A DNA stretch of 18,805 nucleotides from a virus, in UHGV virus genome UHGV-0261633; one strand, written 5' to 3'. Below, one piece after another: positions 1-18,805 of this stretch. How positions within the stretch are numbered: position 1 is the first letter of the stretch; the number at the start of each line of letters is the position of its first letter. A program made the position numbers and the translations under genes. The notes beneath the pieces are model-generated. The model saw only the letters and a program-made list of their open reading frames with translations. It had not been told where the DNA came from and did no database searches.

Positions 1-1275
1 GGATTTACCAGCAGCGCCTGGGTCTTGAGGGATAAAAATACCAGTTCGCTTACCGTCACTTTCAGCAGTCAAATTAATTTGTGTTTCGACTCCAGAGGGT
101 CTATCTCTAAATCTTACTACATCAATGATATAATAGCAACCGTCTTTTTTAGATTTACCCATCTTAACACCTGCTGTCCAGTCTGGATTAGGGTTAATCT
201 CAGATGGTAAAGTTGCTGCTAAGTCCCATGCTCTGACATCGAATACATCTTCTGGGAGTGAATCAACAATTTCACACCATTGTCTTTGCCAATAGTTTGA
301 ACCTTCTGCACGAGCCTTCCAGTTACCGAAACGAAGTCTTGCAACGTTTACAGGGGTGTTGTTTTCCAACTTACCACGATATTTAGGTTCTAAGAAGTCA
401 AGAATTGGGTTATCATCAATCGTACCAGAGATGAATGTATATGTTTGAGGAATCTCAAGAGGAAACATTTCAAGAATCTTGTCTCTCTCCCAATCGGAAA
501 CCATAACACCATCATTCATTACATACCAACGAATACGACCACACTTTTCAGGGTCTGGGTAACCTTCTTCATCTAAGAATGGTTCTACCCAATCGTAAAT
601 AAAGTGGTCTCTGTCTGGGTTCATAGAAATCTTCATGTATGAATCACCTTCAGCCCCAGAACGTAGACGAGTCTGTAGGTATGAAATCTGTGAAGCAGAG
701 AAGTGCGTACCTTCGTCAAAGTAAATAGCTGAGTATTCAATACCCTGATGACCTTCAGCGTGCTTTTCAAGTTCTAGATAGGTAAACTTGATAGTTGCCC
801 CAGAAGGGAATGTGATAGTCATCTTCTGCTCGTGAGGAACCCCACCAAACTTACCAAATAGTTTCTTTGCAGCAGGCCACAAACCACCTTGTAGCTGTGT
901 TGTATTTCTACGGAAATATACAGCATTATAATTAGGGTCGTCAATAAACCTTAAAGAGTCCATTAACAATGCAGCAGTCTTACCAGCACCCGCAGCACCA
1001 CCATAGAGAACCAAGTCAGCATTAGTATTTAAAAAGACCTCTTGAGAACCCGGCTGAGGGGCTACATAGTTCTTATCAGTCATCAATTTGAAGATAAGTC
1101 TAACTTGGTCTGGTGTGTATCTTAATAAAGTCAGAATTTGAGTTGGAAGGAATTTAGAGGGGTCTTTACCGAATGATTTAATAATTTCTTTTACTTCATC
1201 AGAAAGCCCCAACTCTCCAGCTAGGACTTTCCTAACATCTTCCACTCGCTTCTGCTTAACAGCATTTAAGTCCAT
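1..1275 (-). CDS. terL: terminase large subunit (partial; N-terminal ~425 codons, C-terminus beyond window start)
   Basis: Minus-strand frame open from ATG (rc of 1273-1275) to the window edge; GGAGG RBS 7 nt upstream. Hand translation begins MDLNAVKQKRVEDV and contains Walker A LYGGAAGAGKT followed by FRRN, and Walker B-like AIYFDEGTHF. Assignment is from motif recognition, not a search. Confidence 0.65.
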   Translation of the reverse strand, partial: MDLNAVKQKRVEDVRKVLAGELGLSDEVKEIIKSFGKDPSKFLPTQILTLLRYTPDQVRLIFKLMTDKNYVAPQPGSQEVFLNTNADLVLYGGAAGAGKTAALLMDSLRFIDDPNYNAVYFRRNTTQLQGGLWPAAKKLFGKFGGVPHEQKMTITFPSGATIKFTYLELEKHAEGHQGIEYSAIYFDEGTHFSASQISYLQTRLRSGAEGDSYMKISMNPDRDHFIYDWVEPFLDEEGYPDPEKCGRIRWYVMNDGVMVSDWERDKILEMFPLEIPQTYTFISGTIDDNPILDFLEPKYRGKLENNTPVNVARLRFGNWKARAEGSNYWQRQWCEIVDSLPEDVFDVRAWDLAATLPSEINPNPDWTAGVKMGKSKKDGCYYIIDVVRFRDRPSGVETQINLTAESDGKRTGIFIPQDPGAAGKS

Positions 1276-1296
1276 TAAGCACCTCCGCAAATAGAA

Positions 1297-1497
1297 TTAT
1301 TCAGAGTCTGTAGCAGTCTCTTCTTTCTTAACTTCGAACTTTGCATCAACAGCATCAAGAAGTGCATCCATAGATGCTTCTTTAATATCAATACCTGTTG
1401 CTACAGACAATCTGTCTGCAATTGCCATGATAGTATTCTGCATAAATTCTAGCTTTTTGTTAGCTTCATAAAGTTCTTTATAAACGGTCTCGCTCAT
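1297..1497 (-). CDS. hypothetical protein (66 aa) directly upstream of terL
   Basis: ORF track; GGAG RBS about 9 nt upstream of ATG; stop 22 nt before the terL start. Confidence 0.5.
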   Translation of the reverse strand: MSETVYKELYEANKKLEFMQNTIMAIADRLSVATGIDIKEASMDALLDAVDAKFEVKKEETATDSE

Positions 1498-1532
1498 TAT
1501 GTTTTCTCCAAATAGTTAACCATGTTTCCCCT

Positions 1533-1557
1533 TAAAAAAGACGGTACAGAGACCGTC
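1533..1557 (-). terminator. intrinsic terminator (minus strand) downstream of the tRNA array
   Basis: Stem gacggt/accgtc (1540-1545 / 1552-1557), loop acagag, adjoining aaaaaa on + (1534-1539) gives a U-tract after the hairpin on the minus strand. Confidence 0.6.
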
Positions 1558-1700
1558 AAGGAGAAACCACAATGTACGTCAGAGACATACTGTATAAGAC
1601 TTCTTATAAAGTATAACTCTGTAAAAAAGCCCTGTCTAAAAATACTCTTCGGTAGCGAAAGGAAGAATACTTATAGCAGGGCATTATTATTATTTTAATT

Positions 1701-1717
1701 GAGAGAGAGAGAGAGAG
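1701..1717. repeat. (GA)8 dinucleotide microsatellite
   Basis: gagagagagagagagag read directly, just outside the tRNA-Cys 3' end. Confidence 0.9.
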
Positions 1718-1727
1718 TAAAATAACT

Positions 1728-1803
1728 TGGAGAATCCGAAGGGACTCGAACCCTTATAAACCTGTTTTGCAGACAGGCACATAGCCATTTCTGTCACGGA
1801 TTC
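1728..1803 (-). tRNA. tRNA-Cys (anticodon GCA)
   Basis: Hand fold: encoded CCA (tgg on + at 1728-1730), acceptor gaatccg/cggattc perfect, T-arm aaggg-actcgaa-ccctt, anticodon loop in tRNA sense CUGCAAA. Confidence 0.8.
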
Positions 1804-1807
1804 AAAT

Positions 1808-1900
1808 TGGAGGAAGATACCAGACTTGAACTGGTACACCGATTTCTCAGCTACTGGCAGTTTAGCAAACTGCTCCCTTACCTTTTAGGGTTAATCTTCC
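1808..1900 (-). tRNA. tRNA-Ser (anticodon GCU), type II
   Basis: Encoded CCA, acceptor ggaagat/atcttcc perfect, T-arm accag-acttgaa-ctggt, long variable arm, anticodon stem gcagt/actgc with loop UUGCUAA. Confidence 0.8.
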
Positions 1901-1902
1901 AT

Positions 1903-2637
1903 TTATTTCTGTAATGCGTTCTTCATTTCTGGTGTTGCAATAGTGTCAATTACACCAGTTTTACAAGCATCATCAAACCAGTCTGGTAAGATACCTGCTA
2001 AGAACCCATTGATATTCGTTTTAAGGTACTCTGCAATAAGGGCAGCTTCTTCTTCAATCATCTGCACAACTTCATCTGCATAAGCTGTAATCTTCGAGAT
2101 ACCTTCATTAATCTTACTAACAGCTTGGTTAGCTAAATCAGAAATAGTATCAAGACCTTTGTCAATAGCGTCTTGTAAGTCACTTAATACATCATTAACA
2201 CCGTCTAGTGCACTGTTAATCATATCAATAGCTTTTTGACCATACTCTGTAGCAACACCCATAATACCACTAAATGGTGTACAGCCAACTTGTTCACCTG
2301 CTGCACCCATAACATTAGAATAACCTTTTGCTACCTGCATACGTGATGAAAACTCATCAATGGACTTTTGACCGTAATCTGTCAGTGTTTTGGTAGTTGA
2401 TGTAGTGCTTGTCAGACTCGTGGTAAAGCTGTTAAGCAGAACTGTTGTAAGTCCAGCAGCAACAAGCTTATCCTTTACTGTAGGGTCTGATACAGAACTA
2501 ATAGAGCTTACAAGTGATGTAGAGGCAGCTACGGTTCCACCGAGAACTGCTGCACCAGTAATAAGGGGGTTAGAAAACCCTTTACCAGTTTTTAAGAGAT
2601 TAAAAATCTCCTTACCTTGTTCTGTCATCTCTTTCAT
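1903..2637 (-). CDS. hypothetical Ser/Thr-rich protein (~244 aa) embedded in the tRNA array
   Basis: ORF track 1903..2700, but the first 21 codons overlap tRNA-Phe and begin at a non-ATG codon; internal ATG at 2635-2637 has an AAGGTG RBS. Low-complexity S/T/A-rich N-terminal half. Confidence 0.55.
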   Translation of the reverse strand: MKEMTEQGKEIFNLLKTGKGFSNPLITGAAVLGGTVAASTSLVSSISSVSDPTVKDKLVAAGLTTVLLNSFTTSLTSTTSTTKTLTDYGQKSIDEFSSRMQVAKGYSNVMGAAGEQVGCTPFSGIMGVATEYGQKAIDMINSALDGVNDVLSDLQDAIDKGLDTISDLANQAVSKINEGISKITAYADEVVQMIEEEAALIAEYLKTNINGFLAGILPDWFDDACKTGVIDTIATPEMKNALQK

Positions 2638-2653
2638 TAAGCACCTTTGAAAT

Positions 2654-2730
2654 TGGTAGTCCAGTGGGATTTGAACCCTCTTCTCATGTTTTTCAGACAC
2701 GCGCTTTAACCATATAAGCTACTTGGACTA
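2654..2730 (-). tRNA. tRNA-Phe (anticodon GAA)
   Basis: Acceptor tagtcca/tggacta perfect, T-loop atttgaa (one mismatch in T-stem), anticodon loop CUGAAAA; 3' CCA encoding ambiguous. Confidence 0.7.
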
Positions 2731-2735
2731 TAAAT

Positions 2736-2811
2736 TGGGGTGACCTACGGGATTTGAACCCGTATAGACCATGTTCACAGCATGGGTCATTACCATTTAT
2801 GATAAGGCCAC
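2736..2811 (-). tRNA. tRNA-His (anticodon GUG)
   Basis: Encoded CCA, acceptor with one G-U, T-arm acggg-atttgaa-cccgt, anticodon stem ccatg/catgg with loop CUGUGAA. Confidence 0.8.
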
Positions 2812-2842
2812 ATTTAAGGACTCTCGTAAGAATCCTTAGAAG

Positions 2843-2918
2843 TGGCAGCGGCATAAGGATTTGAACCTTAATAAGACAGCTTCAGAGACTGCTGCATTGC
2901 CAGTTATGCTATACCGCT
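2843..2918 (-). tRNA. tRNA-Gln (anticodon CUG)
   Basis: Encoded CCA, T-arm taagg-atttgaa-cctta, D-arm gcat-tgccagtt-atgc, anticodon loop CUCUGAA. Confidence 0.75.
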
Positions 2919-2923
2919 AAATT

Positions 2924-3002
2924 TGGTACTCCATATCGGATTCGAACCGATACATAACACAGATTTTAAGTCTGGCCTCTCTGCCAATTGGAGTAATGGA
3001 GC
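2924..3002 (-). tRNA. tRNA with leucine anticodon UAA but type-I length (putative tRNA-Leu)
   Basis: Encoded CCA, discriminator A, acceptor actccat/atggagc (terminal G-U), T-arm atcgg-attcgaa-ccgat, anticodon loop CUUAAAA; about 7-nt variable loop, no long arm. Confidence 0.55.
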
Positions 3003-3004
3003 AT

Positions 3005-3080
3005 TGGCGGGGGATGTTGGAATTGAACCAACTTCTTCGATTTCAAAGACCGAGGTTTTAACCTTGTAAACTAATCCCCT
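3005..3080 (-). tRNA. tRNA-Gln (anticodon UUG)
   Basis: Encoded CCA, T-arm gttgg-aattgaa-ccaac, anticodon loop CUUUGAA. Confidence 0.75.
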
Positions 3081-3088
3081 TTAAATCT

Positions 3089-3646
3089 TTACTTTCTCAG
3101 TGGATGAATAAAGAATGCCAACATAACTCTTTCCCTTGAGAATGCTCTTTCTTCTGGGACAACACTTTTTAGCTTCCATCCAACATAAATTCTCCAGTAG
3201 AATTGTTTACCAAAGACTTTAATTGATGGGATAAAAGCGAATAATCCCCAAGCATTACTGTTCCACATTAGGAGATAACCTGTCTGATTATCTTCAGGGT
3301 CAGAACTTACGTTGATATTGCCTTTCCACTTAGTAACATCTTTTACATCTCTTCCTAACACATGGTAAGAGAAGTTATAAGCTTTGTTTCTCCAGAGCCA
3401 TCCAACTCTCTGCAAATAGACACCAAGCTTACCAATCTTTCTAATCTTAGCCCATCTTTTAACGTGACCTTCATCACCATCAATCGGGTTGTCATATGTC
3501 TCCATCCATCTGAATCCAAAAGGTAAGTGTCCTTTCTTCTCACTGTAAAATGGAACTACAAAAGGTGCTAAGATAACTGCTAAGATTGCTGCCAATGGTT
3601 CTAGCAAAGCTAAGAAAATCCATGAAGCATACTTCAAGTATCTCAT
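3089..3646 (-). CDS. hypothetical membrane protein (185 aa) embedded in the tRNA array
   Basis: ORF track; AGAGG RBS about 9 nt upstream; hydrophobic N-terminal segment IFLALLEPLAAILAVILAPFVVPF, Trp-rich remainder. Confidence 0.6.
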   Translation of the reverse strand: MRYLKYASWIFLALLEPLAAILAVILAPFVVPFYSEKKGHLPFGFRWMETYDNPIDGDEGHVKRWAKIRKIGKLGVYLQRVGWLWRNKAYNFSYHVLGRDVKDVTKWKGNINVSSDPEDNQTGYLLMWNSNAWGLFAFIPSIKVFGKQFYWRIYVGWKLKSVVPEERAFSRERVMLAFFIHPLRK

Positions 3647-3665
3647 TTAAATAGCCTCTTTAAAT

Positions 3666-3741
3666 TGGCGCAGGATAAGGGATTCGAACCCCTATTAACA
3701 GCTTCGTAGACTGTTGCTCTATCCATTTGAACTAATCCTGC
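3666..3741 (-). tRNA. tRNA-Arg (anticodon ACG)
   Basis: Encoded CCA, acceptor gcaggat/atcctgc perfect, T-arm aaggg-attcgaa-cccct, anticodon loop CUACGAA. Confidence 0.8.
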
Positions 3742-3855
3742 TTACCTACAAGAACACCATACAGTTTTTCACAAGAGTTGTTTTTACGCCTGTTTTTGAA
3801 TGACGCTATAAACTTTTTTGCAATTGATTTATTACTCATAGTGTTCTCCTAAAAT

Positions 3856-3933
3856 TGGTGTTCCAAGACGGATTCGAACCGTCACTAGTACAAGGTTTGA
3901 GCTTGCATCCTCTGCCAATTGGGATACTGGAAC
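3856..3933 (-). tRNA. tRNA with leucine anticodon CAA but type-I length (putative tRNA-Leu)
   Basis: Reverse complement GUUCCAG-UA-UCC..GGA-U-GCAAG-CUCAAAC-CUUGU-ACUAGU-GACGG-UUCGAAU-CCGUC-UUGGAAC-A-CCA; 6-nt variable loop, discriminator A. Confidence 0.55.
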
Positions 3934-3934
3934 A

Positions 3935-4009
3935 TGGTACTCACTAAAGGACTTGAACCTTTTTCTTCATCTTGTAAGGGTGATGTTTTACCATATAAAC
4001 TAAGCGAGT
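3935..4009 (-). tRNA. tRNA-Val (anticodon UAC)
   Basis: Encoded CCA, T-arm aaagg-acttgaa-ccttt, anticodon loop CUUACAA. Confidence 0.75.
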
Positions 4010-4011
4010 AT

Positions 4012-4102
4012 GAAAGAGGTCTGAAGTTGTGCCGCTAACTCAACTCCGTGGGATTTGTTACGGTCTTCAGTTGACTCAAAGCGGTCTTTCACTTGACCTC
4101 TA
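4012..4102 (-). ncRNA. tRNA-sized structured element without a canonical T-loop (possible tRNA-like RNA or degenerate tRNA)
   Basis: Outer stem agaggt (4015-4020) / acctct (4096-4101), inner stem ctgaag (4021-4026) / cttcag (4065-4070), internal hairpin ccgt..acgg (4046-4063); no GTTCGAAUC motif in either orientation. Strand not determined from sequence. Confidence 0.3.
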
Positions 4103-4105
4103 AAT

Positions 4106-4181
4106 TGGTGCTCCCACAAGGATTCGAACCCTGATAAGTTACTTACAAGGCAACCGTAATAGCCAATTATACGATAGGAGC
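4106..4181 (-). tRNA. tRNA-Thr (anticodon UGU)
   Basis: Reverse complement GCUCCUA-UC-GUAU-AAUUGGCUA-UUAC-G-GUUGC-CUUGUAA-GUAAC-..-CAGGG-UUCGAAU-CCUUG-UGGGAGC-A-CCA. Confidence 0.8.
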
Positions 4182-4188
4182 ATTAATT

Positions 4189-4263
4189 TGGAGCATCCAG
4201 AGGGAATCGAACCCTCAACCTCAGTTTGGAAGACTGTAATTTTCCCGTTTAAACTATGGATGC
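4189..4263 (-). tRNA. tRNA-Gly (anticodon UCC)
   Basis: Encoded CCA, acceptor gcatcca/tggatgc perfect, T-arm gaggg-aatcgaa-ccctc, anticodon loop CUUCCAA. Confidence 0.8.
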
Positions 4264-4269
4264 ACTAAT

Positions 4270-4345
4270 TGGTGGAGTCACCGAGAATTGAACTCGGTTC
4301 CCAAGTTTGCAAAACTCGAATTTTAACCATATAAACTATGACCCC
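4270..4345 (-). tRNA. tRNA-Ala (anticodon UGC)
   Basis: Encoded CCA, T-arm ccgag-aattgaa-ctcgg, anticodon loop UUUGCAA. Confidence 0.8.
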
Positions 4346-4351
4346 ATTGTT

Positions 4352-4427
4352 TGGTACAGGTGGAGGGAATTGAACCCATCGTCTTACTGATTAAGAGTCA
4401 GCCGCATAACCATTTTGCTACACCTGC
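4352..4427 (-). tRNA. tRNA-Lys (anticodon CUU)
   Basis: Encoded CCA, acceptor with terminal G-U, T-loop aattgaa (T-stem only 3 clean pairs), anticodon loop CUCUUAA; paralogous in outline to the tRNA at 5656-5731. Confidence 0.7.
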
Positions 4428-4434
4428 ATTAATT

Positions 4435-4512
4435 TGGTAGGAGACAAGGGATTCGAACCCTCAAACACCAACTTCTAAGGATGGTAGGTTTACCAATTAC
4501 CGTCAATCTCCC
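4435..4512 (-). tRNA. tRNA with leucine anticodon UAG but type-I length (putative tRNA-Leu)
   Basis: Encoded CCA, discriminator A, acceptor 7 pairs with two G-U, T-arm aaggg-attcgaa-ccctc, anticodon stem CCAUC/GUUGG (one mismatch) with loop CUUAGAA; D-arm poorly paired. Confidence 0.5.
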
Positions 4513-4593
4513 ATTAAATCTTTTTAGAGAACTTCTAAGAACCTAAGCAACAAGGTTCCACAACAAGCTGTAATAACCTTAGAAGCCCTCTAA

Positions 4594-4613
4594 AAAGACC
4601 TAAATAGGTCTTT
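4594..4613. other. AT-rich hairpin in array spacer (weak terminator-like)
   Basis: aaagacc-taaata-ggtcttt flanked by A/T runs; orientation and function unclear. Confidence 0.25.
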
Positions 4614-4767
4614 GCATAGTCTTGTTTAATCCGGTGACTAGAACCTTTGGAGAGCTTGATATTATCTCTTCTCCGTGACACCTACTAGGTGCTTTGACAG
4701 TGTACGACAATACACGAGGGATACCAAAGCAACATCCAAATGAAGCTTGGCTTTAAATCTTATTAGG

Positions 4768-4855
4768 CGGTAAGTAAAGGAGTCGAACCCTCACCGTATC
4801 TCTACAGTGGCAACTGTTTTCAAGACAGTTTGGCTACCATTAGCCGCTACCTACC
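4768..4855 (-). tRNA. tRNA-Ser (anticodon UGA), type II
   Basis: T-arm aaagg-agtcgaa-ccctc, ~20-nt variable region, anticodon stem actgt/acagt with loop CUUGAAA, acceptor ggtaagt/acctacc with one G-U; CCA apparently not encoded. Confidence 0.65.
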
Positions 4856-4868
4856 CCTAATAAGACTT

Positions 4869-4951
4869 TGGCATGGGACGGAGGAGTTGAACCCCTTTGA
4901 AACGGTTTTGGAGGCCGTTGCTCATGCCTTAGAGTCTTAACATCGTCCCAT
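4869..4951 (-). tRNA. tRNA-Trp (anticodon CCA)
   Basis: Encoded CCA, acceptor atgggac/gtcccat perfect, T-arm ggagg-agttgaa-cccct, anticodon loop CUCCAAA; D-region longer than canonical. Confidence 0.6.
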
Positions 4952-5093
4952 ATTATAATTCGAAGCTTACCCTGTTATCTCAACACTGTCAAGCTTCTTC
5001 TCAGATTATTTACATGTTCTGGAAAACATGAGATACAGACCACCTCCCTACAGGAAGACCCGCTAAGGCCGTCTAAGTAATCTGCTAACTATT

Positions 5094-5175
5094 TGGTCGA
5101 GGCGGCAGGACTCGAACCCGCATACTCCACTTACTCGGTTAACGGCGGTTTAGAAGACCGCTGAGATACGCCCCG
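5094..5175 (-). tRNA. tRNA-Arg-like (anticodon UCU) with non-canonical body
   Basis: Encoded CCA, acceptor cgaggcg/cgccccg, T-arm gcagg-actcgaa-cccgc, perfect anticodon arm GCGGU-CUUCUAA-ACCGC; but only 7 nt between acceptor and anticodon stem (no room for a D-arm) and 23 nt between anticodon and T arms. Confidence 0.45.
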
Positions 5176-5423
5176 TAATTATCTTTAAAGACTCTCTTAG
5201 AAAGCCCTTAAAGATGCCCACCTTATTAATCATACCGTGGGCGAGTACGCCAAATTCTTTAATGAGGGATTGGAAGACCTCACTGGTGTTTAGCCTATCA
5301 AGCTACTGCCAGAAAAACATTGTCGTTTGCATTTATTTTAAATTTGCAAAATAGACGCTACGCAACGAAAACTAAGGTTACTATAAAGTAGTCACATCTC
5401 AATGTCAACAACTTTATTGAAAT

Positions 5424-5498
5424 TGGTTGTAGGTGAGGGTATCGAACCCTCTTCTAACGGTTATCAGCCGTTTGCATTACCATTTATGCTAACCCACA
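5424..5498 (-). tRNA. tRNA-Ile (anticodon GAU)
   Basis: Encoded CCA, T-arm gaggg-tatcgaa-ccctc, D-arm gcat-taccattt-atgc, anticodon stem aacgg/ccgtt with loop CUGAUAA. Confidence 0.8.
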
Positions 5499-5500
5499 AT

Positions 5501-5577
5501 TGGAGGTTCAGATGGGAATCGAACCCACATTCATAGGGCTTATGAAACCCCTGCATTACCTTATCTGCGACTGAACC
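5501..5577 (-). tRNA. tRNA-Met (anticodon CAU), elongator-like acceptor
   Basis: Encoded CCA, acceptor ggttcag/ctgaacc perfect, T-arm atggg-aatcgaa-cccac, anticodon stem GGGGU/GCCCU with loop UUCAUAA. Confidence 0.7.
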
Positions 5578-5655
5578 AGAATAAGTACCCTAGTTAGAGA
5601 AACTGTTGAGTGGGTGTTTCCAGCCGCGCAGGTGTTTCTCAGTTAAGGGTGAATT

Positions 5656-5731
5656 TGGTAGAAGTGGAGGGATTCGAACCCATCGCCTGTCAGATTAAAA
5701 GTCTGCCGCATCACCATTCTGCTACACTTCC
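5656..5731 (-). tRNA. tRNA-Lys (anticodon UUU)
   Basis: Encoded CCA, acceptor with terminal G-U, T-loop attcgaa, anticodon loop CUUUUAA. Confidence 0.7.
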
Positions 5732-5736
5732 ATTAA

Positions 5737-5876
5737 ATTATCTTTGTAGATAAGCTACCCAGACTTGCTTAAGGTCTGTAGCGATGTGCCTTTTGGGTTT
5801 AAATCTAGAATTTACCCTTCACCCTTTGTGGTCGCATACTCACAGGTAAGCTTAATAACTTATCTACAAAGATAAT
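5737..5876. repeat. 18-bp perfect inverted repeat flanking a 104-bp ORF-free segment
   Basis: attatctttgtagataag (5737-5754) is the exact reverse complement of cttatctacaaagataat (5859-5876). Confidence 0.85.
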
Positions 5877-5920
5877 TACCAGACCGTTGTTTATCATCTT
5901 AAGTGCTACCATTACACCAA

Positions 5921-5975
5921 CTCGACATCTGCCGAGTGAAGGAATCGAACCTTCGCCTTTTCTTTACCGGAGAAA
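5921..5975 (-). other. tRNA fragment-like element (canonical T-arm plus one hairpin, no matching acceptor 5' strand)
   Basis: T-arm gaagg-aatcgaa-ccttc (5938-5954) and hairpin tttct-ttaccgg-agaaa (5958-5974); no complementary acceptor strand found downstream. Confidence 0.3.
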
Positions 5976-5990
5976 TAGATTGTTTAAGTT

Positions 5991-6018
5991 TTGCTGTAAA
6001 CGGTCTTCTGTAAATTTG
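5991..6018. repeat. 28-bp exact direct repeat, copy 1 (ttgctgtaaacggtcttctgtaaatttg)
   Basis: Identical 28-mer at 6471-6498; degenerate copies at about 6078-6097 and 6638-6658. Confidence 0.85.
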
Positions 6019-6130
6019 TTGAGCCAGACCAAGTTTTAAATTTTCAAAATTAAATTGGCTTGAAATTTCATACATTCTTGCTGTATTTGGTCTTCTGCTC
6101 CTTTAAAGAATACTCGTAAGAACTCTTTAA

Positions 6131-6153
6131 GGGAGGGGCTAAATAGCCCTCTC
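6131..6153. other. GC-rich hairpin gggaggggct-aaat-agccctctc
   Basis: Shares the 15-mer ggggctaaatagccc with a hairpin at 18364-18378. Confidence 0.5.
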
Positions 6154-6158
6154 AAAAT

Positions 6159-6235
6159 TGGCGGCTACGATGAGACTTGAACTCACATCATCTCCCGTGA
6201 CAGGGGAGTATTTTCTCCAGTTAAACTACATAGCC
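6159..6235 (-). tRNA. tRNA-Asp (anticodon GUC)
   Basis: Encoded CCA, T-arm atgag-acttgaa-ctcac, anticodon stem ctccc/gggag perfect with loop CUGUCAC. Confidence 0.8.
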
Positions 6236-6240
6236 TTTAT

Positions 6241-6328
6241 TGGTGTGCCGTGTAGGAGTCGAACCTACCGAGTCTCAATGACAAGGGATTTACAGTCCCC
6301 ACCGCTACCATCTACGGGATAACGACAC
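6241..6328 (-). tRNA. tRNA-Tyr (anticodon GUA), type II
   Basis: Encoded CCA, T-arm gtagg-agtcgaa-cctac, ~15-nt variable region, anticodon loop CUGUAAA. Confidence 0.75.
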
Positions 6329-6336
6329 ATTTAATT

Positions 6337-6413
6337 TGGCGGTTAGTCAGGGATTCGAACCCTGTGCCATTCGCTTAACAGGCGACCGCACATACCTTAT
6401 GTGCTTCCTAACC
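6337..6413 (-). tRNA. tRNA-Asn (anticodon GUU)
   Basis: Encoded CCA, T-arm caggg-attcgaa-ccctg, D-arm gcac-ataccttat-gtgc, anticodon loop CUGUUAA. Confidence 0.75.
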
Positions 6414-6470
6414 ATGTTTAGTATTACCAGACCGTATCTTTCAATTTTTCCGCTAAAAATTTAATAAGTA

Positions 6471-6498
6471 TTGCTGTAAACGGTCTTCTGTAAATTTG
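6471..6498. repeat. 28-bp exact direct repeat, copy 2, abutting the 3' end of a tRNA-Met gene
   Basis: Identical to 5991-6018. Confidence 0.85.
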
Positions 6499-6573
6499 GA
6501 GGCGGGTGCAGGAGTCGAACCTGCCGATACCATGCTAATGAGACATGTGAGACGCCCTTTCTCTATACCCGCA
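6497..6573 (-). tRNA. tRNA-Met (anticodon CAU), possibly initiator-type or tRNA-Ile2
   Basis: Encoded CCA, T-arm gcagg-agtcgaa-cctgc perfect, anticodon stem CAUGU/GCAUG with loop CUCAUUA, D-arm gaga-cgccctt-tctc; position 1-72 appears unpaired. Confidence 0.65.
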
Positions 6574-6664
6574 ATTCTTAATGACCAGACCAAATCTCTT
6601 CTTTGTCCGATTTACCTTCAGATGAATAAGATTAAGTTTGCTGTAATTGGTCTTCTGTCAAAAC

Positions 6665-6742
6665 TGGCGTTCCAGAAGGGATTTGAACCCTCAAATATCC
6701 ACTTTGAAAGAGTGGTGACTTTACCATTTTGTCTACTGGAAC
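6665..6742 (-). tRNA. tRNA-Glu (anticodon UUC)
   Basis: Encoded CCA, acceptor gttccag/ctggaac perfect, T-arm aaggg-atttgaa-ccctc, anticodon stem ccact/agtgg with loop CUUUCAA. Confidence 0.8.
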
Positions 6743-6749
6743 ATTAATT

Positions 6750-6826
6750 TGGTCTCTGTTGGAGGACTTGAACCTCCGGCCTTACCGCCCCAAACGGAAC
6801 GCTCTACCAAGCTGAGCTAAACAGAG
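6750..6826 (-). tRNA. tRNA-Pro (anticodon UGG)
   Basis: Encoded CCA, acceptor ctctgtt/aacagag perfect, T-arm ggagg-acttgaa-cctcc, D-arm gctc-taccaagct-gagc, anticodon loop UUUGGGG. Confidence 0.8.
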
Positions 6827-6991
6827 ATAAACTTTTAAAACTCTATGTAACCACTTTAACATTATTTTTTAGTGGCTGTCAAGAACTTTTTTAAAATATT
6901 TTTCAGTATCTTAGAAAAGCTCTCATTTCGTTTCTATGTAGAACATATTAAAGGGTATTAAACACATTGTCAATACCCTTTTTAAAACTTT

Positions 6992-8407
6992 TTACCAGAT
7001 ATAACGGTCAATCATTACTGCTTTGAGCATTACGCTGATTGGGTCAAACTTCTCACCACTAAGCAGAGCTTTTAAAGTGGCTGGAGAGAAACCAGATACC
7101 ATTGCTACACCGTTATCCTTAACAGATACTTCGCAAGTACCATTACGGTTTGCTAAGTACCAGAATACCAGTTGTGGCATCTCATATCCAGCTTTTTTGT
7201 ACTTACTCTGAATTGCTTCAAAGTTTGTACGACCGTTAGCTCCATCAACCTGATTGAACTCCATATCGGAGAAGATGATAAGCTTACTTGGCATATCTTT
7301 CTGAGTCAAGTTGTTTCTTTTACCTGTTTCAAGAATGCGGTCAAAAGCTGCTTGTAAGTTAGTTGAGCCATATTCAACGTGTCGCATCACCTGACGATGA
7401 CGGTTTCGTAAATCACCACTCAGTTCGATGAAGTGAGGGTTTGTCGAATAAACCATCAACTCATTCTTAAAGCAACCTGTATTGCGTTCTGCTACATACA
7501 AGGCAAGTGATACACCAATATCCAGAGCAGTAATGGAGCCAAAATTCACCCAAGACATTGAACTTGATACATCAGACATACACAAGATGTTTTCACCTTC
7601 TGCCATCCAGTTTGGTAGTGCTTTCCACTGCTCATTAGCAACATCTGCATTACCATACTTGACAGATTTAATCACATCGTATGGGTAAACAGCACCAGCG
7701 TTAATCTTAGTCTCACCTTTTGATAAGGACTCGATGTAAGCTTTGTAACGCTCTCCATCTTTACGGTTAAACAGTTTTTGGTAACGTGCAGCAGCAAGTG
7801 AAGGAATCTTACTGTAGTCAATCTTACCAAACTCATTAGCAGAGATTTTTTGCTCAACTGTATCAGATAGTGCAGACAACAGTGTGCGGTACTCTTTCTC
7901 ACTCAAGTTGGCAAACTTGCAGAAACGTTTTACAAACTGCTTATGACGTGGTTTGACTCGTGGTAACCACTTAGCCGCCAAACCTGCTGTTGCAGGGTCT
8001 AGTAATGCTGCTTCTAAATGTTTGAAGGCATCTGTCTCGAAACGAGTACCTACGAAGATTTTGAAGTCATCAAAACGACCAAGTTCTGCAATCTTATCCA
8101 TAATGCGAAGAACCTGTGTAGGCTCTAAAACTTTATCTTCAATTGCTTGAAGCAAAACAGTTCTGAAGGCTTTACGCTCACCCATACCTTCTCGTACATC
8201 TCGCATATGCAGTAAAATACGAACTGCAACATCAACATCCTCACGCAAAGCTTTGTAGAACAGGTCTGGTAAGATTTCTACATTGCTACGGCTTGAACCA
8301 GCAGCTTTGTAAAAGTCTACAAGAGCAGACATTGATGAAGTATGGTTTACAGCACCATTTTCAGTTCGACCTGCATGAAGGTGCGCATGTTTAAATAATT
8401 CGCTCAT
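6992..8407 (-). CDS. von Willebrand factor A (vWA/MIDAS) domain protein, 471 aa, with ~270-aa helical N-terminal domain
   Basis: ORF track; C-terminal half has a DxSxS MIDAS motif (ILCMSDVSSSMS) and a vWA-like hhhhSD motif (KLIIFSDMEFNQ); GAGAG RBS. Domain call is from motif recognition only. Confidence 0.8.
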   Translation of the reverse strand: MSELFKHAHLHAGRTENGAVNHTSSMSALVDFYKAAGSSRSNVEILPDLFYKALREDVDVAVRILLHMRDVREGMGERKAFRTVLLQAIEDKVLEPTQVLRIMDKIAELGRFDDFKIFVGTRFETDAFKHLEAALLDPATAGLAAKWLPRVKPRHKQFVKRFCKFANLSEKEYRTLLSALSDTVEQKISANEFGKIDYSKIPSLAAARYQKLFNRKDGERYKAYIESLSKGETKINAGAVYPYDVIKSVKYGNADVANEQWKALPNWMAEGENILCMSDVSSSMSWVNFGSITALDIGVSLALYVAERNTGCFKNELMVYSTNPHFIELSGDLRNRHRQVMRHVEYGSTNLQAAFDRILETGKRNNLTQKDMPSKLIIFSDMEFNQVDGANGRTNFEAIQSKYKKAGYEMPQLVFWYLANRNGTCEVSVKDNGVAMVSGFSPATLKALLSGEKFDPISVMLKAVMIDRYIW

Positions 8408-8446
8408 ATTTTACTCTCTTCTCTCATTTGTTGTTTGATGTGACAG

Positions 8447-8476
8447 ACTTTAGAGCAACTTTGTAGAGTCTGTCAA
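8447..8476 (-). promoter_or_regulatory. candidate sigma70-like promoter on the minus strand upstream of the vWA gene
   Basis: Minus-strand TTGACA (rc of 8471-8476), 18-nt spacer, TAAAGT (rc of 8447-8452); overlaps inverted repeat tgacagac/gtctgtca. Confidence 0.35.
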
Positions 8477-8488
8477 CACCTTTTAAAA

Positions 8489-8860
8489 TTATTTTTTGAG
8501 GGTTGCAACAGCAGAGAACGTTGGTTTGTTGTCTGTCTGAGACTGACCACCATTATCAGGGGTCTTCTTAGTGTCTGCTGCAATCGCTTTCATCTCACCT
8601 GCTGAGTGGGTCATGATAGTTTTACCAGCTTCCATCATCGACTTCAGGTTTACATCGTCAGTCGTCAAACCGAACTCTGCAAGCTTAGCAGCGTCCCTTG
8701 TAACAATCGCTTCAAACAACTTTGCAGCAAACTCAGCAGAATTATCAATGGTCAGTTGAGCTTTTACAAGTGAGCTTTTGTTACGTGAGCCTTTTGGTCT
8801 TCCAGATGGGTTTCCAGACTGGCCTTTTTTAAACTGGCCTTTGTTTGTTCTGTTTTTCAT
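8489..8860 (-). CDS. hypothetical basic protein (123 aa) with N-terminal GQSGNPSGRPKG motif
   Basis: ORF track; AAGAGG RBS 8 nt upstream. Lys/Gly-rich N-terminus; I recall this motif from small phage DNA-binding/terminase-small-subunit-associated proteins, unverified here. Confidence 0.65.
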   Translation of the reverse strand: MKNRTNKGQFKKGQSGNPSGRPKGSRNKSSLVKAQLTIDNSAEFAAKLFEAIVTRDAAKLAEFGLTTDDVNLKSMMEAGKTIMTHSAGEMKAIAADTKKTPDNGGQSQTDNKPTFSAVATLKK

Positions 8861-9035
8861 TGGTATGCCTCTTATAAGACCTCTTAAAAGGCTTTTAAGA
8901 TAAAAGATAGATATCCAGAAAGATATCTGTTTAAATAGCCTTTTTAGAGGAACCTTTTAAGTTATCTTCTAAGTATTTATAAGCCTACACCTTGTCAAGT
9001 ACTTTGTCAACAACTTTTTTAACTTGCAATAGTTC

Positions 9036-9064
9036 TTGACTTGTTGTATGGATTACTGTACCAT
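9036..9064 (+). promoter_or_regulatory. candidate sigma70-like promoter for the plus-strand gene block
   Basis: TTGACT (9036-9041), 17-nt spacer, TACCAT (9059-9064), in the divergent intergenic region 8861-9109. Confidence 0.3.
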
Positions 9065-9109
9065 CTTACTTAAAGCTGTAGGTCTGCCTTGTTCTACAAA
9101 GGAGACTTA

Positions 9110-9271
9110 ATGAGAAAATCAAATAACCCGAAGAAAGGTAAAAATACCAATCACTGTAAGGAATCAAAAAGGGTAGAGTTACTCTACTATTCATCCTCTG
9201 AAATTGGTCTGTACCTGTTCTTTCAAAATTACAGAAGACAAGAGGATTATCTATGTGTAGTTCCCAATTAG
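9110..9271 (+). CDS. hypothetical small basic protein (53 aa from internal ATG)
   Basis: ORF track 9089..9271 starts at TTG; ATG at 9110 has an AAGGAGA RBS. Confidence 0.35.
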   Translation: MRKSNNPKKGKNTNHCKESKRVELLYYSSSEIGLYLFFQNYRRQEDYLCVVPN

Positions 9272-9486
9272 AAATCGCAGATATTATAGATTTATATCAA
9301 ACTGCAAAGAGTCATGGCTATATAACCTCAATTGGAAAGAATAGTCACTATGATGCTTTGACTGGAATGTATTTCAGGGCAATGGCTCAATCTAGTGAAC
9401 AACACTTAATGGTTTCTTCCAGTGAGTTTACTTCGTTTCTCTATTGCAGCAAAATTATAAATCGCAGGAGAACTGAAAAATGTTAA
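9253..9486 (+). CDS. hypothetical protein (77 aa)
   Basis: ORF track; AAGAGGA RBS upstream; overlaps neighbours. Confidence 0.4.
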   Translation: MCSSQLEIADIIDLYQTAKSHGYITSIGKNSHYDALTGMYFRAMAQSSEQHLMVSSSEFTSFLYCSKIINRRRTEKC

Positions 9487-10070
9487 CAGTAAGTTTTAAT
9501 TACAATAGTGATGGCTCTGTATCAATTAATTCACCATATGCAAACGACCTATTGAAAGAGTTAGTTAATCAGTGTGACAGAGGTCTTCACTATGTTCCAA
9601 ATTCTTTTAAACAGAAGACTATTGCTAATAACTTGATGCGTGTAACAGTAACGTCATCGAATCCAAATTATGACTTTGATAGTGAAAGCCCGTACTCATT
9701 AGTTGCGCTTGGAGAGAGCAGCCAATTCAAACTTGTTTGCCACGACTCAGAAACATTCCTTAAGGTATTTTCCAACCTTATCCATAATAATAAGTACAGC
9801 TACGTTGATGGTAGTGTAAATTTCTATCCAGCAAACTATACATGTTTGTTGGTTGATAATATGAGAAAAAGTAAGCAAGAGCCTACGGAAATTTCATTTG
9901 ATGTGAACTCTAGTCCAGATGCAGAAACAAGTAAGAACTTTGATATGAGTTACGCATTGTCACTCAGTAAGAAATCCGAGTTCATTGATTATGTCAATGG
10001 ATTTGGTTTTAAGTTTGATGAGAGTATGAATCTTAAAAAACTTAAGAACCTACTTAAGACCAAAGCTTAA
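9480..10070 (+). CDS. hypothetical protein (196 aa)
   Basis: ORF track; AGGAG RBS about 8 nt upstream; followed by GC hairpin. Confidence 0.7.
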   Translation: MLTVSFNYNSDGSVSINSPYANDLLKELVNQCDRGLHYVPNSFKQKTIANNLMRVTVTSSNPNYDFDSESPYSLVALGESSQFKLVCHDSETFLKVFSNLIHNNKYSYVDGSVNFYPANYTCLLVDNMRKSKQEPTEISFDVNSSPDAETSKNFDMSYALSLSKKSEFIDYVNGFGFKFDESMNLKKLKNLLKTKA

Positions 10071-10078
10071 GTGTGAAT

Positions 10079-10096
10079 AGGGGCTTATGCCCCTTT
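10079..10096 (+). terminator. GC hairpin terminator-like element
   Basis: aggggc-ttat-gcccct followed by ttt. Confidence 0.5.
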
Positions 10097-10117
10097 AACT
10101 ATTTATAAGGATATTTA

Positions 10118-10489
10118 ATGAAAGCTAAGAGTGCAAAAGACTTTTATTGCTTCCTACAATCCTATATCAATTCCGTGCAAAATGGTGAAAGGTACAACCT
10201 TAATGATGTTATCCCAACACCTTTGACATGGAGACTCAGTAAATGGCCTGAAGAAGATATTACACCAACAAGCGAACAGCGTACCTACAAACCTGAAATT
10301 AATATTCCAGACTCTGAGAATCTATTATACCCAATGTTCCATATTGTTGGTCTTGGAAGATTCCTTATGGATATCCAGTATGTAATTGGTAAAGGTTATA
10401 AGGTTAAAGATATTGTCGTTGGTGATGTATCTCCGAATCACAAAGGTTATTTTAGACTAAACGCACATTTAGAGGCTGAAAAGAAATGA
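10118..10489 (+). CDS. hypothetical protein (123 aa), paralogous to the N-terminal domain of the next gene
   Basis: ORF track; shares an aligned pattern with the next ORF (YPDFKEF../KDFYCF.., GxRYx, W..PE.DI, YKP.., FxMDxQY). Confidence 0.7.
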   Translation: MKAKSAKDFYCFLQSYINSVQNGERYNLNDVIPTPLTWRLSKWPEEDITPTSEQRTYKPEINIPDSENLLYPMFHIVGLGRFLMDIQYVIGKGYKVKDIVVGDVSPNHKGYFRLNAHLEAEKK

Positions 10490-11622
10490 TTAAAGCAAAG
10501 ACTTACCCAGACTTCAAAGAGTTTGTGAAGGGCTTCATTGCAAACGTAAAGGCTGGTAAGAGATATGATTTTAGAACATATCAAGAGGCTATTTTACCAC
10601 TTACCTATAGCTCGTATTGGCCTGAAGCTGATATTGCAGAAGTTGAGAAGTTTGACTATAAACCAGACTACAAAGTTCCATTTAGTGATGAGTTGCTTTA
10701 CAGTGTTGGTGCTCAAATGAGAACTTCTGACTTCTTCATGGACTTACAATATGCAATTATCAATGGTAAAGACGTTGATACAGTTTATTGTGAATGGCTG
10801 GCAAGAGTTAAACCATTCTCAATGTTGAATGCTAAGTTGAAGGACGCTATCAAGCCACCATCAATCACTCAGCAACCAACCAATCAAACAGTAAATGAAG
10901 GTGGTACACTTACCCTAAGCGTTATTGCAACTAATGCCACTGGATATCAATGGAAAAAGGATGGTGAGGATATCACTAGCGCCACATCTGCAACTTACAC
11001 AAAACAGTCAGTAGCACCTTCTGACGCTGGTTCATATACTTGTGTTGTATCTGGGGAGGGTGGGACAAGTGTCACATCAGATGCAGCAACAGTTACTGTG
11101 AATGCCTTACCAGTGATTACCAAGCAACCTTCTAACCAGACCGTTAATGAAGGTGGAAACATCAGCTTAGCAGTTACTGCAACAGGTGCAACTGGTTACC
11201 AATGGAAGAAAGATGGTTCCGACATCCCTTCAGCTACAAAGGCCACATATAGCAAATCTGGTGCACTTCCAGCAGATGCTGGCTCATACACTTGCGTTGT
11301 AACAGGTGCTGGAGGTTCGGTTACTTCTAACCCTGCAACTATCACAGTAAACGCACTACCAGTTATTACTCAGCAACCAACAAATCAAGAAATCACAGAA
11401 GGTGAAACCTTGACACTAAGTGTTGTAGCTACTGGTGCAACAGGCTATCAGTGGAAGAAAGATAACGTAAACATTCCTAGTGCAACTGCTGCAACTTACA
11501 CCAAAGAAAGTGCAACGAGTGCAGATGATGCAGGAAGCTACACTTGTGTAGTAACTGGCGCAGGTGGTTCGGTAACATCTAATGCGGCAACAGTTACAGT
11601 TAATCCAGCAGGAGGTGAATAA
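10486..11622 (+). CDS. protein with paralogous N-terminal domain plus three tandem Ig-like domains (378 aa)
   Basis: ORF track; three ~82-aa repeats each with QPxNQxVxEGxxLxL..ATGYQWKKDG...AGSYTCVV.GAGGSVTS..ATVTVN, a typical Ig-like (I-set-type) signature. Confidence 0.85.
   Translation: MIKAKTYPDFKEFVKGFIANVKAGKRYDFRTYQEAILPLTYSSYWPEADIAEVEKFDYKPDYKVPFSDELLYSVGAQMRTSDFFMDLQYAIINGKDVDTVYCEWLARVKPFSMLNAKLKDAIKPPSITQQPTNQTVNEGGTLTLSVIATNATGYQWKKDGEDITSATSATYTKQSVAPSDAGSYTCVVSGEGGTSVTSDAATVTVNALPVITKQPSNQTVNEGGNISLAVTATGATGYQWKKDGSDIPSATKATYSKSGALPADAGSYTCVVTGAGGSVTSNPATITVNALPVITQQPTNQEITEGETLTLSVVATGATGYQWKKDNVNIPSATAATYTKESATSADDAGSYTCVVTGAGGSVTSNAATVTVNPAGGE
10861..11598 (+). repeat. three tandem ~246-bp coding repeats (Ig-like domain units)
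   Basis: Approximate unit boundaries 10861/11107/11353, read from the protein repeats. Confidence 0.8.
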
Positions 11623-12086
11623 TGCAACTCTCAAGGAAAGGTTTAGAAGCCATTAAGTTCTTTGAAGGTCTTAAGTTAGAGGCTTACGAAGACTCTGCCG
11701 GAATCCCAACAATCGGGTATGGTACAATCCGTATTGACGGGAAACCTGTTAAGATGGGTATGAAAATCACTGCCGAGCAAGCTGAACAGTATCTTCTCGC
11801 GGATGTTGAGAAGTTTGTTGCAGCAGTGAACAAAGCTATCAAGGTTCCAACTACTCAGAATGAGTTCGATGCACTTGTAAGTGAAACATACAACATCGGT
11901 ATCACAGCTATGCAGGATTCCACATTTATCAAGCGCCACAATGCTGGTAATAAGGTAGGTTGTGCAGAAGCTATGCAGTGGTGGAACAAGATTACAGTCA
12001 AAGGTAAGAAGGTAACTTCAAACGGCTTGAAAAATAGACGTAGAATGGAAGCTGACATTTATCTTGACAGTGTATATCCAAAGTAA
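11622..12086 (+). CDS. endolysin, T4-type lysozyme (glycoside hydrolase family 24)
   Basis: ORF track; N-terminal FFEGLKLEAYEDSAGIPTIGYGT matches the GH24 catalytic Glu/Asp/Thr region; GGAGG RBS; strong terminator follows. Confidence 0.9.
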   Translation: MQLSRKGLEAIKFFEGLKLEAYEDSAGIPTIGYGTIRIDGKPVKMGMKITAEQAEQYLLADVEKFVAAVNKAIKVPTTQNEFDALVSETYNIGITAMQDSTFIKRHNAGNKVGCAEAMQWWNKITVKGKKVTSNGLKNRRRMEADIYLDSVYPK

Positions 12087-12095
12087 TATCTTCAT

Positions 12096-12122
12096 AGGCT
12101 CCTTCGGGAGCCTTTTTTATTT
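12096..12122 (+). terminator. rho-independent terminator after the endolysin gene
   Basis: aggctcc-ttcg-ggagcct then tttttatttt. Confidence 0.85.
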
Positions 12123-12137
12123 TCTAAGGAGAAAACT

Positions 12138-12536
12138 ATGAAGCTTTGGGCTAGTGATTTTGGGACTTTTAAATACACTCGTAATGGTTCGCTTGTACGC
12201 ATCATTGGAAACAATGTAGTTTCAAGAGGCGACAAGGTGTATACACGGTTTACTGTAGAGCTTGTTGAGCTGTCACCTATTGAGTCTGTGAACAATGGTA
12301 TGTTCAAGTTTGAGACTTACAATGTCAATGAGCATGGACAATTCAATCCTCTTGGTGAAAGTGGACTTGATATTATTTCAGAGCACCCATTGACAAAAGA
12401 GCAACTTGCAGGTTACTATAAAACTGTTCTGGAAAGGCAGTTAGCAACACATGAACAAGAGGCTAACTATCATTTACAACATTGCGAAGCTTTAAGAGCA
12501 AAAATAGAACAAGCAGAGAGAGGTTTTTATGAATAA
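12138..12536 (+). CDS. hypothetical protein (132 aa)
   Basis: ORF track; AAGGAG RBS. Confidence 0.7.
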   Translation: MKLWASDFGTFKYTRNGSLVRIIGNNVVSRGDKVYTRFTVELVELSPIESVNNGMFKFETYNVNEHGQFNPLGESGLDIISEHPLTKEQLAGYYKTVLERQLATHEQEANYHLQHCEALRAKIEQAERGFYE

Positions 12537-12918
12537 AGAGATTCAAGTAAAAGTTGACACCTTTGGCCATGATGGTCGAGAAGATGCTGGACTTGCTGAC
12601 GCAGTGATTTTTGAGTGTAATGGAAATATTAGTCTTCGCTTTACAGGCTCAGGTAGCACCCTTCGCAGAATGCGAGATGATGCAGATGGTTGCCCTGTAT
12701 TTGGCTGGTATGATATGGAGTTTCCTCTTTACGCAATCCATTATCCAGATGGTGGAGAAGACTGGACAACCCAATCAATCCGTGACGAGCTTAACGGTAT
12801 TCCAGTTGAACAAGAAGAGCAAGAACCTGTTGAACTCACCTTTACTTTCATCAAAGAAGAGAAAGTTGGTGACTTGTCAGTAACTGAAGCAATTCAAGTC
12901 TCACAGGTTATTCGTTAA
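12529..12918 (+). CDS. hypothetical acidic protein (129 aa)
   Basis: ORF track; GAGAGG RBS; start overlaps previous stop. Confidence 0.7.
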   Translation: MNKEIQVKVDTFGHDGREDAGLADAVIFECNGNISLRFTGSGSTLRRMRDDADGCPVFGWYDMEFPLYAIHYPDGGEDWTTQSIRDELNGIPVEQEEQEPVELTFTFIKEEKVGDLSVTEAIQVSQVIR

Positions 12919-13211
12919 TGAGTAAAGTACAGGTTGTTTTCCCTATTTGTGACTTCTCACTAGAGCGTGAACTTGACCTGTACGAAGAAATTACTGACGA
13001 AATTATCTGGTCTGTTGTAGAAGAGGCTATCAAGAAGCTGTATGGTGGCCTCTTAAATCCATCAAGTAAAAAGCTCAACACTAAACAAGTAGCTGATACA
13101 TATACTTCATATGATGCCTACAACAAGCCTTTTGAAAATACCTGCTTTGACCTTATGGTAGGTAATAACAAAGTCAACTATTTCTTCGTCAGAGAGTTTA
13201 ACGATGAGTAA
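12918..13211 (+). CDS. hypothetical protein (97 aa)
   Basis: ORF track; start overlaps previous stop (translational coupling). Confidence 0.65.
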   Translation: MSKVQVVFPICDFSLERELDLYEEITDEIIWSVVEEAIKKLYGGLLNPSSKKLNTKQVADTYTSYDAYNKPFENTCFDLMVGNNKVNYFFVREFNDE

Positions 13212-13548
13212 GCTCCATGTCACAGTATACAAAAACTTCTCAGATATCAAAGAGTCTTTAACAAATAAGCTTGACTTACAACGTAAAAGACTCTTTTTAA
13301 TGTATGACATAGACAACTACAACCATCCTAAAGAGTTTAACTACAAAGATGGTACAAAGGTTGTTGAGTTTGAAGATTCTGTGACGGTATATGTCAAGCA
13401 TGACTTACCAGCAAAGTACATAGGGATGCTAGAGTACTACATATTCAAACATACTGGTATGCGTGGTGAGTCTGTTAAGATATCTTCTATAGAAGTTTTT
13501 GAGAAACCTAACACACAACTTAAAAAGTATTTAATGAGGAAACTGTAA
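13204..13548 (+). CDS. hypothetical protein (114 aa)
   Basis: ORF track; overlapping start. Confidence 0.65.
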   Translation: MSKLHVTVYKNFSDIKESLTNKLDLQRKRLFLMYDIDNYNHPKEFNYKDGTKVVEFEDSVTVYVKHDLPAKYIGMLEYYIFKHTGMRGESVKISSIEVFEKPNTQLKKYLMRKL

Positions 13549-14129
13549 TGTCAGAAGAACATGAGCATATCCAACCAGAAGTTACATTAGTAAAACATTT
13601 CGGAAATGTAGAAGGCTGTGTAGCACTTTTTCAAACCAACATCAATTCTCCAGTCAAACTGTGCAAATTGACGATAAACACCAACAATATCAGTGTATGT
13701 GTGAATGAAGAAGTCCAGTACTTCAAATTCAATGATAAAGAGGTTGATGCTGCACTATTAAAGTACAGAGCAAATCTTGAAAAAGATATTGACCATAAAG
13801 AGGTGGTGAGTCTCTTTGCAGACCTTCATAAGCTTCTTGATAAGGTTGAAAAAAGAACATATTACATGAATAATGGCTCAATCATCACTACCATGATTTC
13901 ACCATGTATCTCTGAGCCAATCTTCACAGATGATGGTGCTTACTATGTTGTAGCATCGGCAGTATCTGATTGGTGGTTAAAGAATAACGCACTGAAGACA
14001 GTGATTGAGGCTATCAGAGAACACATCCCTACATTTAGCCCGTGGAAAGGCAAAGGTGATGAATTTATCGCACTATTGAGTGAAGAGAGCAACAAGCGCA
14101 GTGCATTACTGCCTAAAAAATACTCTTGA
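13548..14129 (+). CDS. hypothetical protein (193 aa)
   Basis: ORF track; overlapping start. Confidence 0.7.
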   Translation: MSEEHEHIQPEVTLVKHFGNVEGCVALFQTNINSPVKLCKLTINTNNISVCVNEEVQYFKFNDKEVDAALLKYRANLEKDIDHKEVVSLFADLHKLLDKVEKRTYYMNNGSIITTMISPCISEPIFTDDGAYYVVASAVSDWWLKNNALKTVIEAIREHIPTFSPWKGKGDEFIALLSEESNKRSALLPKKYS

Positions 14130-14154
14130 CCGAGTATACAATATTGATTATGAT
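14126..14154 (+). promoter_or_regulatory. candidate sigma70-like promoter
   Basis: TTGACC (14126-14131), 17-nt spacer, TATGAT (14149-14154). Confidence 0.5.
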
Positions 14155-14183
14155 GGGAGCTATCGAGAGGTAGTTCCCTTTTT
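14155..14183 (+). terminator. hairpin plus T-run (terminator or 5' leader structure)
   Basis: gggagct..agttccc stem with one mismatch, then ttttt. Confidence 0.4.
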
Positions 14184-14212
14184 AGTTTCTAGAGAAACAC
14201 TACGGTGAAAGA

Positions 14213-14431
14213 ATGAAAAGACTAACTACAGTTGAAGATTACTACAAACTGTCCTTGTTAGAACAGTATCGCAGAAGCCAGAATATCAGAAAATGCTATG
14301 GTAAACACGCTGAAGGTGACTTTTACCATTGTTACGATGCAGATTTAAAAGGTGTAACACCTAGAGGCAAAGTACTACAAAGACTTGTTGACCTTGAGTG
14401 GAACAAACGATTGAGAGGGATTGGAAAATGA
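14213..14431 (+). CDS. hypothetical protein (72 aa)
   Basis: ORF track; weak RBS. Confidence 0.5.
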   Translation: MKRLTTVEDYYKLSLLEQYRRSQNIRKCYGKHAEGDFYHCYDADLKGVTPRGKVLQRLVDLEWNKRLRGIGK

Positions 14432-14931
14432 TTTACGAAGAAAGATACAAGATAGATTACCAGAAGACTGGTCATCATGTCTCCCTAAGAGTAACAAAAC
14501 CAAACGGAGATACTGGTATCATAGCACATTTTGGTGGTGATTATTGGTATGGTACAGGTTGCTTTGAAGGCTACACTCAAGAGTACTTGAAAGCTTTCTA
14601 CAGAGACTTTACAAACGACTACAACAGGGTTGTTGACGAAAAGAATAAGTGCATTAAGCATGAACACCATGCCAGAGGTTGTTTGAGTACAGTAATGGTA
14701 CTGGCATTTTTCTTAGCAACATTACTGGCAGTATCAGCAATCAGTTCCATAGCTCAAGATTTGACCATTACACAGATTACTGCAAAGGTATATGATGTTT
14801 GGTACTTGTATGTTGTCCCTTTAGTTGGTATCATCATCTCACTAATAAGATTCAGAGTTCATAAGAAACGACTTAAGGATTCTGAGGTTAAACTTGAAGA
14901 GGTAAGTAAAGAATGCAACCTACAATTATAG
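14428..14931 (+). CDS. hypothetical membrane protein, two predicted TM helices near the C-terminus
   Basis: ORF track 14398..14931; internal ATG at 14428 has a GAGGG RBS and avoids overlap; hydrophobic segments VMVLAFFLATLLAVSAISSIA and VWYLYVVPLVGIIISLIRF, then a charged tail. Confidence 0.6.
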   Translation: MIYEERYKIDYQKTGHHVSLRVTKPNGDTGIIAHFGGDYWYGTGCFEGYTQEYLKAFYRDFTNDYNRVVDEKNKCIKHEHHARGCLSTVMVLAFFLATLLAVSAISSIAQDLTITQITAKVYDVWYLYVVPLVGIIISLIRFRVHKKRLKDSEVKLEEVSKECNLQL

Positions 14932-15007
14932 CTGTATGTGTTCGTTTTGCAATCGCTGAAATGATTAACAAGGCAATCTTGAAAGATGCCTATGGAGAAA
15001 CTAAGTA

Positions 15008-15232
15008 ATGATTAAGACACCTGTACCAATTTTTGGATTTCCTTCTATAGAAGAGTTCAAAGTTTATCTTGACAAAAACTTCTACAATGAGCAGCCTGTT
15101 ACTTTACTGAAGAGTGACTTATCAGAGCTTCTTGATATGGTTATTAAGGCAACTTCTGAGAAGGAGCCTGAGCAGAAAGCTGAGAAGAAGACTAGTAAGA
15201 AATCCGACAAGAAGACTGAAAAGTCTGAGTAA
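15008..15232 (+). CDS. hypothetical protein (74 aa) with Lys/Glu-rich C-terminal tail
   Basis: ORF track. Confidence 0.55.
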   Translation: MIKTPVPIFGFPSIEEFKVYLDKNFYNEQPVTLLKSDLSELLDMVIKATSEKEPEQKAEKKTSKKSDKKTEKSE

Positions 15233-15240
15233 TAACTTGA

Positions 15241-15262
15241 GGGGTTACTTGATAGCCCCTTT
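15241..15262 (+). terminator. GC hairpin terminator
   Basis: ggggtta-cttga-tagcccc then ttt. Confidence 0.55.
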
Positions 15263-15286
15263 GTAGAAACTTAGAAGGTAGCGAAT

Positions 15287-15715
15287 ATGCAAATCATAGC
15301 TGGTCAAGAACTTGACATCATAGATGCAAAAACACAGGAGTACATCGCAACAGTGAAGGTTATAGGAGTCAGGGAGTGGAATACTGAATACCCAATTCAA
15401 TGCCTTGTGCTGGAGAAGTTTAAAGCTAATGGTGTACACTTTTACCACGGTGACTACATCAGCTTTAACAAAGATGGTTACTGGCGTGGTAGTGACCACC
15501 CTCAAGCAAATGAGTTTAATATGCGTCTAGCAATACCACAAAAAGATAACCAACAAAACGTAAAAGATATCCTTGTAGAAGCCTATGAAGAAGGTATAAT
15601 AGATGTTGTGCATGATGTTGAAAAAGCTTTAAAGCTTGTTATGCCACATTTAGAATCTGGAAAGCTGACTTTAGAGATGCTTAATAGGGTTATTCGGAGA
15701 GCTTATGAAAATTAA
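15287..15715 (+). CDS. hypothetical protein (142 aa)
   Basis: ORF track; GAAGG RBS. Confidence 0.7.
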   Translation: MQIIAGQELDIIDAKTQEYIATVKVIGVREWNTEYPIQCLVLEKFKANGVHFYHGDYISFNKDGYWRGSDHPQANEFNMRLAIPQKDNQQNVKDILVEAYEEGIIDVVHDVEKALKLVMPHLESGKLTLEMLNRVIRRAYEN

Positions 15716-16169
15716 AGAAACAGTTCGAAAAGCAATGCTTACCAATTCAACTAAAGATGAAATGTACAAAGAAATCTGTGATGAGTTGAATTGCTCAAGA
15801 CATGCTGCTAAGGTTCTTGTACATTGTTTTATCTGGGAATGTTCAGAAGCTTATATGCAATATGTAGCGTTTGAGAGTTCTTACTTACTAGGCGATGTAG
15901 AAGCTGGTGAGGAGCTAAAAGAACCTGAGATGAAAACAGTTCCTAAAGTTGGTAATGTATACCACCTTAAAGACTTCAAGACTGGAAAGATTGTTGCAAA
16001 AGGTGTAGTAGAATCTGTTTATCACGATGGTAAATACTTATTTAAAATATTTGAGTATGATAGCCACTACACACACTTATGTGGGATTACATTCTTAGTA
16101 ACAGAAGAAGACCTCATTAAGAACAACGGCAACAAGTTTGCAGTACCAGCTTACCAAGTTTTACGATAA
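15705..16169 (+). CDS. hypothetical protein (154 aa)
   Basis: ORF track; overlapping start. Confidence 0.7.
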   Translation: MKIKETVRKAMLTNSTKDEMYKEICDELNCSRHAAKVLVHCFIWECSEAYMQYVAFESSYLLGDVEAGEELKEPEMKTVPKVGNVYHLKDFKTGKIVAKGVVESVYHDGKYLFKIFEYDSHYTHLCGITFLVTEEDLIKNNGNKFAVPAYQVLR

Positions 16170-16182
16170 TGGTGTGATAGCT

Positions 16183-16731
16183 ATGGAAAAAGATAACTTA
16201 AAAGAAGTTGAAGGTAACTACCTAGTCCTTGACTGGAATGATATTCGTGGAGCACTCTACGAAGAAAGCCTTAATAGGTTAGAACAAATTATCTTTGCAG
16301 TACGGGGTTACAGAGAGGTTCAAAATGGTAAAGACCCACTTGAAGGAATCTTTGTAGAGAAGTCTTATCCGTTCTATGAAGACACTTTGCAGAAAGTTAA
16401 GATGCACTTTAAACAGAAGAACCGTAAAGTGGTCACTATGGTATCTCTTGGTGGACAGAGTATGTCTGTGATGGAAGATATCAACCCTAAGAGACCGAGT
16501 AAAGGCGTTTGTATAAAAATCACAGGTCATGAAGAGTATATCTCAGTAGATGACTTTAGAGCATTCTGTAGTGGTTCTTGTGTCTTTAATGGTTTTCACT
16601 ATGATATCCGAGTGTACCCAATCAAGGGAGATGATATCATGATGCAGGTATTCGATAATAACAATGGATTTACTCATTTTTATCAGACAACCAAGTCATC
16701 ATTGAAAACAGTTCTGGAAACACTGATTTAA
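16183..16731 (+). CDS. hypothetical protein (182 aa from internal ATG; ORF opens at 16138)
   Basis: ORF track 16138..16731; start uncertain (16138 overlaps upstream gene by 32 nt). Confidence 0.6.
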   Translation: MEKDNLKEVEGNYLVLDWNDIRGALYEESLNRLEQIIFAVRGYREVQNGKDPLEGIFVEKSYPFYEDTLQKVKMHFKQKNRKVVTMVSLGGQSMSVMEDINPKRPSKGVCIKITGHEEYISVDDFRAFCSGSCVFNGFHYDIRVYPIKGDDIMMQVFDNNNGFTHFYQTTKSSLKTVLETLI

Positions 16732-16742
16732 AATATCTTAAG

Positions 16743-16766
16743 AGCCTCCTTAATCGGGGGCTTTTT
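16743..16766 (+). terminator. rho-independent terminator closing the plus-strand gene block
   Basis: agcctcc-ttaatc-gggggct then ttttt. Confidence 0.75.
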
Positions 16767-16835
16767 AATTTTTATAAAATTTATCGGTTGTCCCAACCGC
16801 TGGGTCACCATCATATGTGAATAAAATATCTACCC

Positions 16836-17850
16836 TTCTTAACAACCTTCTTAATCTTACTCTCTATATAGTTATATAGTACTATATAGTATCTTAGTAT
16901 CTATCTAGTGGTCTTAATAGCCCCTCTGTATAGTCCTTCTAAACACTCTTCTAACAAGCCTTCTTAACAACCTATACAATCACCTTAACCATACCTCTAC
17001 ACCCTCTTAGAAGCCCCTATACACCTCTTAATCTCTAGGTTAGCTATGTTACCCTCTATAGGTGTTCACTAGGTACTACTAAACCTCTATATAGACTGTT
17101 TTAACAAACTTAACAGGAATATCTTCACAGACCTTATCTCACAAGGTCTAACACGGTACTAACAAGGTATCTTATAAGCCTGTTATTACCTGTATTTTTA
17201 AAAGACTGTATAGGTAATTATTCAGAATTTTAAAATTTTTATAAAATAGGGCTATCAAGTCATTTTTTAGGGTCTTTGAAGGAACTGAAAAATATCTGTA
17301 GAAGATGTATATCTGCTTGGTAGCCCTTAACAGCCCCCTTACAAGTACTTTGCAAAATTTTAAAATATCCTTAACAATCTCTTAACAGCTACTACAGCCT
17401 CTTAACATCTCTTCAGAGGTCTTAACAGATTCTTAACAGAACTAACAAGGTTGTAACAAGTTCTTAACAGTCGATACATGGTCTTTACAGAGTCTTAACA
17501 GATGACTAACAAGAGCTAACAAGTTAATTTTTAAGAGTTATTTTGTTAAGATAATTAACAAGTCTCTAACAAGTGTTTAATCTTTTTAACAAGCTATTAA
17601 CATGGTCACTACTCTTTTCTTATCGTTCCCTTTGCTTCTTAGTGATTCTTTAAACATACCTCTTAAAAGCTCTCTATAGCTCCTTGTAAGCTCTTTTAAG
17701 TCTCTTCCTAGTATTTACCCCCCAACTGTACAGATAGCTCTTTATAGGGCTTTACAGGAGCTTTTAAGGCTATGTCAAAGACTCTTACAAGGCTTTTACG
17801 TGGTCTTAACAGAGATTTAACAAGGGGCTAACAAGTTGCTAACAAGTGCC
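16836..17850. repeat. array of short direct repeats (core TTAACAR / CTAACAAG), iteron-like
   Basis: At least 20 copies by eye, e.g. 17381, 17401, 17421, 17433, 17442, 17453, 17463, 17494, 17506, 17516, 17555, 17566, 17586, 17805, 17817, 17828, 17839; many spacings of 9-12 bp; no ORF of 60 aa or more in any frame across 16732-18380. Confidence 0.75.
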
Positions 17851-18324
17851 TTAAAAGCATAACTATGTAGGGTTTGTTAAGAAATTGTTAAGAAAATGTT
17901 AAGGGGGCTAGCATTTACGTAACTTTTAAGCTACTTCAAAGTAACTTTATAGCCCCTATAACATACTTTAAAGGAACTACCAAGCCCTTTTTAGTAGTTC
18001 ACAAGAATACTAACGAGATGATAAAGCTTACACCCTTATAAGATTCTTCTAAGGCTCTGGGAAGCTCTATAAAGGGCTTTTTAGAGTGGGTTAATGCAAT
18101 CCCTTAAGTTAGGTTGATAAGGCTGTTATAGGGCTTTATAGAGCGTTTAAATGGTTGCCCTTCCCTTTCGGGTTATGGGCTTTTATTTAAGTTGATTTGA
18201 TAAGAGGTTATAGAGTAGACTATAGAGTTATTGCTTTTAAGGTACGGGATAGATTCTATCGAATTAGTGGGATAGATTCTGGAAAGGGAAGGGAAAGGGT
18301 TGTATAGAGGCTATTACAGAGACG

Positions 18325-18351
18325 TAAAAAAGCCCCTATGAGAAAGGGGCT
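18325..18351 (-). terminator. rho-independent terminator (minus strand) downstream of the 82-aa gene
   Basis: agcccct-atgagaa-aggggct preceded on + by aaaaaa, giving a U-tract on the minus strand. Confidence 0.7.
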
Positions 18352-18363
18352 GTAAAGGTATCT

Positions 18364-18379
18364 GGGGCTAAATAGCCCC
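18364..18379. other. GC hairpin ggggc-taaata-gcccc
   Basis: Shares the 15-mer ggggctaaatagccc with 6136-6150. Confidence 0.5.
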
Positions 18380-18389
18380 GTTGCGTCGA

Positions 18390-18638
18390 TTAGTTGTAAC
18401 CTTGTTTGCTGTAGTACAGAGAGATAATCAAGTCACCCCAATAATGGTAATGATATTCATCGTTCAACGCCTCTTTTACTGCATCTTTCCAGAAGTCATC
18501 AGTAGGGTTATAGTCTGGGATAACTTGTTTAATGACCGTCTTCACCAGTTCGAAACACTCATCAGTCCCGCCTATATCAAATTTAACGTCCAGAGTGTAG
18601 CAGCCATAAGAATTTACAATTGCGCGGATAGTTGCCAT
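18390..18638 (-). CDS. hypothetical acidic protein (82 aa)
   Basis: ORF track; GGAGA RBS about 9 nt upstream; terminator downstream on same strand; the overlapping + ORF 18381..18665 looks non-protein-like. Confidence 0.55.
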   Translation of the reverse strand: MATIRAIVNSYGCYTLDVKFDIGGTDECFELVKTVIKQVIPDYNPTDDFWKDAVKEALNDEYHYHYWGDLIISLYYSKQGYN

Positions 18639-18805
18639 TTTTTGAATCTCCAGTTTAGGAAGTAGTTTAAGGGTTTTATTTAGTGGGGAAGGTCATCCCC
18701 TCCCCGTTGATTAGTAATTTACTGCATATTGGCGTAGGTTGCAAGCCTTTTTTCGTTGTATTTTGTCAGAATTTCACAAGATAGAACATCGTACTTTGTA
18801 ACCGC

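Follow-up and report, generated by a model that had tools for sequence, protein, structure and literature searches.

What, apart from tRNA genes, is encoded in and around a tRNA array of a Felix O1-like phage? The window analysed here (18,805 nt, virus genome UHGV-0261633) shows 95–97% identity to more than 180 phage records, which assigns it to a Felix O1-like phage. Its tRNA array is of the kind known from phages, as the initial annotation had recognised, and is a well-known trait of this group: Felix O1, wV8 and Moogle carry 22, 23 and 21 tRNAs, respectively, and array synteny is kept also in relatives whose neighbouring Ro60-like protein (described below) is just 53–63% identical. The completeness of the decoding set and the position next to packaging genes, initially singled out as notable, are thus ordinary for Felix O1-like phages, in which they are conserved. 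The new content resides in the flanks and spacers of the array, not in its tRNA genes (Table 1). HNH endonuclease insertions concentrate in the array of Felix O1, and indels distinguish the spacers of different relatives.

Table 1 Features of the array and its surroundings, in window coordinates
Coordinates	Strand	Feature	Evidence
1..1275	-	Terminase large subunit, N-terminal 425 aa; gene exceeds the window's left end	Pfam
1297..1497	-	Conserved 66-aa ORF, no assigned function	phrog_4397 (6e-41); Felix O1 ORF51
1540..1557	-	Terminator-like hairpin then T run, 3′ of last tRNA	
1728..1803	-	tRNA-Cys(GCA)	ARAGORN, Rfam
1808..1900	-	tRNA-Ser(GCU), class II	ARAGORN, Rfam
1903..2637	-	DUF7217 gene, putative membrane protein	Pfam DUF7217 (1e-88); Felix O1 ORF49 coordinates map here
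2654..2729	-	tRNA-Phe(GAA)	ARAGORN, Rfam
2736..2811	-	tRNA-His(GUG)	ARAGORN, Rfam
2843..2918	-	tRNA-Gln(CUG)	ARAGORN, Rfam
2924..3002	-	tRNA-Leu(UAA), just 79 nt, short variable region	ARAGORN, Rfam
3005..3080	-	tRNA-Gln(UUG)	ARAGORN, Rfam
3089..3646	-	DUF7338 gene, 185 aa	Pfam (2.8e-62); phrog_2143
3666..3741	-	tRNA-Arg(ACG)	ARAGORN, Rfam
3856..3933	-	tRNA-Leu(CAA), 78 nt	ARAGORN, Rfam
3935..4009	-	tRNA-Val(UAC)	ARAGORN, Rfam
4106..4181	-	tRNA-Thr(UGU)	ARAGORN, Rfam
4189..4263	-	tRNA-Gly(UCC)	ARAGORN, Rfam
4270..4345	-	tRNA-Ala(UGC)	ARAGORN, Rfam
4352..4427	-	tRNA-Lys(CUU)	ARAGORN, Rfam
4435..4512	-	tRNA-Leu(UAG), 78 nt	ARAGORN, Rfam
4766..4855	-	tRNA-Ser(UGA), class II, without encoded CCA	ARAGORN
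4869..4951	-	Non-canonical tRNA-Trp(CCA)-like gene	Conservation, compensatory changes, fold
5094..5175	-	Aberrant Arg(UCU)-like tRNA allele	Rfam tRNA (31.7 bits); fold
5295..5330	-	tmRNA-like tag frame GCA AAC GAC ... (ANDNVFLAVA and two stop codons)	
5380..5408	-	Consensus sigma-70 promoter TTGACA-17-TATAGT, 11/12 matches	Invariant across genera
5424..5498	-	tRNA-Ile(GAU)	ARAGORN, Rfam
5501..5577	-	tRNA with CAU anticodon (Met or Ile2)	ARAGORN, Rfam
5656..5731	-	tRNA-Lys(UUU)	ARAGORN, Rfam
5880..6005	-	Module M4, Class I-like stem and UUUACAGCAA motif around circularly permuted tRNA-like core (YrlA-type)	
5903..5917	-	M4 D arm, GUGU AAUGGUA GCAC	
5920..5937	-	M4 closed acceptor hairpin, ACUCGGC AGAU GUCGAGU	
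5938..5954	-	M4 T arm, GAAGG UUCGAUU CCUUC	
6025..6092	-	Module M3, stem GACCAA/UUGGUC, motif AUACAGCAA	
6159..6235	-	tRNA-Asp(GUC)	ARAGORN, Rfam
6241..6328	-	tRNA-Tyr(GUA), class II	ARAGORN; under Rfam gathering score
6337..6413	-	tRNA-Asn(GUU)	ARAGORN, Rfam
6428..6485	-	Module M2, stem GACCGU/ACGGUC, motif UUACAGCAA, fills 83-nt spacer	
6497..6573	-	tRNA with CAU anticodon, atypical: U1xC72 mismatch, U37	ARAGORN; Rfam gathering score not reached
6586..6652	-	Module M1, stem GACCAA/UUGGUC, motif UUACAGCAA, fills 91-nt spacer	
6665..6742	-	tRNA-Glu(UUC)	ARAGORN, Rfam
6750..6826	-	tRNA-Pro(UGG)	ARAGORN, Rfam
6853..6882	-	Promoter-like site TTGACA-18-TAAAGT, upstream TG	
6945..6973	-	Promoter-like site TTGACA-17-TAATAT	
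6992..8407	-	Ro60-like RNA-binding protein, 471 aa, ortholog of Bas63 gp130	Pfam, AF2, Foldseek, phrog_850
8489..8860	-	DUF5681 gene, conserved upstream neighbour of Ro60-like gene	Pfam; synteny in relatives

All of the 25 tRNA genes called by ARAGORN are on the minus strand; they span the interval proposed initially (1728–6826) and have exactly the anticodons that hand folding had given. The CCA 3′ end is encoded in 24 of the 25, the sole exception being Ser(UGA), in agreement with the remark that most genes carry their own. At its gathering score, Rfam returned 24 genes, missing Tyr and one Met and gaining 5097–5175. The original count of 27 genes therefore holds as 25 canonical tRNAs plus two elements that are present but non-canonical. 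The hand-folded tRNA set is thus essentially right. As one of the two elements is the Trp gene, the assertion that all 20 amino acids are covered depends on a non-canonical gene.

The Trp-like gene, for which ARAGORN gave no call at default or lowered thresholds and which scored just 23 bits in Rfam, against tRNA-Sec, has an A1-U72 acceptor pair, G73, CCA and about 7 extra nucleotides between the acceptor and D stems. It is kept in all 12 relatives compared, with compensatory changes in three stems (anticodon, D and acceptor). The Arg(UCU)-like allele, missed by ARAGORN even with lowered thresholds, carries G3·U70, A73 and CCA, and a 23-nt stretch separates its anticodon hairpin from the T arm. 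Its Felix O1 copy is identical. Decay is plausible for this allele only, which has no D arm and stands where other relatives have a canonical tRNA-Arg(UCU). A broader version, in which the Trp-like gene and the RNA module M4 (see below) are also decaying tRNA pseudogenes and the remaining modules are debris of homing-endonuclease traffic, could draw on the insertion hot spot and the spacer indels. It is nevertheless the least probable of the explanations weighed here: compensatory substitutions occur in M4 and in the Trp-like gene, both of which persist in genera with proteins just 47–63% identical, and the modules are retained at syntenic positions in relatives.

The flanking terminase gene was identified by Pfam (Terminase_6N, 3.6e-42, and Terminase_6C), as expected from the initial annotation, and is TerL in the annotation of Felix O1. 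The two protein genes noticed within the array proved to encode DUF7217 and DUF7338 proteins (Pfam). The longest DUF7217 ORF reaches position 2700 and overlaps tRNA-Phe, so that translation probably begins near 2637; the Pfam match begins at residue 29 of this ORF. The gene on the opposite flank had been described as encoding a vWA protein. A vWA domain is indeed present, but the product was under-read: its AF2 model (pLDDT 86) displays a full Ro60 fold, with a helical TROVE-type ring and a vWA domain. Full-length Ro60/TROVE proteins take all of the top 10 places among the Foldseek matches of this model in the PDB (E 3e-7, TM up to 0.66), ahead of vWA-only matches. The Pfam domains are DUF2828 and DUF7788, phrog_850 is labelled 'RNA-binding protein', and the MIDAS-type residues D279, S281, S283, T349 and D381 are invariant. 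The Bas63 ortholog, gp130, is likewise Ro60-like, lies upstream of tRNAs and counters Ppl, and the authors of that study surmised that some of the 'tRNAs' may be Y RNAs (PMC11482910).

The spacers that break the array into blocks are free of ORFs, as initially described, but they are not empty. Three of them (83, 91 and 427 nt) together contain four copies of one structured RNA module, M1–M4, all within the first ~800 nt of the array, and further spacers hold consensus promoters and a tmRNA-like tag. The module consists of AAG, a stem strand, UUACAGCAA, a variable interior, the complementary stem strand and UG, with the AAG start and CUG end conserved in M1–M4. Its 5′ and 3′ ends pair as a terminal stem, and an unpaired (U)UACAGCAA adjoins the 5′ strand. 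The pattern AGAAGAC-N5-ACAGCAA is found four times, on the tRNA strand only, each time with a paired downstream GGUCUGG. The terminal stems covary between module copies; the thermodynamic z-scores of the modules are weak (−0.8 to −2.2).

The YrlA-type fold of M4 was obtained unaided by RNAfold and RNAalifold and is supported by covariation. In the M4 alignment, 97.5% of cells pair, compared to 35–48% with slid partners, and 11 of 27 pairs are changed on both sides, which was reached by one of 500 shuffles. Both-side changes among relatives affect six of the seven pairs of the acceptor hairpin. M4 is present in relatives with a Ro60-like protein 53–56% identical to that of the window. No canonical motif for Ro60 binding (GNCGAA) is present; a single GGCGAAGG in M4 overlaps the T stem and is not conserved.

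The tag frame downstream of M4 gives the tRNA-like core a rival reading, namely a permuted tmRNA made of two pieces, with the core as acceptor piece and ANDNVFLAVA in the coding piece. For Moogle and Mordin, ARAGORN returns a permuted tmRNA bearing this tag, and ssrA was reported in the Moogle genome paper on this basis (PMC4319497). The call is, however, chimeric, its 5′ tRNA domain falling within tRNA-Lys, and with default settings ARAGORN called no tmRNA in the window. The tag ORF is conserved, with one synonymous and one stop-to-stop change in relatives plus a Val-to-Ala change in SUSP1; N-CCA is encoded right after the 3′ acceptor strand in some lineages; and weak Rfam tmRNA matches occur at 5177–5481. 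Nevertheless, three canonical tRNA genes and a consensus promoter set core and tag apart, the acceptor stem of the M4 core lacks G3·U70, and the module stem closes this core within 126 nt. Furthermore, cores of this type adjoin Ro60-like genes at other loci, near which no tag was noted. We regard the tmRNA reading as decidedly unlikely.

Unrelated phages likewise carry the module next to homologous Ro60-like genes, and the association is seen in bacterial and MAG contigs too. Over 98 loci, a descriptor gave 135 matches on the strand of the Ro60-like gene and four on the opposite strand (0–2 in reversed controls). In 75 independent IMG/VR loci, 61 matches were on the same strand as the gene and three on the opposite one; a copy lies within 500 nt of the gene in 39 of these loci, whereas just 9.6% of the sequence is that close. 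The strict descriptor found no module in 34 of the 75 loci or in most Clostridia loci. Independent lineages display the same stem-motif module surrounding permuted tRNA-like cores.

The modules could instead serve tRNA maturation solely in cis, as processing or transcription signals (attenuators or entry sites for RNase E/III/P), and be unrelated to the Ro60-like protein. Their location between tRNAs of a probable polycistronic precursor in the window agrees with this, as does their presence in 21 of 25 tRNA-containing but 20 of 50 tRNA-free environmental loci. However, for 46 of the 61 IMG/VR modules the nearest tRNA is over 1 kb away or the locus has none, yet they abut the Ro60-like gene on the same strand; the 50-kb stretches of T4 and T5 that cover their tRNA arrays yielded no descriptor match and contain no gene for a Ro60-like protein; and processing signals would have no need for an invariant 9-nt single-stranded motif that also occurs in free-standing small RNAs of amoebae (see below). 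A role in tRNA maturation alone is thus unlikely. An ordinary array, which offsets codon usage or tRNA-cleaving defences and has incidental spacer features, corresponds to the usual view of phage tRNA arrays, and the mostly non-essential tRNAs of Bas63 (PMC11482910) count in its favour. This view is compatible with the tRNA part of the locus, but leaves unexplained why the module recurs at ~60 independent loci in a strand-specific manner and adjacent to the gene, and is very improbable.

We therefore consider it likely that the locus is a Felix O1-like array with an embedded second system, in which M1–M4 are putative Y-RNA-type partners of the Ro60-like protein. The array, composed of 25 canonical tRNAs, the conserved Trp-like gene and the aberrant Arg-like allele, would be transcribed on the minus strand, driven by sigma-70-type promoters. 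The second system would comprise the Ro60-like gene, directly upstream of the array, and the four modules. Processing of the adjacent tRNAs may free M1–M4 from the tRNA precursor as discrete RNAs, which would then bind the Ro60-like protein. The resulting RNP could act on RNA metabolism of the host or the phage, a role that would fit the anti-Ppl (anti-defence) phenotype of the Bas63 ortholog, and the tRNA-like core of M4 may tether tRNA-recognising enzymes or act as their decoy.

Two known RNA families resemble these modules. The M4 core, with its T arm, closed acceptor hairpin and D arm, is built like the bacterial Y RNA YrlA, and the CAGCAA motif is present at the YrlA site of LeBron; the Rfam YrlA model gave no M4 match in the window and 29–39 bits in other phages, against a gathering cut-off of 69. 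With the Rfam Dicty_Class_I model, the modules scored 20–30 bits, under the cut-off of 41.5. In the reverse direction, the descriptor built from the phage modules detects 28 of 37 Dictyostelium Class I RNAs, and the invariant 9-nt single-stranded motif of the module is common to these free-standing amoebal small RNAs. The phage modules thus match an orphan class that had been thought unique to dictyostelids and until now was reported only from social amoebae.

ARAGORN finds 25 tRNA genes in the window, all on the minus strand, and their coordinates and anticodons agree with those of the initial annotation. The Rfam gathering score is reached by 24 tRNA genes, also all on the minus strand; this set lacks Tyr and one CAU tRNA and contains an extra match at 5097-5175. 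All of the 25 genes except Ser(UGA) end in an encoded CCA (24/25). A scan of the tRNA strand for T-arm hairpins returned exactly three outside the 25 genes, at 5949, 5116 and 4891, two of which are the second 'Arg' and the 'Trp' gene of the initial annotation. Its count of 27 genes is defensible as 25 plus two, the extras being a non-canonical Trp-like and a non-canonical Arg-like gene, and its claim that all 20 amino acids are covered depends on the Trp-like gene, which the software misses.

The first 9 kb of the window match more than 180 phage records at 95-99% identity, all of them Felix O1-like (Felixounavirus), and one spacer is 100% identical to phage vB_EcoM-Ro111lw. Relatives with 53-80% identity in the DUF2828 protein retain the gene order DUF5681, DUF2828 protein, tRNA region, DUF7217 and terminase, the records of Felix O1 and its relatives annotate the array, and published tRNA counts stand at 22 for Felix O1, 23 for wV8 and 21 for Moogle. 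The completeness of the array and its position beside packaging genes, which had been singled out as notable, are therefore present but conserved and already known in Felix O1-like phages; as for the neighbours, Pfam confirms the terminase large subunit on the left, whereas the 'vWA protein' is a Ro60-like protein with DUF2828 and DUF7788 domains. The closest known cluster, that of Salmonella phage Felix O1 and other Felixounavirus/Ounavirinae (NC_005282; Whichard et al. 2010, cited in PMC4319497), is 95-97% identical in DNA over 9 kb and has the same tRNA set and order between the 'RNA-binding protein' ORF42 and terminase. The Felix O1 array, however, is interrupted by three HNH homing endonuclease genes (4674-5087, 6005-6397 and 6885-7370 in the Felix O1 locus, L002), all of which are absent from the window, and the array is thus a hot spot for mobile endonucleases. 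The array itself is textbook for these phages; its value lies in what it hides.

Neither the Trp-like nor the Arg-like gene was recovered by ARAGORN down to -ps80, which added only antisense artefacts. In the Trp-like gene, the anticodon loop reads CUCCAAA, the acceptor stem contains an A1-U72 pair, and G73 and CCA are present; software misses the gene because the acceptor and D stems are separated by about 7 additional nucleotides. All relatives examined carry it, even at loci where the identity of the neighbouring protein is down to 47-56%, and it displays compensatory changes in the anticodon stem (AACGG/CCGUU, GUAAG/CUUAC, GUAGG/CCUAC), the D stem (CUC/GAG, CAC/GUG) and the acceptor stem. 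We regard it as a real non-canonical tRNA, one of the conserved genes that tRNA-finding software misses in phage arrays. A second promoter in front of it (TTGACA-17-TAAGCT, ~4964-4992) was rejected, as it fails the scan criteria.

The Arg(UCU)-like site exists as two alleles. Most relatives carry a canonical tRNA-Arg(UCU), and the variant common to the window and Felix O1 has the same anticodon hairpin, no D arm, a 23-nt insert, and G3.U70, A73 and CCA. The latter three constitute the alanine identity set, which is used also by tmRNA. With G3.U70 and A73 present, the identity and function of this variant are uncertain. It lies about 120 nt downstream of a tag ORF discussed below. Other genes of the array are also unusual. 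By eye, the three Leu-anticodon tRNAs have a short variable region, with the Leu-type D loop (AAUUGG) and A73 kept; they measure 78-79 nt including CCA, and tRNA-Leu elsewhere measures 77 nt as annotated in KVP40 and 85-87 nt in T4 and T5. The second CAU tRNA, with its U1xC72 mismatch and U37, scores below the Rfam gathering score and could be initiator-like or otherwise specialised.

Three of the ORF-free spacers remarked upon in the initial annotation carry four small-RNA modules, M1-M4. A covariance model derived from one spacer element unexpectedly matched two other spacers, and AGAAGAC-N5-ACAGCAA occurs four times, on the tRNA strand only, with GGUCUGG 60-130 nt after each occurrence. The modules share a layout of AAG, the 5′ strand of a stem, (U)UACAGCAA, a variable interior, the 3′ strand of the stem and UG. 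The stems vary among copies yet stay complementary (GACCGU/ACGGUC versus GACCAA/UUGGUC), and the motif is unpaired in the minimum free energy folds. Thermodynamic z-scores range from -0.8 to -2.2, stability being a poor discriminator here. A 58-amino-acid ORF at 5899-6075 overlaps M4, has no family match and is treated as spurious. None of the related phage records inspected annotates M1-M4 or the Trp-like gene.

Features of the tRNA array and its surroundings
Feature	Coordinates	Strand	Remarks
tRNA genes (ARAGORN)	1728-6826	minus	25 genes
M1	6586-6652	minus	fills 91-nt spacer
M2	6428-6485	minus	fills 83-nt spacer
M3	6025-6092	minus	in 427-nt Asp-Lys spacer
M4	5880-6005	minus	in 427-nt Asp-Lys spacer
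Ro60-like gene	6992-8407	minus	DUF2828+DUF7788 (Pfam)
Trp-like gene	4869-4951		non-canonical
Arg(UCU)-like site	5094-5175		two alleles
Leu-anticodon tRNAs	2924-3002, 3856-3933, 4435-4512	minus	
Tyr tRNA	6241-6328	minus	
Second CAU tRNA	6497-6573	minus	
Promoter	5380-5408	minus	TTGACA-17-TATAGT
Tag frame	5295-5330		ANDNVFLAVA
Other spacers	3742-3855, 4010-4105, 2812-2842, 4513-4765	minus	fold into long hairpins
Rest of Asp-Lys spacer	5732-5879, 6093-6158	minus	conserved hairpins

The remaining spacers are structured as well. The 114-nt spacer is absent in phage MET-P1-301, in which Arg and Leu are 5 nt apart, and the 31-nt spacer is a perfect 10-bp hairpin. The hairpins in the rest of the Asp-Lys spacer, which include UUAAAGA...UCUUUAA near 6120 and CUACAGAC...GUCUGGGUAG just before tRNA-Lys, show compensatory changes between genera. 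The 'spacers' of phage tRNA arrays deserve annotation.

In its predicted structure, the M4 interior is a circularly permuted tRNA-like core composed of a hairpin, the T arm GAAGG UUCGAUU CCUUC, an acceptor hairpin that is closed and 7 bp long, the dinucleotide UG and, as D arm, GUGU AAUGGUA GCAC. RNAfold and RNAalifold arrived at this fold unguided, and its architecture is that of the Rfam YrlA consensus, in which a T arm, a closed acceptor-like hairpin and a D arm are held within a terminal stem. In an alignment that takes in copies from relatives with 53-56% protein identity, 97.5% of cells pair, compared to 35-48% with the partners slid, and 11 of the 27 pairs are changed on both sides, a number reached by one of 500 shuffles. 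These both-side changes affect six of the seven acceptor-hairpin pairs, and also T-stem and outer-stem pairs. M4 is not a false positive of the adjacent-tRNA type described by Chen et al., as its acceptor strands pair together and the missing tRNA halves are absent; a weak Rfam YrlA match at 2668-2790, which is the Phe/His tRNA pair, belongs to the type flagged by these authors.

M4 goes unmatched by the YrlA family (RF02553, gathering cut-off 69 bits) even when E values of up to 10 are allowed, and analogous elements in mycobacteriophage LeBron (39.8 bits) and in the compared loci L035 (39.2) and L093 (38.9 and 28.7) fall below the cut-off. GNCGAA(N)G is absent from the Ro60-binding module position of M4, which is taken by (U)UACAGCAA instead; the single GGCGAAGG found in M4 was rejected as a canonical Ro60-binding GNCGAA because it overlaps the T stem and is replaced in relatives by GGAGAAGG or GAGAGAAGG. 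Of the 28 modules whose interior is long, 13 have a T-arm hairpin, and clean permuted tRNA-like cores occur in several places (e.g. L035:4829-4941, L093:9485-9607). The LeBron YrlA site, which is located next to a homolog of the Ro60-like gene, carries GGACUC-UAG-CAGCAA. In two further loci (L058:4735-4834 and L069:4759-4854), a stem-CAGCAA module surrounds non-permuted D, anticodon-like and T arms, so that the module stem replaces the acceptor stem and the tRNA-like body is joined to the module in a second manner.

The same array contains a consensus promoter that precedes a conserved structured RNA of ~200 nt with a minus-strand tag ORF (GCA AAC GAC AAU GUU UUU CUG GCA GUA GCU UGA UAG). The tag reads ANDNVFLAVA followed by two stops, matches the ARAGORN resume consensus and is kept across genera (Felixounavirus, Suspvirus, Mooglevirus and the compared locus L013) with synonymous and stop-to-stop changes. 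The M4 core could accordingly be read as part of a permuted tmRNA that uses this tag: as in a two-piece tmRNA, a T arm is followed by a 3′ acceptor strand (sometimes with CCA), a short loop and a 5′ acceptor strand, a tag with resume-codon context lies within the same array, and in Moogle and Mordin ARAGORN combines tag and permuted core into a permuted tmRNA, which for Moogle was published as 'ssrA' (PMC4319497). As a gene model, however, this call is a chimera whose 5′ tRNA domain lies in tRNA-Lys. Furthermore, unlike a two-piece tmRNA, the M4 core has no G3.U70, and in the window the tag is ~550 nt away from it, past three tRNA genes and the promoter. The alanine identity set is absent from the core and present in the separate 5094-5175 element. 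ARAGORN with default settings and Rfam at the gathering score find no tmRNA in the window, and no convincing tRNA-like partner domain was identified for the tag RNA. We consider the permuted tmRNA reading improbable and treat the M4 interior as the tRNA-like core of a stem-motif module; the tag also stands as a separate, unexplained feature. The environmental phage contig L040 contains a genuine permuted tmRNA at 1293-1616 (71.7 bits, ARAGORN tag ANTNFALAA), ~3.4 kb upstream of a Ro60-like gene, and the environmental phage contig L035 contains a group I intron at 10696-10922.

For the protein encoded next to the array, Pfam returns DUF2828 and DUF7788 with no TROVE match, NCBIfam gives no match, and phmmer returns nothing from the PDB sequences, and hence no solved Ro60 chain. 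The AlphaFold model, built with 32 homologs (pLDDT 86, pTM 0.87), displays with confidence the helical-repeat ring followed by a vWA domain that is characteristic of the Ro60 fold. Full-length Ro60/TROVE proteins take the first ten places among the PDB matches of the model (E 3e-7 to 7e-6, probability 1.00), and these include Xenopus and human Ro60, Deinococcus Rsr and Ro60 of Thermus phage phiLo. Proteins with only a vWA domain follow at E >3e-3, a roughly 1000-fold weaker E-value, which argues that the protein is Ro60-like in its predicted fold. The putative MIDAS-type residues D279, S281, S283, T349 and D381 are invariant in the 32 homologs. The family is labelled 'RNA-binding protein' in PHROGs and RefSeq and 'Ro-like' by mycobacteriophage annotators. 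Homologs are found in 710 phage records and, among six neighbourhoods inspected, several adjoin tRNA arrays or RNA ligase/RtcB genes. In Listeria phage LMSP-25 (L010), a tRNA array that adjoins the Ro60-like gene contains a pair of further RNAs, a ROOL-like RNA (3428-3979; 88.5 bits, short of the gathering score of 99.1) and a drum RNA (941-1039; 50.2 bits, above its gathering score), and the downstream genes are annotated as tRNA splicing ligase, RNA ligase and phosphohydrolase.

The association of the module with Ro60-like genes was examined with a descriptor consisting of a perfect 6-9-bp stem beginning with G, a gap of 2-5 nt, C[ACU]GCAA, a further 8-140 nt, the complementary strand with C at its end, and UG.

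Descriptor matches around Ro60-like genes and in control stretches
Set	Gene strand	Opposite strand	Remarks
98 loci, about 1.0 Mb	135	4	reversed-sequence controls 0 and 2
75 independent IMG/VR loci, protein 39-47% identical	61	3	
80 bacterial/MAG loci, 611 kb	29	8	reversed-sequence control 5
T4, T5 tRNA-array stretches, 50 kb each	0	0	no Ro60-like gene

Matches are present in 41 of the 75 IMG/VR loci, and in 39 of these the nearest copy is at most 500 nt from the gene, a zone that makes up only 9.6% of the sequence. The majority of the IMG/VR modules (46/61) are far from any tRNA. Tandem arrangements recur: upstream of its gene, Aeromonas phage LAh_8 carries seven copies that all differ in their stems, and contigs of Chloroflexi and Cellvibrionaceae carry tandem copies just upstream of theirs. 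The strict descriptor misses many loci, so that these figures are lower bounds for sensitivity and do not imply universality; what they show is the strand-specific adjacency of the module and the Ro60-like gene across many lineages. Stem-UUACAGCAA is proposed as the cognate RNA signature of the large and widespread DUF2828/DUF7788 Ro60-like branch, which would make annotation in many genomes possible.

Building on the genes, the Ro60 fold, the conserved RNA structure and the strand-specific adjacency, all shown computationally, we envisage the following scheme. Processing of the flanking tRNAs would cut the modules out of the tRNA precursor, and the Ro60-like protein would bind the stem and motif in the way Ro60 binds Y RNA. 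The tRNA-like core of M4 may recruit or decoy factors that recognise tRNA, and in lineages with N-CCA in the acceptor loop it may be cut by RNase P, as is YrlA of M. smegmatis. The resulting RNP might act in anti-defence or RNA surveillance, a role that fits both the activity of Bas63 gp130 against Ppl (PMC11482910) and the binding of PNPase by the phiLo Ro60-Yrl complex (PMC12135203). Several elements are already known, namely the tRNA array, the 'RNA-binding/Ro-like' label, mycobacteriophage YrlA, and the Ro60 similarity of Bas63 gp130, which counters Ppl and for which some annotated tRNAs were guessed to be Y RNAs (PMC11482910). The searchable literature, in turn, contains neither (i) the modules M1-M4 or, in Felix-type phages, the tRNA mimic of M4, nor (ii) stem-UUACAGCAA as a recurrent neighbour of DUF2828-type Ro60-like genes, nor (iii) the identity in design of stem-UUACAGCAA modules and the Class I RNAs of dictyostelids. 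M1-M4 are coordinate-level candidates for the Y RNAs that were only guessed at in the Bas63 study and, as such, offer a handle on how gp130 counters Ppl defence.

The only sub-threshold Rfam matches of M1 and M2 are to Dicty_Class_I_RNA (RF01414), whose gathering cut-off of 41.5 bits is reached neither by M2 (20.3) and M1 (19.7) nor by LAh_8 copies (29.6 and 28.0). Its consensus, GaUcuC-CUUACAGCAA-...-GagAuC-UG, has the same design as the phage modules. Class I RNAs have been described as having a 5′/3′ stem, an 11-nt motif beside the 5′ strand, an invariant G preceded by two A residues and a 3′ CUGU, and as being unique to dictyostelids (Kjellin et al. 2021, PMC7919456). Common to them and the phage modules are a terminal stem that starts with G and is preceded by an A-rich nucleotide pair, CCUUACAGCAA directly behind the 5′ strand, an interior that varies, a terminal CUG(U) on the 3′ side with its C paired to the first G, and lengths of about 45-140 nt. 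A stem with the 11-nt motif CCUUACAGCAA is found in M1-M4 and in 135 copies in other loci. The descriptor itself dictates the CNGCAA core and 3′ CUG, whereas it leaves free both the U located two positions ahead of CNGCAA (86/95 copies) and the A before the 5′ G (90/95 phage copies, AA in 66). Of 37 curated D. discoideum Class I RNAs, 28 are recognised exactly from end to end by a phage-derived descriptor, compared with none of 740 shuffles. By Rfam cut-offs, the phage RNAs belong to neither RF01414 nor RF02553; they are therefore described here as a variant that combines features of the Class I and YrlA families. On the Class I side, the hosts are eukaryotic, the genes are dispersed, transcription is thought to start from a DUSE promoter, a eukaryote-specific element about 60 nt upstream, and probably to be by Pol III, the RNA is abundant in the cytoplasm, and the only proven binder is the RRM protein Rnp1A/CIBP.

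One ancient family of Y-RNA-type partners of the DUF2828/DUF7788 Ro60-like branch may comprise both the Class I RNAs and the stem-UUACAGCAA RNAs of phages and bacteria, a proposal that we make tentatively and hold to be somewhat doubtful. If so, (i) Class I RNAs would not be unique to social amoebae, (ii) the core partner that they lack would be a Ro60-like protein of the DUF2828 type, with the pull-down protein DDB_G0281243 as a possible candidate, (iii) plants, in which DUF2828 proteins are present, might carry such RNAs, and (iv) phages would use the RNP, in some cases fused to a tRNA mimic, for anti-defence or RNA surveillance from within tRNA arrays. Such a link would point to a partner protein for Class I RNAs, an abundant RNA class of development, and to where they come from. 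In the searchable literature, DDB_G0281243 appears in one paper only, as a protein of 'unknown function', and is absent from supplements; within the same literature, PF11443/UCP015417 leads to plant papers only. The discarded outgroup candidates of Kjellin et al. 2021 (Supplemental file 56) include Arabidopsis ath_can_1 (score 40), with the sequence TGTTTTC-ATTACAGCAA-...-GAAAACTG, and as plants encode DUF2828 proteins, candidates of this kind may deserve a second look.

Stable non-tRNA RNAs among phage tRNA genes are known from T4 (rnaC, rnaD) and T5 (RNAI, RNAIII, and the tRNA-like RNA1, RNA2 and RNA3); as with the modules, they are interspersed with tRNAs and some are tRNA-like, and, unlike the window, the stretches scanned over the T4 and T5 arrays contain neither a Ro60-like gene nor a stem-UUACAGCAA module. 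Compared to the YrlA systems of Salmonella, M. smegmatis and mycobacteriophages (Chen et al. 2014, PMC4201824; RF02553), the protein described here belongs to Pfam DUF2828+DUF7788 and not to TROVE, UUACAGCAA stands in place of GNCGAA, and the RNA genes are interleaved with real tRNA genes. The two nevertheless share the pairing of a Ro60-fold gene with an RNA no more than 4 kb away on the same strand, M4 being ~1 kb downstream of the Ro60-like gene and hence within the ~4 kb used by Chen et al. 2014, and an RNA whose ends form a stem around a T arm, a closed acceptor hairpin, UA/UG and a D arm. The Yrl RNAs of Thermus phage phiLo (PMC12135203; PDB 9KOP, 9L5Y) differ in their CGAA motif and their position upstream of the gene, with no tRNA array or tRNA-like core described. 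As in the window, however, a phage-encoded Ro60 homolog is accompanied there by adjacent small RNAs, Yrl1 and Yrl2, and the complex that it forms with them binds host PNPase and is proposed to counter host defence.

Follow-up and report, generated by a model that had tools for sequence, protein, structure and literature searches.

The Felixounavirus window analysed here (the whole 18,805 nt stretch of UHGV virus genome UHGV-0261633) encodes three leucine tRNAs, with anticodons UAA, CAA and UAG, which lack the long variable arm present in all leucine tRNAs of the E. coli and Salmonella hosts, and which are probably genuine type I (short-variable-loop) leucine tRNAs charged by the host leucyl-tRNA synthetase (LeuRS). 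Both ARAGORN and Rfam recovered the three genes at the positions given in the initial annotation (Table 1), all scoring above the RF00005 gathering score of 29 and showing the cloverleaf of that family (7-bp acceptor stem, D, anticodon and T arms, and a 7-nt anticodon loop with U33). The annotation had considered that another triplet might occupy positions 34–36, but ARAGORN, Rfam and R1, a covariance model whose training set was restricted to type I tRNA-Leu of bacteria, agreed on the three leucine anticodons.

Table 1. Leucine tRNA genes of the window and the tRNA array in which they lie.
Feature	Position	Strand	Support
tRNA-Leu(UAA), type I	2924..3002	(-)	ARAGORN; Rfam tRNA 47.5 bits; R1 75.4 bits
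tRNA-Leu(CAA), type I	3856..3933	(-)	ARAGORN; Rfam 43.6 bits; R1 74.3 bits
tRNA-Leu(UAG), type I	4435..4512	(-)	ARAGORN; Rfam 40.0 bits, 1-nt-shifted register; R1 56.4 bits
25-tRNA-gene array around the three Leu genes	1728..6826	(-)	ARAGORN + Rfam

The 25 tRNAs of the array cover all amino acids but Trp, and the early observation that leucine would be missing without these three genes was borne out, with no further Leu gene detected in the array by ARAGORN and with Ser(GCU) (93 nt), Ser(UGA) (90 nt) and Tyr (88 nt) as its only long-arm members. The complete Felix O1 genome carries the same set of 25 tRNAs, and no type II tRNA-Leu is present in that whole genome, so that the idea of a hidden type II gene elsewhere was rejected. 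Minus-strand promoter-like sites with a perfect TTGACA at 6882–6853 and 5408–5380, and a terminator-like hairpin at 1557–1540, are consensus matches only, the totals of which are not above chance. An alanine identity considered for the tRNA-like gene at 5094–5175 (G3·U70, A73) was rejected, with G3·U70 present in only 4/6 homologs and the discriminator being G in 5/6.

Including the encoded CCA, the genes measure 79 nt (UAA), 78 nt (CAA) and 78 nt (UAG), so that the length of about 75 nt given at first corresponds to 76, 75 and 75 nt plus CCA. Variable loops of 6–7 nt, as claimed, were found in tRNA-Leu(UAA) (GUUAUGU, 7 nt) and tRNA-Leu(CAA) (ACUAGU, 6 nt, or 5 nt when the anticodon stem is taken to have six pairs), both with U48 as last base, but not in tRNA-Leu(UAG), where the loop is only 5 nt (UGUUU); a stem-loop arm of >10 nt is missing from all three. 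The anticodon loops CUUAAAA (UAA), CUCAAAC (CAA) and CUUAGAA (UAG, with A37), the clear T-arm, the encoded CCA and the discriminator A could all be read from the sequences as described, with the T loop UUCGAAU and A73 followed by CCA common to the three genes. The first acceptor pair is G1·U72 in tRNA-Leu(UAA) and tRNA-Leu(UAG), and G1-C72 in tRNA-Leu(CAA). All three have a class II-style D arm, with a 3-bp stem and G18G19 after four loop nucleotides; those of tRNA-Leu(UAA) and tRNA-Leu(CAA) are the same (CCC-AAUUGGCAGA-GGA, C13·A22 mismatch), and a 3-bp D stem with unpaired 13:22 was also present in 88% of the type II tRNA-Leu sampled. The most irregular and weakest member of the three is tRNA-Leu(UAG), with a connector between acceptor and D stem of three nucleotides (UGA) instead of two, a GGU/ACC D stem closing the loop AAUUGGUAA, and a U30·U40 mismatch in the anticodon stem. 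The Rfam alignment of this gene is one base off and has U as discriminator, and we rejected this register because A73 followed by CCA, the pattern seen in the rest of the array, arises only in the ARAGORN register. Single-sequence energy folding gave minimum free energy (MFE) structures that miss parts of the cloverleaf, with z-scores of only -1.7, -2.0 and -0.8 for the three genes, and thermodynamic folding is therefore uninformative here.

With variable loops of 5–7 nt and leucine anticodons, all three genes fall within the definition of prokaryotic type I tRNA-Leu, and a pattern with this type I spacing, derived from the tRNAs of the window, matched at least 120 stretches of viral DNA (IMG/VR contigs) and at least 120 of bacterial DNA. 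Short-arm tRNA-Leu genes were also found in phage isolates with hosts from several bacterial phyla, within tRNA arrays of bacteria and, as lone genes on the chromosome, in many Actinomycetota. The bacterial genome scan disproved the idea of a phage-specific design, and the description of these tRNAs as unusually compact overstates their rarity, because type I tRNA-Leu occurs in many Actinomycetota, in bacterial arrays and in many phages. Likewise, the statement that bacterial tRNA-Leu is normally type II holds for the hosts, where leuZ (UAA), leuX (CAA) and leuW (UAG) of E. coli are 85–87 nt long with a long variable stem-loop and where no similarity to the phage gene was detected in 5,426 E. 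coli genomes, but is not universal. Among the matches listed, 166 non-redundant members had stems that were 89–100% paired, with 3–6 pair types per position (the invariant G53-C61 being the sole exception), a variable loop of 5 nt in 143 and of 6 nt in 18, A73 in 164/166 and U48 in 160/166. Part of the conservation of the D loop (of the UAA/CAA type) and T loop is there by construction, because the sampling pattern came from these tRNAs. In the 51 bacterial members among the matches listed, 97.5% of cells were paired and the covariation score was 1.05, whereas shuffles gave 0.23 (0/500 reaching 1.05) and slid registers no more than 0.21. When R1 was run on the window, tRNA-Leu(UAA) ranked first and tRNA-Leu(CAA) second, both leading the top-scoring tRNA for another amino acid (tRNA-Glu, 57.3 bits) by 17 bits, while tRNA-Leu(UAG) ranked fourth, about level with that tRNA-Glu. 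On the basis of these comparisons the three tRNAs appear to be members of a widespread, barely described short-variable-loop family. The literature found on this design consisted of Fan et al. 2019 (PMC6614811), which does not mention phages, and one passing sentence in Behra et al. 2019 (PMC6582537), so that the design is not wholly undescribed.

The tRNA-Leu(UAA) gene was at least 99% identical in 216/273 phage records, while the surrounding 2.3 kb reached at least 99% identity in only 4/258. Between the window and Felix O1, 4/5 pairs of the anticodon stem of tRNA-Leu(UAG) differ, three of these by a double compensatory change. Conservation so much higher than that of the flanks, together with the compensatory changes in the UAG stem, suggests purifying selection on the tRNA.

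The elements read by LeuRS were compiled from a review (PMC9976931) and from Fan et al. (PMC6614811); according to the review, E. coli LeuRS requires A73, A15-U48, G18G19 and A20a and can do without both the long arm and the anticodon, and arm-less variants of E. coli tRNA-Leu remain active (PMC9976931). Both tRNA-Leu(UAA) and tRNA-Leu(CAA) carry U8, A14 A15 U16 U17 G18 G19 C20 A20a G21 A22, U48 and the T loop UUCGAAU, and tRNA-Leu(UAG) has the same identity elements when one extra nucleotide is allowed before the D stem; U54, U55, C56 and A58 of the T loop, the Levitt pair A15:U48 and U8-A14 are thus present in all three. A leucine signature scored as A73, U48, A14A15 and G18G19-N-A20a-N-A22 was found, among the matches listed, in 82% of pattern-selected and 58% of non-selected type I tRNA-Leu and in 68% of type II tRNA-Leu, but in 3% of the remaining tRNAs and in none (0%) of the Ser and Tyr tRNAs at the same loci. 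For the homologs in Mooglevirus Sf14, the isotype scores of tRNAscan-SE placed Leu first for all three genes (PMC12482277).

We propose that the three tRNAs are transcribed together with the rest of the array, with their CCA already encoded, and that they would be loaded with leucine by the E. coli or Salmonella LeuRS, an enzyme that would ignore the anticodon and read A73 and the D/T-loop elbow (U8-A14, A15:U48, G18G19 with U55C56, and A20a). The long arm may be dispensable, because all elements read by LeuRS are retained in the phage tRNAs. On the ribosome, tRNA-Leu(UAA) would decode UUA and UUG, tRNA-Leu(CAA) UUG, and tRNA-Leu(UAG) CUA and other CUN codons; such a supply would suit AT-rich phage genes in which UUA, UUG and CUA are frequent, in a host using mostly CUG. 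The codon counts match this proposal, with TTA, TTG and CTA accounting for 26%, 12.5% and 11.5% of the Leu codons in Felix O1, and for 10%, 10.5% and 2.4% in an E. coli sample. In five conserved enzymes, TTA, TTG and CTA codons were aligned most often to Leu in the T5 homologs.

Comparison with known systems shows which parts of this design have precedents. The host isoacceptors leuZ, leuX and leuW share with the phage tRNAs the three anticodons, A73, U8-A14, A15:U48 and the 3-bp D stem with 13:22 mismatch, and match them at 9/10 positions of the D loop (AAUUGGUAGA in E. coli), positions 14–22 of each of the three being 9/10 identical to leuW; leuZ also has the G1·U72 of phage tRNA-Leu(UAA) and tRNA-Leu(UAG). 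They differ in their anticodon loops, which are UUUAAAA (leuZ), UUCAAAA (leuX) and UUUAGGU (leuW, G37), and overall sequence similarity to the phage tRNAs is not detectable. Phage T5 likewise encodes tRNA-Leu in a large coliphage tRNA array, but its tRNA-Leu(UAG) is an 85-nt type II molecule; phage T4 is a further case of phage-encoded tRNA-Leu in a coliphage array. The mycobacterial tRNA-Leu(TAG) of Behra et al. 2019 has a short variable loop and lies in a multi-tRNA cluster with an HNH endonuclease gene, as in phage arrays, but it belongs to a bacterial genome and was described in a single sentence, without identity or distribution analysis (PMC6582537). Leucylation via A73 and the D/T-loop core was retained by engineered arm-less E. 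coli tRNA-Leu (Asahara 1998; Tocchini-Valentini 2000; Larkin 2002, via PMC9976931), although these are laboratory constructs made from host tRNA, unlike the phage genes. Animal mitochondrial tRNA-Leu is also type I and has the determinants A73 and A14 (PMC9976931), but it has a relaxed structure and a dedicated LeuRS, whereas the phage tRNAs have canonical G18G19 and UUCGAAU.

The nearest tested relative is the type I tRNA-Leu(CAA) of Streptomyces coelicolor (PMC6614811), which is likewise prokaryotic, with a Leu anticodon, a 5-nt variable loop (ACAGC, compared with the ACAGU recurrent in the sampled family) and a canonical D/T elbow, and which is leucylated by a bacterial LeuRS with a variable-loop minimum of 5 nt for activity. 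It is encoded by a chromosomal actinomycete gene beside four type II Leu tRNAs and is served by its own LeuRS, which does not use A73 (PMC6614811), whereas in the coliphage all three Leu tRNAs are type I, carry A15:U48 and A73, and would require an enterobacterial LeuRS. In the study by Fan et al., 1 nM E. coli LeuRS gave no leucylation of the S. coelicolor transcript, and the E. coli enzyme was stated to be one that "only charges type II", with a leucine-specific domain that prefers large variable loops and a C-terminal domain in contact with nucleotides 47f–47i (PMC6614811; also PMC3561953). This failure is direct negative evidence for the nearest tested relative, but it may not transfer to the phage tRNAs, because C48 in the Streptomyces tRNA contrasts with their A15:U48 pair, which is of the E. 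coli type.

The Streptomyces result, obtained with the only bacterial type I tRNA-Leu tested, also speaks for an unlikely reading in which the infected cell would contain the tRNAs, yet host LeuRS would charge them poorly or not at all, and they would serve as decoys or sponges for tRNA-targeting nucleases or tRNA-binding defences, or need a phage factor for their charging. The anticodon loops fit such a role in being unlike those of the host isoacceptors, with C32 for U32 in all three, A37 for G37 in tRNA-Leu(UAG) and C38 in tRNA-Leu(CAA), and loop changes of this kind have been linked to resistance to anticodon nucleases (PMC12482277). However, the complete LeuRS identity set, the intact acceptor stem and A73-CCA would be superfluous in a decoy, the three anticodons cover exactly the Leu codons enriched in the phage, the same design serves Actinomycetota as ordinary chromosomal tRNA-Leu that is charged there (PMC6614811), and no phage synthetase or obvious charging helper is annotated in Felix O1. 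We give a low probability to conserved phage tRNAs acting by another route, be it as defence decoys, by different or phage-assisted charging, or as regulators. A similarly low probability is assigned to the view that the tRNAs are genuine leucine tRNAs whose arm-less scaffold and altered loops mainly evade defences that hit host tRNA-Leu or long-arm tRNAs, with codon supply as a secondary benefit; this overlaps our preferred explanation and differs from it only in the target of selection. Scaffold and loops are distinct from every host tRNA-Leu, the toxin MenT3 does read a long variable loop, acting on tRNA-Ser (PMC11541572), and several phage arrays (L032, L048, L053, L062, L070, L072 and L075, among the matches listed) hold short and long Leu tRNAs together. 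Against this, no defence system targeting tRNA-Leu via its long arm was found, type I genes are found in bacterial chromosomes too, for which escape is irrelevant, and the codon-usage match alone explains retention.

The alternatives of mischarging and of loss of function fare worse. Without the long arm the class II marker is lost, and for the Sf14 homolog of tRNA-Leu(UAG) the isotype scores for Ile2 (65.7) and Lys (63.4) come near that for Leu (67.4), a Leu margin of only 1.7 bits (PMC12482277), so that a synthetase other than LeuRS might charge the tRNAs and lead to residues other than leucine at Leu codons. Such missense or recoding tRNAs are very improbable, since the three sequences contain no determinant for another synthetase: pair 3:70 is U-A in tRNA-Leu(UAA) and tRNA-Leu(CAA) and G-C in tRNA-Leu(UAG), so the alanine determinant G3:U70 is absent; G73 and the long arm expected for Ser are both missing; and position 35 is A in all three, the anticodons being those of Leu for any anticodon-reading enzyme. 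In addition, about every second Leu codon of the phage is UUA, UUG or CUA, and these codons align in homologs mainly to Leu, Ile, Val, Met and Phe, with Leu at the top and no other residue enriched, and mischarging would therefore damage the phage proteome. Where the initial annotation hesitated between compact tRNA-Leu and mischarging or decoy tRNAs, the identity elements, the covarying family and the codon usage thus favour genuine compact tRNA-Leu; the other two options find no support in the sequences and are unlikely, with the failure of E. coli LeuRS on a bacterial type I tRNA-Leu still speaking for them. Least credible of all are decaying pseudogenes or prediction artefacts, in spite of Rfam scores that are comparatively low for the array, the mismatch and irregular D region of tRNA-Leu(UAG) and the unconvincing MFE folds. 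Near-invariance over more than 200 phage genomes with diverging flanks, compensatory changes, an encoded CCA and a family with massive covariation argue against chance matches or pseudogenes, for which broken stems with neutral change would be expected; an actual decay product, a chimeric Leu gene, is seen in phage FG1m and shows what such decay looks like.

Genuine short-arm leucine tRNAs in phages of long-arm-only hosts would bear on a rule still found in reviews, by which tRNA-Leu is long-armed everywhere but in animal mitochondria (PMC9976931), and Fan et al. considered bacterial type I tRNA-Leu rare and the Streptomyces LeuRS the sole prokaryotic enzyme charging both types (PMC6614811). 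The phage genes described here and their hundreds of relatives point to one of two possibilities: LeuRS might broadly accept arm-less tRNA-Leu, or phages might encode a large group of molecules that resemble tRNA-Leu but serve another function, in which case the short-arm "tRNA-Leu" genes in phages of such hosts would represent a class of non-canonical tRNA-like effectors. Either outcome bears on the rules of leucine identity, on the portability of phage tRNA arrays between hosts, and on how compact orthogonal or suppressor tRNAs could be designed.

A nucleotide search with the 2.3 kb around the three tRNA-Leu genes returned 258 phage records, 212 of which covered at least 80% of the query, and the window is assigned by sequence to Felixounavirus (Ounavirinae) because nearly all these matches were to Felix O1-like myoviruses of Escherichia, Salmonella, Shigella and Citrobacter, at 94–99% identity. 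ARAGORN called 25 tRNA genes in the window, and the same 25 tRNAs are present in the complete Felix O1 genome, which contains no long-arm tRNA-Leu anywhere. The long tRNAs of the array are two tRNA-Ser (GCU, 93 nt, and UGA, 90 nt) and tRNA-Tyr (88 nt), as the initial annotation had stated. Directly upstream of the array lies a 471-aa ORF with DUF2828 and DUF7788 domains, annotated in Felix O1 as 'RNA-binding protein'; a TROVE-domain-annotated protein is likewise located upstream of the tRNA region containing the type I Leu genes of Myxococcus phage Mx1.

The initial annotation had read the UAA, CAA and UAG genes as tRNA-Leu with short variable loops, which was confirmed by ARAGORN, by the Rfam tRNA model (threshold 29 bits) and by reading of the sequence. 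The loop length of 6–7 nt proposed there holds for the UAA and CAA genes, but that of the UAG gene is shorter. All three share a 7-bp acceptor stem, A73, an encoded CCA, a UUCGAAU T loop and a 7-nt anticodon loop, with the UAG gene being irregular in having 3 rather than 2 nt between acceptor and D stem, and a U30.U40 mismatch. In database records for Felix O1 and many relatives these genes are already annotated as tRNA-Leu. Single-sequence energy folding of the three was unconvincing (z = -1.7, -2.0 and -0.8), so that the argument is carried by covariance models and comparative data rather than by thermodynamics.

Features of the tRNA region in the window (R1, covariance model built from bacterial type I tRNA-Leu only)
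Feature	Position	Strand	ARAGORN	Rfam tRNA (bits)	R1 (bits)	Anticodon loop	Variable loop (nt)
tRNA array	6826 to 1728	-
tRNA-Leu(UAA)	2924-3002	-	called	47.5	75.4	CUUAAAA	7
tRNA-Leu(CAA)	3856-3933	-	called	43.6	74.3	CUCAAAC	6
tRNA-Leu(UAG)	4435-4512	-	called	40.0	56.4	CUUAGAA	5
tRNA-Glu(UUC)	6665-6742	-			57.3
tRNA-like gene	5094-5175	-	no call	31.7		CUUCUAA
weak tRNA-like stretch	4875-4949	-			16.4	CUCCAAA
ORF, 471 aa	6992-8407	-
ORF in array, DUF7338	3089-3646
ORF in array, DUF7217	1903-2700

Of 273 phage records, 216 had the UAA gene at 99% identity or more, a level that the surrounding 2.3 kb reached in only 4 of 258. Comparison of tRNA-Leu(UAG) with its Felix O1 counterpart (L001:26975-27052) showed that four of the five anticodon-stem pairs differ, three of them by double compensatory changes (CCAUC/GUUGG, with the U.U mismatch, versus UCUCG/CGAGA), with a single base differing elsewhere, a pattern that resembles replacement of the stem as a unit more than gradual drift. 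Most type I Leu(UAG) tRNAs carry A37, versus G37 in the host tRNA-Leu(UAG). In Salmonella phage FG1m a tRNA-Leu gene (L006:7999-8076) is a chimera that starts at its 5' end as the CAA gene and switches within the T arm to UAA-gene sequence, with the result that its acceptor halves are unpaired; the intervening Arg gene, ORF, Gln gene and UAA gene have been deleted, and the arrangement shows recombination between paralogous Leu genes.

Two further tRNA-like elements were noted in the array. In the gene at 5094-5175, between tRNA-Ile and tRNA-Ser(UGA), a 7-bp acceptor stem and a T arm are combined with an encoded CCA and a hairpin bearing an anticodon-like UCU; a D arm is missing (only UCUC is found there), and a near-invariant 23-nt segment in the variable position may form a 4-bp arm. 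Its GC content is 59% (window 39%). It is kept at 83–100% in 263 phage records, which span Felixounavirus, Klebsiella Roth49 and KB57, Stephanstirmvirinae and jumbo Asteriusvirus, groups unrelated to one another; the label 'tRNA-OTHER' is given to it in a few of these records. The homologs display compensatory changes in the acceptor, hairpin and T stems, a discriminator G in 5/6 and G3.U70 in 4/6. The weaker stretch at 4875-4949 has a CCA (Trp) anticodon and an irregular 3' end, and scores 23 bits with the tRNA-Sec model, below threshold; Trp is the sole amino acid missing from the array, and this is a possible tRNA-Trp, degenerate or non-canonical in form.

A distant BLAST search identified colinear short tRNA-Leu genes in unrelated phages, namely Lactobacillus phage Bacchae (UAG, UAA and CAA, 74–77 nt), Myxococcus phage Mx1 (UAA and CAA) and Aeromonas phage AhSzw-1 (UAG, CAA and UAA, 77 nt with CCA), whereas the tRNA-Leu of phage T5 is type II (85 nt). 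A search pattern requiring, at type I spacing, the D loop of Leu, the T loop and an anticodon loop for UAA or CAA matched at least 120 stretches in IMG/VR and at least 120 in bacterial contigs (one genome per species); as the pattern was derived from the tRNAs of the window it is biased, and the counts of both scans are lower bounds, not frequencies. Among the IMG/VR matches listed, ARAGORN called 220 short tRNA-Leu genes (UAA, CAA, UAG and a few GAG/AAG), while 160 of 163 tRNA-Ser and 53 of 54 tRNA-Tyr at these loci were long, and some arrays held short and long Leu genes together. A consensus query gave 335 isolate genomes with annotated short tRNA-Leu, including Mycobacterium cluster C phages, Erwinia phiEa21-4, cyanophage P-RSM6, and phages of Pseudomonas, Streptomyces, Bacillus, Enterococcus, Vibrio and Corynebacterium. 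Among the viral loci compared (L005:1120-1194, L067:534-608, L026, L032 and L064), several also carry tRNAs with a CUA anticodon, labelled 'Pyl' by ARAGORN, which could be amber suppressors, and several have tmRNA genes inside their tRNA arrays.

The type I tRNA-Leu family is not confined to phages. Among the bacterial matches listed (L132-L250), 71 loci had a single type I tRNA-Leu(UAA) or (CAA) (e.g. L148:4835-4909), mostly in Actinomycetota (Corynebacterium, Mycolicibacterium, Nocardia, Actinomyces, Acidimicrobiia) and Planctomycetota, with sequences mirroring host taxonomy. Around one Nocardia copy are genes for an esterase, an amino-acid permease and a protein with a metallo-beta-lactamase fold; phage genes are absent from this locus. 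The other loci listed are tRNA arrays of Chryseobacterium and other Bacteroidota, Clostridiales and Acidobacteriota, in many of which each Leu anticodon that occurs is on the type I scaffold, and a few also have a long Leu gene. Across the arrays of Chryseobacterium, Clostridiales and Acidobacteriota, all Leu anticodons, CAG, GAG and AAG included, have type I versions.

Stem positions of 166 non-redundant family members were 89–100% paired, with three to six pair types each except for the invariant G53-C61; the variable loop was 5 nt in 143 members, 164 had A73, and the last variable nucleotide was U in 160. When 51 bacterial members were given the cloverleaf, 97.5% of cells were paired with a covariation score of 1.05, compared to 0.23 for shuffles (0/500 reaching 1.05) and at most 0.21 for slid partners. 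A leucine signature (A73, U48, A14A15 and G18G19-N-A20a-N-A22) was present in 82% of pattern-selected type I Leu, 58% of those outside pattern selection and 68% of type II Leu, but in only 3% of other tRNAs from the same loci and 0% of Ser/Tyr. D- and T-loop conservation among UAA and CAA members is partly by construction of the pattern, of which stem covariation, variable-loop length, A73, U48 and the non-selected UAG, GAG, CAG and AAG members are independent. Type I Leu thus joins a D arm in the style of class II Leu (3-bp stem, 13:22 unpaired) to a variable loop of class I. At 9/10 positions the D loops of the window's tRNA-Leu match E. coli leuW. Family membership of tRNA-Leu(UAG) is less secure because it scored only 56.4 bits with R1. 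The best non-Leu score was that of tRNA-Glu(UUC), which exceeds the UAG gene; it has a 3-bp D stem and the acceptor 5' strand GUUCCAG of tRNA-Leu(CAA), which may mean that ancestry is shared within the array. For the homologs in Mooglevirus Sf14, tRNAscan-SE isotype scores rank Leu first in all three, with margins of ~13 bits (CAA), ~6 bits (UAA) and <2 bits (UAG) (PMC12482277).

Leu codons in long Felix O1 ORFs were 26% TTA, 12.5% TTG, 11.5% CTA, 29% CTT and 15% CTG, versus 10%, 10.5%, 2.4%, 14% and 49% in a 49-kb E. coli sample, and hence the codons served by the three anticodons are far more heavily used in the phage than in its host. Alignment of NrdA, NrdB, NrdD, Td and Frd to their T5 homologs placed TTA/TTG/CTA opposite Leu in 36% and opposite Leu/Ile/Val/Met/Phe in 70% (CTT/CTC/CTG, 51% and 74%); Leu was the commonest partner of both groups, and no non-Leu residue was enriched at either across these five enzymes. 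By this comparison TTA, TTG and CTA mean leucine in the phage, so that mischarged tRNAs, which the initial annotation had raised together with decoys as an alternative to compact tRNA-Leu, would harm it. Mischarging, decoy, defence-escape and pseudogene readings all rank below that of genuine leucine tRNAs.

Charging by the host leucyl-tRNA synthetase (LeuRS) would depend on the identity set kept in these tRNAs. E. coli LeuRS relies on A73, A15-U48, G18G19, A20a and D/T-loop contacts and needs neither the long arm nor the anticodon, arm-less E. coli variants still being active (PMC9976931). The bacterial type I tRNA-Leu(CAA) of S. coelicolor, with the 5-nt loop ACAGC and a requirement for at least 5 nt, is charged by its own LeuRS but reportedly not by that of E. 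coli, which is said to charge 'only' type II, and the Streptomyces enzyme was termed the only prokaryotic LeuRS handling both types, in a study from which phages are absent (PMC6614811). This negative result with E. coli LeuRS is the main uncertainty on host charging; the Streptomyces tRNA has C48, whereas the phage tRNA-Leu have the E. coli-type A15:U48. Short loops have been mentioned in passing for a tRNA-Leu(TAG) in a mycobacterial tRNA cluster (PMC6582537), and long loops are stated in passing for only 3/5 Leu tRNAs of M. tuberculosis (PMC11541572). We consider it likely that the three genes encode genuine leucine tRNAs, which belong to a widespread type I family and are charged by host LeuRS via the retained identity set. 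The value of the finding lies in how broad the type I tRNA-Leu family is in phages and in its direct conflict with the published claim on LeuRS specificity.

Follow-up and report, generated by a model that had tools for sequence, protein, structure and literature searches.

A conserved structured non-tRNA element fills a tRNA slot in the tRNA array of Felix O1-like phages

The window, that is the whole stretch of 18,805 nucleotides analysed here, comes from the virus genome UHGV-0261633. Its 1-kb region round the element described below matches 254 phage records at 80-99% identity, including Salmonella phage Felix O1, the E. coli phages wV8 and HY02, SUSP1/2 and Citrobacter phage Moogle, and for this reason we assign it to a Felix O1-like myovirus (Ounavirinae). 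ARAGORN detects 25 tRNA genes between 1728 and 6826, every one on the minus strand, and Rfam adds a 26th tRNA-like match at 5097-5175. Where nothing interrupts them, tRNA pairs of this array are 1-8 nt apart. The gene order displayed by Felix O1-like phages is Gly-(HNH)-Thr-element-Val-Leu-(small ORF)-Arg-DUF7338, the HNH endonuclease gene being located between tRNA-Gly and tRNA-Thr in Felix O1. Other pieces of the array vary, such as the 114-nt Arg-Leu spacer, which is missing in garuso and HY02. A second structured non-tRNA hairpin fills another tRNA slot, at 5578-5655 (z = -4.3). A consensus scan points to promoter-like sites upstream of the element at 6973-6945, 6882-6853 and 5408-5380.

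The element is bordered upstream by tRNA-Thr(UGU), which has an encoded CCA (4106-4181, minus strand), and downstream by tRNA-Val(UAC) (3935-4009, minus strand), both identified by ARAGORN and Rfam and scoring 55-60 bits with the tRNA model. The gap between them measures 96 nt (4010-4105) and its minus strand reads AUUU-AGAGGUC...GACCUCU-UUCAU. It comprises a structured RNA unit of 87 nt, AGAGGUC...GACCUCU (4015-4101, minus strand), defined by the MFE fold and by a covariance model, and two linkers on the same strand: the AU-rich AUUU (4 nt, 4102-4105), which joins the CCA end of tRNA-Thr to the outer helix S1, and UUCAU (5 nt, 4010-4014), from S1 to the 5′ end of tRNA-Val. Among relatives the first linker differs in length and sequence and the second is the most variable part of the spacer. 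The covariance model (R1, built from 20 variants) returns exactly 4015-4101 at 114 bits, with one copy per genome. Given these linkers of 4 and 5 nt and the usual tRNA spacing of 1-8 nt, the unit thus fills a tRNA-sized slot between tRNA-Val and tRNA-Thr. A previous sequence-only reading had proposed such a segment at 4012-4102, a span which covers the structured unit. Below, nucleotides 1-87 of the element are numbered from 4101 down to 4015.

The tRNA model (RF00005) gives no match in 4010-4105 on either strand at E <= 10, and ARAGORN calls no tRNA there. The T-loop motifs TTCRA and GTTCRANYC are found on neither strand, in agreement with the absence of a T-loop already noticed by the sequence-only reading, and there is no 3′ NCCA, the 3′ tail being UUCAU. 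Rfam scans covering the element and the entire array, with gathering as well as permissive thresholds, return tRNAs and weak noise only, and no family matches inside the gap at E <= 10. No sign of a self-cleaving ribozyme (HDV-like/theta, hatchet, hammerhead) was obtained, Rfam giving no match to any of them within the element at E <= 10. According to our own reading, the nested double pseudoknot of HDV-like ribozymes is not suitable either, its helix order being unfitting and no conserved P1 strand being present upstream of S1. Comparisons made by eye with HDV-like/theta ribozymes, lambda boxB, the rrn boxA antiterminator, ToxI-like antitoxins and CRISPR-repeat mimics yielded only resemblances of 5-8 nt that relatives do not conserve, and these candidates were dropped. 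Concerning coding capacity, the only sizeable ORF is a minus-strand frame of 30 codons with a GTG start that runs into tRNA-Val. The element is non-coding, because a 1-nt indel in CGC(U)UUGAG, seen even between near-identical relatives, shifts that frame in most of them. The '51A' ORF of wV8, on the plus strand, overlaps tRNA genes and was discarded as spurious.

The minus strand reaches an MFE of -29.9 kcal/mol compared to a mean of -18.7 +/- 3.4 for dinucleotide shuffles (n = 200; z = -3.3), one of the 200 being as good as the element. The plus strand folds about equally well (z = -3.5), and both strands are thus more stable than their shuffles. The MFE fold is a long irregular hairpin with closed ends, in which we recover, as in the sequence itself, the three stems named by the sequence-only reading. 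The outer 6-bp stem GAGGUC/GACCUC is part of S1, which the variants define as AGAGGUC (nt 1-7, 4095-4101) paired with GACCUCU (nt 81-87, 4015-4021). The inner 6-bp stem S3 pairs UCAACU (nt 28-33, 4069-4074) with AGUUGA (4040-4045), and the internal 4-bp hairpin S4 pairs CCGU (nt 39-42, 4060-4063) with ACGG (4046-4049) and exposes the loop AACAAAUCCC. A fourth helix, S2, absent from the earlier description, is formed by CCGC (nt 18-21, 4081-4084) and GCGG (nt 67-70, 4032-4035) and is also defined by the variants. All these strands belong to the minus strand.

To read helices from natural variation, we used an alignment (A2) of 20 distinct variants in register, which is shallow, with a mean column identity of 95%. 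Paired cells amount to 94% for S1 and 100% for S2. In S1, pair 4-84 is G-C in 17 variants, U-A in the 2 Avunavirus ones and G.U in 1, and a divergent metagenomic copy (L114) shortens the helix by matched 2-nt deletions on both strands. In S2, pair 20-68 is G-C in 18 variants, A-U in one where both sides changed (L101) and G.U in another (L185). RNAalifold hints at an extra pair 16-71 (G-C in 17, A-U in 2), which would favour nesting. These patterns indicate that S1 and S2 are real helices whose pairing is kept via compensatory changes, coming from few independent events. Depending on the model, 8-21 cells of the alignment are G.U pairs on the minus strand. Such cells would read as A.C mismatches in DNA or in a plus-strand RNA, so that selection acts on the tRNA-sense RNA.

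The interior of the element is less simple. S3 and S4 are nearly always pairable, but they vary only by two shifts to wobble pairs and by three changes that break a pair, namely G56A (wV8), G41A (L244) and A62 to C or U. In S3, four pairs are invariant, one passes from U-A to U.G and 2 variants lose the end pair, whereas S4 is broken by wV8 G56A and L244 G41A and changes from G-C to G.U in Avunavirus. A competing 7-bp helix, ALT, would pair GGAGUUG (nt 55-61, 4041-4047, minus strand) with CAACUUC (nt 73-79, 4023-4029, minus strand) and excludes S3 and S4. It is paired in 20 out of 20 sequences despite variation at four of the seven pairs: 56-78 is G.U in 14, G-C in 5 and A-U in 1, and pair 57-77 A-U in 17, G-C in 2 and G.U in 1. 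The covariation score is 0.061 for S1+S2+S3+S4 versus 0.115 for S1+S2+ALT, and a rough count sets near 0.06 the probability of such an all-compatible ALT pattern arising by chance. The natural variants fit ALT better than S3/S4, and energy alone speaks for these two inner stems, as the thermodynamic optimum. In Ounavirinae the nested hairpin is 4-8 kcal/mol better than ALT, the ALT model being scored without the pseudoknotted S2; in Av-05, TH18 and L114, the MFE fold is ALT itself. RNAalifold, which cannot model pseudoknots, gives the nested model with a negligible covariation term. Consequently, S3 and S4 may not be the native pairing, and the interior would adopt either the ALT fold or an alternation between ALT and S3+S4. 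Two other pairings were tried and abandoned: the AAGU/ACUU helix of the MFE fold is disrupted in three Ounavirinae variants and impossible in Avunavirus, and a GAGU/ACUU pseudoknot, judged by reading the alignment, suits Av-05 but not the commonest Felix O1 variant.

ALT and S2 together make a pseudoknot. In this model, S1 and ALT would form a 14-bp stack beside the 3′ tail and the ALT loop would pair with nt 18-21, a geometry that would recall the acceptor/T arm and elbow of a tRNA. We could imagine a tRNA-shaped pseudoknot, made of a 7-bp acceptor-like helix stacked on a 7-bp arm, with four Watson-Crick pairs in place of the D-loop/T-loop elbow. It would be the decoy, the inhibitor or the scaffold of a factor that recognises tRNAs in Escherichia, Salmonella and Citrobacter hosts, for instance a defence nuclease directed against tRNAs or an enzyme of processing or repair. 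The element might even switch between this tRNA-shaped fold and a simple hairpin. We consider such a role unlikely.

The element is found by blastn in 260 phage records, 254 at 90-100% identity (Felixounavirus, Suspvirus, Mooglevirus) and six at 80-90%, the latter being Avunavirus-like Vequintavirinae such as Av-05 and TH18 (about 82% identity). As about 251 records hold a close homologue (>= 80% identity) of the neighbouring 471-aa protein, compared to these 254, essentially every Felix O1-like genome in the collection carries the element. Over about 30 related loci, variable columns represent 14-18% of the element and 4-53% (median 17%) of the 25 tRNAs, against 31-49% of other spacers and 19-36% of three ORFs. 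The element is thus as conserved as tRNAs and less variable than the other spacers. When the whole genomes of Felix O1 and Av-05 are compared by blastn, no more than six segments align at nucleotide level. Besides the element itself (82.8%), these are tRNA-Gly (88.5%) and two further tRNAs, the gene of DUF7338 (73%) and a portion of nadV (66.6%).

Conservation culminates in a near-invariant 23-nt core, GUCAACUGAAGACCGUAACAAAU (nt 27-49, 4053-4075, minus strand), delimited from blastn copies and scans and without any difference between the copies that blastn finds in Ounavirinae and in Avunavirus. Most additional variants were fetched with an exact 17-mer from this core, and the IMG/VR scan was repeated with anchors outside it. 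Only one of about 25 contigs recovered in this way was changed in the core (G41A, in L244), so the core invariance is not a retrieval artefact. IMG/VR scans (17-, 15-, 18- and 19-mers) and one metagenome provided only Ounavirinae/Avunavirus copies and chance matches. With the covariance model, no match was obtained in the tRNA cluster of P778, the tRNA region of T4, the surroundings of DUF7338 in RB43 or the rest of Av-05. The RefSeq record of Felix O1 has no feature at 27805-27899, the locus of the element. Taken together, we are dealing with a genuine conserved structured RNA gene, unannotated and uncatalogued.

Could such a sequence be a non-functional relic, either a decayed tRNA, as the sequence-only reading had envisaged, or a decayed promoter-bearing stem-loop repeat? 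Its location in a tRNA slot would be consistent with the former. The latter is suggested by a promoter repeat, TTTACA-GAAGACCGTTTACAGCA-AAACTT, present in four copies in the array (5985-6018, 6072-6105, 6465-6498 and 6632-6665), of which at least those at 6465-6498 and 6632-6665 are embedded in hairpins with compensatory differences between their stems. The element has in common with the four repeats the 9-mer GAAGACCGU and a comparable stem/bulge/stem arrangement, and it may be derived from such a repeat. However, it is not itself a sigma-70 promoter stem-loop repeat: it contains no -35/-10 hexamers at the expected spacing of 16-18 nt, does not belong to this repeat family (D8) and is single-copy. 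Nor does it show any similarity to the tRNA model at E <= 10. A relic would also be at odds with the tRNA-level conservation in about 254 genomes and a second subfamily, with the compensatory changes in S1 and S2, and with the constant presence of the element among relatives where dispensable neighbouring spacers come and go. We therefore judge a relic of either kind very improbable. The decayed tRNA in particular, with the tRNA-like invariance and the 23-nt core kept across subfamilies, is excluded, because a pseudogene in a compact lytic phage genome would not show such conservation and compensation. What stands from the sequence-only reading is a conserved multi-helix RNA element, in a tRNA slot and on the tRNA strand, without T-loop.

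In the data searched, the element is confined to phages of Escherichia, Salmonella and Citrobacter. No blastn match was obtained in 5,426 complete E. coli genomes, and the 17-mer from the core gave 54 matches in the genomes of 185,579 species (one per bacterial species), all by chance and none in Enterobacteriaceae; host origin or mimicry was rejected on these grounds. This distribution, in phages of these hosts and in no bacterial genome, would accord with a tRNA-shaped decoy or inhibitor directed against a host defence that attacks tRNAs, or against some other factor particular to Escherichia, Salmonella and Citrobacter. The element also travels with tRNA genes, and phage tRNAs are known counter-defences (PMC11464382). 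Besides, the modelled stack of S1 and ALT with its elbow-like contact could provide the required shape. Such a shape nevertheless hangs on the pseudoknotted model, and neither a CCA end nor an anticodon-loop consensus is present, which leads us to regard this kind of counter-defence as quite unlikely.

The genes surrounding the element also bear on its role. In Avunavirus it is placed directly after tRNA-Gly(UCC), and a ribosome-binding site, a 76-codon ORF and the DUF7338 gene come next, in that order. Since gene orders around the element correspond, a module of about 1 kb is common to both phage groups. The constant neighbour in both is the upstream tRNA, a few nt away. The DUF7338 protein, with an N-terminal transmembrane helix, is encoded by the sole protein gene travelling with the element; it was not retained as a partner, being also present in T4-like phages devoid of the element. 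In the distantly related Yersinia phage P778, where tRNA-Thr and tRNA-Val are likewise neighbours, the spacer is 153 nt long, includes an ORF for a 42-residue acidic peptide and shows no significant fold (z = -0.8). The slot being taken by a small ORF in P778, phages of this build do not all require the element.

These arrangements raise another explanation, namely a cis-acting processing or stability element of the tRNA/mRNA precursor, having no function once released. A stable hairpin 3′ of a tRNA may force an endonucleolytic cut in the AU-rich linker; it could also insulate tRNA folding, be an RNase III/RNase E site or protect the downstream 5′ end. The constancy of the upstream tRNA, combined with a downstream neighbour that differs (tRNA-Val or an ORF with a ribosome-binding site), argues in this direction, as do the long irregular hairpin with closed ends and the existence of the other structured hairpin filling the slot at 5578-5655. 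Moreover, the Avunavirus element precedes an ORF and not a tRNA, so that RNase P cannot define a 3′ end there. The RNA may then stay attached as an mRNA leader, which fits a cis role better. On the other hand, a purely structural block would not need a 23-nt identity across two subfamilies, mostly in residues predicted to be unpaired or in short helices. No comparable element exists at the other tRNA junctions of the array, which manage without it, and the Thr-Val junction of P778 works with an unstructured small ORF. A purely cis-acting role, the main rival of the reading that we prefer, thus appears to us rather unlikely.

Another candidate function came from the head of the operon. An ORF at 6992-8407, on the same strand and about 2.9 kb upstream of the element, encodes the 471-aa protein, which matches DUF2828 and DUF7788 as well as PHROG 850 'RNA-binding protein', and is homologous to mycobacteriophage proteins annotated as 'Ro-like RNA binding protein' (33% identity, E = 1e-77). 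Its Listeria phage homologue is suspected of partnering Y RNAs (PMC12282133). We tried this reading since Y RNAs are tRNA-related Ro partners encoded close by (PMC4201824, PMC12135203). They measure 80-130 nt and combine a 5′/3′ stem with a large internal loop; in bacteria and in 22 phages they are encoded on the same strand as Ro, at a distance of 4 kb or less (PMC4201824). The Ro60 of a Thermus phage binds two Y-like RNAs that are adjacent to each other (PMC12135203). The element resembles Y RNAs and YrlA by its size class, its closed 5′/3′ stem and large internal loops, its location among tRNA-like genes and its position on the strand of a gene, less than 4 kb away, that is annotated elsewhere as Ro-like. 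As a Y-RNA-like partner, it would bind the protein ring with its stem and tether with the rest a host nuclease, e.g. PNPase.

Several observations go against this partnership. The bacterial Ro-binding motif GNCGAAN0-1G (or GGUCCGA, PMC4201824) is absent from the 5′ strand, which reads GAGGUCAAGUGAAAGACCGC in the window and GAUGUCAAUGAAAUCCGC in Av-05. The Y RNA module with T and D arms was not detected, there being no T-loop and no Rfam match at E <= 10, and the protein has no sequence match to solved Ro60 structures. The element and the protein are also uncoupled: tblastn finds no homologue of the 471-aa protein in the Av-05 genome (none better than E = 1.6), where the element is present, whereas P778 has the protein (53% identity) without the element. 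Carriage of the element without the protein in Av-05 indicates that it is independent of the Ro-like protein. For Felix O1-like phages a Y-RNA function is possible but unlikely, and overall we grant it a very small probability.

We propose instead that the element is a small RNA co-transcribed with the tRNAs, released by tRNA-processing nucleases and acting through its core, and we would give this proposal about an even chance of being correct. The consensus scan detects no promoter-like or terminator-like site within or adjoining the element (4010-4105), and because of this co-transcription with the tRNAs is the simplest inference. The element would be transcribed on the minus strand, within a polycistronic tRNA precursor. 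An RNase P cut, expected between the UUCAU linker and the 5′ end of tRNA-Val, would set its 3′ side, while cleavage by RNase E or RNase P in the 4-nt AU-rich linker after the tRNA-Thr CCA would set the 5′ side, giving a product of about 87-96 nt. The helix of 6-7 bp that locks both ends should confer stability, and the 23-nt core could act in trans, by binding a protein or by pairing with another RNA. In support of this proposal are the conservation and non-coding nature of the element, its strand, two covarying helices, its single copy per genome and its restriction to phages. We found in the literature no RNA-seq or Northern study of a Felix O1-like phage. The element is probably a new phage small RNA; regulatory RNA and processing scaffold, two possibilities put forward by the sequence-only reading, are both live options.

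This RNA could be compared to other products of tRNA operons and of phage intergenic regions. Lalaouna et al. in 2015 reportedly described 3′ETS-leuZ and internal spacers of E. coli tRNA operons as sponges of sRNAs. These spacer RNAs are by-products of tRNA-precursor processing, the same biogenesis route as we propose for the element, but they are short, largely unstructured and Hfq-binding, unlike the long closed hairpin found here. The promoter-early stem-loops (PeSL) of T4-type phages, said to have been reported by Arbiol et al. in 2010, and the repeats of the window echo the element by their hairpin made of a stem, an internal loop and a stem in intergenic DNA, with GAAGACCGU shared between the element and the window repeats. 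They differ from it in that the element is single-copy, lacks -35/-10 hexamers and displays RNA-strand-specific G.U pairing.

In diagnostics and therapy directed at Salmonella and E. coli, Felix O1-like phages are workhorses. Counting about 260 members, and having compensatory support for two helices, the element is a ready candidate for a new RNA family. Phage tRNA arrays have been linked to the evasion of tRNA-targeting defences, and a conserved passenger of such an array is thus a reasonable place to seek a counter-defence or host-takeover RNA function.

The nearest counterparts of the element are RNAC (species 1) and RNAD (species 2) of T4, two RNAs that Northern blots detect but to which no role has been attributed (PMC3014915, PMC9697503). 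In the T4 genome RNAD (119 nt) and RNAC (139 nt) are 1 and 6 nt apart, directly after tRNA-Arg. Like the element, they are non-tRNA, non-coding and roughly tRNA-sized RNAs on the tRNA strand, 1-6 nt from their neighbours, in a phage tRNA cluster where genes of homing endonucleases are present as well. The element, known here from its sequence, could be assigned to the RNAC/RNAD class by position and nature, not by homology, since nothing in the tRNA region of T4 matches the covariance model R1 at E <= 10. As these T4 RNAs have remained without a function in the literature for decades, the element would represent a second, independent example of the class. RNAC carries a canonical T-arm (GGUUCGAAUCC), which the element does not, and the T4 RNAs are found at the end of the cluster, whereas the element sits between two tRNAs.

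Structure in the spacers of the tRNA array is not confined to the element, the 87-nt structured RNA unit. Folding brought out a second structured, tRNA-sized spacer that is not a tRNA, lying on the minus strand between tRNA-Lys(UUU) and tRNA-Met (5578-5655). It combines an outer stem of 5 bp and an inner stem of 7 bp with a symmetric UAACU/UAACU internal loop, and its MFE is -21 kcal/mol (z = -4.3). This region is covered by only a few Ounavirinae loci; the Avunavirus phage Av-05 carries a copy at 7318-7418, with 79% identity.

Other hairpins are associated with a sigma-70-like promoter repeat, TTTACA/TTGACA-GAAGACCGTTTACAGCA-AAACTT, present on the minus strand in four copies (5985-6018, 6072-6105, 6465-6498 and 6632-6665). 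When two of the spacers concerned were folded, the promoter repeat was found enclosed in stems in both (hairpins 6414-6496 and 6574-6664, minus strand). These stems differ by compensatory changes, GACCGU/ACGGUC versus GACCAA/UUGGUC. Both promoter-bearing hairpins are similar to the stem-loop cassettes that carry promoters in T4-type phages.

In relatives, spacers of the array are occupied in other ways. In Felix O1, tRNA-Gly and tRNA-Thr are separated by an HNH homing-endonuclease gene (27313-27726, that is, 883-1296 of locus L001), which is absent from the window, and two further HNH genes interrupt the tRNA array of this phage. In Yersinia phage P778, a distant relative, the Thr(UGU)-Val(UAC) slot, which in the window holds the element, (locus L089, 12958-13110) gave no significant RNA fold and is taken up by a 42-codon ORF, which has its own ribosome-binding site and encodes a very acidic peptide (MNIDDMGILEDVDFEAALKD...).

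A tRNA-like sequence at 5097-5175 (minus strand) scored 31.7 bits with Rfam, just over threshold, and was not called as a tRNA by ARAGORN. Its acceptor stem, T arm and CCA are good and its D/anticodon region is aberrant. ‘Pseudo-tRNAs’ are on record for Felix O1 (PMC3185647), and this sequence may be one of them. Further tRNA-like fragments, at 4875-4949 and 5937-5987, are weaker.

The array also harbors protein-coding sequences. One small ORF (MSNKSIAKKF...), with AGGAGA ahead of it, lies in the 114-nt spacer that separates tRNA-Arg from tRNA-Leu(CAA) (3742-3855, minus strand); this entire spacer segment is missing from garuso, HY02 and other relatives. Embedded in the array is a gene for a 185-aa DUF7338 protein (3089-3646, minus strand; 5598-6140 in Av-05) with a transmembrane helix at its N-terminal end. 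Identity is 80% in Av-05 and 57-61% in T4-like phages (RB43, KP27). Occasional annotations label this protein ‘holin’.

Immediately upstream of the array, on the strand of the tRNAs, lies a 471-aa ORF (6992-8407, minus) matching DUF2828, DUF7788 and PHROG 850, ‘RNA-binding protein’. Its product is homologous to the ‘Ro-like RNA binding protein’ of mycobacteriophages, but comparison of its sequence with solved Ro60 structures gave no match. A total of 710 phage records contain homologues, and among these phages are tRNA-encoding ones that infect Vibrio, Campylobacter, Listeria, Enterococcus and Staphylococcus.

Finally, two GenBank records filed under unrelated hosts, GU169904 (Staphylococcus phage SA1) and MG065664 (Campylobacter phage A132), include stretches of a Felix O1-like tRNA array with 94-97% identity. 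This points to chimeric or contaminated assemblies.

Follow-up and report, generated by a model that had tools for sequence, protein, structure and literature searches.

The gene at positions 5094-5175 probably encodes a functional tRNA-Arg(UCU) with a circularly permuted central domain (canonical positions 10-48), in which the D-arm, to judge from the sequence, is relocated 3' of the anticodon arm and not lost. The permutation was called from strand polarity. The linker that joins the acceptor and anticodon stems has the direction of positions 22-25, heading for the anticodon stem, while a GAG triplet beyond the anticodon arm runs away from it as positions 10-13 do. A block made of positions 10-13 and the D-loop would thus follow a block made of positions 22-26, the anticodon arm and a spacer, which amounts to a circular permutation of the central domain.

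The window, i.e., the whole 18,805-nt stretch of virus genome UHGV-0261633 that was analyzed, comes from a Felix O1-like phage of the genus Felixounavirus. ARAGORN called 25 tRNA genes in it (1728-6826), every one on the minus strand, and the gene (hereafter the rewired tRNA gene) sits within this array on the same strand. From 5175 to 5094 (minus strand) it reads CGGGGCG UAUCUCA GCGGU CUUCUAA ACCGC CGUUAACCGAGUAAGUGGAGUAU GCGGG UUCGAGU CCUGC CGCCUCG A CCA. The acceptor stem comprises 7 pairs and the anticodon and T stems 5 each, with a single G-U in the acceptor stem and another in the T stem; the anticodon UCU is flanked by U33 and A37 in the loop CUUCUAA. The acceptor and anticodon stems are separated by 7 nt, the anticodon and T stems by 23 nt; the three arms and both gaps agree with the description given in the original prediction. 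The parts of the gene, and a candidate promoter, are as follows.

5094..5175, minus strand: complete gene of the rewired tRNA-Arg(UCU), 82 nt with the encoded CCA (sequence, Rfam, family covariance model)
5169..5175, minus strand: acceptor stem 5' strand CGGGGCG (tRNA positions 1-7), pairing with 5098-5104
5167..5168, minus strand: U8 A9, invariant in 214 of 214 homologues (both bases absent from the search pattern)
5163..5166, minus strand: U and CUC in the putative role of the D-stem 3' strand (positions 22 and 23-25), CUC pairing with GAG at 5134-5136
5162..5162, minus strand: A, putative equivalent of position 26 from its connectivity, linking the D-stem strand to the anticodon stem
5145..5161, minus strand: anticodon arm GCGGU-CUUCUAA-ACCGC, anticodon UCU at 5152-5154, five covarying stem pairs
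5137..5144, minus strand: 8-nt spacer CGUUAACC, bulging between anticodon stem (3' strand) and D-stem (5'-type strand)
5134..5136, minus strand: GAG in the putative role of the D-stem 5' strand (positions 10-12), covarying with 5163-5165
5122..5133, minus strand: UAAGUGGAGUAU, comprising U13, the D-loop equivalent (A14 A15 .. G18 G19 A20) and GUAU leading into the T stem
5105..5121, minus strand: T arm GCGGG-UUCGAGU-CCUGC with canonical UUCGAnU loop and covarying stem
5098..5104, minus strand: acceptor stem 3' strand CGCCUCG, covarying with 5169..5175
5094..5097, minus strand: discriminator A73 and encoded CCA (sequence)
5380..5408, minus strand: sigma-70-like promoter match TTGACA-17-TATAGT (11/12 consensus), a candidate by consensus match alone

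By analogy with canonical tRNA, from which the roles in segment 5122..5133 were assigned, its last U would correspond to position 48. The proposed chain would begin with the acceptor 5' strand, U8 A9, the 22-25-equivalent strand, N26, the anticodon arm and a spacer of 3-10 nt. It would continue with the 10-13-equivalent strand, the D-loop equivalent (A14 A15 n U G18 G19 A20) and 2-6 nt ending in A-U48, and finish with the T arm, the acceptor 3' strand and N73 (CCA).

Detection by standard tRNA models

ARAGORN called no tRNA at 5094-5175 when the window was scanned, and none in 12 divergent homologues, including the Streptomyces phage copy, i.e., 13 of 13 tested copies were missed. The comparison with tRNA covariance models, advised as a check in the original prediction, returned 31.7 bits for the Rfam tRNA model (RF00005) against a gathering score of 29, the lowest score of any tRNA in the window. 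The model was aligned with 4 nt in place of 15 D-arm positions and with a 20-nt insertion in the variable region, and the threshold was passed only because this alignment deletes the D-arm. A standard cloverleaf with different boundaries, named at the outset as the finding that would speak against a rearranged gene, was seen neither by ARAGORN nor in the Rfam alignment. Matches of other Rfam families at the locus (mir-9424, permuted tmRNA and sR35) were at chance level and were rejected.

The gene displayed a 7-bp acceptor stem with discriminator and 3' CCA, a 5-bp anticodon stem with a 7-nt loop carrying U33 and a purine at 37, and a 5-bp T stem with a UUCRAnY loop. The D-arm hairpin (positions 10-25) expected between position 9 and the anticodon arm was absent, the space being occupied by 7 nt. 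U8, A14, R15, G18, G19, Y48, U54, U55, C56 and A58 were all present and were invariant in an alignment of close homologues (A2, described below), in which the core bases A14 to G19 were placed 3' of the anticodon arm. The rewired tRNA departs from the canonical cloverleaf in one defining feature, the position of the D-arm, and conforms to it in the others.

A family covariance model built from the homologues (R1) scored 5094-5175 at 98.1 bits, far beyond chance, while all canonical tRNAs of the window scored 31 bits or less. It was the single match above 31 bits, and no further rewired tRNA was found in the window with this model.

Covariation of the D-stem equivalent

Homologues were gathered with a pattern that included A20 and placed no constraint on the anticodon, in phage genomes, viral contigs and metagenomes; the non-redundant, well-formed sequences among the matches listed formed a set of 214. 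Pair 24:11, between linker position 5 and the middle base of the triplet, was formed in 100% of this set (GC 74, UA 69, CG 51, AU 19, UG 1), with a mutual information of 1.83 bits. Pair 25:10, between linker position 6 and the first base of the triplet, was formed in 88.8% (CG 117, GC 60, UA 7, AU 5), and C23 (linker position 4) was invariant opposite a G. No other register gave the same covariation signal in the 214 sequences. An early clue had come from the 12 divergent copies, in which the two triplets had changed together, to CAC/GUG in the Vibrio copy and to CGC/GCG in the Streptomyces copy.

The whole structure was evaluated in two alignments, one gapless with 62 members of the window's class (A2) and one model-fitted with 106 distinct sequences of all classes (A3). 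Paired cells accounted for 94.5% in A2 versus 64.6% after shuffling, and the covariation score was 0.765 versus 0.187 in shuffled alignments; none of 500 shuffles reached 0.765, and slid registers scored 0.09-0.15. The D helix was 100% paired in A2, with UA/AU/GC and CG/UA/GC as alternatives. In A3, the score was 0.934 versus 0.225 when shuffled, and all three D-helix pairs (14:46, 15:45 and 16:44) showed double changes. Compensatory changes were found in 7 of 7 acceptor stem pairs, both in the 62 and in the 106 homologues, all five anticodon stem pairs covaried in A2 and A3, and the T stem covaried too. Across both alignments, 94.5-96.5% of cells were paired, and 18-19 of 20-21 pairs had changed on both sides. 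With all four helices covarying, the gene is rearranged and not a simple pseudogene, as had been proposed from the sequence. The apparent lack of a D-arm, also proposed, did not stand, since the 7-nt linker and the 23-nt segment make a covarying 3-bp D-stem equivalent followed by D-loop-like UAAnUGGA; the D-loop-like string reported within the 23 nt proved genuine and holds the key to the structure.

Directly 3' of the 3-bp stem, UAAnUGGA provides the D-loop landmarks A14, R15, G18 and G19 plus A20, and is followed by 2-6 nt more, with A-U right before the T stem. A14, A15, G18, G19, A20 and the final AU were invariant in A2; as G12, U13, A14, A15, G18, G19, A20 (or not-A20) and AU48 were fixed by the search patterns themselves, independent backing for the invariance of the D-loop bases comes only from the blast-derived set and a D-loop-free scan. 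Among the matches listed, GGA was kept in 29 of 29 UCU elements found without any D-loop constraint. The T-loop UUCGA, U8, A9 and the D-loop core bases were invariant or nearly so across homologues. The spacer ranged from 3 to 10 nt across the family, and C, U, A and A were invariant within the 8-nt class. In topological terms, the spacer at 5137..5144 replaces the start of the variable region.

The D-stem equivalent has just three pairs, and two in some ACG-type members (25:10 = A.C). The proposed structure had a folding energy of -22.5 kcal/mol, compared with -23.7 kcal/mol without the D helix and -25.3 kcal/mol for the minimum free energy (MFE) fold. RNAalifold did not predict the D helix and thus gave it no independent support, and single-sequence folding yielded the acceptor, anticodon and T helices only (z-score 0.04, no stabler than shuffled sequences). 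The D helix is thus disfavored by energy models, although canonical D-stems also gain stability from tertiary contacts.

Three other pairings were considered and set aside. Pairing of the linker CUC with a second GAG (in GGAGUAU) was rejected, as the Vibrio and Streptomyces copies and the 214 sequences covary with the first GAG. A CCG/UGG mini-hairpin in the single-sequence MFE fold was rejected because UGG is invariant while its partners vary freely (e.g., ...AAAAGCG...). A fourth pair that would join linker base 7 to the spacer's final base was left out, being mostly A.C and unpaired in 50 of 62 members of the window's class.

Distribution and genomic neighborhood

A blastn search with the 82 nt alone retrieved 263 phage records at 82-100% identity. 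The rewired gene was found in Felixounavirus, in Kolesnikvirus (Erwinia phages), in T5-like Demerecviridae (Klebsiella phage Roth37 and Serratia phage Kamaji), in phi92-like Justusliebigvirus, Mydovirus and other Vequintavirinae, in Asteriusvirus and other jumbo phages of 320-375 kb, and in one Vibrio and one Streptomyces phage. More than 280 distinct rewired sequences were gathered across the pattern scans. Most records left the gene blank; a few labeled it 'tRNA-OTHER' or 'Undet', and one tRNA-Val(aac).

The window-type pattern matched 54 viral contigs versus 2 of 185,579 species-representative genomes. Both of the latter were contigs of metagenome-assembled genomes, one of which is probably a phage contig, as it carries endolysin, HNH endonuclease and other phage protein families. 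More general patterns gave at least 120 matches in each of three viral-contig scans and in the metagenome scan.

An HNH endonuclease gene started 1-42 nt past the 3' end of the rewired gene in 21 of 368 loci (three HNH families). The adjoining proteins belonged to at least two unrelated families, the Felix-like and T5-like ones being unrelated. A single conserved HNH endonuclease travelling with the gene was rejected, the association being recurrent and not defining. HNH neighbors may help explain the horizontal spread of the rewired tRNA.

Two alleles at one locus

The 1 kb around the gene matched 310 phage records, with 96% identity to those of Salmonella phages DaR-2019b and vB_Si_DR094. 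When the homologous position was compared in related phages, as the original prediction had recommended, the same slot held either a canonical tRNA-Arg(UCU) or the rewired version. Phages KhF3 and ULIM8 carried an ordinary tRNA-Arg(UCU) of 74-77 nt at the exact position of the rewired gene (positions 595-671 of the aligned locus sequence in Enterobacteria phage KhF3), while VpaE1_ev035, VSe11 and DaR-2019b carried the rewired version. The flanks of both alleles were identical (UCUUUAAAGA upstream and ACCAAAUAGUUAGCAG downstream), the difference being confined to the gene body. The canonical allele with these flanks occurred in about 105 records, and the rewired one in at least 117 records at 95% identity or more. 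Very close relatives differed in their allele (KhF2 versus KhF3, and O157 typing phage 8 versus typing phage 1), which makes allele swaps feasible as experiments.

Arginine identity, anticodons and codon use

Anticodons in the 214 homologues were UCU (152), ACG (26), CCU (22), UCG (9), CCG (3) and GCG (2), and nothing else. Arginine anticodons in all 214, collected with an anticodon-free pattern that included A20, together with the canonical tRNA-Arg(UCU) at this locus in sister phages, bear out the initial assignment as tRNA-Arg(UCU)-like. The loop CUUCUAA was found in 128 and an encoded CCA in 133 of the 214 homologues. Bacterial arginyl-tRNA synthetase (ArgRS) recognizes A20 in the D-loop plus C35 and U36/G36, according to the passage of PMC12475279 that cites Shimada et al. 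2001, and the window gene carries UGG-A20 and anticodon UCU, matching these identity elements.

A repeat scan for the same architecture with a base other than A at position 20 gave 44 members among the matches listed. Isoleucine-type anticodons accounted for 42 of the 44 (UAU 31, GAU 7, CAU 4), the others being one ACG (Arg) and one UAC (Val), and the discriminator was A in all; the isoleucine versions constitute a sister group to the arginine family. One Lys(CUU) example was also found, and a generic structural scanner run over 3.8 Mb of loci returned Arg and Ile anticodons only. Anticodon and identity base change together, as expected of charged molecules. The isoleucine (UAU) form could have arisen from Arg(UCU) by one anticodon change and A20 to U20.

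Canonical and rewired arginine tRNAs co-occurred at 97 loci, and shared an anticodon at 10 of them, where the rewired copy is thus not the only decoder. In the 90 of these loci that were tabulated, 9 anticodon overlaps were counted versus 35.5 +/- 3.8 expected from random pairing (permutation test), locus counts that ignore kinship and so overstate how many events were independent. One contig had 30 canonical tRNAs, among them arginine tRNAs ACG and CCG, together with rewired UCU and CCU; another had four rewired arginine tRNAs (UCU, CCU, UCG and ACG) and no canonical one in the stretch examined. Rewired and canonical arginine tRNAs thus appear to complement each other in phage tRNA arrays.

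The sole other arginine tRNA called by ARAGORN in the window was ACG, leaving no second AGR decoder there. Among arginine codons in 16 window ORFs, AGA accounted for 41% and AGG for 10% (51% together). The authors of the Felix O1 genome paper, who counted Arg[AGA] among the over-used codons, wrote that its tRNA 'might have been expected' but found none (PMC3185647). The gene at 5094-5175 is probably this missing Arg[AGA] tRNA.

Alternative explanations

That the gene encodes a tRNA-like RNA without a decoding role is improbable. Such an RNA could be a decoy or inhibitor (of a host tRNA-targeting defense nuclease, a synthetase or a modification enzyme), or an element for processing or regulation of the array. 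The non-canonical topology, rejected by ARAGORN in every copy tested, would suit such a role, as would the canonical tRNAs of the same anticodon at 10 of the 97 loci; HNH genes often adjoin the element, fitting a mobile accessory cassette, and phage tRNAs are known to interact with tRNA-targeting defenses (PMC10264068 and PMC11464382). A decoy, however, would have no need for an arginine anticodon set complementing the canonical ones (9 overlaps versus 35.5 expected), for the slot of a canonical tRNA-Arg(UCU), or for keeping acceptor stem, discriminator, CCA, U33/A37 and A20 together. The share of AGA among phage arginine codons (41%), with no other AGR decoder, also argues for decoding.

A D-armless tRNA of the mitochondrial type, with the 7-nt linker as a D-replacement loop and the 23 nt as an unstructured long variable loop, is quite unlikely. 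Metazoan and nematode D-armless mitochondrial tRNA-Ser(UCU/GCU) likewise have a short unpaired connector between acceptor and anticodon, some of them with UCU (PMC7609411), and in the rewired gene no hairpin lies between these stems and both segments are largely unpaired in energy-based folds. Yet the linker covaries with the 23-nt segment in a helix, with pair 24:11 fully paired through four Watson-Crick types. Mitochondrial D-armless tRNAs are shortened molecules that no longer have the D-stem or the D-loop/T-loop elbow and need specialized mitochondrial factors (PMC7609411), whereas the rewired tRNA has a covarying D-stem equivalent, keeps A14, G18G19, A20 and a full canonical T loop, and occurs in phages of bacteria.

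A decaying tRNA-Arg(UCU) pseudogene left by a local rearrangement is effectively refuted by the conservation pattern, and we give it very little credence. The marginal Rfam score (31.7 against 29) and the lack of annotation in most records would fit decay, but the element is conserved in the 263 phage records of unrelated families and more than 280 distinct sequences, every helix shows compensatory changes, and the anticodons are restricted to arginine. An ordinary cloverleaf with wrong boundaries, or an intron-containing tRNA, is hardly credible: in its favor, the Streptomyces phage copy is labeled tRNA-Val(aac) in one record, but ARAGORN was blank at the window site and at 12 homologues and Rfam needs both the D-arm deletion and the 20-nt insertion. 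The tRNA-Val(aac) call itself, in the record of Streptomyces phage Yaboi, was rejected, as its AAC lies in the variable 3-10 nt spacer without a flanking stem.

Proposed model and significance

As a tRNA with a permuted central domain, the gene would be transcribed with the tRNA array and its transcript processed by RNase P and 3' trimming; the candidate promoter, a strong match to the sigma-70 consensus, lies about 200 nt upstream on the same strand. The D-stem equivalent would stack onto the anticodon stem, and the relocated D-loop would contact the T loop (G18G19 with U55 C56), giving the usual L shape. Host arginyl-tRNA synthetase would charge the molecule via A20 and C35, and it would decode AGA/AGG, codons dominant in the genes of this phage and rare in its hosts.

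In the canonical core, neighboring residues form the triples 9:12:23, 45:10:25 and 8:14:21 and the pair 15:48. The permutation would create three new junctions, from 9 to 22, from the anticodon stem end (43/44) to 10, and from the D-loop end (21) to 48/49. It may be tolerable because, going by tRNA tertiary structure, all three would join residues already touching in the canonical core. The arrangement could plausibly have arisen when the central domain was duplicated in tandem and then trimmed. As to the advantage over the canonical allele, our leading guess, a speculative one, is that the rewired form evades a factor, of host or phage, that recognizes canonical D-arm connectivity; recent work on phage tRNAs and tRNA-targeting defenses lends appeal to evasion of such a defense. 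The two alleles share the anticodon loop, so any difference in susceptibility to a host factor would lie in the tRNA body.

More broadly, and with considerable doubt, the gene could be the first recognized member of a natural class of 'core-permuted' tRNAs, mature and translationally active molecules that serve Arg or Ile, rarely Lys or Val, have D-arm and anticodon arm exchanged along the chain, pass horizontally between unrelated phages and are sometimes found beside HNH homing endonucleases. The class might be kept because host synthetase, EF-Tu and ribosome accept its body while a host tRNA-targeting defense, or a phage enzyme that removes host tRNAs, misses it. To our knowledge, acceptor, D, anticodon, variable and T is regarded as the universal order of the cloverleaf outside organelles. 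If the proposal is true, a natural second chain topology leads to the L-shaped fold, and the class would offer a natural test of which tRNA contacts are truly required by synthetases, EF-Tu and the ribosome, along with new scaffolds on which to engineer orthogonal tRNAs. Inventories of phage tRNAs would be systematically incomplete, ARAGORN having missed 13 of 13 copies and GenBank records being mostly blank. The question of why phages bring their own AGA/AGG and AUA decoders would also be opened to testing.

Relation to known tRNA architectures

No description of the rewired architecture was found in the literature covered, which included a review of non-canonical tRNAs (PMC7609411) and was partial, with sparse coverage of subscription journals. 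Two kinds of permuted tRNA share with the rewired one a fold that tolerates altered chain connectivity. Circularly permuted tRNAs with displaced 5' and 3' ends were reportedly engineered by Pan, Gutell and Uhlenbeck in 1991. In Cyanidioschyzon merolae, permutation affects the entire gene, and a normal mature tRNA is regained on processing (PMC3728597). Unlike both, the rewired gene has its acceptor strands at the normal ends and only the internal positions 10-48 permuted; and unlike the Cyanidioschyzon type, in which the 3' half lies upstream of the 5' half and the acceptor strands are inside the gene, the mature rewired RNA itself would bear the new topology.

Class II tRNAs and allo-tRNAs (PMC5389517) also have a long segment between anticodon and T arms, which measures 23 nt in the rewired tRNA. 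They have a normal D-arm, and their variable arm pairs with itself as a hairpin, whereas the rewired segment pairs with the 5' linker, bears the D-loop motif and has no D-arm upstream. The two-piece permuted tmRNA (RF04321) is likewise a natural permutation of a tRNA-like domain, but its match to the gene was at chance level (10.1 bits versus a threshold of 47), and the rewired gene has neither an mRNA-like part nor a two-piece organization.

With the canonical tRNA-Arg(UCU) of KhF3, the rewired tRNA shares the 7-bp acceptor stem, the 5-bp anticodon stem, the loop CUUCUAA, the T arm GGUUCGAnUCC, the encoded CCA, the G18 G19 A20 motif and the genomic slot. They differ in how the parts lying between positions 9 and 49 are ordered: the D-stem 5' strand and the D-loop, placed ahead of the anticodon arm in the canonical tRNA, come after it in the rewired one, whose anticodon arm is preceded by the 3'-type D-stem strand alone.

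Rewired tRNAs with other anticodons and other unusual tRNA-like elements

The rewired architecture, in which the D-arm equivalent is placed 3' of the anticodon arm, also carried anticodons other than those of arginine. Among the matches listed (L380-L499, from the fetched phage, viral contig and metagenome loci, prefixed L), Ile-type anticodons were UAU (31), GAU (7) and CAU (4), as exemplified by L381, L387, L403 and L450. Every listed Ile-type element had A as discriminator and U or G, not A, at position 20 (the D-loop-equivalent base), the search pattern having demanded a non-A base there. A single rewired Val(UAC) was found among the listed matches (L491), and rewired Arg and Ile were both present in L363. 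A CUU (Lys) anticodon occurred in a single rewired element (L246:11003-11080, minus strand), whose D-loop motif, UAAUAGGUUG, differed slightly.

In the alignment, three of the rewired Arg(UCU) tRNAs (L214:3055-3129, L217:378-452 and L181:12711-12785) had an anticodon loop of 8 nt (CCUUCUAU / UCUUCUAC); this may reflect either a variant with a 4-bp stem or expansion of the loop.

Alongside rewired arginine tRNAs, ARAGORN called tRNA-Ile(UAU) genes of unusual length (90-95 nt) in several tRNA arrays of metagenomic phages:
L185 8593-8686
L211 9282-9372
L176 8243-8337
L246 10655-10744

A further tRNA-like element, ...GCCGUCCUAGUAUAAUUGGUAUUAUCAAGCCGUAACUGGUGGAAGAUGUAGGUUCGAAUCCUACGGUCGGUA, was conserved in T5-like contigs of 104-120 kb (L390, L392, L405, L411, L432, L437, L469, L478, L482). 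The element had a T arm of normal appearance together with two motifs resembling a D-loop, and fitted neither the rewired parser nor any obvious cloverleaf.

Genomic context

The array surrounding the rewired gene (window 1728-6826, minus strand) encompassed 25 canonical tRNAs called by ARAGORN, covering 19 amino acids, with tRNA-Trp absent among them. Two of these genes had the anticodon CAU (Met/Ile2-type), and isoacceptors came in pairs for Gln, Lys and Ser, with three for Leu. Where the window (5501-5577) and other relatives had Met(CAU), the laboratory-evolved phage VpaE1_ev035 had a tRNA read as Thr(CGU) (L003 1003-1079), which implies a point change in the anticodon. DUF-family protein genes were located within or beside the array, all on the minus strand:
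1903-2700, DUF7217 protein
3089-3646, DUF7338 protein
6992-8407, DUF2828+DUF7788 protein (471 aa), just upstream of the array
8489-8860, DUF5681 protein

Non-coding spacers of about 240 nt lay on either side of the rewired tRNA-Arg(UCU) (window 4855-5094 and 5175-5424). These spacers are prone to indels, as alignments of relatives around the gene broke into 2-3 segments and covered just 92%.

In Felix-like, T5-like and metagenomic phages, HNH endonuclease genes started immediately 3' of the rewired tRNA:
L500 1246-1644
L006 491-882
L015 484-872
L160 5183-5731

A downstream HNH gene, from one of three families, was found in 21 of the 368 loci, and the HNH proteins of Felix-like and T5-like phages were unrelated to each other.

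Follow-up and report, generated by a model that had tools for sequence, protein, structure and literature searches.

A long-stem structured RNA in the tRNA array of Felix O1-like phages, encoded near the gene for a predicted Ro60-fold protein

The longest perfect inverted repeat in an 18,805-nucleotide stretch of viral DNA (UHGV-0261633, hereafter the window) forms the terminal helix of a conserved RNA fold on the tRNA strand of a phage tRNA array, and its recognition as a new family of structured RNAs is well supported. No description of this element was found in the Felix O1 genome paper, in Rfam or in the later literature on Bas63 gp130. The element sits in the locus of a Ro60-like anti-defence protein and is more than a generic hairpin; its function is one that we infer.

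The locus

The region is 93–100% identical to the genomes of Felix O1-like phages (Felixounavirus, Ounavirinae) of Escherichia and Salmonella, and by this sequence identity the window is the minus-strand tRNA array of a Felixounavirus. ARAGORN located 25 tRNAs and Rfam models a further one, all on the minus strand. A sigma-70-like promoter (TTGACA-18-TAAAGT with TG; 6853..6882, minus strand) was found upstream of tRNA-Pro, where the nearest good promoters lie, and on sequence grounds it is likely to be the start of the transcript that contains the element. Between this promoter and the element the minus strand holds no promoter- or terminator-like site other than a weak 9/12 match at 6494, and the sequence scan gave neither a promoter nor a terminator within the element itself. 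Its stem does not resemble an intrinsic terminator, being A+U-rich and followed by UAAU and a tRNA.

The inverted repeat

The sequence attatctttgtagataag occupies positions 5737–5754 of the plus strand and its exact reverse complement positions 5859–5876, with 104 nt in between. The perfect 18-bp repeat described in an earlier note on this DNA was thus exact by direct reading, and even somewhat understated: perfect complementarity extends to 19 nt (5736–5754/5859–5877), and the arms reach 22 nt (5736–5757/5856–5877) with one non-Watson-Crick position. For spacers of 3–250 nt the 19-nt repeat is the longest perfect inverted repeat in the window. The longest in each of 200 dinucleotide-preserving shuffles measured 9–14 nt, so that the observed repeat is far above chance expectation.

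The repeat lies inside the tRNA array, as had been noted, between the minus-strand genes for tRNA-Asp (6159–6235) and tRNA-Lys(UUU) (5656..5731). The same note had called the enclosed segment free of open reading frames, which holds in practice, the overlapping ORFs being only 21–47 codons long; several deposited genomes nevertheless annotate the element as short hypothetical CDSs on the opposite, wrong strand, and in Bas63 the region bears the annotation bas63_0138. Each arm contains the palindrome TTATCT-N4-AGATAA. An operator suggested by this palindrome was considered and set aside, as the palindrome is not conserved in Mooglevirus or Suspvirus.

RNA fold, strand and covariation

The whole element is a long-stem RNA of about 142 nt (5736..5877, minus strand), delimited by folding, a covariance model and homologs, and made up of a terminal helix and a 98-nt branched interior. 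The right arm (5856..5877) supplies the 5' strand of the helix and the left arm (5736..5757) its 3' strand, both assigned from pairing and covariation, and the 3' strand stops 4 nt (UAAU) short of the 5' end of tRNA-Lys. In the minimum free energy fold of the minus-strand RNA the two arms do form the long stem that had been expected of them, a 24-bp helix including G·U pairs which closes a four-branched interior. The minus-strand fold of 5732–5885 has an energy of −48.3 kcal/mol (z = −5.1), and none of 200 shuffled sequences folded as well.

Comparison of 20 distinct sequences supports this structure. The 24 pairs of the closing stem are 95.7% paired, and five of them change on both sides, the two-sided changes including U-A to C-G and G-C to C-G. 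The five pairs of an interior hairpin, H4, are 100% paired, with four of the five changing on both sides. Slid controls gave 29–45% pairing and 0/500 shuffles matched the observed values. In a second, sense-strand alignment of 11 sequences nearly all terminal-stem pairs are canonical, with 2–4 pair types per position, and H4 is 100% canonical; this alignment was guided by the model and fitted to the structure, and is to that extent biased towards it.

Several stem positions are G·U or U·G in many sequences. Many G·U pairs are valid solely on the minus, tRNA-sense strand; read from the opposite strand, or as DNA, they would turn into A·C mismatches. Model R1, a covariance model derived from the alignment, gives the sense strand 150.8 bits, as against 26.4 bits for the antisense strand, and finds a single sense-strand copy in the window. 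Searches of 5732–5885 with Rfam 15 returned no family match, either at the gathering threshold or at E≤10, and tRNA models found nothing inside 5736–5877 even at E≤10.

Hairpin H4 (5760..5778, minus strand; stem CAGAC/GUCUG, loop CUUAAGCAA) adjoins the 3' strand of the terminal helix and was defined by covariation. Its stem varies by lineage, while the loop remains similar to CYUWAGCAA. The stem CAGAC and loop CUUAAGCAA of the window are found in the other Felix types also. In the BPSELC-1 type a stem CAGACC carries the loop CUUUAGCAA, the same loop being borne by CAAACC in the Moogle and Susp types and in the metagenomic locus L218. Of the other metagenomic loci, L217 (CAGUC) and L219 (UGUUC) have CUUAAGCAA, L220 (AGAGAC) has CCUAUGCAA and L221 (CAACC) has CUUGAACAA; phage P778 combines AAAGUC with CCUUAGCAA. 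The loop drifts in the most distant lineages, to UGCAA and AACAA. As CAGA/UCUG occurs in both H4 and tRNA-Lys of the window, H4 was considered as a mimic of the tRNA-Lys anticodon stem-loop, an idea that was dropped when the two showed no co-variation across lineages.

Hairpin H2 (5795..5817, minus strand) has an apical UUCUAGA at 5804–5810, which includes the palindrome UCUAGA with its CUAG core. This loop is invariant in all 26 Felix-, Moogle- and Susp-type sequences, and A-to-G changes in the stem convert pairs to G·U. At the H2 position L217 has ACUAGU (within UACUAGU), in which a CUAG-centred palindrome is kept; in the most distant, P778-like lineages H2 is not recognisable. A reading of the loop as an amber-suppressor-like anticodon loop was rejected on these two observations. 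Nearer the 5' end, a motif GAGUAUGC (5834..5841, minus strand; consensus RRGUAKGC, recognised by eye across lineages) lies in the hairpin region H1 (5819–5849).

Distribution

A single copy per genome of the 154-nt segment, at 93–100% identity, is present in 190 records, and a diverged version was found in about 60 more, from Mooglevirus, Suspvirus and a Salmonella subgroup typified by BPSELC-1. The element is thereby present in about 250 records; the Ro-like protein described below, at 80% identity or more, is present in 251.

In about 10 lineages the arms differ in sequence and pairing is retained. All lineages share a terminal stem of 20–30 bp, an interior of about 100–120 nt, and H4 placed against the 3' strand of the stem. 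Of the interpretations offered in the earlier note, that of a small structured RNA is therefore strongly supported, since compensatory changes preserve both the stem and an inner hairpin. In Yersinia phage vB_YenM_P778, whose neighbouring protein is 53% identical, a 21-nt repeat with a 120-nt spacer lies 4 nt upstream of tRNA-Lys(UUU); its arms are unrelated in sequence, the architecture is alike, and model R1 scores it at 79.9 bits. Homologs with unrelated arms and the same architecture comprise P778, L217 (E = 6e-11), L218, L219, L220 and L221. Homologs of the neighbouring protein, with identities of 80, 63, 56, 53 and 53%, led to five metagenomic relatives; the model matches each of them 0–8 nt before tRNA-Lys(UUU), four with E-values from 7e-32 to 6e-4. 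The fifth match, in L219, is weak (18.5 bits, E = 0.02).

In P778, L015–L022 and L217–L221 the element ends 0–8 nt upstream of tRNA-Lys(UUU), which is constant downstream in every lineage examined; the upstream neighbour changes. A search with R1 of 72 loci carrying more distant Ro-like genes (36–47% identity) revealed no further members, and the family is restricted to the Felixounavirus/Mooglevirus/Suspvirus/P778-like lineage. Pattern scanning of IMG/VR for the 3' arm gave mostly chance matches and little new diversity. The whole genome of Erwinia phage Tian, a member of the Ounavirinae with a compact array, lacks the Ro-like gene, the repeat units described below and the element alike. The co-occurrence of gene and element amounts to approximately one gain/loss contrast in one clade, which makes it weak phylogenetic evidence.

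The Ro60-fold protein

About 1.1 kb upstream of the element, on the same strand, lies the gene for a 471 amino acid protein (6992..8407, minus strand) with Pfam domains DUF2828 and DUF7788. It is an ortholog of Bas63 gp130 (97.7% identity, tblastn) and, at about 33% identity, a full-length homolog of a mycobacteriophage "Ro-like RNA binding protein" (tblastn). At the sequence level its Pfam match is to DUF2828/DUF7788 rather than to TROVE, and a sequence search of the PDB returned no match. An AlphaFold (AF2) model was obtained with a pLDDT of 88.7 and a pTM of 0.88. Using Foldseek, the top 12 PDB matches to this model are all Ro60 proteins, from Thermus phage phiLo, Xenopus, human and Deinococcus (Rsr), with E-values from 5e-9 to 8e-7 and TM-scores of 0.48–0.64; isolated vWA domains rank after them. 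The predicted structure of the protein thus has the Ro60 fold.

Bas63 gp130 has been reported as an anti-defence factor that counters the Ppl defence system. Supplied alone, on a plasmid or moved into T7, it restores plaquing on Ppl, rescuing T7 and Bas63, so that this phenotype at least needs no phage-encoded RNAs. In the Bas63 study it was surmised that some "tRNA genes" of the array could be Y RNAs. Ro60-like proteins are widespread in phages: 710 phage records have one, very often next to a tRNA array, and in many of 80 metagenomic phage loci the Ro-like gene adjoins a same-strand array.

Repeat units and a YrlA-like RNA beside the element

A 34-nt repeat is present four times in the spacers from tRNA-Glu to the element, and each copy folds, together with a downstream GGUCUGG, into a common module. 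In order, this consists of a helix A that covaries between copies (UUAC/GUAA, UGAC/GUCA, AGC/GCU), an AGA/G internal loop, a 7-bp helix B (AGACCNN/NNGGUCU) and a single-stranded UUACAGCAA; ACAGCAA accordingly occurs four times within 650 nt, in units that share one bulged basal helix. Units U1 (6582..6660, between tRNA-Glu and tRNA-Met) and U2 (6424..6493, between tRNA-Met and tRNA-Asn) have the same architecture, and U3 (6022..6099) shares the basal helix and the ACAGCAA motif and lacks a tRNA-like domain. All are on the minus strand.

The fourth unit, U4 (5876..6013, minus strand), abuts the element; its MFE fold, ARAGORN and Rfam mark it as a YrlA-type, circularly permuted mimic of a tRNA. 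Its basal bulged helix (UUAC-AGA-AGACCGU/ACGGUCU-G-GUAA), followed by UUACAGCAA, carries a V/anticodon-like hairpin (5959–5975), a T arm (5938–5954), a closed acceptor hairpin (5920–5937) and a D arm (5903–5917). The acceptor stem has 7 bp and is closed by a tetraloop, and the order of the arms is the permuted one that defines YrlA-type Y RNAs. When U4 was de-permuted with the inner hairpin as anticodon arm, ARAGORN called a tRNA; no call was made when the Y stem was taken as anticodon stem. Rfam gives a weak partial tRNA match at 5937–5987, and in Mooglevirus the acceptor hairpin shows compensatory changes. With the Ro60-fold gene, U4 forms the context from which the element is likely to take its meaning, a context that the earlier note had not recognised.

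At the metagenomic locus L024, YrlA-like RNAs beside a Ro-like gene have terminal stems of 23–25 bp followed directly by UACAGCAA, so that in RNAs of this kind a long terminal stem and the motif go together. The H4 loop of the long-stem RNA, UUA-AGCAA, is in essence the unit motif UUAC-AGCAA, here presented as a hairpin.

Comparison with known RNAs

For bacterial Y RNAs, Chen et al. (2014) took as their locus criterion a same-strand position no more than 4 kb from a Ro60 ortholog. With a Ro60-fold gene 1.1 kb upstream and the strand shared, the element falls well inside that distance, and in this it is like YrlA and YrlB of Salmonella and Mycobacterium and Yrl1 and Yrl2 of Thermus phage phiLo. 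The phiLo Ro60 binds two phage-encoded Y-like RNAs, in which a stem joins the 5' and 3' ends around a large internal bulge, and recruits host PNPase. The shape is comparable too. The ends of the element pair as a long stem (24 bp) around a large, partly structured interior (98 nt), and at 142 nt it is of a similar order of size, if slightly long against the 80–130 nt of Y RNAs. As at those loci there are several such RNAs, the adjoining U4 having the tRNA-like domain with a loop-closed acceptor that is the hallmark of YrlA.

The element differs from Y RNAs in other respects. By direct reading it contains none of the canonical Ro-binding motifs (GNCGAAN0-1G, the GGUCCGA bulged helix, CGAA), and the only candidate Ro-binding sequence is the unrelated CYUWAGCAA loop; the terminal stem has no conserved sequence that a protein could read. 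That stem is longer than in Y RNAs and essentially perfect. A tRNA-like domain like that of YrlA is missing from the element itself. The element is also embedded in a tRNA array, putatively co-transcribed with the tRNAs, and the protein belongs by sequence to DUF2828/DUF7788, not to TROVE. In its presumed mode of action the element is closest to a Y RNA, but because both the Ro-binding motif and the YrlA tRNA-like domain are missing, it has not been filed as a member of the Y RNAs, and is best called a Y-RNA-shaped, array-embedded long-stem RNA.

Its duplex was also compared with RNase III substrates. At 24 bp in the window and 20–30 bp in all lineages it reaches the length of about 20 bp, or two turns, expected of such a substrate. 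Like the processing stems of the 16S and 23S rrn precursors and of T7 early RNA, it is a long-range duplex of about two turns that flanks an RNA in a polycistronic precursor and is conserved in length and pairing, not in sequence. In contrast to T7-type sites, which have internal loops, its stem is nearly perfect, and the enclosed RNA is small.

In phage T4, the "species 1" and "species 2" stable RNAs (rnaC, rnaD), of about 120–140 nt, are encoded among the tRNA genes and matured from the same precursors, and an RNase III step is reported in the processing of the T4 tRNA cluster. The similarity to the present element is in size and in the tRNA-cluster setting, and is one of analogy only. We know of no Ro-like protein in T4.

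Proposed role and alternatives

The reading that we place first, tentatively and without being quite persuaded of it, is that the repeat is the terminal helix of a discrete Y-RNA-like ncRNA of about 142 nt, which is excised from the tRNA precursor by RNase III and has the Ro60-fold protein as its partner. The element would be transcribed on the minus strand within the polycistronic precursor of the tRNA array, and the terminal helix would join the two ends of the RNA. Host RNase III would cut the duplex of at least 22 bp, freeing the RNA as a stable species from U4 and tRNA-Lys(UUU), and RNase P would then finish the 5' end of tRNA-Lys(UUU). The freed RNA, in its Y-RNA shape, would bind the Ro60-fold protein through the stem/H4 region, and its interior might engage another factor, for example a host exoribonuclease, in the manner of Y RNAs.

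Cleavage by RNase III is proposed because the duplex is at least 22 bp long and nearly uninterrupted, and because its length and not its sequence is conserved; on the predicted fold, the RNase III-type processing site suggested in the earlier note is plausible. A common protein partner is proposed because the H4 loop is similar to the unit motif UUACAGCAA and to the motif of the YrlA-like RNAs beside Ro-like genes. Weighing against a Ro partner are the drift of the H4 loop, the missing Ro motifs, the rescue by gp130 alone and a co-occurrence confined to one clade. Two further weaknesses are that tRNA-Lys(UUU) is the only invariant neighbour and that the U units are absent in the lineages at 53–56% identity, in which the element persists.

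Several of these points are met as well by a discrete structured ncRNA that works independently of the Ro-like protein, either as a decoy or sponge for a host factor or as a dimer formed through the CUAG loop, with the stem defining and protecting its ends. We consider this unlikely, though a serious alternative. The structural evidence fits it equally, the RRGUAKGC and CUAG motifs are unlike those of known Ro60 binders, and the double change from UCUAGA to ACUAGU retains the palindrome. Both the action of gp130 against Ppl without phage RNAs and the survival of the element where the U units vanish agree with it. It leaves aside, however, the likeness of the H4 loop to the motif of the adjoining units and of the YrlA-like RNAs beside Ro-like genes, and the fact that the element is found solely in genomes with the Ro-like gene.

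It is quite improbable, in our judgement, that the element is a processing or insulating spacer and nothing else, a stem that sequesters spacer sequence and serves as an entry site for RNase III or RNase E, letting the flanking tRNAs fold and mature properly, its functionless interior being degraded. Such a stem would have no use for an interior of 100 nt, and this interior has a covarying hairpin, a conserved loop and other motifs that are kept where the Ro-like proteins are only 53% identical. Many tRNAs in the same array, moreover, lie only 2–8 nt apart with no such structure between them. What lends the idea some substance is that nearly every spacer of the array folds as a module closed by a terminal stem, with a negative z-score. 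A second long hairpin, of about 33 bp (4514..4603, minus strand; z = −5.3), contains UUACAGC and ends in ...AAAAAGAUUUAAU 1–2 nt before tRNA-Leu(UAG); its 3' boundary, AAAGAU..UUUAAU, is similar. Conservation of the length of the stem, not of its sequence, is likewise what a dsRNA-specific nuclease would lead one to expect.

The constancy of tRNA-Lys(UUU), 0–8 nt downstream, beside an upstream neighbour that varies, might point to a cis-acting 5' leader controlling the maturation, level or protection of this tRNA. A role of this kind is very improbable: neither complementarity to the tRNA nor co-variation with it was detected, the stem of H4 does not follow the anticodon stem of tRNA-Lys, RNase P requires no such leader, and simple co-inheritance in a compact array could give the same linkage.

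An element acting at the level of DNA, whether a miniature transposon (the miniature insertion of the earlier note), a cruciform or origin, or a protein-binding palindrome, has in its favour the perfect terminal inverted repeats and the palindrome internal to each arm, present at only these two sites in the window, and is scarcely credible given flanks (...CCATTA|AATTATC...GATAATT|ACCAGA...) with no direct repeat, and so no target-site duplication, outside the palindrome, a single copy per genome with no empty sites or presence/absence polymorphism among about 250 relatives, the loss of the arm-internal palindrome in Mooglevirus and Suspvirus, and diverging arms that stay paired through G·U pairs, which in DNA are A·C mismatches.

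There is also a wider proposal, which we regard as possible, with more doubt than conviction. The "tRNA arrays" of Felix O1-like phages would be mixed operons of tRNAs and Y RNAs downstream of a Ro60-fold anti-defence protein. There would be at least five partner RNAs (three simple units, the permuted tRNA mimic and the long-stem RNA), sharing an (A)GCAA-type loop unlike the canonical Ro60 site and excised by host tRNA processing and RNase III, and the resulting RNPs would redirect a host nuclease or shield phage RNAs.

The analysis supplies concrete RNA candidates for the Ro-like protein: the permuted tRNA mimic of YrlA type, the three simpler units, and the long-stem RNA, whose family is absent from Rfam. 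Should they bind it, a non-canonical motif for recognition by Ro would be defined, and a phage Ro RNP would become open to experiment in E. coli and Salmonella. Without binding too, the element is a new and well-supported structured RNA and a marker by which phage annotation can be corrected. Among the five proposed partner RNAs, the long-stem RNA is the most widely conserved.

A YrlA-like RNA and candidate YrlB-like RNAs of the array

Among the four repeat units in the spacers of the tRNA array, U4 (5876-6013, minus strand) is a YrlA-type circularly permuted tRNA-like RNA, as judged from its domain order and from ARAGORN analysis of the rejoined sequence. Its domains run from a V/anticodon-like hairpin through the T arm and an acceptor stem with an AGAU closing loop to the D arm, all of them enclosed by CUUAA/UUAAG and the bulged basal helix. 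When U4 was put back in tRNA order, ARAGORN returned a tRNA-Thr(GGU)-like call. Opposite-strand CDSs are annotated across this unit in several genomes.

The other three units, U1 (6582-6660), U2 (6424-6493) and U3 (6022-6099), all on the minus strand, have in common a 34-nt repeat, ACAGAAGACCNNUUACAGCAA, with GGUCUGG downstream. They adopt an identical bulged-helix fold, helix A of which covaries from copy to copy, and are candidate YrlB-like RNAs. U1-U3 were found in Felixounavirus, Mooglevirus, Suspvirus and two further related loci (L217 and L218); none was present in Erwinia phage Tian, which lacks a Ro-like gene, or in the sampled array region of Arno18.

Other features of the array

Folding revealed a second very long hairpin of approximately 33 bp (4514-4603, minus strand; z = -5.3). 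It contains UUACAGC, its 3' end (AAAAAGAUUUAAU) lies 1-2 nt upstream of tRNA-Leu(UAG), and it is kept in the Felix-type loci of IMG/VR. Further spacer modules closed by terminal stems occur on the same strand at 4008-4108, 3740-3858, 5575-5660 and 5181-5215 (z of -2.1 to -3.7), some of which carry the related motifs GAAGACCGUAACAAA and CGUAAAAACA.

The tRNA at 5097-5175 (minus strand), which is preceded by a 17-bp hairpin and then AAUUA, was matched by Rfam only (31.7 bits), with no ARAGORN call; its counterpart in relatives is annotated as tRNA-Arg(UCU). Weak matches to tRNA-Sec (4875-4949) and tmRNA (5177-5481) were also obtained, the latter probably reflecting tRNA-like pieces.

BLAST matches to this region are split into several pieces because HNH homing-endonuclease genes have been inserted at array points which vary among relatives (L001, 841-1326; L002, 298-702; L008, 2014-2442). 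ORF44 of Felix O1, between tRNA-Ile and tRNA-Lys, is one such insertion; none occurs in the window near the long-stem element upstream of tRNA-Lys(UUU).

Ro-like genes and structured RNAs in other phages

Of 80 metagenomic phage loci (L013-L094) from very different lineages, many have a DUF2828/DUF7788 Ro-like gene adjoining a tRNA array on the same strand. This pattern suggests that phage Ro-like proteins and tRNA arrays are, in general, functionally connected.

YrlA-like RNAs are encoded by more distant phages with Ro-like genes (L024, 3771-3913 and 4040-4187; L025, 4081-4226), where closing stems of 23-25 bp are followed by UACAGCAA/UGCAGCAA. One locus has a non-permuted counterpart, a tRNA-like RNA in which the place of the anticodon arm is taken by a hairpin lying between CGUAA and UUACAGCAA.

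Another Ro-like-encoding clade possesses long-stem elements of its own within its tRNA arrays (L078, 244-409; L080, 1452-1608; L057, 112-277 and 267-462; L067, 1162-1318), with 21-31-bp stems, ACCAUAAUAUAGUGUA-like arms and interiors of 107-134 nt. The AGCAA motif is absent from these elements, some of which are followed by a tRNA 4-5 nt downstream.

Phages resembling Yersinia phage vB_YenM_P778 carry an additional long-stem element between the Ro-like gene and tRNA-Pro (L013, 5647-5838, with 27-nt arms and a 138-nt spacer; L219, 6836-7032). The matching place in the window (6827-6991) holds promoters and a hairpin.

What the first reader, a model, noticed from the sequence alone, without database searches (positions are those of the whole stretch)
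6992..8407. vWA/MIDAS protein adjacent to the tRNA array: possible Ro60-like RNA-binding protein
The 471-aa protein has a C-terminal vWA domain with MIDAS motif DVSSSMS and an FSDMEFN motif reminiscent of the Ro60 vWA domain, preceded by a ~270-aa helical domain. Ro60 orthologs bind tRNA-like Y RNAs and are known in some phages; adjacency to tRNAs and tRNA-like elements makes this worth testing. The TROVE assignment is a hypothesis, not established here.
Basis: inference. Interest (0 to 1): 0.6.

Follow-up and report, generated by a model that had tools for sequence, protein, structure and literature searches.

The report
Ro60-like ring protein of Felixounavirus
This phage gene encodes a ring-shaped Ro60-like protein next to the phage's tRNA genes, but its near-identical counterpart in phage Bas63 has already been described as Ro60-like and as a counter to the bacterial Ppl defence, so the finding is correct but not new.

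Summary
A 471-aa ORF lies at 6992-8407 on the minus strand, 165 nt upstream of a same-strand array of 25-26 tRNAs. It has a ~270-aa helical N-domain and a C-terminal vWA domain with a complete, family-invariant MIDAS (D279, S281, S283, T349, D381).

The window is a Felixounavirus. The protein belongs to DUF2828+DUF7788 / PHROG 850 ("RNA-binding protein").

The idea is already published. Bas63 gp130 (97.7% identical, same synteny) was reported as Ro60-like and as a counter to Ppl, and it works alone in T7.

No YrlA/Y RNA was found, although a positive control worked. tRNA linkage across the family is enriched but facultative. RNA binding and mechanism remain untested.

The parts
6992..8407 (-). 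Ro60-like protein gene (471 aa + stop). DUF2828+DUF7788 family, PHROG 850. Ortholog of Bas63 gp130 (bas63_0130).
   Evidence: ORF. Pfam DUF7788 E 1.6e-43 and DUF2828 E 3.9e-29. PHROG 850 E 4.7e-184. 97.7% identical to MZ501086.1 80319-81731, with the same position directly upstream of tRNA-Pro.
7598..8407 (-). N-terminal helical domain (residues ~1-270), TROVE/HEAT-repeat-like, basic (pI 9.25).
7088..7597 (-). vWA domain (residues ~271-440) with a complete MIDAS.
   Evidence: Pfam DUF7788 covers 274-455. hhalign to the Ro60 vWA. vWA hits.
7559..7573 (-). MIDAS DxSxS (D279, S281, S283).
   Evidence: Invariant in 68 diverse homologs. Aligned to Ro60 DVSASM. Numbering.
7361..7363 (-). MIDAS threonine T349 (GSTN).
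   Evidence: Invariant. Aligned to Ro60 GGTD. phiLo Ro60 uses the equivalent T391 to bind Ca2+.
7265..7267 (-). MIDAS aspartate D381 (FSDMEFN).
   Evidence: Invariant. Aligned to Ro60 TDNET. The phiLo equivalent is D416.
6995..7087 (-). C-terminal helices (residues 441-471) after the vWA domain. They probably pack back onto the helical ring, as in phiLo Ro60 (inference).
   Evidence: Helices 442-450 and 456-464 in the model. phiLo Ro60 has a vWA inserted in the HEAT domain with a returning C-terminal helix. Coordinates of the model could not be inspected.
8447..8476 (-). Promoter-like site TTGACA-N18-TAAAGT about 40 nt upstream of the ATG.
   Evidence: Consensus scan only. The total number of such sites is not above the shuffle expectation.
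6950..6981 (-). 12-bp hairpin just after the stop codon.
   Evidence: and the sequence. The function is not established (terminator, processing site, or overlap with a promoter-like TTGACA).
6853..6882 (-). Second TTGACA-N18-TAAAGT promoter-like site, 27 nt upstream of tRNA-Pro. It suggests the tRNA array can be transcribed separately.
   Evidence: consensus match only.
1728..6826 (-). Same-strand tRNA array (25 ARAGORN tRNAs, a 26th by Rfam, plus tRNA-like elements). This is genomic context, not shown to be a functional part.
   Evidence: The same layout occurs in TP1, Bas63 and Yersinia phage P778.

Best explanation
The ORF is the Felixounavirus ortholog of Bas63 gp130. It is a Ro60-like protein of the DUF2828/DUF7788 family, built from a basic TROVE-fold alpha-helical ring domain and a vWA domain with an intact metal-binding MIDAS site. 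It appears to have its own promoter-like site at the head of the phage's tRNA block (its timing of expression was not tested). Its only demonstrated biological role, shown for the ortholog and not tested here, is to protect the phage from the host Ppl defence. Ppl is reported to be an ssDNA 3'-5' exonuclease triggered by 3'-OH ends. gp130 does this without any other Bas63 component. The mechanism I consider most likely is inferred. Like Ro60, the ring binds single-stranded 3' ends or structured nucleic acids, either in its central cavity or on its basic surface. This would shield the ends that Ppl senses or degrades, or titrate the nuclease through an RNA or MIDAS-mediated contact. The same activity could serve a general tRNA/RNA-handling role, which would explain why the gene is so often placed beside tRNA arrays. 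Identity, fold and orthology are shown here. Nucleic-acid binding and the mode of Ppl inhibition are inferred.
Against: No nucleic-acid binding has been shown for any DUF2828-type protein. No Y RNA/YrlA was detected. 42 of 75 family loci have no tRNA in the available flanks, and no protein partner recurs. The anti-Ppl data come from one preprint on the ortholog. Its authors proposed inhibition of Ppl DNA degradation without a mechanism. The 3'-end-shielding idea is my own inference, made by combining with the known Ro60 structure 2i91.
Confidence: 0.55

Rival explanations
1. It is a classical Ro60-Y RNA ribonucleoprotein. The protein needs a phage-encoded Y-like or tRNA-like RNA from the adjacent array, for example the noncanonical tRNA-like gene at 4874-4949 or one of the annotated 'tRNAs'. 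With that RNA it recruits or modulates host exoribonucleases such as PNPase for tRNA/RNA quality control or repair.
For: Ro60-like fold. The gene sits directly upstream of the tRNA array here and in distant phages. In Gordonia phage Boopy a YrlA-like RNA (52 bits, E 8e-9) lies inside the tRNA array downstream of canonical Ro60 and overlaps features annotated as tRNAs. phiLo phage Ro60 binds two phage Y-like RNAs and host PNPase. A conserved noncanonical tRNA-like element exists in the array.
Against: There is no YrlA or Y_RNA hit in the window even at E<=10, although the same search detects YrlA near canonical phage Ro60. gp130 alone rescues T7, which has no tRNA array, on Ppl. More than half of family loci lack nearby tRNAs. 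The tRNA-like element has normal tRNA topology with an encoded CCA end rather than the YrlA arrangement, and it is confined to the Felixounavirus/P778 lineage.
Confidence: 0.25
2. It is a direct protein inhibitor. The invariant MIDAS site of the vWA domain captures an acidic residue of a host protein, either Ppl itself or another defence or nuclease protein. The helical domain is only a scaffold, and no nucleic acid is involved.
For: All five MIDAS residues are invariant across 68 homologs at 40-89% identity, which argues for a conserved metal-dependent ligand contact. MIDAS domains such as Rea1/midasin and integrin I domains, which are the next-best structural matches, bind protein ligands. 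gp130 works as a single transferable gene in T7.
Against: The family is spread over phages of Proteobacteria, Firmicutes, Actinobacteria, Campylobacter and cyanobacteria, and also giant eukaryotic viruses. That is hard to reconcile with one specific host-protein target. Conservation of the whole Ro60-like ring, the basic N-domain and the tRNA linkage are left unexplained. Canonical Ro60 also keeps its MIDAS while being an RNA-binding protein.
Confidence: 0.17
3. It is a virion or structural protein, or an unrelated vWA adhesin-type protein, whose similarity to Ro60 is only architectural.
For: One record (Salmonella phage 7t3) labels its 37%-identical homolog 'structural protein' (H59).
Against: The Bas63 cryo-EM virion study does not mention gp130. 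The gene lies in the tRNA block, outside the structural module. PhageMaP treats it as a counter needed only on the Ppl host. The full-length structural match is specific to Ro60.
Confidence: 0.03

Closest known systems
Bas63 (Escherichia phage JohannRWettstein) gp130 / bas63_0130, reported in the PhageMaP preprint (PMC11482910)
   Same: 97.7% identical over all 471 residues. Same position directly upstream of tRNA-Pro at the head of the tRNA array, in the same genus. It has already been described as structurally Ro60-like and as a counter to the Ppl defence, with the suggestion that some neighbouring tRNAs may be Y RNAs.
   Different: Nothing substantive: about 11 amino-acid differences. The anti-Ppl activity of this particular allele is untested.
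DUF2828/DUF7788 family (PHROG 850). Annotated 'RNA-binding protein' in RefSeq, 'vWFA protein' in some GenBank records, and 'Ro-like RNA binding protein' in cluster-L mycobacteriophages such as Rumpelstiltskin gp54
   Same: Full-length homology: 31-34% identity to the cluster-L proteins, 29-54% to proteins of Listeria, Enterococcus, Campylobacter, Vibrio and Yersinia phages. Both Pfam domains are above threshold. Structural twins exist in Acinetobacter phage ME3 (TM 0.88) and Pithovirus (TM 0.86).
   Different: None at the family level; this ORF is a typical member. No function has been demonstrated for the family beyond the Bas63 preprint.
Ro60 / Rsr (TROVE PF05731 + vWA). Xenopus and human Ro60 (1yvp, 2i91, 9nen), D. 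radiodurans Rsr (2nvo), Thermus phage phiLo Ro60 (9l5y)
   Different: About 65 residues shorter than Ro60. No Pfam TROVE match, and no detectable sequence similarity in the first 215 residues. Only 13-16% identity in structural alignments. No YrlA/Y RNA nearby. RNA binding and PNPase association are unknown. It counters a DNA-targeting defence in the one experiment available.
Generic MIDAS-vWA proteins (midasin/Rea1 MIDAS, NorD, integrin I domains, BatB)
   Different: They lack the N-terminal TROVE-like ring. No AAA+ MoxR/NorQ-type partner was annotated in any locus examined or found among the recurrent neighbours.

Membership tests
Ro60 / TROVE family (PF05731 + vWA) | Sequence match to the TROVE domain model. 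| tested here: not met
   Pfam scan at E<=1 returns only DUF7788 and DUF2828. hhalign of residues 1-215 against Ro60 1-295 gives probability 0.2%. The family profile against PDB gives Ro60 only at E 0.55, in the vWA part.
Ro60 / TROVE family (PF05731 + vWA) | Helical HEAT-repeat ring fused to a vWA domain (doughnut architecture). | tested here: met
Ro60 / TROVE family (PF05731 + vWA) | Complete MIDAS motif (DxSxS...T...D) in the vWA domain, homologous to Ro60's. | tested here: met
   D279, S281, S283, T349 and D381 are invariant in 68 homologs. They align with the Ro60 MIDAS at 90.5% hhalign probability, E 1.4e-6.
Ro60 / TROVE family (PF05731 + vWA) | Y RNA / YrlA-type partner RNA encoded within ~4 kb on the same strand. 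| tested here: not met
   No RF02553 (YrlA) or Y_RNA hit in window 1-9300 at E<=10. Positive control: YrlA hits beside canonical Ro60 in Boopy (52 bits) and Alice (37 bits). A divergent, unmodelled partner RNA cannot be excluded.
Ro60 / TROVE family (PF05731 + vWA) | Binds misfolded RNA 3' ends in the cavity and Y RNA on the outer surface; associates with PNPase. | not testable with these tools
   This requires EMSA, RIP-seq or structures. The only indirect evidence is the basic N-domain, pI 9.25.
DUF2828/DUF7788 family (PHROG 850) | Both Pfam domains above gathering score, and a full-length PHROG match. | tested here: met
   DUF7788 at 149 bits (cut-off 27.1) and DUF2828 at 102.2 bits (cut-off 29). 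PHROG 850 E 4.7e-184 over 1-471 of 476.
Bas63 gp130-type anti-Ppl counter-defence protein | Orthology to bas63_0130 (near-identity and conserved synteny). | tested here: met
   97.7% identity over 471 aa. In both phages the gene sits between the DUF5681 gene and tRNA-Pro.
Bas63 gp130-type anti-Ppl counter-defence protein | Confers resistance to Ppl. | not testable with these tools
   Shown for Bas63 gp130 only: deletion, complementation and transfer to T7. PADLOC has no match, as expected for a phage counter-defence gene.
MoxR/NorQ-associated vWA proteins | Adjacent AAA+ ATPase partner. | tested here: not met
   No AAA+ gene is annotated in TP1, Bas63 or the seven distant phage loci. None appears among the ten recurrent or window neighbour proteins scanned with Pfam. 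The window's other ORFs were not scanned individually.

The most novel reading that the evidence does not exclude
DUF2828-type Ro60-like rings are a widespread viral class of nucleic-acid 3'-end caps, present in about 1.4% of phage records and in giant viruses. On this reading, they thread single-stranded 3' ends (RNA, and possibly the ssDNA 3'-OH ends that Ppl senses) through the TROVE-like cavity. This would blind or block end-dependent host nucleases. In tRNA-rich phages they would also chaperone or protect phage tRNAs or noncanonical tRNA-like RNAs, such as the 8/4-stem tRNA-Trp-like gene at 4874-4949, acting as functional analogues of Y RNAs. That would extend Ro60 biology from RNA quality control to anti-defence against a DNA exonuclease.
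Probability: 0.15. Interest if true: 0.7.

Novelty: already known. Interest (0 to 1): 0.3.

Why it matters
The gene itself is an ordinary, conserved Felixounavirus gene. Its Ro60-like nature is already in databases (PHROG 850, the RefSeq name 'RNA-binding protein', the actinobacteriophage name 'Ro-like RNA binding protein') and in a 2024 preprint that also gives it a phenotype (anti-Ppl).

What remains open is biochemical. No DUF2828-type protein has been shown to bind RNA. The link between a Ro60-like ring and a DNA 3'-5' exonuclease defence is unexplained. The family is large and reaches into giant viruses. Working out its ligand would clarify why phages so often place Ro60-like genes beside tRNA arrays, and it could supply a portable anti-defence module for engineered phages.

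Tried and rejected
1. Sequence searches against PDB with the single protein and with a 68-sequence profile gave nothing significant. Ro60 appeared only at E 0.55.
2. NCBIfam and PADLOC gave no meaningful hits.
3. hhalign of the N-terminal 215 residues against the TROVE N-terminal region gave no signal at any MAC threshold. The Ro60 profile was shallow (7 sequences), so power was limited.
4. The Rfam search for Y RNA/YrlA in the window at E<=10 was negative.
5. I tested the conserved tRNA-like element 4874-4949 as a family-wide partner RNA. A covariance model (R1) finds it only in the window and in P778. All other hits are ordinary tRNAs, so I rejected it as a general partner.
6. I looked for an obligate protein partner by clustering neighbour ORFs over 83 loci. 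No family occurs in more than 18 loci. The recurrent ones (ClpP, DnaJ, RNase HII) reflect clade synteny.
7. The virion-protein idea has no support in the Bas63 cryo-EM paper.
9. Literature searches found no primary paper on the Ppl mechanism and no follow-up on gp130 in the held library. The DUF2828 literature is only incidental mentions.

Full report
OBSERVATION. The window carries an ATG-initiated ORF of 471 codons at 6992-8407, on the minus strand. The ORF stop lies 165 nt upstream of tRNA-Pro (6750-6826, minus strand). That tRNA is the first of 25 ARAGORN-called tRNAs running down to 1728. Rfam adds a 26th at 5097-5175, which TP1 and Bas63 annotate as tRNA-Arg. The only missing detail was the strand.

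IDENTITY OF THE GENOME AND GENE. The region is 98.5% identical to Felixounavirus genomes such as heid, warpig, typing phage 1 and wV8. Public records name the gene 'vWFA protein', 'RNA-binding protein' (RefSeq) or 'hypothetical protein'. Pfam gives DUF7788 (residues 274-455, E 1.6e-43) and DUF2828 (E 3.9e-29), and no TROVE match at E<=1. PHROGs gives a full-length match to PHROG 850, 'RNA-binding protein' (E 4.7e-184). NCBIfam and PADLOC give nothing.

The family is large. It has more than 2,546 clusters in the protein collection, and all 120 listed carry DUF2828, nearly all with DUF7788 as well. It occurs in 710 of 50,697 phage records across Escherichia, Salmonella, Mycobacterium, Vibrio, Listeria, Staphylococcus, Campylobacter, Enterococcus, Bacillus and Synechococcus phages. 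At least 590 IMG/VR stretches encode relatives. The cluster-L mycobacteriophage homologs (31-34% identity, full length) are already annotated 'Ro-like RNA binding protein'.

STRUCTURE. A 68-sequence alignment (A1) gave an AF2 model with mean pLDDT 90.1 and pTM 0.89. It is almost entirely helical to about residue 263, then has an alpha/beta domain from 274, then two C-terminal helices.

Foldseek against PDB puts eleven Ro60/TROVE chains first, with full-length alignments, E 4.6e-8 to 2.3e-6 and TMq 0.41-0.64. These are phiLo phage Ro60 9kop/9l5y, human and Xenopus Ro60 9nf8/2i91/9nfa/9nep/1yvp, and Deinococcus Rsr 2nvo. vWA-only proteins follow at E>=1.8e-3.

Against BFVD, the best matches are DUF2828/DUF7788 proteins of phages and of giant eukaryotic viruses: Acinetobacter phage ME3 TM 0.88, Pithovirus TM 0.86, then Marseillevirus, CroV and ChoanoV1. 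Next come TROVE/'Ro-like' phage proteins at E about 5e-9, and then vWA-only proteins.

SEQUENCE-LEVEL HOMOLOGY. I used it to collect canonical TROVE-type phage Ro60s, which occur in 358 records, and aligned seven sequences (A2).

hhalign of A1 against A2 gives 90.5% probability and E 1.4e-6 for query 212-439 against Ro60 291-529. It aligns AVYPYDV with the RIHPF helix, DVSSSM with DVSASM, GSTN with GGTD, SDMEF with TDNET, and VSGFSP with MCGFDT. The N-terminal 215 residues alone give no signal (probability 0.2%). The five MIDAS residues (D279, S281, S283, T349, D381) are invariant in all 68 homologs. They correspond to the Ca2+ ligands seen in phiLo Ro60.

Conclusion: this is a distant sister family of Ro60. 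It is homologous in the vWA and the last ring helices, and it is Ro60-like in overall fold. It is not a Ro60 ortholog and not a Pfam TROVE member.

PRIOR KNOWLEDGE. [quoted passage not shown] It suggests that some of these may be Y RNAs, and it identifies g130 as a counter to the Ppl defence system. Deleting it gives tiny plaques on a Ppl host, and complementation restores them. gp130 alone, from a plasmid or inserted in T7, restores T7 plaquing on Ppl and even improves it beyond the no-defence control.

Bas63 is Escherichia phage JohannRWettstein (MZ501086.1). Its bas63_0130 is 97.7% identical to the window protein and has the same neighbours, the DUF5681 gene upstream and tRNA-Pro downstream. 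A 2020 paper had also flagged a 'Ro60-related' structural homolog in a Vibrio jumbo phage, though I did not verify that this protein belongs to the DUF2828 family.

PARTNER RNA. Rfam in E-value mode over window 1-9300 finds no YrlA (RF02553) or Y_RNA at E<=10. As a positive control, the same library finds YrlA-like RNAs beside canonical phage Ro60. In Gordonia phage Boopy the hit is 52 bits (E 8e-9), sits inside the tRNA array and overlaps features annotated as tRNAs. In Mycobacterium phage Alice the hit is 37 bits. Nothing was found beside the DUF2828-type gene of Rumpelstiltskin.

I compared the array spacers with Yersinia phage P778, whose protein is 53% identical. Two conserved elements emerged.

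Element 1 (window 4874-4949, minus strand) folds as a noncanonical tRNA. It has an 8-bp acceptor stem, a 4-bp T stem with a canonical T-loop, a D-like hairpin that keeps the GG, and a 5-bp anticodon stem closing a 9-nt loop that contains U-CCA-A. A G+CCA 3' end is encoded. In the alignment 97.5% of cells are paired, four pairs change on both sides, and slid controls pair at most 55%. No other tRNA-Trp is called in the array. A covariance model finds this element only in the window (112 bits) and in P778 (94 bits). All other hits are ordinary tRNAs at 37 bits or less. It is thus lineage-specific and has normal tRNA topology. That makes it a possible but unsupported partner, and more likely an unusual tRNA-Trp.

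GENOMIC CONTEXT ACROSS THE FAMILY. In seven distant phages, six have same-strand tRNA arrays 0.2-4 kb from the gene: P778, Campylobacter CP81, Enterococcus EFDG1, Listeria List-36, Vibrio K566 and Bacillus FADO. Rumpelstiltskin has none. In List-36 an RtcB-type 'tRNA splicing ligase' and an RNA ligase lie just downstream.

In 75 further IMG/VR loci at 39-47% identity, the nearest tRNA is within 1 kb in 17, within 5 kb in 25 and within 10 kb in 33. All 310 tRNAs are on the gene's strand, and arrays lie mostly downstream, as in the window. 42 loci have none in the available flank. Among the 33 loci with a tRNA within 10 kb, 17 have it within 1 kb, against about 3 expected under uniform placement. 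The linkage is therefore enriched but facultative, and the loci are not phylogenetically independent. Clustering of neighbour ORFs over 83 loci shows no obligate protein partner.

MECHANISM. The following are shown here: fold, family, MIDAS conservation, orthology to gp130 and enriched tRNA linkage. From the literature on the ortholog comes the stand-alone anti-Ppl activity. A 2026 review describes Ppl as an ssDNA 3'-5' exonuclease that is activated by nucleotide depletion and by 3'-OH ends made by phage homing endonucleases.

The rest is inferred. Ro60's central cavity threads single-stranded 3' ends (structure 2i91, established knowledge), and the N-domain here is basic (pI 9.25). The most economical model is that the ring binds single-stranded 3' ends or structured nucleic acids and thereby shields them from end-dependent nucleases or titrates those nucleases. 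A general tRNA/RNA-handling role would explain its placement beside tRNA arrays.

There are three rivals. The first is a classical Ro60-Y RNA RNP that depends on an RNA from the array; it is weakened by the T7 transfer result and the negative YrlA search. The second is a purely protein-protein MIDAS inhibitor of Ppl; it is weakened by the enormous host range of the family. The third is a structural protein, which has essentially no support.

TRANSCRIPTION LAYOUT. Promoter-like TTGACA-N18-TAAAGT sites precede both the ORF (8476-8447) and tRNA-Pro (6882-6853), and a 12-bp hairpin follows the ORF stop (6981-6950). These are consensus matches only. The total count of such sites does not exceed the shuffle expectation.

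VERDICT. The protein is a typical member of the DUF2828/DUF7788 'Ro-like' family and a near-identical ortholog of an already characterised counter-defence gene. Novelty: already known. Residual interest lies in the undetermined ligand and mechanism.

Noticed in passing
window 4874-4949 (-); homolog at L003 (Yersinia phage P778) 9411-9494: An unannotated, conserved noncanonical tRNA-like gene just 5' of tRNA-Ser(tga). It has an 8-bp acceptor stem and a 4-bp T stem, a 9-nt linker before a D-like hairpin, a 9-nt anticodon loop containing U-CCA-A (Trp), and an encoded G+CCA end. Four pairs show compensatory changes against P778. ARAGORN misses it, and Rfam gives only 23 bits to the tRNA-Sec model. 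No other tRNA-Trp is called in the array. It may be an unusual tRNA-Trp or a tRNA-like decoy or partner RNA.
   Followed up: partly
window 5601-5647 (-), inside the 78-nt spacer 5578-5655: A 47-nt segment is 89% identical to P778 (L003 8911-8957). It is not found by BLAST in the closely related Felixounaviruses held (TP1, Bas63 and L016-L020); in TP1, tRNA-Lys and tRNA-Met are only 4 nt apart. This looks like a small indel or mobile or regulatory element. Its predicted structure is weak (z -2.8).
   Followed up: partly
window 5097-5175 (-): A tRNA above the Rfam gathering score (31.7 bits) that ARAGORN does not call. It is annotated tRNA-Arg (AGA) in TP1 and Bas63, which brings the array to 26 tRNAs.
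   Followed up: partly
window 5937-5987 (-) and 5298-5481 (-): Sub-threshold tRNA-like signals in the large spacers. One is a partial tRNA (22 bits, model positions 7-64). The other is a 'permuted tmRNA' hit (32.5 bits) that overlaps tRNA-Ile and is probably driven by it. They may be tRNA remnants.
   Followed up: no
L011 (Gordonia phage Boopy) 6724-6823: A YrlA-like RNA (RF02553, 52 bits, E 8e-9) lies inside the tRNA array downstream of canonical Ro60. It overlaps features annotated as tRNA-Gln/tRNA-Leu, so at least one annotated 'tRNA' there is probably a Y RNA.
   Followed up: partly
L006 (Enterococcus phage EFDG1) 1071-1421; L011 (Boopy) 5947-6350: Phage-encoded tmRNAs are embedded in the tRNA arrays next to the Ro-like (EFDG1, DUF2828-type) and Ro60 (Boopy, TROVE-type) genes. 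The EFDG1 tmRNA (140 bits) is not annotated in the RefSeq record.
   Followed up: no
L007 (Listeria phage List-36) 7075-11455: Downstream of the DUF2828-type gene lie an HD phosphohydrolase, an RtcB-type 'tRNA splicing ligase', a 'tRNA amidotransferase' and an RNA ligase. This RNA-repair neighbourhood is reminiscent of the bacterial rsr-yrlBA-rtcBA operon.
   Followed up: no
window 1903-2700 (-), 3089-3646 (-), 8489-8860 (-): Two protein genes are embedded in the tRNA array (DUF7217, 265 aa; DUF7338, 185 aa). A DUF5681 gene (123 aa) sits immediately upstream of the Ro-like gene. All are of unknown function. The DUF5681 position is conserved in TP1 and Bas63, and P778 has a 119-aa ORF of unchecked family at the same position.
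   Followed up: partly
BFVD hits: The DUF2828/DUF7788 Ro60-like fold is shared with giant eukaryotic viruses: Pithovirus LCPAC304 at TM 0.86, plus Marseillevirus, Cafeteria roenbergensis virus and ChoanoV1. The family therefore spans bacterial and eukaryotic viruses.
   Followed up: no
window 10486-11622 (+): The ORF at this position is 378 aa here, 293 aa ('tail protein') in TP1 and 460 aa ('immunoglobulin-like domain protein') in Bas63. It is a length-variable gene just upstream of the endolysin.
   Followed up: no

Follow-up and report, generated by a model that had tools for sequence, protein, structure and literature searches.

The minus-strand gene at positions 8489..8860 of the window, by which we mean the whole 18,805-nucleotide stretch of viral DNA analyzed here, encodes a 123-aa protein that is probably the small terminase subunit (TerS) of Felix O1-like phages and one of a very large family of TerS proteins filed only as DUF5681. 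We put the probability of this reading at roughly 65%. It is based on the conserved position of the gene in relatives, on the lack of any alternative TerS and on the architecture of the protein; homology plays no part in it. Most likely, DUF5681 is a TerS family unlinked to the known ones, with an AT-hook-like arm, and is encoded in this genome 7 kb from its partner, the large subunit (TerL).

The ORF begins with ATG, and the sequence AAGAGG lies 8 nt upstream. Residues 7-77 of the protein match the Pfam family DUF5681 (PF18932) with a score of 52.5 bits (cut-off 27.5; E 7.8e-14). The protein also matches phrog_4114, a family of unknown function, at E 1e-75, and tblastn located the gene in 297 phage records, which are of the Ounavirinae type. 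Because of these three sets of matches, the ORF is a genuine conserved gene and not a chance ORF. Its Felix O1 counterpart is ORF41. The family as a whole is large, as a search of 1.8 billion representative proteins returned 19,768 clusters at E<=0.001 (about 20,000 clusters at 50% identity). In the source records, all homologues are named either "hypothetical" or "DUF5681", and all 76 homologues that we aligned fall into PHROGs of unknown function. Literature searches with the family name, with motif strings and with the combination of AT-hook and small terminase found no published function for DUF5681/PF18932.

The window comes from a Felixounavirus, a myovirus of the Felix O1/wV8 type. The 2.4 kb around the DUF5681 gene are 98.5% identical to the Escherichia phages warpig and heid, and nearly all of the 253 phage records with a match to this stretch are from Felixounavirus and relatives. 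The DUF5681 gene is the first of its minus-strand unit and sits beside a divergent intergenic region. It is followed, on the same strand, by an 81-nt gap, a TROVE/vWA gene (6992..8407), an array of 25 tRNA genes with two embedded ORFs (1728..6826), a 66-aa ORF (1297..1497), a 21-nt gap and TerL (1..1275). The last of these, recognized from its translation and from RefSeq as a homologue of Felix O1 ORF52, is represented by its first 425 codons and continues past the left end of the window. A sequence-only reading made before this analysis had described a small basic protein with a GNPSGRPKG motif separated from terL by the whole tRNA array, and had given the gene order as a small-subunit-like gene, vWA, tRNA array, 66-aa ORF and terL. 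Both descriptions agree with the ORFs, the pI of the protein (9.95), the 25 tRNAs that ARAGORN places in between, and the annotation.

Other genes of the window deserve brief comment. The TROVE/vWA protein (471 aa; DUF2828 and DUF7788 in Pfam; phrog_850, "RNA-binding protein"; also in RefSeq) has a Ro60-like architecture and is encoded directly upstream of the tRNA array. At the corresponding position in the Ounavirinae phage Arno18, which infects Pectobacterium, the gene is absent. The protein is probably tied to the tRNA array and not to packaging, and it may have a role in tRNA or RNA quality control. The two Pfam-matched ORFs inside the array, DUF7338 (3089..3646, minus strand) and DUF7217 (1903..2700, minus strand), are conserved. 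The longest version of the DUF7217 ORF, with a GTG start, overlaps tRNA-Phe (2654..2729), while the RefSeq version is shorter (244 aa), and the true start is probably downstream of the GTG. On the plus strand, the "tail protein" at 10486..11622 has 378 aa and three tandem Ig-like domains, compared with 293-294 aa for its homologues in typing phage 1 and warpig, which suggests one additional Ig repeat in the window protein.

The main evidence for a role in packaging is the position of DUF5681 genes in other phages. We searched viral contigs with conserved peptide patterns and retrieved 77 distant DUF5681 loci, whose proteins share 22-32% overall identity with the window protein. Seventy of these loci have a downstream ORF of at least 100 aa and form the base of the adjacency count. 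In 64 of the 70, the DUF5681 gene is followed by TerL as the next ORF, and 62 of these 64 TerL ORFs either overlap the stop codon of the DUF5681 gene or directly adjoin it. Three unrelated TerL lineages follow DUF5681 genes: 57 of the TerL proteins belong to a BLAST cluster of the Terminase_3 type, five are T7-type and two are T4-type. Among the six loci that lack a downstream TerL, one has an HNH endonuclease in its place. The same DUF5681-TerL order was found in three metagenome contigs (L003, L004 and L007), in the Leptospira phage LE4, where the portal gene comes next, and in the Salmonella phage STGO-35-1, with 128 nt, spanning the circular junction, between the end of the DUF5681 gene and the start of TerL. 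The neighbor is ambiguous in one bacterial contig (P0054), where the 470-aa product of the downstream gene scores below the threshold of the TerL models. No known TerS family occurs among the upstream neighbors of the distant DUF5681-TerL loci.

The DUF5681 family fills the canonical TerS slot in several unrelated TerL lineages. A TerS gene is expected to be co-oriented with TerL and immediately upstream of it; the distant members have this arrangement, whereas the window gene is co-oriented but has its stop codon 7.2 kb upstream of the TerL start. In the viral-contig loci (L013-L089), the DUF5681-TerL pair is very often directly preceded by genes for DNA modification, among them N6/N4 methylases that carry a ParB-N domain, TAGT, Mom, Tet/JBP and queuosine-pathway genes; they represent the end of a DNA-modification module.

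The distance between the two genes is graded among relatives whose TerL belongs to the same lineage as that of the window: 0.7 kb, 8 tRNAs, about 27 tRNAs and, in the window, 7.2 kb. In the Pseudomonas phage phiPMW, the DUF5681 gene (gp123) is 0.73 kb upstream of TerL, and tRNA clusters are found upstream of gp123. A marine contig (L092) carries a DUF5681-like gene, whose product is 38% identical to the window protein, followed by 8 tRNAs and one ORF, TerL and portal. Arno18 has DUF5681, about 27 tRNAs, a 71-aa ORF and TerL, with no vWA gene. In the Felix O1-like phages, this interval also contains a vWA gene and ORFs of the homing-endonuclease type. The window TerL is 44% identical to the TerL of the marine contig and 39% identical to that of phiPMW, and the position of the tRNA array is the same in the RefSeq records, in Arno18 and in the marine contig.

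The series formed by phiPMW, the marine contig, Arno18 and the window supports what the sequence-only reading had suspected, namely that the tRNA array lies within a packaging module, as the two genes that it parts are contiguous in other phages. The split of the pair is old, because the marine relative shares it. The junction between the two genes would have acted as an insertion hotspot, and the TerS gene would have been parted from TerL by the tRNA array, by homing-endonuclease-type and other small ORFs, and by the TROVE/vWA gene.

Scans for promoters and terminators between the DUF5681 gene and TerL returned numbers of sites that do not exceed the shuffled expectation. The sites include promoter-like TTGACA-N18-TAAAGT sequences at 6853..6882 and 8447..8476 (minus strand), ahead of the tRNA array and of the vWA gene, and a terminator-like hairpin with a T-run at 1540..1557 (minus strand), between the last tRNA and the 66-aa ORF; neither type is more frequent than in shuffled sequence. 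Given the 7.2-kb gap, and the sites in it that resemble promoters and terminators (no more often than expected by chance), the DUF5681 gene need not be expressed together with TerL. In the RT-PCR table for Felix O1, ORF41, ORF42 and TerL (ORF52) peak at 25 min, and ORF51 and portal (ORF53) at 60 min. The shared timing of ORF41 and TerL is compatible with the TerS reading, but weakly so, because the 25-min class holds 59 ORFs.

Felix O1-like phages are annotated with one terminase subunit. The Felix O1 genome paper found only TerL and no TerS (PMC3185647), a PHROG-based annotation of the complete genome of phage vB_EcoM_D4 has no TerS anywhere, and none of 60 sampled records names the DUF5681 gene as TerS. 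These phages might package their DNA with TerL alone, as the description of Felix O1 implies (PMC3185647), or with TerL and the 66-aa ORF, and the DUF5681 protein would then be a dispensable ancestral accessory. The 66-aa ORF (Felix O1 ORF51; phrog_4397, function unknown) lies 21 nt ahead of TerL and has a conserved equivalent in Arno18, orf74, which occupies the same position and is 28% identical. An extra segment of about 70 aa at the N-terminus of the window TerL, missing from the marine-contig and phiPMW homologues, also fits packaging of this kind. We nevertheless consider it improbable, since the DUF5681 gene, with its invariant arm, is kept in every relative examined, and since the 66-aa protein is acidic, lacks a basic or DNA-binding segment, matches no family with an assigned function and has no counterpart among the phiPMW proteins compared.

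The extra TerL segment itself (1066..1275, minus strand), for which we saw no counterpart in the TerL proteins of the marine contig and phiPMW, might be where the small subunit docks.

The 66-aa ORF had been put forward in the sequence-only reading as an alternative small subunit. We rejected it as the better candidate: its product has a pI of 4.43 and no basic segment, it matches neither gp124 nor gp125 of phiPMW, no PDB entry and no Pfam family above threshold, and its homologues were found only within the Ounavirinae. It is more likely an Ounavirinae-specific accessory.

The DUF5681 protein, which we prefer as TerS, resembles no established TerS family in sequence or fold. Scans of Pfam (at E<=0.1), PHROGs and NCBIfam (hmmscan) gave no match to such a family, including Terminase_2/4/5, Nu1 and the gp16 type, either for the window protein or for its distant homologues. 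A profile built from 25 diverse homologues retrieved no TerS chain from the PDB at E<=10; it returned an HMGA AT-hook peptide and chance helical matches only. No likeness between the predicted model and the fold of solved TerS structures was detected. The TerS-like character proposed in the sequence-only reading therefore stands on gene position (the 64 of 70 loci, LE4, STGO-35-1 and phiPMW), with DUF5681 relatives directly upstream of TerL in many unrelated phages; the expected similarity in sequence or fold did not appear, and the earlier interpretation is supported in part. That reading would have been given up if the protein resembled neither a TerS nor a DNA-binding family. We found no resemblance of the first kind, but did find one of the second, in that the motif is similar to an AT-hook. 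P27-family small terminases (Terminase_4 / TIGR01558) have a GNPGKRP-like N-terminus. We do not claim a relationship to them, as the Pfam and NCBIfam scans gave no Terminase_4 / TIGR01558 match.

The architecture of the protein is that of a small, basic protein with an N-terminal arm and, by prediction, a helical core and a disordered tail. Its sequence starts MKNRTNKGQFKKGQSGNPSGRPKGSRNKSS, with GNPSGRPKG at residues 16-24, and residues 1-40 carry a net charge of +9. In the AlphaFold2 model (mean pLDDT 69.7, with the blocks covering residues 41-80 at 83-87), residues 1-27 are unstructured. They are followed by a predicted helix at 28-54, a short helix at 57-61 and a helix at 72-98 (codons 28-99, 8564..8779, minus strand), and by a C-terminal tail that is predicted to be disordered (codons 100-123, 8492..8563, minus strand). 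The monomer models of DUF5681 proteins, with pLDDT of 70 and 76, are of moderate confidence only. The C-terminal part varies by subfamily, from two long helices in the window protein to a helix, a beta-hairpin and further helices in the marine type. No helix-turn-helix (HTH) is predicted in the protein, and no informative structural neighbor of the model was found.

The conserved element of the family is the basic arm KKGQSGNPSGRPKGSRNK (codons 11-28, 8777..8830, minus strand), which we propose as the DNA contact on the basis of its conservation, an alignment to HMGA and its predicted lack of structure. In 25 diverse sequences, K12, G13, N17, P18, G20, R21, P22, G24, S25 and N27 are invariant; across 76 sequences, G13, N17, P18, G20, R21 and G24 are still invariant and P22 is nearly so. 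The arm, in the form GRPKGSxNK, resembles an AT-hook. It has the Gly-Arg-Pro core (G20-R21-P22) with flanking basic residues (K11, K12, K23, R26 and K28), but not the Arg that precedes the core in R-G-R-P, which is replaced by Ser in the window protein and by Ser, Asn, Ala, Leu, His, Thr or Glu in homologues. As judged from its sequence, the arm is AT-hook-like and lacks the first Arg of RGRP.

Database matches point in the same direction. The best PDB alignment of the 25-sequence profile pairs an HMGA AT-hook (PRGRPKGSKNKG) with PSGRPKGSRNKS; it is short, and its E of 0.11 is not significant alone. The top match of the DUF5681 profile among the representative proteins is a 798-aa protein with nine canonical AT-hook repeats (KRGRGRPKGSKNKATLAKEQ). 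The second AT-hook of HMGA1 (PDB 2ezd/2eze) has the same core GRP followed by KGS(K/R)NK. It differs in having the first Arg of RGRP, where DUF5681 proteins have Ser, Asn or Ala, and DUF5681 proteins differ from it by their invariant upstream KG-SGNP element and their helical domain. Three transposase-like proteins of 680-816 aa (P0145, P0246 and P0248), one of them with a DDE_Tnp_1 domain, carry at their C-termini 5-9 tandem repeats of KRGRGRPKGSKNK(A/T)TLA(K/R)E, which match the DUF5681 arm and the start of the first helix.

A basic AT-hook-like arm would also suit a regulator of middle or late transcription, or a nucleoid-associated protein that compacts DNA, with no direct terminase role. 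Such a protein could be encoded by the first gene after a divergent promoter region, 7.2 kb from TerL with promoter- and terminator-like sites in between, and would not be expected to show TerS homology. This explanation has no account of why the TerL start overlaps or abuts the DUF5681 gene in 62 of 64 distant loci and across three TerL lineages, nor of why those loci offer no other TerS candidate, and we regard it as unlikely, even if it is the strongest of the competing explanations.

Known terminases provide partial precedents for a TerS with the architecture of the DUF5681 protein. HK97 TerS reads its site through an N-terminal arm that is disordered and inserts an arginine into the minor groove beside an A-tract, and the TerS proteins of P22, 44RR and HK97 have no folded DNA-binding domain (PMC11331095). 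Like the DUF5681 protein as predicted, HK97 gp1 (PDB 6z6e; PMC11331095) is small, lacks a folded HTH and has a helical oligomerization core and a disordered C-terminus, and its arm, which lays an arginine in the minor groove, is disordered without DNA, as is predicted for the DUF5681 arm. By analogy, DNA reading by a disordered DUF5681 arm is plausible. The two proteins differ in that there is no sequence or fold match between them and the HK97 arm has no GNPxGRPKGS; moreover, the TerS gene of HK97, a cos phage, directly adjoins TerL, unlike the window gene. The T4-type TerS proteins (gp16 of T4 and 44RR) have a helical hairpin core and no well-defined DNA-binding domain, and belong to large virulent myoviruses, as in the Felix O1 case. 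They are comparable in size to the DUF5681 protein. No similarity between the two was found in Pfam, PHROGs or the PDB, and T4 gp16 is encoded directly upstream of gp17.

One observation is unusual for a TerS: mass spectrometry of STGO-35-1 virions detected a DUF5681 protein with two peptides (19% coverage). The window protein might then be a DNA-binding component of the virion, packaged along with the genome or on it, and not part of the terminase; the presence of its relative in purified STGO-35-1 particles, its small size and its very basic character all agree with this. The two peptides could, however, be carry-over, the Felix O1 protein (gp41) is not among the structural proteins in the summarized proteomics of that phage (PMC3185647), and the place of the gene beside TerL points to packaging and not to a head-internal protein. 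Of the explanations considered, we find this one the least probable.

A possible DNA target is present in the window. The region 16731..18381 has no ORF of at least 50 aa and contains, at 17319..17908 (no strand assigned), the equivalent of a direct terminal repeat of about 590 bp, which corresponds to the genome ends or the concatemer junction. The assignment comes from phage vB_EcoM_D4, whose exact 581-bp repeat at both ends maps to this segment; at least five other records start or end in the segment and carry it twice. Direct terminal repeats have been reported for vB_EcoM_D4 (PMC11737134), which is at odds with the pac headful packaging reported for Felixounavirus (PMC13431587). The 590 bp hold 28 YTWACA (CTTAACA-like) motifs, or 47 per kb, compared with 3.8 per kb in the rest of the window. 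The motifs are spaced by 11, 20-22 or 31-33 bp, with a best common phase of 10.4 bp, and three inverted copies lie at 17875..17902. Similar phased arrays of TTAACA/TGTTAAG occur at the start of the record of Erwinia phage Prophecy. We consider the phased array a candidate recognition site for the packaging machinery. A ring of DNA-binding arms would fit motifs that face the same side of the helix, and such motifs could equally serve another protein. In phage T7, a very small TerS, gp18, works with a TerL that cuts at direct terminal repeats. The likeness to T7 extends to the five DUF5681 loci with T7-type TerL and to the Felixounavirus records with a repeat of about 0.6 kb, but no relationship in sequence came to light.

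These elements can be combined into a mechanism, in which the DNA binding, oligomerization, TerL contact and DNA target of the DUF5681 protein are all inferred. The unstructured arm KKGQSGNPSGRPKGSRNK would act in the manner of an AT-hook, with Arg21 and the flanking Lys and Arg residues placed in or along the minor groove of AT-rich DNA. The helices at 28-54 and 72-98 would form the oligomerization core of a ring, as in other TerS proteins, whose helical cores assemble into 8-12-mers, and the disordered C-terminal tail would touch TerL. The oligomer would mark the concatemer junction, upon which TerL would cut and packaging would start. Its most likely target would be the phased TTAACA-like array in the 590-bp terminal repeat.

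A broader proposal, which is a good deal more speculative than the TerS assignment and which we offer tentatively, as possible and no better than that, is that DUF5681 constitutes an unrecognized and very widespread TerS family that reads DNA with a ring of AT-hook-like minor-groove arms and not with a helix-turn-helix. In Felix O1-type phages the ring would dock on the phased TTAACA array of the 590-bp repeat, and the TerS-TerL junction would have served for a long time as an insertion hotspot, into which the tRNA array was taken up. If it exists, a TerS with an AT-hook-like arm would represent a third mode of DNA recognition, beside the HTH and the "arginine clamp" of HK97, and the phased repeat array offers a concrete substrate for testing AT-hook-like recognition.

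Among phages for diagnostics and biocontrol, Felix O1 is a classic, and the annotations of several hundred of its relatives show no TerS. A packaging module that can be divided by 7 kb of tRNA genes implies that TerS calling based on adjacency can miss such cases. If DUF5681 is TerS, the packaging module of the whole subfamily would gain its missing part, and about 20,000 phage and metagenome sequence clusters would gain a function. The assignment would also allow genome starts to be better defined, and would improve the prediction of packaging type and the assessment of transduction risk.

Follow-up and report, generated by a model that had tools for sequence, protein, structure and literature searches.

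The 123-aa and 378-aa open reading frames at positions 10118–11622 of UHGV virus genome UHGV-0261633 are likely to form, with the endolysin gene that follows them, a late three-gene unit of a Felix O1-like phage, in the order short paralog, Hex-Dec and endolysin. In this reading, which we hold to be likely as a whole, the 378-aa product is Hex-Dec, the (Hoc-like) hexamer decoration protein of Felix O1-type heads, already known and structurally solved. The 123-aa product is, judged from its sequence, a stand-alone copy of the Hex-Dec capsid-binding domain (CapBD) and an old tandem duplicate. The main object is published; the new part is the upstream CapBD-only paralog, which has not been described. 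The window (the whole 18,805-nt stretch that was analysed) belongs to Felixounavirus, that is, to a Felix O1-like myophage, and is 93–95% identical to many Felixounavirus genomes.

All features discussed here lie on the + strand, and the late unit would run from a weak hairpin on its 5′ side to a strong terminator on its 3′ side. At 10079–10094, the upstream element combines a short GC hairpin, AGGGGCTTATGCCCCT, with an interrupted run of T, TTAACTATTTAT, after it (RNA fold −14.4 kcal/mol, z −1.9). Positioned just 5′ of the gene pair, it is probably a weak, leaky terminator; it was not called by the consensus terminator scan, and the equivalent site is an annotated rho-independent terminator in wV8 and is included in Table 2 of the Felix O1 paper. 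The short paralog ORF (10118–10489, exact coordinates confirmed) is preceded by a Shine-Dalgarno sequence, AAGGA, at 10107–10111, read from the sequence 6 nt 5′ of the ATG. Its stop codon overlaps the Hex-Dec start in an ATGA junction (10486–10489) that indicates translational coupling; the window shares it with 25 of 27 related IMG/VR loci. The Hex-Dec ORF (10486–11622) encodes the CapBD followed by three Ig-like domains, and its TAA stop overlaps the endolysin ATG by one base (TAATG). The endolysin, the final gene of the unit, starts after a strong Shine-Dalgarno sequence, GGAGGTG, and encodes a 154-aa GH24 phage lysozyme at 11622–12086 (Pfam PF00959 Phage_lysozyme, E = 5e-41; PHROG 7), directly downstream of the gene pair as the sequence-only reading had proposed. 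An intrinsic terminator, AGGCTCCTTCGGGAGCCT then TTTTTATTTT, at 12096–12123 closes the unit; it was found by the terminator scan and is annotated at the same place in wV8. The late-promoter motif CTATTTATAAGG, allowing at most two mismatches, has five matches against 2.9 expected, which is not significant, and a sigma-70 scan gave no convincing promoter upstream of 10118.

We also considered a frameshift that would fuse the two ORFs, and rejected it. The junction contains no X XXY YYZ slippery heptamer, and a TGA stop in the Hex-Dec frame 9 nt 5′ of the ATG leaves only three codons available for a shift. The solved chains, moreover, begin at Hex-Dec residue 1, and the mass listed for Felix O1 gp36, 31.6 kDa, is the predicted one.

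The assignment of the 378-aa protein is carried by its match to solved capsid chains. With phmmer, residues 1–343 align with PDB 9ncf_S (E = 5.5e-260) and residues 1–372 with 9c2d_S (E = 8e-170), and the protein matches PHROG 3995 at E = 3.6e-209. The CapBD comprises aa 1–124 (10486–10857) and is near-identical to residues 1–124 of 9ncf_S; Pfam has no family for this N-terminal domain. Cryo-EM structures of Bas63 and Sf14 place a CapBD monomer at the centres of the 60 pentamer-proximal hexamers of the T=9 capsid, with the Ig-like domains extending outward from the capsid (PMC12609058, PMC11821841). Arg79 and Arg107 of Hex-Dec form salt bridges to Asp221 of the major capsid protein (PMC11821841). 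Both arginines are kept in the window, encoded by AGA codons at 10720–10722 and 10804–10806, and the domain is strongly constrained within the genus (97–99% amino-acid identity, dN/dS mostly 0.01–0.04). Mass spectrometry finds Hex-Dec in Felix O1 and Sf14 virions, with Felix O1 gp36 at 44% coverage. The suggestion, made from the letters of the window, that Ig modules of this kind decorate the virion thus agrees with cryo-EM of two relatives and with virion mass spectrometry.

Binding at hexamer centres in the window phage is carried over from the Bas63 and Sf14 structures. The CapBD would plug the centres of the 60 pentamer-proximal hexamers via Arg79/Arg107–Asp221 salt bridges, and the three Ig-like domains would stick out as a flexible fibre. 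The function of this fibre is called unknown by both structure papers (PMC12609058, PMC11821841). By analogy with T4 Hoc, we infer that it may mediate weak adhesion to glycans, cell surfaces or other particles, without stabilizing the capsid. The full protein has a pI of 4.8. The database label ‘tail protein’ is wrong for this protein: the PHROG matches named ‘major tail protein’ start no earlier than residue 96 and fall essentially within the Ig part, and the CapBD matches capsid chains only.

Pfam identifies three stretches in the 378-aa protein for each of Ig_3 (E = 2.8e-33), Ig_2 (1.2e-27) and I-set (7.8e-26). Together with the delimitation of the repeat units, these define Ig-like domain 1 at aa 125–208 (10858–11109), domain 2 at aa 209–291 (11110–11358) and domain 3 at aa 292–375 (11359–11610). 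The sequence-only reading had counted three near-identical domains of ~82 aa, encoded by ~246-bp repeats. Its count stands, but the units measure 83–84 aa with a period of 249–252 bp, and they are far from near-identical: pairwise identity is 71–73% for protein and 65–68% for DNA, and the longest exact DNA word common to units is 11–14 nt. Tandem Repeats Finder reports no array in 10858–11610 because the repeats are too diverged, a null result that itself contradicts near-identity. The copy number among relatives is 1, 2, 3 or 4, with three domains in the window, four in Bas63, three in Sf14, two in Felix O1 and VpaE1 and one in the SP116 type. Repeat junctions in the relatives are in-register chimeras, the pattern expected from unequal recombination between repeats. 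Variation of repeat number by recombination had been anticipated from the window, and the copy-number variation is already in the literature (PMC12609058, PMC11821841).

The short paralog is homologous to the CapBD along its entire length. BLASTP aligns its residues 1–119 with residues 2–119 of Hex-Dec (44/121 identical, 36%; E = 2e-17), so that the N-terminal domains of the tandem ORFs do align, as had been claimed. It also matches 9ncf_S over residues 2–118 (E = 5.5e-12) and PHROG 3995 (E = 1.8e-15). Its homologs include wV8 gp42, Felix O1 gp37 and Bas63 bas63_0125, its PHROG family (4463) is labelled ‘unknown function’, and no Pfam family matches it at E up to 1. Since the N-terminal domain of Hex-Dec is the solved CapBD, the 123-aa gene would encode a capsid-binder-like protein that lacks the display module. 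The protein terminates 3–5 residues past the CapBD, with no Ig, Big_2 or other displayed module, and it is hydrophilic (GRAVY −0.5). It is predicted to keep the full CapBD fold, at the moderate confidence of an AlphaFold2 pLDDT of 77. That model was built with distant family members included (20 sequences); a run on 15 close sequences gave a pLDDT of 58 and was discarded.

In the alignments, both capsid-anchoring arginines are replaced in the window's short paralog. Gly78 (10349–10351) is aligned with Arg79 of Hex-Dec, and glycine at this position is at least 90% conserved in the short family. Asn107 (10436–10438) is aligned with Arg107; N, Q, H or R occupies this position in the other short paralogs. 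A comparison of 25 gene pairs gives 44 alignment columns that are fixed within each paralog family yet differ between the families, against 35 that are shared. The fixed differences are densest at residues 74–79 and 91–113, segments that cover both arginine positions, and the short family has an invariant, more hydrophobic PMFHIVGLG where the CapBD has SVGAQMRTS. Arg81 of the window's short paralog is Thr in most relatives, and net charge does not consistently separate the two paralogs across genera.

The short paralog is present in about 233 of 253 Ounavirinae records, and a divergent 87-kb contig carries it at 44% identity in the same gene order. It is intact at 122–124 aa in 27/27 IMG/VR loci checked and is also found in Bas63 (83% identity). 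The family is confined to the Felix O1-like phage group, where it forms 12 clusters among 1.84 billion representative proteins. The gene is under its own purifying selection: dN/dS is 0.07–0.21, even at dS of ∼1, and many residues are at least 90% conserved in the family, with protein evolution ∼5 times faster than that of the CapBD. A 228-bp internal deletion of the gene is common to 19 phage records that form one clade (hosts E. coli, Salmonella and Shigella). The paralog is dispensable for plaque formation, and its loss from a successful clade means that any role is accessory. A proposed tie between paralog loss and possession of a single Ig domain was rejected, as the paralog is intact in loci L005, L022, L023 and L024, each of which has a single Ig domain.

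Expression and virion data come from relatives. Felix O1 RT-PCR shows ORFs 36 and 37 (Hex-Dec and the short paralog) to be maximal at 60 min and the lysin ORF 35 to peak at 25 min. Felix O1 gp37 is missing from a stringent virion proteome, though proteins of 9.7–13.7 kDa were detected, and the VpaE1 virion proteome contains no extra protein at the short-paralog locus. The short paralog gives seven tryptic peptides of 9–26 aa and should therefore be detectable. No PDB chain matches it better than E = 5e-12, though Bas63 encodes an ortholog. The Bas63 paper reports no density on other hexamers (PMC12609058), and neither structure paper mentions the short paralog (PMC12609058, PMC11821841). The protein is apparently absent from virions, as judged from stringent-cut-off proteomes and icosahedrally averaged maps that were not designed to find it. 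Averaging would also smear out an Ig-less 14-kDa monomer that lies on a three-fold axis.

The role of the short paralog can be assigned only tentatively. It may be a non-structural protein that acts late in the infected cell, at the same assembly step as Hex-Dec, a reading to which we give appreciable weight but well short of even chances. It might transiently occupy or compete for hexamer centres, for example on procapsids; alternatively, it might be a partner or chaperone of Hex-Dec. That it is a dedicated regulator of capsid decoration, a ‘blank plug’ that binds hexamer centres without display, is unlikely. Such a plug would sit on procapsids or on the 20 three-fold hexamers and set the 60-of-80 occupancy of Hex-Dec or the timing of its attachment; to our knowledge, no blank-plug paralog of a decoration protein has been described for any phage. 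Recruitment to a non-capsid target, either a host factor or a role as decoy for a defence system that senses the CapBD, with the homology as history only, is quite unlikely. The clustering of the 44 fixed differences on capsid-contact segments, the invariant PMFHIVGLG, the faster evolution, the dispensability in one clade and the failure to see the protein in virions would all fit such a change of target. Against it, the strict adjacency and ATGA coupling with Hex-Dec suggest a linked function, transcription is late rather than early, there is no Pfam family match, and the family occurs only in Felix O1-like phages.

A role for the short paralog as a further decoration protein, one without Ig domains, is distinctly improbable. 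It would fill the 20 true three-fold hexamers not occupied by Hex-Dec and would so far have been missed because a monomer on a three-fold axis averages out. Retention of the predicted CapBD fold and late co-expression and translational coupling with Hex-Dec are in keeping with this idea, as is the report of a different Asp221 geometry in the true three-fold hexamers of Sf14, where Arg79 and Arg107 fit poorly (PMC11821841); the paralog is altered at exactly these positions. However, the hexamer centre is Asp-lined, and the paralog has lost two basic anchors and gained no conserved ones. The report of no density on the other hexamers of Bas63, the silence of the Felix O1 and VpaE1 virion proteomes, in which smaller and rarer proteins were detected, and the faster evolution also oppose it. 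The short ORF is almost certainly not a decaying, functionless remnant of the duplication. Its deletion in one clade and its rapid change could be so read, but it is intact throughout the IMG/VR loci, in Bas63 and in the lineage at only 44% identity, and its low dN/dS at high divergence and its many conserved residues argue for maintenance. Equally hard to credit is the proposal that the gene pair is a cell-surface-binding accessory to lysis that acts with the adjacent endolysin; the sequence-only reading had taken the placement before the lysozyme as a hint of a cell-surface-binding accessory function. The order of CapBD gene and lysozyme is kept even in distant relatives, the genes overlap and share terminators, and Felix O1-type phages have no holin gene beside the lysin (Felix O1 paper). 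Cryo-EM and mass spectrometry nevertheless locate the 378-aa protein on the capsid of relatives, hydrophobic segments and signal-like N-termini are absent from both proteins, the Felix O1 transcription times are discordant, and normal lysis in the SP116 clade, which is without the short gene, counts against the proposal. The adjacency of the CapBD gene and the endolysin is conserved synteny, which is no evidence of a common function, and no link to lysis was found.

A practical consequence of the Hex-Dec assignment is the correction of the ‘tail protein’ or ‘major tail protein’ label across hundreds of Felix O1-like genomes. If the short paralog binds capsids, it would help to explain why Hex-Dec occupies only a subset of hexamers and would provide Felix O1-type therapeutic phages with a natural Ig-free anchor for phage-display engineering. 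If it binds no capsids, it would be a modest case of a structural domain recruited elsewhere.

The closest known systems are Bas63 Hex-Dec (9NCF chain S) and Sf14 gp20 (9C2D/9C3A chain S), which are direct orthologs of the 378-aa protein and share its N-terminal CapBD with Arg79 and Arg107 followed by an Ig string. As in wV8 and Bas63, the gene is not part of the structural module but follows the short paralog and directly precedes the endolysin. T4 Hoc resembles Hex-Dec in being a non-essential, acidic monomer at hexamer centres with an outward Ig-like string, and PHROG ‘Hoc-like head decoration’ families match the Ig part of the 378-aa protein. In contrast to Hoc, whose capsid-binding domain is C-terminal, the CapBD is N-terminal here, sequence similarity is limited to the Ig domains, and no Hoc chain appears among the fold matches. 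The single Ig domain of T5 pb10 (5LXK, 8ZVI) is homologous to the third of the three domains here (5lxk_A, E = 1.4e-11; 8zvi_a, E = 2e-11; residues 300–374 only). Full-length, 164-aa pb10 (8zvi_a) aligns at its residues 82–159 only, so the capsid-binding domains of the two proteins have no detectable sequence similarity.

More distant relatives of the CapBD are found among metagenomic proteins P0177, P0178, P0179, P0180 and P0181, which have the ∼120-aa N-terminal domain in common (profile E = 1.4e-8 to 3e-4). At least one of them is encoded directly upstream of a phage lysozyme, and the modules they display differ: Big_2-type, single Ig, or a Lys-rich disordered tail. The three distant loci examined, one of them (L033) only a 1.7-kb contig, have one CapBD gene each and no short paralog. 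The duplication thus appears to be specific to the Felixounavirus/Mooglevirus/Suspvirus branch and the L031 lineage.

The two open reading frames lie in tandem on the plus strand, the first encoding a 123-residue protein (positions 10118–10489; the short paralog) and the second a 378-residue protein (10486–11622), as a sequence-only reading of this DNA had placed them. They are followed by a GH24 phage lysozyme gene (11622–12086, plus strand; Pfam, E = 5e-41). A good Shine-Dalgarno sequence (AAGGA, 6-nt spacer) precedes the short gene. The stop codon of this gene overlaps the start of the 378-residue frame in an ATGA junction, which is found in 25 of 27 related loci; the GAGG of the 378-residue frame is poorly placed. 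The lysozyme ATG in turn overlaps the stop of that frame and is served by a strong GGAGGTG. Ahead of the short gene, at a distance of 24 nt, is a GC hairpin and broken T tract, which is listed as a terminator in the annotation of relatives; a canonical terminator follows the lysozyme gene.

Positions 9400–12200 matched 251 phage records by megablast, 204 of them with at least 80% query coverage and the best with 93–95% identity; nearly all of these records are Felixounavirus and kin (phages of Escherichia, Salmonella, Shigella and Citrobacter). The annotated wV8 genome has the identical gene order: a tRNA cluster, two genes on the opposite strand (DUF2828, ‘RNA-binding’, and DUF5681) and then, on the plus strand, small ORFs, a 196-residue ORF, a terminator, gp42 (123 residues), gp41 (‘tail protein’), the endolysin and a terminator. 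The tRNA cluster of the window (1728–6826, minus strand) contains 25 genes by ARAGORN, 23 of which were confirmed by Rfam, with one extra weak Rfam call at 5097–5175; this is typical of Felix O1-like phages. Between this cluster and the decoration/lysis unit are the genes for a 471-residue DUF2828/DUF7788 protein (6992–8407, minus strand; ‘RNA-binding protein’ in the wV8 annotation) and a DUF5681 protein (8489–8860, minus strand), a pair that also flanks the locus in distant relatives. The 196-residue ORF (9480–10070, plus strand) belongs to PHROG 4034 and is always located upstream of the gene pair; distant relatives have a 185–195-residue ORF at this position, one with a faint Phage_Inh_N match. 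Elsewhere in the window, a region of ~1.6 kb (16732–18380) has no ORF of at least 80 residues, and its repeats are densest at 17340–17903. It contains phased (C/T)TAACA(A/G) copies with 10–11-nt and 31-nt spacing, inverted at 17861–17903, and looks like an iteron-type protein-binding array. At other places in the genomes of relatives, repeats are annotated as ‘DR’ or ‘possible binding site of StbAB’.

The 378-residue protein is already known and structurally solved. Searches of PDB sequences matched it to chain S of 9ncf (‘Immunoglobulin-like domain protein’, 460 residues; E = 5.5e-260) and chain S of 9c2d/9c3a (‘Putative tail protein’, 372 residues; E = 8e-170), which derive from cryo-EM of phage Bas63 (PMC12609058) and Shigella phage Sf14 (PMC11821841), respectively. 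In both phages the T=9 capsid carries two decoration proteins, the first forming a β-tulip trimer lattice and the second, the chain matched here, present once per asymmetric unit and hence in 60 copies per head, with its Ig-like domains disordered in the maps (PMC12609058, PMC11821841). In Sf14, Arg79 and Arg107 of this hexamer decoration protein (Hex-Dec) form salt bridges to Asp221 in three of six capsid subunits; at the true three-fold hexamers the Asp221 geometry differs and the centres are empty (PMC11821841). Both arginines are kept in the window’s protein, which is acidic (pI 4.8), has all sequence-testable features of the Ounavirinae Hex-Dec family and, as judged from these, belongs to it. 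The capsid-binding domain at its N-terminus (CapBD, residues 1–124) would sit in 60 hexamers, anchored at their Asp-lined centres, with a flexible acidic Ig fibre projecting outward; this anchoring was observed in relatives and is carried over to the window’s phage on the basis of about 95% identity. The fibre may, by analogy with T4 Hoc, serve weak adhesion or particle–particle interactions rather than capsid stabilization, a Hoc-like role also proposed in both structural studies (PMC12609058, PMC11821841).

In CsCl-purified virions of Felix O1, the two-Ig version of this protein (gp36, 31.6 kDa) was identified with 44% coverage. We regard the ‘tail protein’ label found in many genomes as a legacy error, because gp36 owed its name, ‘major tail protein’, to Ig similarity. 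No PHROG ‘tail’ match to the 378-residue protein starts before residue 96, and these matches are essentially confined to the Ig region.

The proposed tandem paralogy stands: the short protein aligns with the Hex-Dec N-terminal domain at 36% identity over 121 columns (BLASTP, E = 2e-17). It has no Pfam family and is a member of PHROG 4463 (‘unknown function’), with a further match to the N-terminal part of the Hex-Dec family (PHROG 3995). No solved PDB chain is the short protein itself; its sole matches in a PDB sequence search were the two Hex-Dec chains, both over residues 2–118 (E = 5.5e-12 and 2.3e-11), and it is therefore homologous to the CapBD. An AlphaFold2 model from an alignment including distant relatives (pLDDT 77, pTM 0.75) matched only 9c2d_S and 9ncf_S in Foldseek, over the whole domain (TM 0.71–0.74), and the CapBD fold has no other PDB match in fold searches. 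The short protein, a stand-alone copy of the whole fold, ends a few residues past the CapBD.

The contact residues are altered. Of the alignment columns of 25 gene pairs, 35 are conserved with the same residue in both families, and 44 are conserved within each family but differ between the two, most densely at residues 74–79 and 91–113, the segments containing Arg79 and Arg107. The Arg79 equivalent in the short family is Gly78 (at least 90% conserved), within an invariant PMFHIVGLG motif, and the Arg107 equivalent is Asn, Gln, His or Arg. Of the features of a working decoration protein, the short protein lacks two, the arginine anchors and a displayed module. The conserved upstream gene, a paralog of the CapBD alone whose contact residues are altered, is undiscussed in the literature consulted; neither the gene nor the word ‘paralog’ appears in the two structural studies (PMC12609058, PMC11821841).

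In tblastn searches, the short paralog was found at 60% identity or more in about 233 of 253 records (Felixounavirus, Mooglevirus and Suspvirus), and Hex-Dec in every one. When 1.84 billion representative proteins were searched exhaustively with a profile, only 12 clusters were found, indicating a small family specific to the Felix O1-type group. One of these (P0175, 122 residues, 44% identical) is encoded on an 87-kb metagenomic contig with the window’s synteny (195 residues, 122 residues, 298-residue Hex-Dec, lysozyme). In more distant members the CapBD is fused to Big_2-type domains, a single Ig domain or a disordered tail rich in Lys. Three distant metagenomic loci (L033, L034 and L036) have a single CapBD gene, which suggests that the duplication arose on the branch to the Felix O1 group; in L034 it lies directly upstream of the lysozyme gene, beside DUF2828 and DUF5681 genes.

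The short gene appears to be dispensable. Salmonella phage SP116 (L002, 2305–2498) lacks the equivalent of window positions 10190–10417 (228 bp) and has a degraded gene start. The same junction occurs in 19 records as a single-piece match (94–100% identity), from phages whose isolation hosts were E. coli, Salmonella and Shigella; one old deletion has thus persisted in a successful clade. Where the gene is kept, pairwise dN/dS against the window is 0.07–0.21 even at dS of about 1, compared with mostly 0.01–0.04 for the CapBD, and identity within the genus falls to 83–88%, compared with 97–99%. The divergence pattern is that of two separately constrained genes with different surfaces, not that of a decaying copy; a dead gene is very improbable.

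The short protein apparently lies outside the virion. Whole-phage shotgun analysis of Felix O1 found 17 proteins, some of just 9.7–13.7 kDa, and gp37, its short paralog, was not among them. The VpaE1 virion proteome (22 proteins) added only gp54, gp58 and gp68 relative to Felix O1; the short paralog there would be ORF40, adjoining ORF39 (294-residue Hex-Dec). Tryptic digestion of the protein would give seven peptides of 9–26 residues, so it is detectable in principle. Bas63 encodes a copy (bas63_0125, 83% identical); the study of this phage models 22 virion gene products and reports no density on the other hexamers (PMC12609058). This negative evidence is indirect and agrees across four phages. 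It is unlikely that the short protein is a ‘blank plug’ of the 20 three-fold hexamers, and a role unrelated to the capsid is only slightly less so. Adjacency to the lysozyme gene had suggested an accessory function in cell-surface binding. A lysis-related interpretation is not supported: Hex-Dec sits on the capsid in relatives, and by RT-PCR Felix O1 ORFs 36 and 37 fall in the 60-min class and the lysin, ORF 35, in the 25-min class. A lysis accessory is as improbable as a dead gene. The best reading, though a tentative one, is that the short protein is a relative of the anchor that is late and non-structural and has a remodelled capsid-facing surface; its action, at hexamer centres or on Hex-Dec itself, would be transient.

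Hex-Dec’s three Ig-like domains were each recovered by several Pfam families (for example Ig_3, E = 2.8e-33), with three stretches per family. Their description as near-identical ~246-bp repeats was overstated: the units are 83–84 residues long with start-to-start spacing of 252 and 249 bp, share 71–73% protein and 65–68% DNA identity, and were not detected in the window by Tandem Repeats Finder. Database matches include 377- and 460/461-residue forms, and in 27 IMG/VR loci the length is 210, 294, 377 or 461 residues, corresponding to 1, 2, 3 or 4 Ig domains, a variation already published (PMC12609058). When every domain third was classified against the window’s Ig1–3, the one-Ig forms were Ig1/Ig3 chimeras with varying crossover points (1/1/3 in locus L005, 1/3/3 in L022), the two-Ig forms Ig1 plus Ig3, one with a 2/3/3 chimera, and the four-Ig forms carried an additional 3/3/1 chimera. 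Such in-register chimeras are expected products of unequal recombination, as the sequence-only reading had rightly guessed. In the window’s genome these events should be rare, because the longest exact words common to the repeats are just 11–14 nt. The Ig-coding DNA (10858–11610) was compared with loci L004–L030: between phages with 97–99% identity in the CapBD protein it is only about 75–95% identical, and individual domain thirds change nearest relative, which suggests frequent mosaic exchange inside the Ig region.

In its way of working the 378-residue protein resembles T4 Hoc and T5 pb10, yet it is a member of neither family: its domain order is reversed relative to Hoc, and with pb10 it has only the Ig domain in common.

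Follow-up and report, generated by a model that had tools for sequence, protein, structure and literature searches.

A helically phased array of short repeats at the probable genome termini of a Felix O1-like phage

Introduction

What does a dense array of short repeats do in a stretch of phage DNA where no gene is apparent? The question is raised by an 18,805-nucleotide stretch of viral DNA (UHGV-0261633; hereafter the window), which is a segment of the genome of a Felixounavirus, i.e. a Felix O1-like myophage. An initial annotation of this DNA described a dense array of direct repeats at positions 16836-17850 and proposed a cooperative protein-binding array in the form of a replication origin, a partition site or a cluster of sites for a phage regulator. 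Felix O1-like phages are in wide use for the typing of Salmonella and E. coli, for biocontrol and for therapy. Here we analyze the setting, composition, phasing and conservation of the array, and weigh what its function may be.

The repeats lie in non-coding DNA between converging operons

The ORF-free stretch is a convergent junction, with homologues of Felix O1 ORF24 and ORF23 on either side, and is framed by the following features:

16740..16765, + strand: intrinsic terminator (terminator scan), closing the + strand operon of Felix O1 ORF40-24 homologues
18331..18351, - strand: intrinsic terminator (terminator scan), closing the - strand operon
18390-18638, - strand: homologue of Felix O1 ORF23, the last gene of the - strand operon

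The terminators of both flanking operons face inward, and transcription converges on the array region and ends there. A terminator is also annotated in KhF2, at the position homologous to 16740..16765. The initial annotation had noted that no ORF of 60 aa or more exists between 16732 and 18380, which our search confirmed; with a longest ORF of 36 aa, small protein genes were rejected. A non-coding RNA was likewise rejected, the best Rfam match being no better than E = 0.25, as was a promoter cluster, for which seven promoter-like matches were found where 5.3 +/- 2.0 are expected, i.e. chance level. Taken together, the ORF, Rfam, promoter and terminator results lead us to read the region as neither gene nor transcript. 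Scanning for host-factor consensus sequences revealed no enrichment of IHF, DnaA or Dam sites; a single DnaA-box-like match lies at 16816, and the IHF consensus is absent. The sign of the GC skew, which had been put forward as a check, flips with gene orientation at every operon boundary in the window as well as in the whole Pr103Blw genome, and thus provides no independent origin signal.

The cores share a 10.4-bp helical register

Within 16836-17850 the + strand carries 27 copies of TAACA, 24 of TAACAR and 23 of YTAACAR; the - strand carries three, two and one, respectively. Shuffling the ORF-free region 1000 times with dinucleotides preserved left 1.08 +/- 1.02 YTAACAR sites on the + strand (maximum 6), placing the observed 23 far above expectation for the base composition (z = 21.5) and bearing out the annotated count of at least 20 direct copies. 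Repeat density reaches 28.8 per kb in 17319-17908 compared with 0.6 per kb in the window's other 17 kb. The array continues past 17850, with three inverted copies at 17875-17901.

Successive cores are spaced by exactly 11 bp in 11 of 27 cases, with 9, 10, 13, 20 and 31 bp among the remainder, and the autocorrelation of base matches in 17319-17908 has its maximum at lag 11 (0.459 vs a mean of 0.278). The run of 11-bp steps given as an example in the annotation is real, with starts at 17806, 17817, 17828 and 17839, the first having been placed one base off at 17805. Across 17319-17908, the 20 direct cores without exception keep phase with a period of 10.40 bp (R = 0.79). The suggestion that the sites occupy one face of the helix therefore holds better than the local 11-bp spacing would imply, because spacings of 9, 10, 20 and 31 bp offset those of 11 bp. 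Permuting the order of the spacings left the coherence unchanged, so the 10.4-bp register stems from the set of spacings and not from their order. TTAACA is the dominant motif, as had been described, but it is one subtype within a wider CT-N4-AG family that fills 16830-18320 with 67 copies (40.6 per kb vs 10.7 per kb elsewhere) and whose spacings peak at 10-11, 21-22, 31-33 and 42-44 bp.

The array coincides with the direct terminal repeat of relatives

Missing from the initial annotation was the relation of the array to the physical ends of the genome. Comparison with related phages makes it nearly certain that 17319-17908 is the homologue of a direct terminal repeat (DTR) of ~590 bp, i.e. 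of the virion genome ends. The annotated 581-bp DTR of Pr103Blw (MW481326), present as identical copies at 1-581 and 87841-88421, maps onto this interval. The records of CRP22, HP1 (a Citrobacter phage), Ro111lw, NBEco004, NBSal004 and PC79-13 begin or end at the same two positions, giving at least six terminus-matching records besides Pr103Blw, from different laboratories. PhageTerm calls in relatives are 581 bp and 613 bp, and a 608-bp DTR was demonstrated in UAB_Phi87 by Bal31 digestion and run-off sequencing. The assignment for the present phage, represented by an 18.8-kb window, is drawn from these relatives, and the exact ends carry an uncertainty of ~3 nt, the record of Erwinia phage M7 being 3 nt longer at both boundaries. 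By this homology, the ORF-free repeat stretch is taken to be where the linear DNA of the virion terminates, with 16830-17318 and 17909-18320 as its non-coding flanks. Motif clusters in the 88-kb Pr103Blw genome occur at the termini only, reaching 19 per 600 bp compared with an interior maximum of 5. The repeated sites adjoin the putative terminase cut positions, the first core lying 10 nt from the left boundary.

Parts of the array

The array and its flanks consist of the following parts:

16830..17318, + strand: left flank array outside the DTR, with 7 direct TAACA cores and CT-N4-AG units of the CTATATAG/CTGTATAG type
16861-16888 and 17231-17249: fully conserved blocks of the left flank
around 17182-17260: AT-rich stretch in the left flank
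17306..17332, + strand: left DTR boundary block, the boundary falling between TGTATATCTGCTTG and GTAGCCCTTAACA
17319..17908, no strand: homologue of the DTR of Felixounavirus, Mooglevirus and Suspvirus, with 20 direct and 4 inverted TAACA cores
17372..17602, + strand: Cluster A, with 15 direct (C/T)TAACA(A/G) cores that lie 9-39 bp apart, for the most part 11 or 20 bp
17544: inverted core within the span of Cluster A
17537..17562, no strand: fully conserved 26-bp block, GTTATTTTGTTAAGATAATTAACAAG, holding a head-to-head core pair (TTGTTAA..TTAACAA)
17603..17805, + strand: central DTR segment of degenerate CT-N4-AG units at ~11-bp spacing (CTTAAAAG, CTCTATAG, CTTGTAAG, CTTTTAAG, CTTTATAG, CTTTACAG, CTTACAAG)
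17807..17844, + strand: Cluster B, 4 direct cores spaced by exactly 11 bp
17875..17901, - strand: Cluster C, 3 inverted cores (TGTTAAG) at 11-bp spacing
17885..17925, no strand: right DTR boundary block, with AAAATGTTAAGGGGGC directly before the boundary and TAGCATTTACGTAAC after it
17909..18320, no strand: right flank array outside the DTR, units of the CTTTATAG/CTTTTAAG/TATAGAG type with 21-22 and 11-bp periodicity

The two boundaries mirror each other. The reverse complement of the right block, TAGCCCCCTTAACA, matches TAGCCCTTAACA at the left, such that a TAGCCC(CC)TTAACA motif stands at both DTR boundaries in inverted orientation, 6-10 nt from both physical ends. The left block is identical in eight genomes from three genera and the right block is near-invariant; both are recognizable in Erwinia phage M7. 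YTAACA is absent from the right flank (17909..18320), where a single ATAACA occurs at 17959, and the left flank reaches an AT content of 74-78% across 17182-17281, including the fully conserved TAAAATTTTTATAAAATAG at 17231-17249.

A 35-nt imperfect inverted repeat spanning the right boundary (17823-17857 / 17923-17957) was rejected as a conserved hairpin. Its folding is marginal relative to shuffles (z = -2.06; 7 of 200), and in Felix O1, SP116, SUSP2 and Michonne the arms have been lost or altered with no compensating change. The left boundary shows no structure compared with shuffles (z = +0.74). The right-boundary repeat could otherwise have backed a hairpin-priming step.

Selection on the core hexamer

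Core columns within the DTR are 96.4% conserved compared with 81.3% in the remaining DTR, a level reached by none of 20,000 random site sets, with the caveat that MAFFT alignment of repetitive DNA may inflate core conservation slightly. The footprint is exactly YTAACA, with values of 0.89-0.99 vs 0.64-0.81 at neighboring positions. Across 14 genomes from three genera the direct copies number 19-22; every genome has its first core at +10 from the left end, and inverted cores 34 and 23 nt before the right end. The three cores of Cluster C stand 34, 23 and 12 nt from the right boundary in 11 of these genomes, and the other three, Mooglevirus-type sequences, are without the inverted core at 12 nt. 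Phase coherence is strongest at a period of 10.40-10.45 bp in 13 of the 14 genomes and at 10.20 bp in Pr103Blw (R 0.73-0.80). Among 19 distinct indel events, 12 are of 11 or 22 bp.

Conservation extends to a more distant relative. Erwinia phage M7 (Kolesnikvirus) has merely ~75 bp of weak DNA similarity to the region, and its record nonetheless carries an exact 444-bp terminal redundancy with 13 direct and 7 inverted TAACA cores, the inverted ones toward the right boundary and the boundary blocks homologous. The core hexamer is retained in this phage while the flank repeats have changed to CTTAGAAG. In the left flank of the present array, conservation of the TAACA cores is level with that of the surrounding sequence (0.867 vs 0.865), and some copies may therefore be non-functional.

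These patterns bear on whether the array needs a reader at all. As structural or recombinational DNA without a sequence-specific reader, it would be an 11-bp minisatellite born of slippage, whose phased, curved or easily paired DNA aids DTR annealing and concatemer formation or the handling of DNA at the portal, and which is otherwise nearly neutral. Indels in whole 11- or 22-bp units are typical of slippage, the entire 1.5 kb including the flanks is made of degenerate CT-N4-AG units, and the background-level conservation of the left-flank cores fits as well. We nevertheless consider this reading unlikely in view of the sharp footprint confined to YTAACA, the steady copy number of 19-22 in three genera, the hexamer kept in Erwinia phage M7 despite its altered flank repeats, and an overall register of 10.4 bp where a pure tandem array would give 11.0 bp.

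A candidate site for terminus recognition and cutting

The reading that we favor, with a probability of roughly 0.55, is a helically phased set of protein-binding sites through which the termini are recognized and cut during DNA packaging. The annotation's general idea of a cooperative binding array fits the YTAACA footprint, the 10.4-bp register, the 11-bp indels and the motif retained in Erwinia phage M7. The (C/T)TAACA(A/G) cores would be bound by a component that the phage encodes for DNA recognition in its packaging and terminus-generating machinery, functionally resembling a small terminase subunit. Since the 20 direct cores share one 10.4-bp register, such a protein could assemble cooperatively on a single helical face of the repeat while the replicative concatemer still has it in one copy. 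A nuclease that cuts opposite strands at the two DTR boundaries would then be positioned by the inverted cores near the right boundary together with the mirrored TAGCCC(CC)TTAACA motifs, and strand-displacement synthesis would duplicate the repeat, in line with what has been proposed for T7. Units of the flank arrays may belong to this system too, in degenerate or accessory form.

Which protein might read the sites? A small terminase gene was not identified in Felix O1 or UAB_Phi87. PHROGs and Pfam assigned no function to the region-flanking proteins or to a 66-aa ORF upstream of the large terminase, the scan covering five proteins among the window's ORFs (four from genes on the flanks and the one that precedes the terminase). 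The Bas63 knockout study, for its part, reports no outcome for the intergenic array. In the large terminase, ~90 unassigned N-terminal residues precede the Terminase_6N domain; a homologue search with this N-terminus returned three fragments only, and a single-sequence AlphaFold model of it (pLDDT 48.5) is too poor for use. As Felix O1-like phages have no recognizable small terminase subunit, a new mode of packaging-site recognition is conceivable. One speculative version, to which we would attach little likelihood, has the large terminase (via its ~90-residue N-terminal extension) or a small protein polymerizing on the ~20 one-register sites across the repeat, with the mirrored motifs directing two symmetric nicks 590 bp apart and the filament perhaps also capping injected ends in a telomere-like manner.

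The closest analogue is T7, which has arrays of CCTAAAG in and beside its terminal repeat; the likeness is one of architecture, and the sequences are not homologous. Both phages have a short exact DTR in non-coding DNA, with a 7-8-bp motif in one orientation inside and beside it. In T7, CCTAAAG occurs at 17, 41 and 60 within the 160-bp repeat and eight more times at 175-332, i.e. 11 copies in the first 340 bp, and the autocorrelation at lag 13 reaches 0.54. The period is thus 13 bp in T7, compared with 11 bp locally and 10.4 bp overall for YTAACAR, and most copies lie outside the repeat in T7 but inside it in the present phage. Furthermore, the T7 terminal region has promoters whereas transcription converges and terminates in the present one, and the present phage is a myovirus which, unlike the T7 system, is without an identified small terminase subunit. 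The short-repeat arrays of T7 were reportedly named SRL and SRR by Dunn and Studier in 1983. Their role, like that of the present array, is a putative one.

Short phased repeats adjoining a terminase cut are also found in the R sites of lambda cosB, the hexamer repeats of P1 pac and the pacL/pacR boxes of SPP1. There, opposed groups of 3-7 repeats over 100-200 bp are read by a known protein, the small terminase subunit, which positions the nuclease. The present array differs in having at least 24 cores over 590 bp and two putative cut positions 590 bp apart.

Replication, end protection and regulation as alternatives

Helically phased direct repeats beside AT-rich DNA also occur in plasmid iterons, lambda ori and the octamers of P4 ori and crr. 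On this model, iteron-like sites would bind a phage initiator, the AT-rich DNA would unwind, and replication would start in or beside the terminal repeat. The many direct repeats in helical phase and the AT-rich stretches nearby (17182-17281), with their fully conserved block at 17231-17249, would suit such a model, and origins made of short octamers do exist, as in P4. Typical iterons, however, are 17-22 bp long, few, and located beside the initiator gene, whereas here a 6-8-bp core is present in at least 20 copies, in an array that matches the genome termini exactly, with no initiator-like gene adjoining the region. The single DnaA-box-like match and the lack of an IHF consensus also count against an origin, for which a GC skew that follows operon orientation gives no independent signal; more than 35 kb separate the region from the early replication genes with their divergent promoters. 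An array matching the DTR boundaries exactly, the mirrored motifs and the inverted cores at fixed distances have no obvious place in this model. The origin first annotated thus keeps generic support from short repeats and a nearby AT-rich stretch, and gains no specific support; we think it improbable.

A virion-carried or host protein bound to the first-entering DNA could instead shield the linear ends from exonucleases, or pause or regulate genome entry. The T5 terminal repeat, in which dense repeats fill an untranscribed part, has been discussed in such terms of end and entry for its repeat-rich non-coding region. Inverted short conserved motifs also mark both borders of the long terminal repeats of Twort-like staphylococcal phages. 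The repeats of both groups are kilobases long and contain genes, their motifs are unrelated to those described here, and we know of no 10.4-bp phased array in either. The mirrored motifs 6-10 nt from both physical ends of the present genome would suit end protection, as would a region whose transcription is not expected. The neighboring gene product gp23, whose homologue is encoded at 18390-18638, is reported in Felix O1 virions, but its sequence is without a recognizable domain and nothing in it points to DNA binding. Twenty phased sites over 590 bp also exceed the needs of an end cap, and no host-factor consensus is enriched, leaving control of end protection or ejection a rather poor prospect.

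Very improbable is a cluster of operators or promoters read by a phage regulator of transcription, or a centromere-like partition site of the plasmid kind. Repeated sites would be in keeping with a regulator, and TTAACA is one base away from the -35 hexamer TTGACA with a few weak promoter-like matches present, yet these matches are at chance and both neighboring operons run into the region and terminate there. None of the five scanned proteins matches ParA/ParB, a partition family or another DNA-binding family, the phage, like its relatives, is virulent and has a linear genome with a DTR, and the plasmids and E. coli genomes searched hold nothing similar.

Distribution and uses

The array reveals no new kind of biological system. 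What terminus recognition would offer is a testable candidate cis-acting element, comprising ~24 conserved, helically phased sites and two mirrored boundary motifs exactly at the putative genome ends. The element could serve studies of packaging and end formation as well as the correct orientation and annotation of genomes, and in phage engineering the sequences of the terminal array should stay intact. In GenBank, many records have an arbitrary starting point or are broken within the region, and several place small 'hypothetical protein' CDSs in it, which may be spurious.

Similar DNA was not found in the E. coli genomes and plasmids searched, and satellites or plasmids bearing the same signal were rejected with zero matches among them. 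A pattern scan of IMG/VR for TAACA arrays recovered Felix-like contigs; its other hits were repeats within coding sequence, tandem repeats rich in AT, or unrelated DNA. In an unrelated 60-kb contig, a CTAACA array lies close to the beginning of the retrieved stretch.

Terminal location of the ORF-free stretch

The region between 16732 and 18380 is free of ORFs reaching 60 aa, as the initial annotation had stated, the longest there being 36 aa. It forms the convergent junction of two transcription units, ending in the homologues of Felix O1 ORF24 and ORF23, and is bounded by inward-facing intrinsic terminators; relative to Felix O1 numbering the window is reverse-complemented, and it also covers 25 clustered tRNA genes, the ORF40-24 block and the first part of the gene for the large terminase. 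The stretch is devoid of genes and transcription signals, with no Rfam match and with promoter-like matches at chance level only. Its 1.7 kb match 257 phage records at 79-93% identity, nearly all of them Felixounavirus and relatives, and no similar DNA was found in 5,426 complete E. coli genomes or 72,556 plasmids.

The relative Pr103Blw (MW481326) carries an annotated "short direct terminal repeat" in two identical copies (1-581 and 87841-88421; 581 bp by PhageTerm in its source paper), and this direct terminal repeat (DTR) maps onto window 17908-17319. Records from independent laboratories (CRP22, HP1, Ro111lw, NBEco004, NBSal004 and PC79-13) begin or end at the same two positions; that of Citrobacter phage HP1 annotates a repeat_region at 1-570, PhageTerm gave a DTR of 613 bp for Ro111lw, and numerous other assemblies break inside the homologous region. 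A 608-bp DTR was shown experimentally in UAB_Phi87 by Bal31 digestion and run-off sequencing, and in the original paper on Felix O1 the genome size had led to the inference of short terminal repeats. The Felix O1-like DTR is already known and annotated in several records. By homology to it, the ORF-free array corresponds to the genome terminus, with 17319-17908 as the DTR counterpart.

Features of the terminal region (window coordinates; cores are TAACA or YTAACAR, direct when on the + strand)
16138-16731, + strand: homologue of Felix O1 ORF24
16740-16765, + strand: inward-facing intrinsic terminator bounding the ORF-free stretch
16830-17318: left flank, with 7 further direct cores and TATAG-type units
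Left DTR boundary, + strand: between TGTATATCTGCTTG and GTAGCCCTTAACA
17372-17602: cluster A, 15 direct cores and 1 inverted core
17537-17562: fully conserved 26-bp block, GTTATTTTGTTAAGATAATTAACAAG, holding a head-to-head core pair that includes the inverted core of cluster A
About 200 bp between clusters A and B: central DTR segment of degenerate CT-N4-AG units
17807-17844: cluster B, 4 direct cores spaced by exactly 11 bp
17875-17901: cluster C, 3 inverted cores with 11-bp spacing
Right DTR boundary, + strand: between ...AATGTTAAGGGGGC and TAGCATTTACGTAAC
17909-18320: right flank, with CTTTATAG/CTTTTAAG-type units and no YTAACA
18351-18331, - strand: inward-facing intrinsic terminator bounding the ORF-free stretch
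18390-18638, - strand: homologue of Felix O1 ORF23, an 82-aa protein

Several side observations concern annotation of this region. Many GenBank records open at arbitrary points or break within the repeat, and several relatives (including MK482688 LMP25 and NC_028247 Michonne gp118) have 1-4 small "hypothetical protein" CDSs annotated in the homologous terminal region; these may be spurious, since ORFs there do not exceed 36 aa in the window. Felix O1 gp23 was found in purified virions by mass spectrometry in the Felix O1 paper; its homologue adjoining the terminal region has no recognisable domain. The 25 tRNA genes (1728-6826, - strand), with few ORFs between them, account for a second long stretch nearly without ORFs of at least 60 aa.

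A conserved and helically phased array of TTAACA cores

Between 16836 and 17850 the + strand carries 27 TAACA, 24 TAACAR and 23 YTAACAR motifs, the corresponding counts on the - strand being 3, 2 and 1. The dense TTAACA-type array proposed there from the sequence is real, and its motif frequency exceeds expectation for the base composition: the 23 YTAACAR compare with 1.08 +/- 1.02 (maximum 6; z = 21.5) in 1000 dinucleotide-preserving shuffles of the ORF-free region. On the + strand YTAACAR reaches 28.8 per kb in 17319-17908 vs 0.6 per kb elsewhere in the window, and in the complete Pr103Blw genome (88,421 bp) windows of 600 bp hold up to 19 copies at the termini and at most 5 elsewhere. An exact 11-bp step separates neighbouring cores in 11 successive spacings; three of the start positions originally cited for this spacing (17817, 17828 and 17839) are correct, and the first is 17806 rather than 17805. 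The three inverted cores at 17875-17901 lie beyond the limit of 17850 first assigned to the array. TTAACA belongs, as the principal subtype, to a broader unit, CT-N4-AG, of which 67 copies tile 16830-18320 with pairwise distances peaking at 10-11, 21-22, 31-33 and 42-44 bp. Reading inward, both physical ends share a common motif (left TAGCCCTTAACA, right TAGCCCCCTTAACA).

We aligned 8 genomes of Felixounavirus, Suspvirus and Mooglevirus with 77-94% identity to the window. Within the DTR, TAACA/TGTTA columns are 96.4% conserved vs 81.3% for other columns, a core value that no set of 24 randomly chosen pentamers reached in 20,000 draws and that is perhaps slightly inflated by the pairing of repeated cores by aligners in this mostly ungapped alignment. 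The conservation footprint is sharp (0.89-0.99 across YTAACA vs 0.64-0.81 at adjacent positions); in the left flank, cores and surroundings do not differ in conservation. All 8 genomes, from the three genera, share three identical blocks of 19-28 bp: a TATA-rich block at 16861-16888, the AT-rich TAAAATTTTTATAAAATAG at 17231-17249 just left of the DTR, and 17537-17562.

In an alignment of 14 genomes the DTR varies from 569 to 623 bp and holds 19-22 direct cores, and of the 19 distinct gap runs 12 measure exactly 11 or 22 bp. All 14 genomes have the first core at +10 from the left end and inverted cores 34 and 23 nt from the right end; 11 of them also have an inverted core 12 nt from the right end. 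In the window, the 20 direct cores of the DTR keep a common phase at a period of 10.40 bp (R = 0.79), where 11.0 bp would be the peak for a pure 11-bp tandem array; 13 of the 14 genomes give a best period of 10.40-10.45 bp, and Pr103Blw gives 10.20 bp. Spacings of 9, 10, 20 and 31 bp offset those of 11 bp, which keeps every direct core on one helical face to within about 4 bp. Coherence is similar after permuting the order of spacings, and the property therefore resides in the set of spacings. Sequence comparison shows selection on the cores inside the DTR, along with their helical register and the mirrored boundary motifs. A structural or slippage role, independent of any reader protein, is an unlikely account of these cores.

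Erwinia phage M7 (NC_041978; Kolesnikvirus) has only a weak 75-bp match to the DTR. Its record has an exact terminal redundancy of 444 bp, in which TAACA cores (13 direct, 7 inverted) reach 45 per kb vs 3.7 per kb in the coding DNA of this phage. Direct cores occupy the left part, and the inverted ones mostly lie to the right of the midpoint, in the direction of the right boundary. Its boundary blocks, TGTATATCTACTTAGTGGCC and AATGTAAAAGTGGCTAAC, are recognisably homologous to those of the DTR. At both boundaries M7 extends 3 nt beyond the ends derived from PhageTerm, which leaves exact cut positions uncertain by about 3 nt. Outside the repeat, the M7 right flank has a unit centred on TTAGAAG (8 copies in a joined-ends construct, four as CTTAGAAG) where Felix-like phages have CTTTATAG/CTTTTAAG; because these units differ, flank repeats are lineage-specific, and TTAACA is shared. 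A 60-kb contig without BLAST similarity to the window (IMGVR_UViG_3300046374_000002) carries about 12 direct CTAACA at ~70-250, within 250 bp of its retrieved start, and may represent an independent terminal short-repeat array.

A possible role in packaging

We infer, with a probability of roughly 55%, that the cores are sites for a DNA-recognition component of the packaging and end-forming machinery. On concatemers, such a component would build up along a single face of the single-copy repeat and position a nuclease at the two conserved boundaries; duplication of the repeat would follow as the ends are formed, a step taken from the T7 model. T7 is the closest known case among those checked: CCTAAAG occurs at 17, 41 and 60 in its 160-bp terminal repeat and 8 more times at 175-332, with 13-bp periodicity. 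The two share an architecture, a short-repeat array at a terminal repeat, but differ in motif, period, position relative to the repeat and transcriptional context. The region also resembles the terminase-recognition arrays of lambda cosB, P1 pac and SPP1 pac, which are defined by a known reader protein. It resembles iteron origins too, and the initial annotation, which missed the terminal-repeat context, had proposed an origin, a partition site or regulator sites; this interpretation holds only in part. Cumulative GC skew in the window and in the Pr103Blw genome follows gene orientation with no separate origin signal, and we consider a replication origin improbable. End protection or control of entry is less probable still, and a regulator or partition role very improbable.

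No small terminase subunit is reported for Felix O1 or UAB_Phi87, and the array offers a useful starting point, open to testing, for work on packaging in this phage group. Candidates for the missing DNA-recognition partner are the N-terminus of the large terminase and a small ORF next to its gene. The terminase gene starts at 1275 (1-1275, - strand); Terminase_6N begins at residue 91, and the ~90 residues before it have no assigned domain and are predicted, at low confidence, to be helical. Directly upstream lies an acidic, conserved 66-aa ORF (1297-1497, - strand; phrog_4397). No functional assignment was found for this ORF or for the proteins flanking the terminal region. We found no mention, in the literature searched, of the TTAACA array and its phasing, of the 10.4-bp register or of mirrored motifs at the boundaries.

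Restriction-type sites

GATC is absent from the window (1-18805; 51 +/- 7 copies in shuffles) and from Pr103Blw (88,421 bp; about 297 expected), and the 6-bp palindromes CTGCAG (expected 34), ATGCAT (20) and CAGCTG (17) are likewise missing from the whole Pr103Blw genome. This pattern suggests that restriction or Dam sites are strongly avoided.
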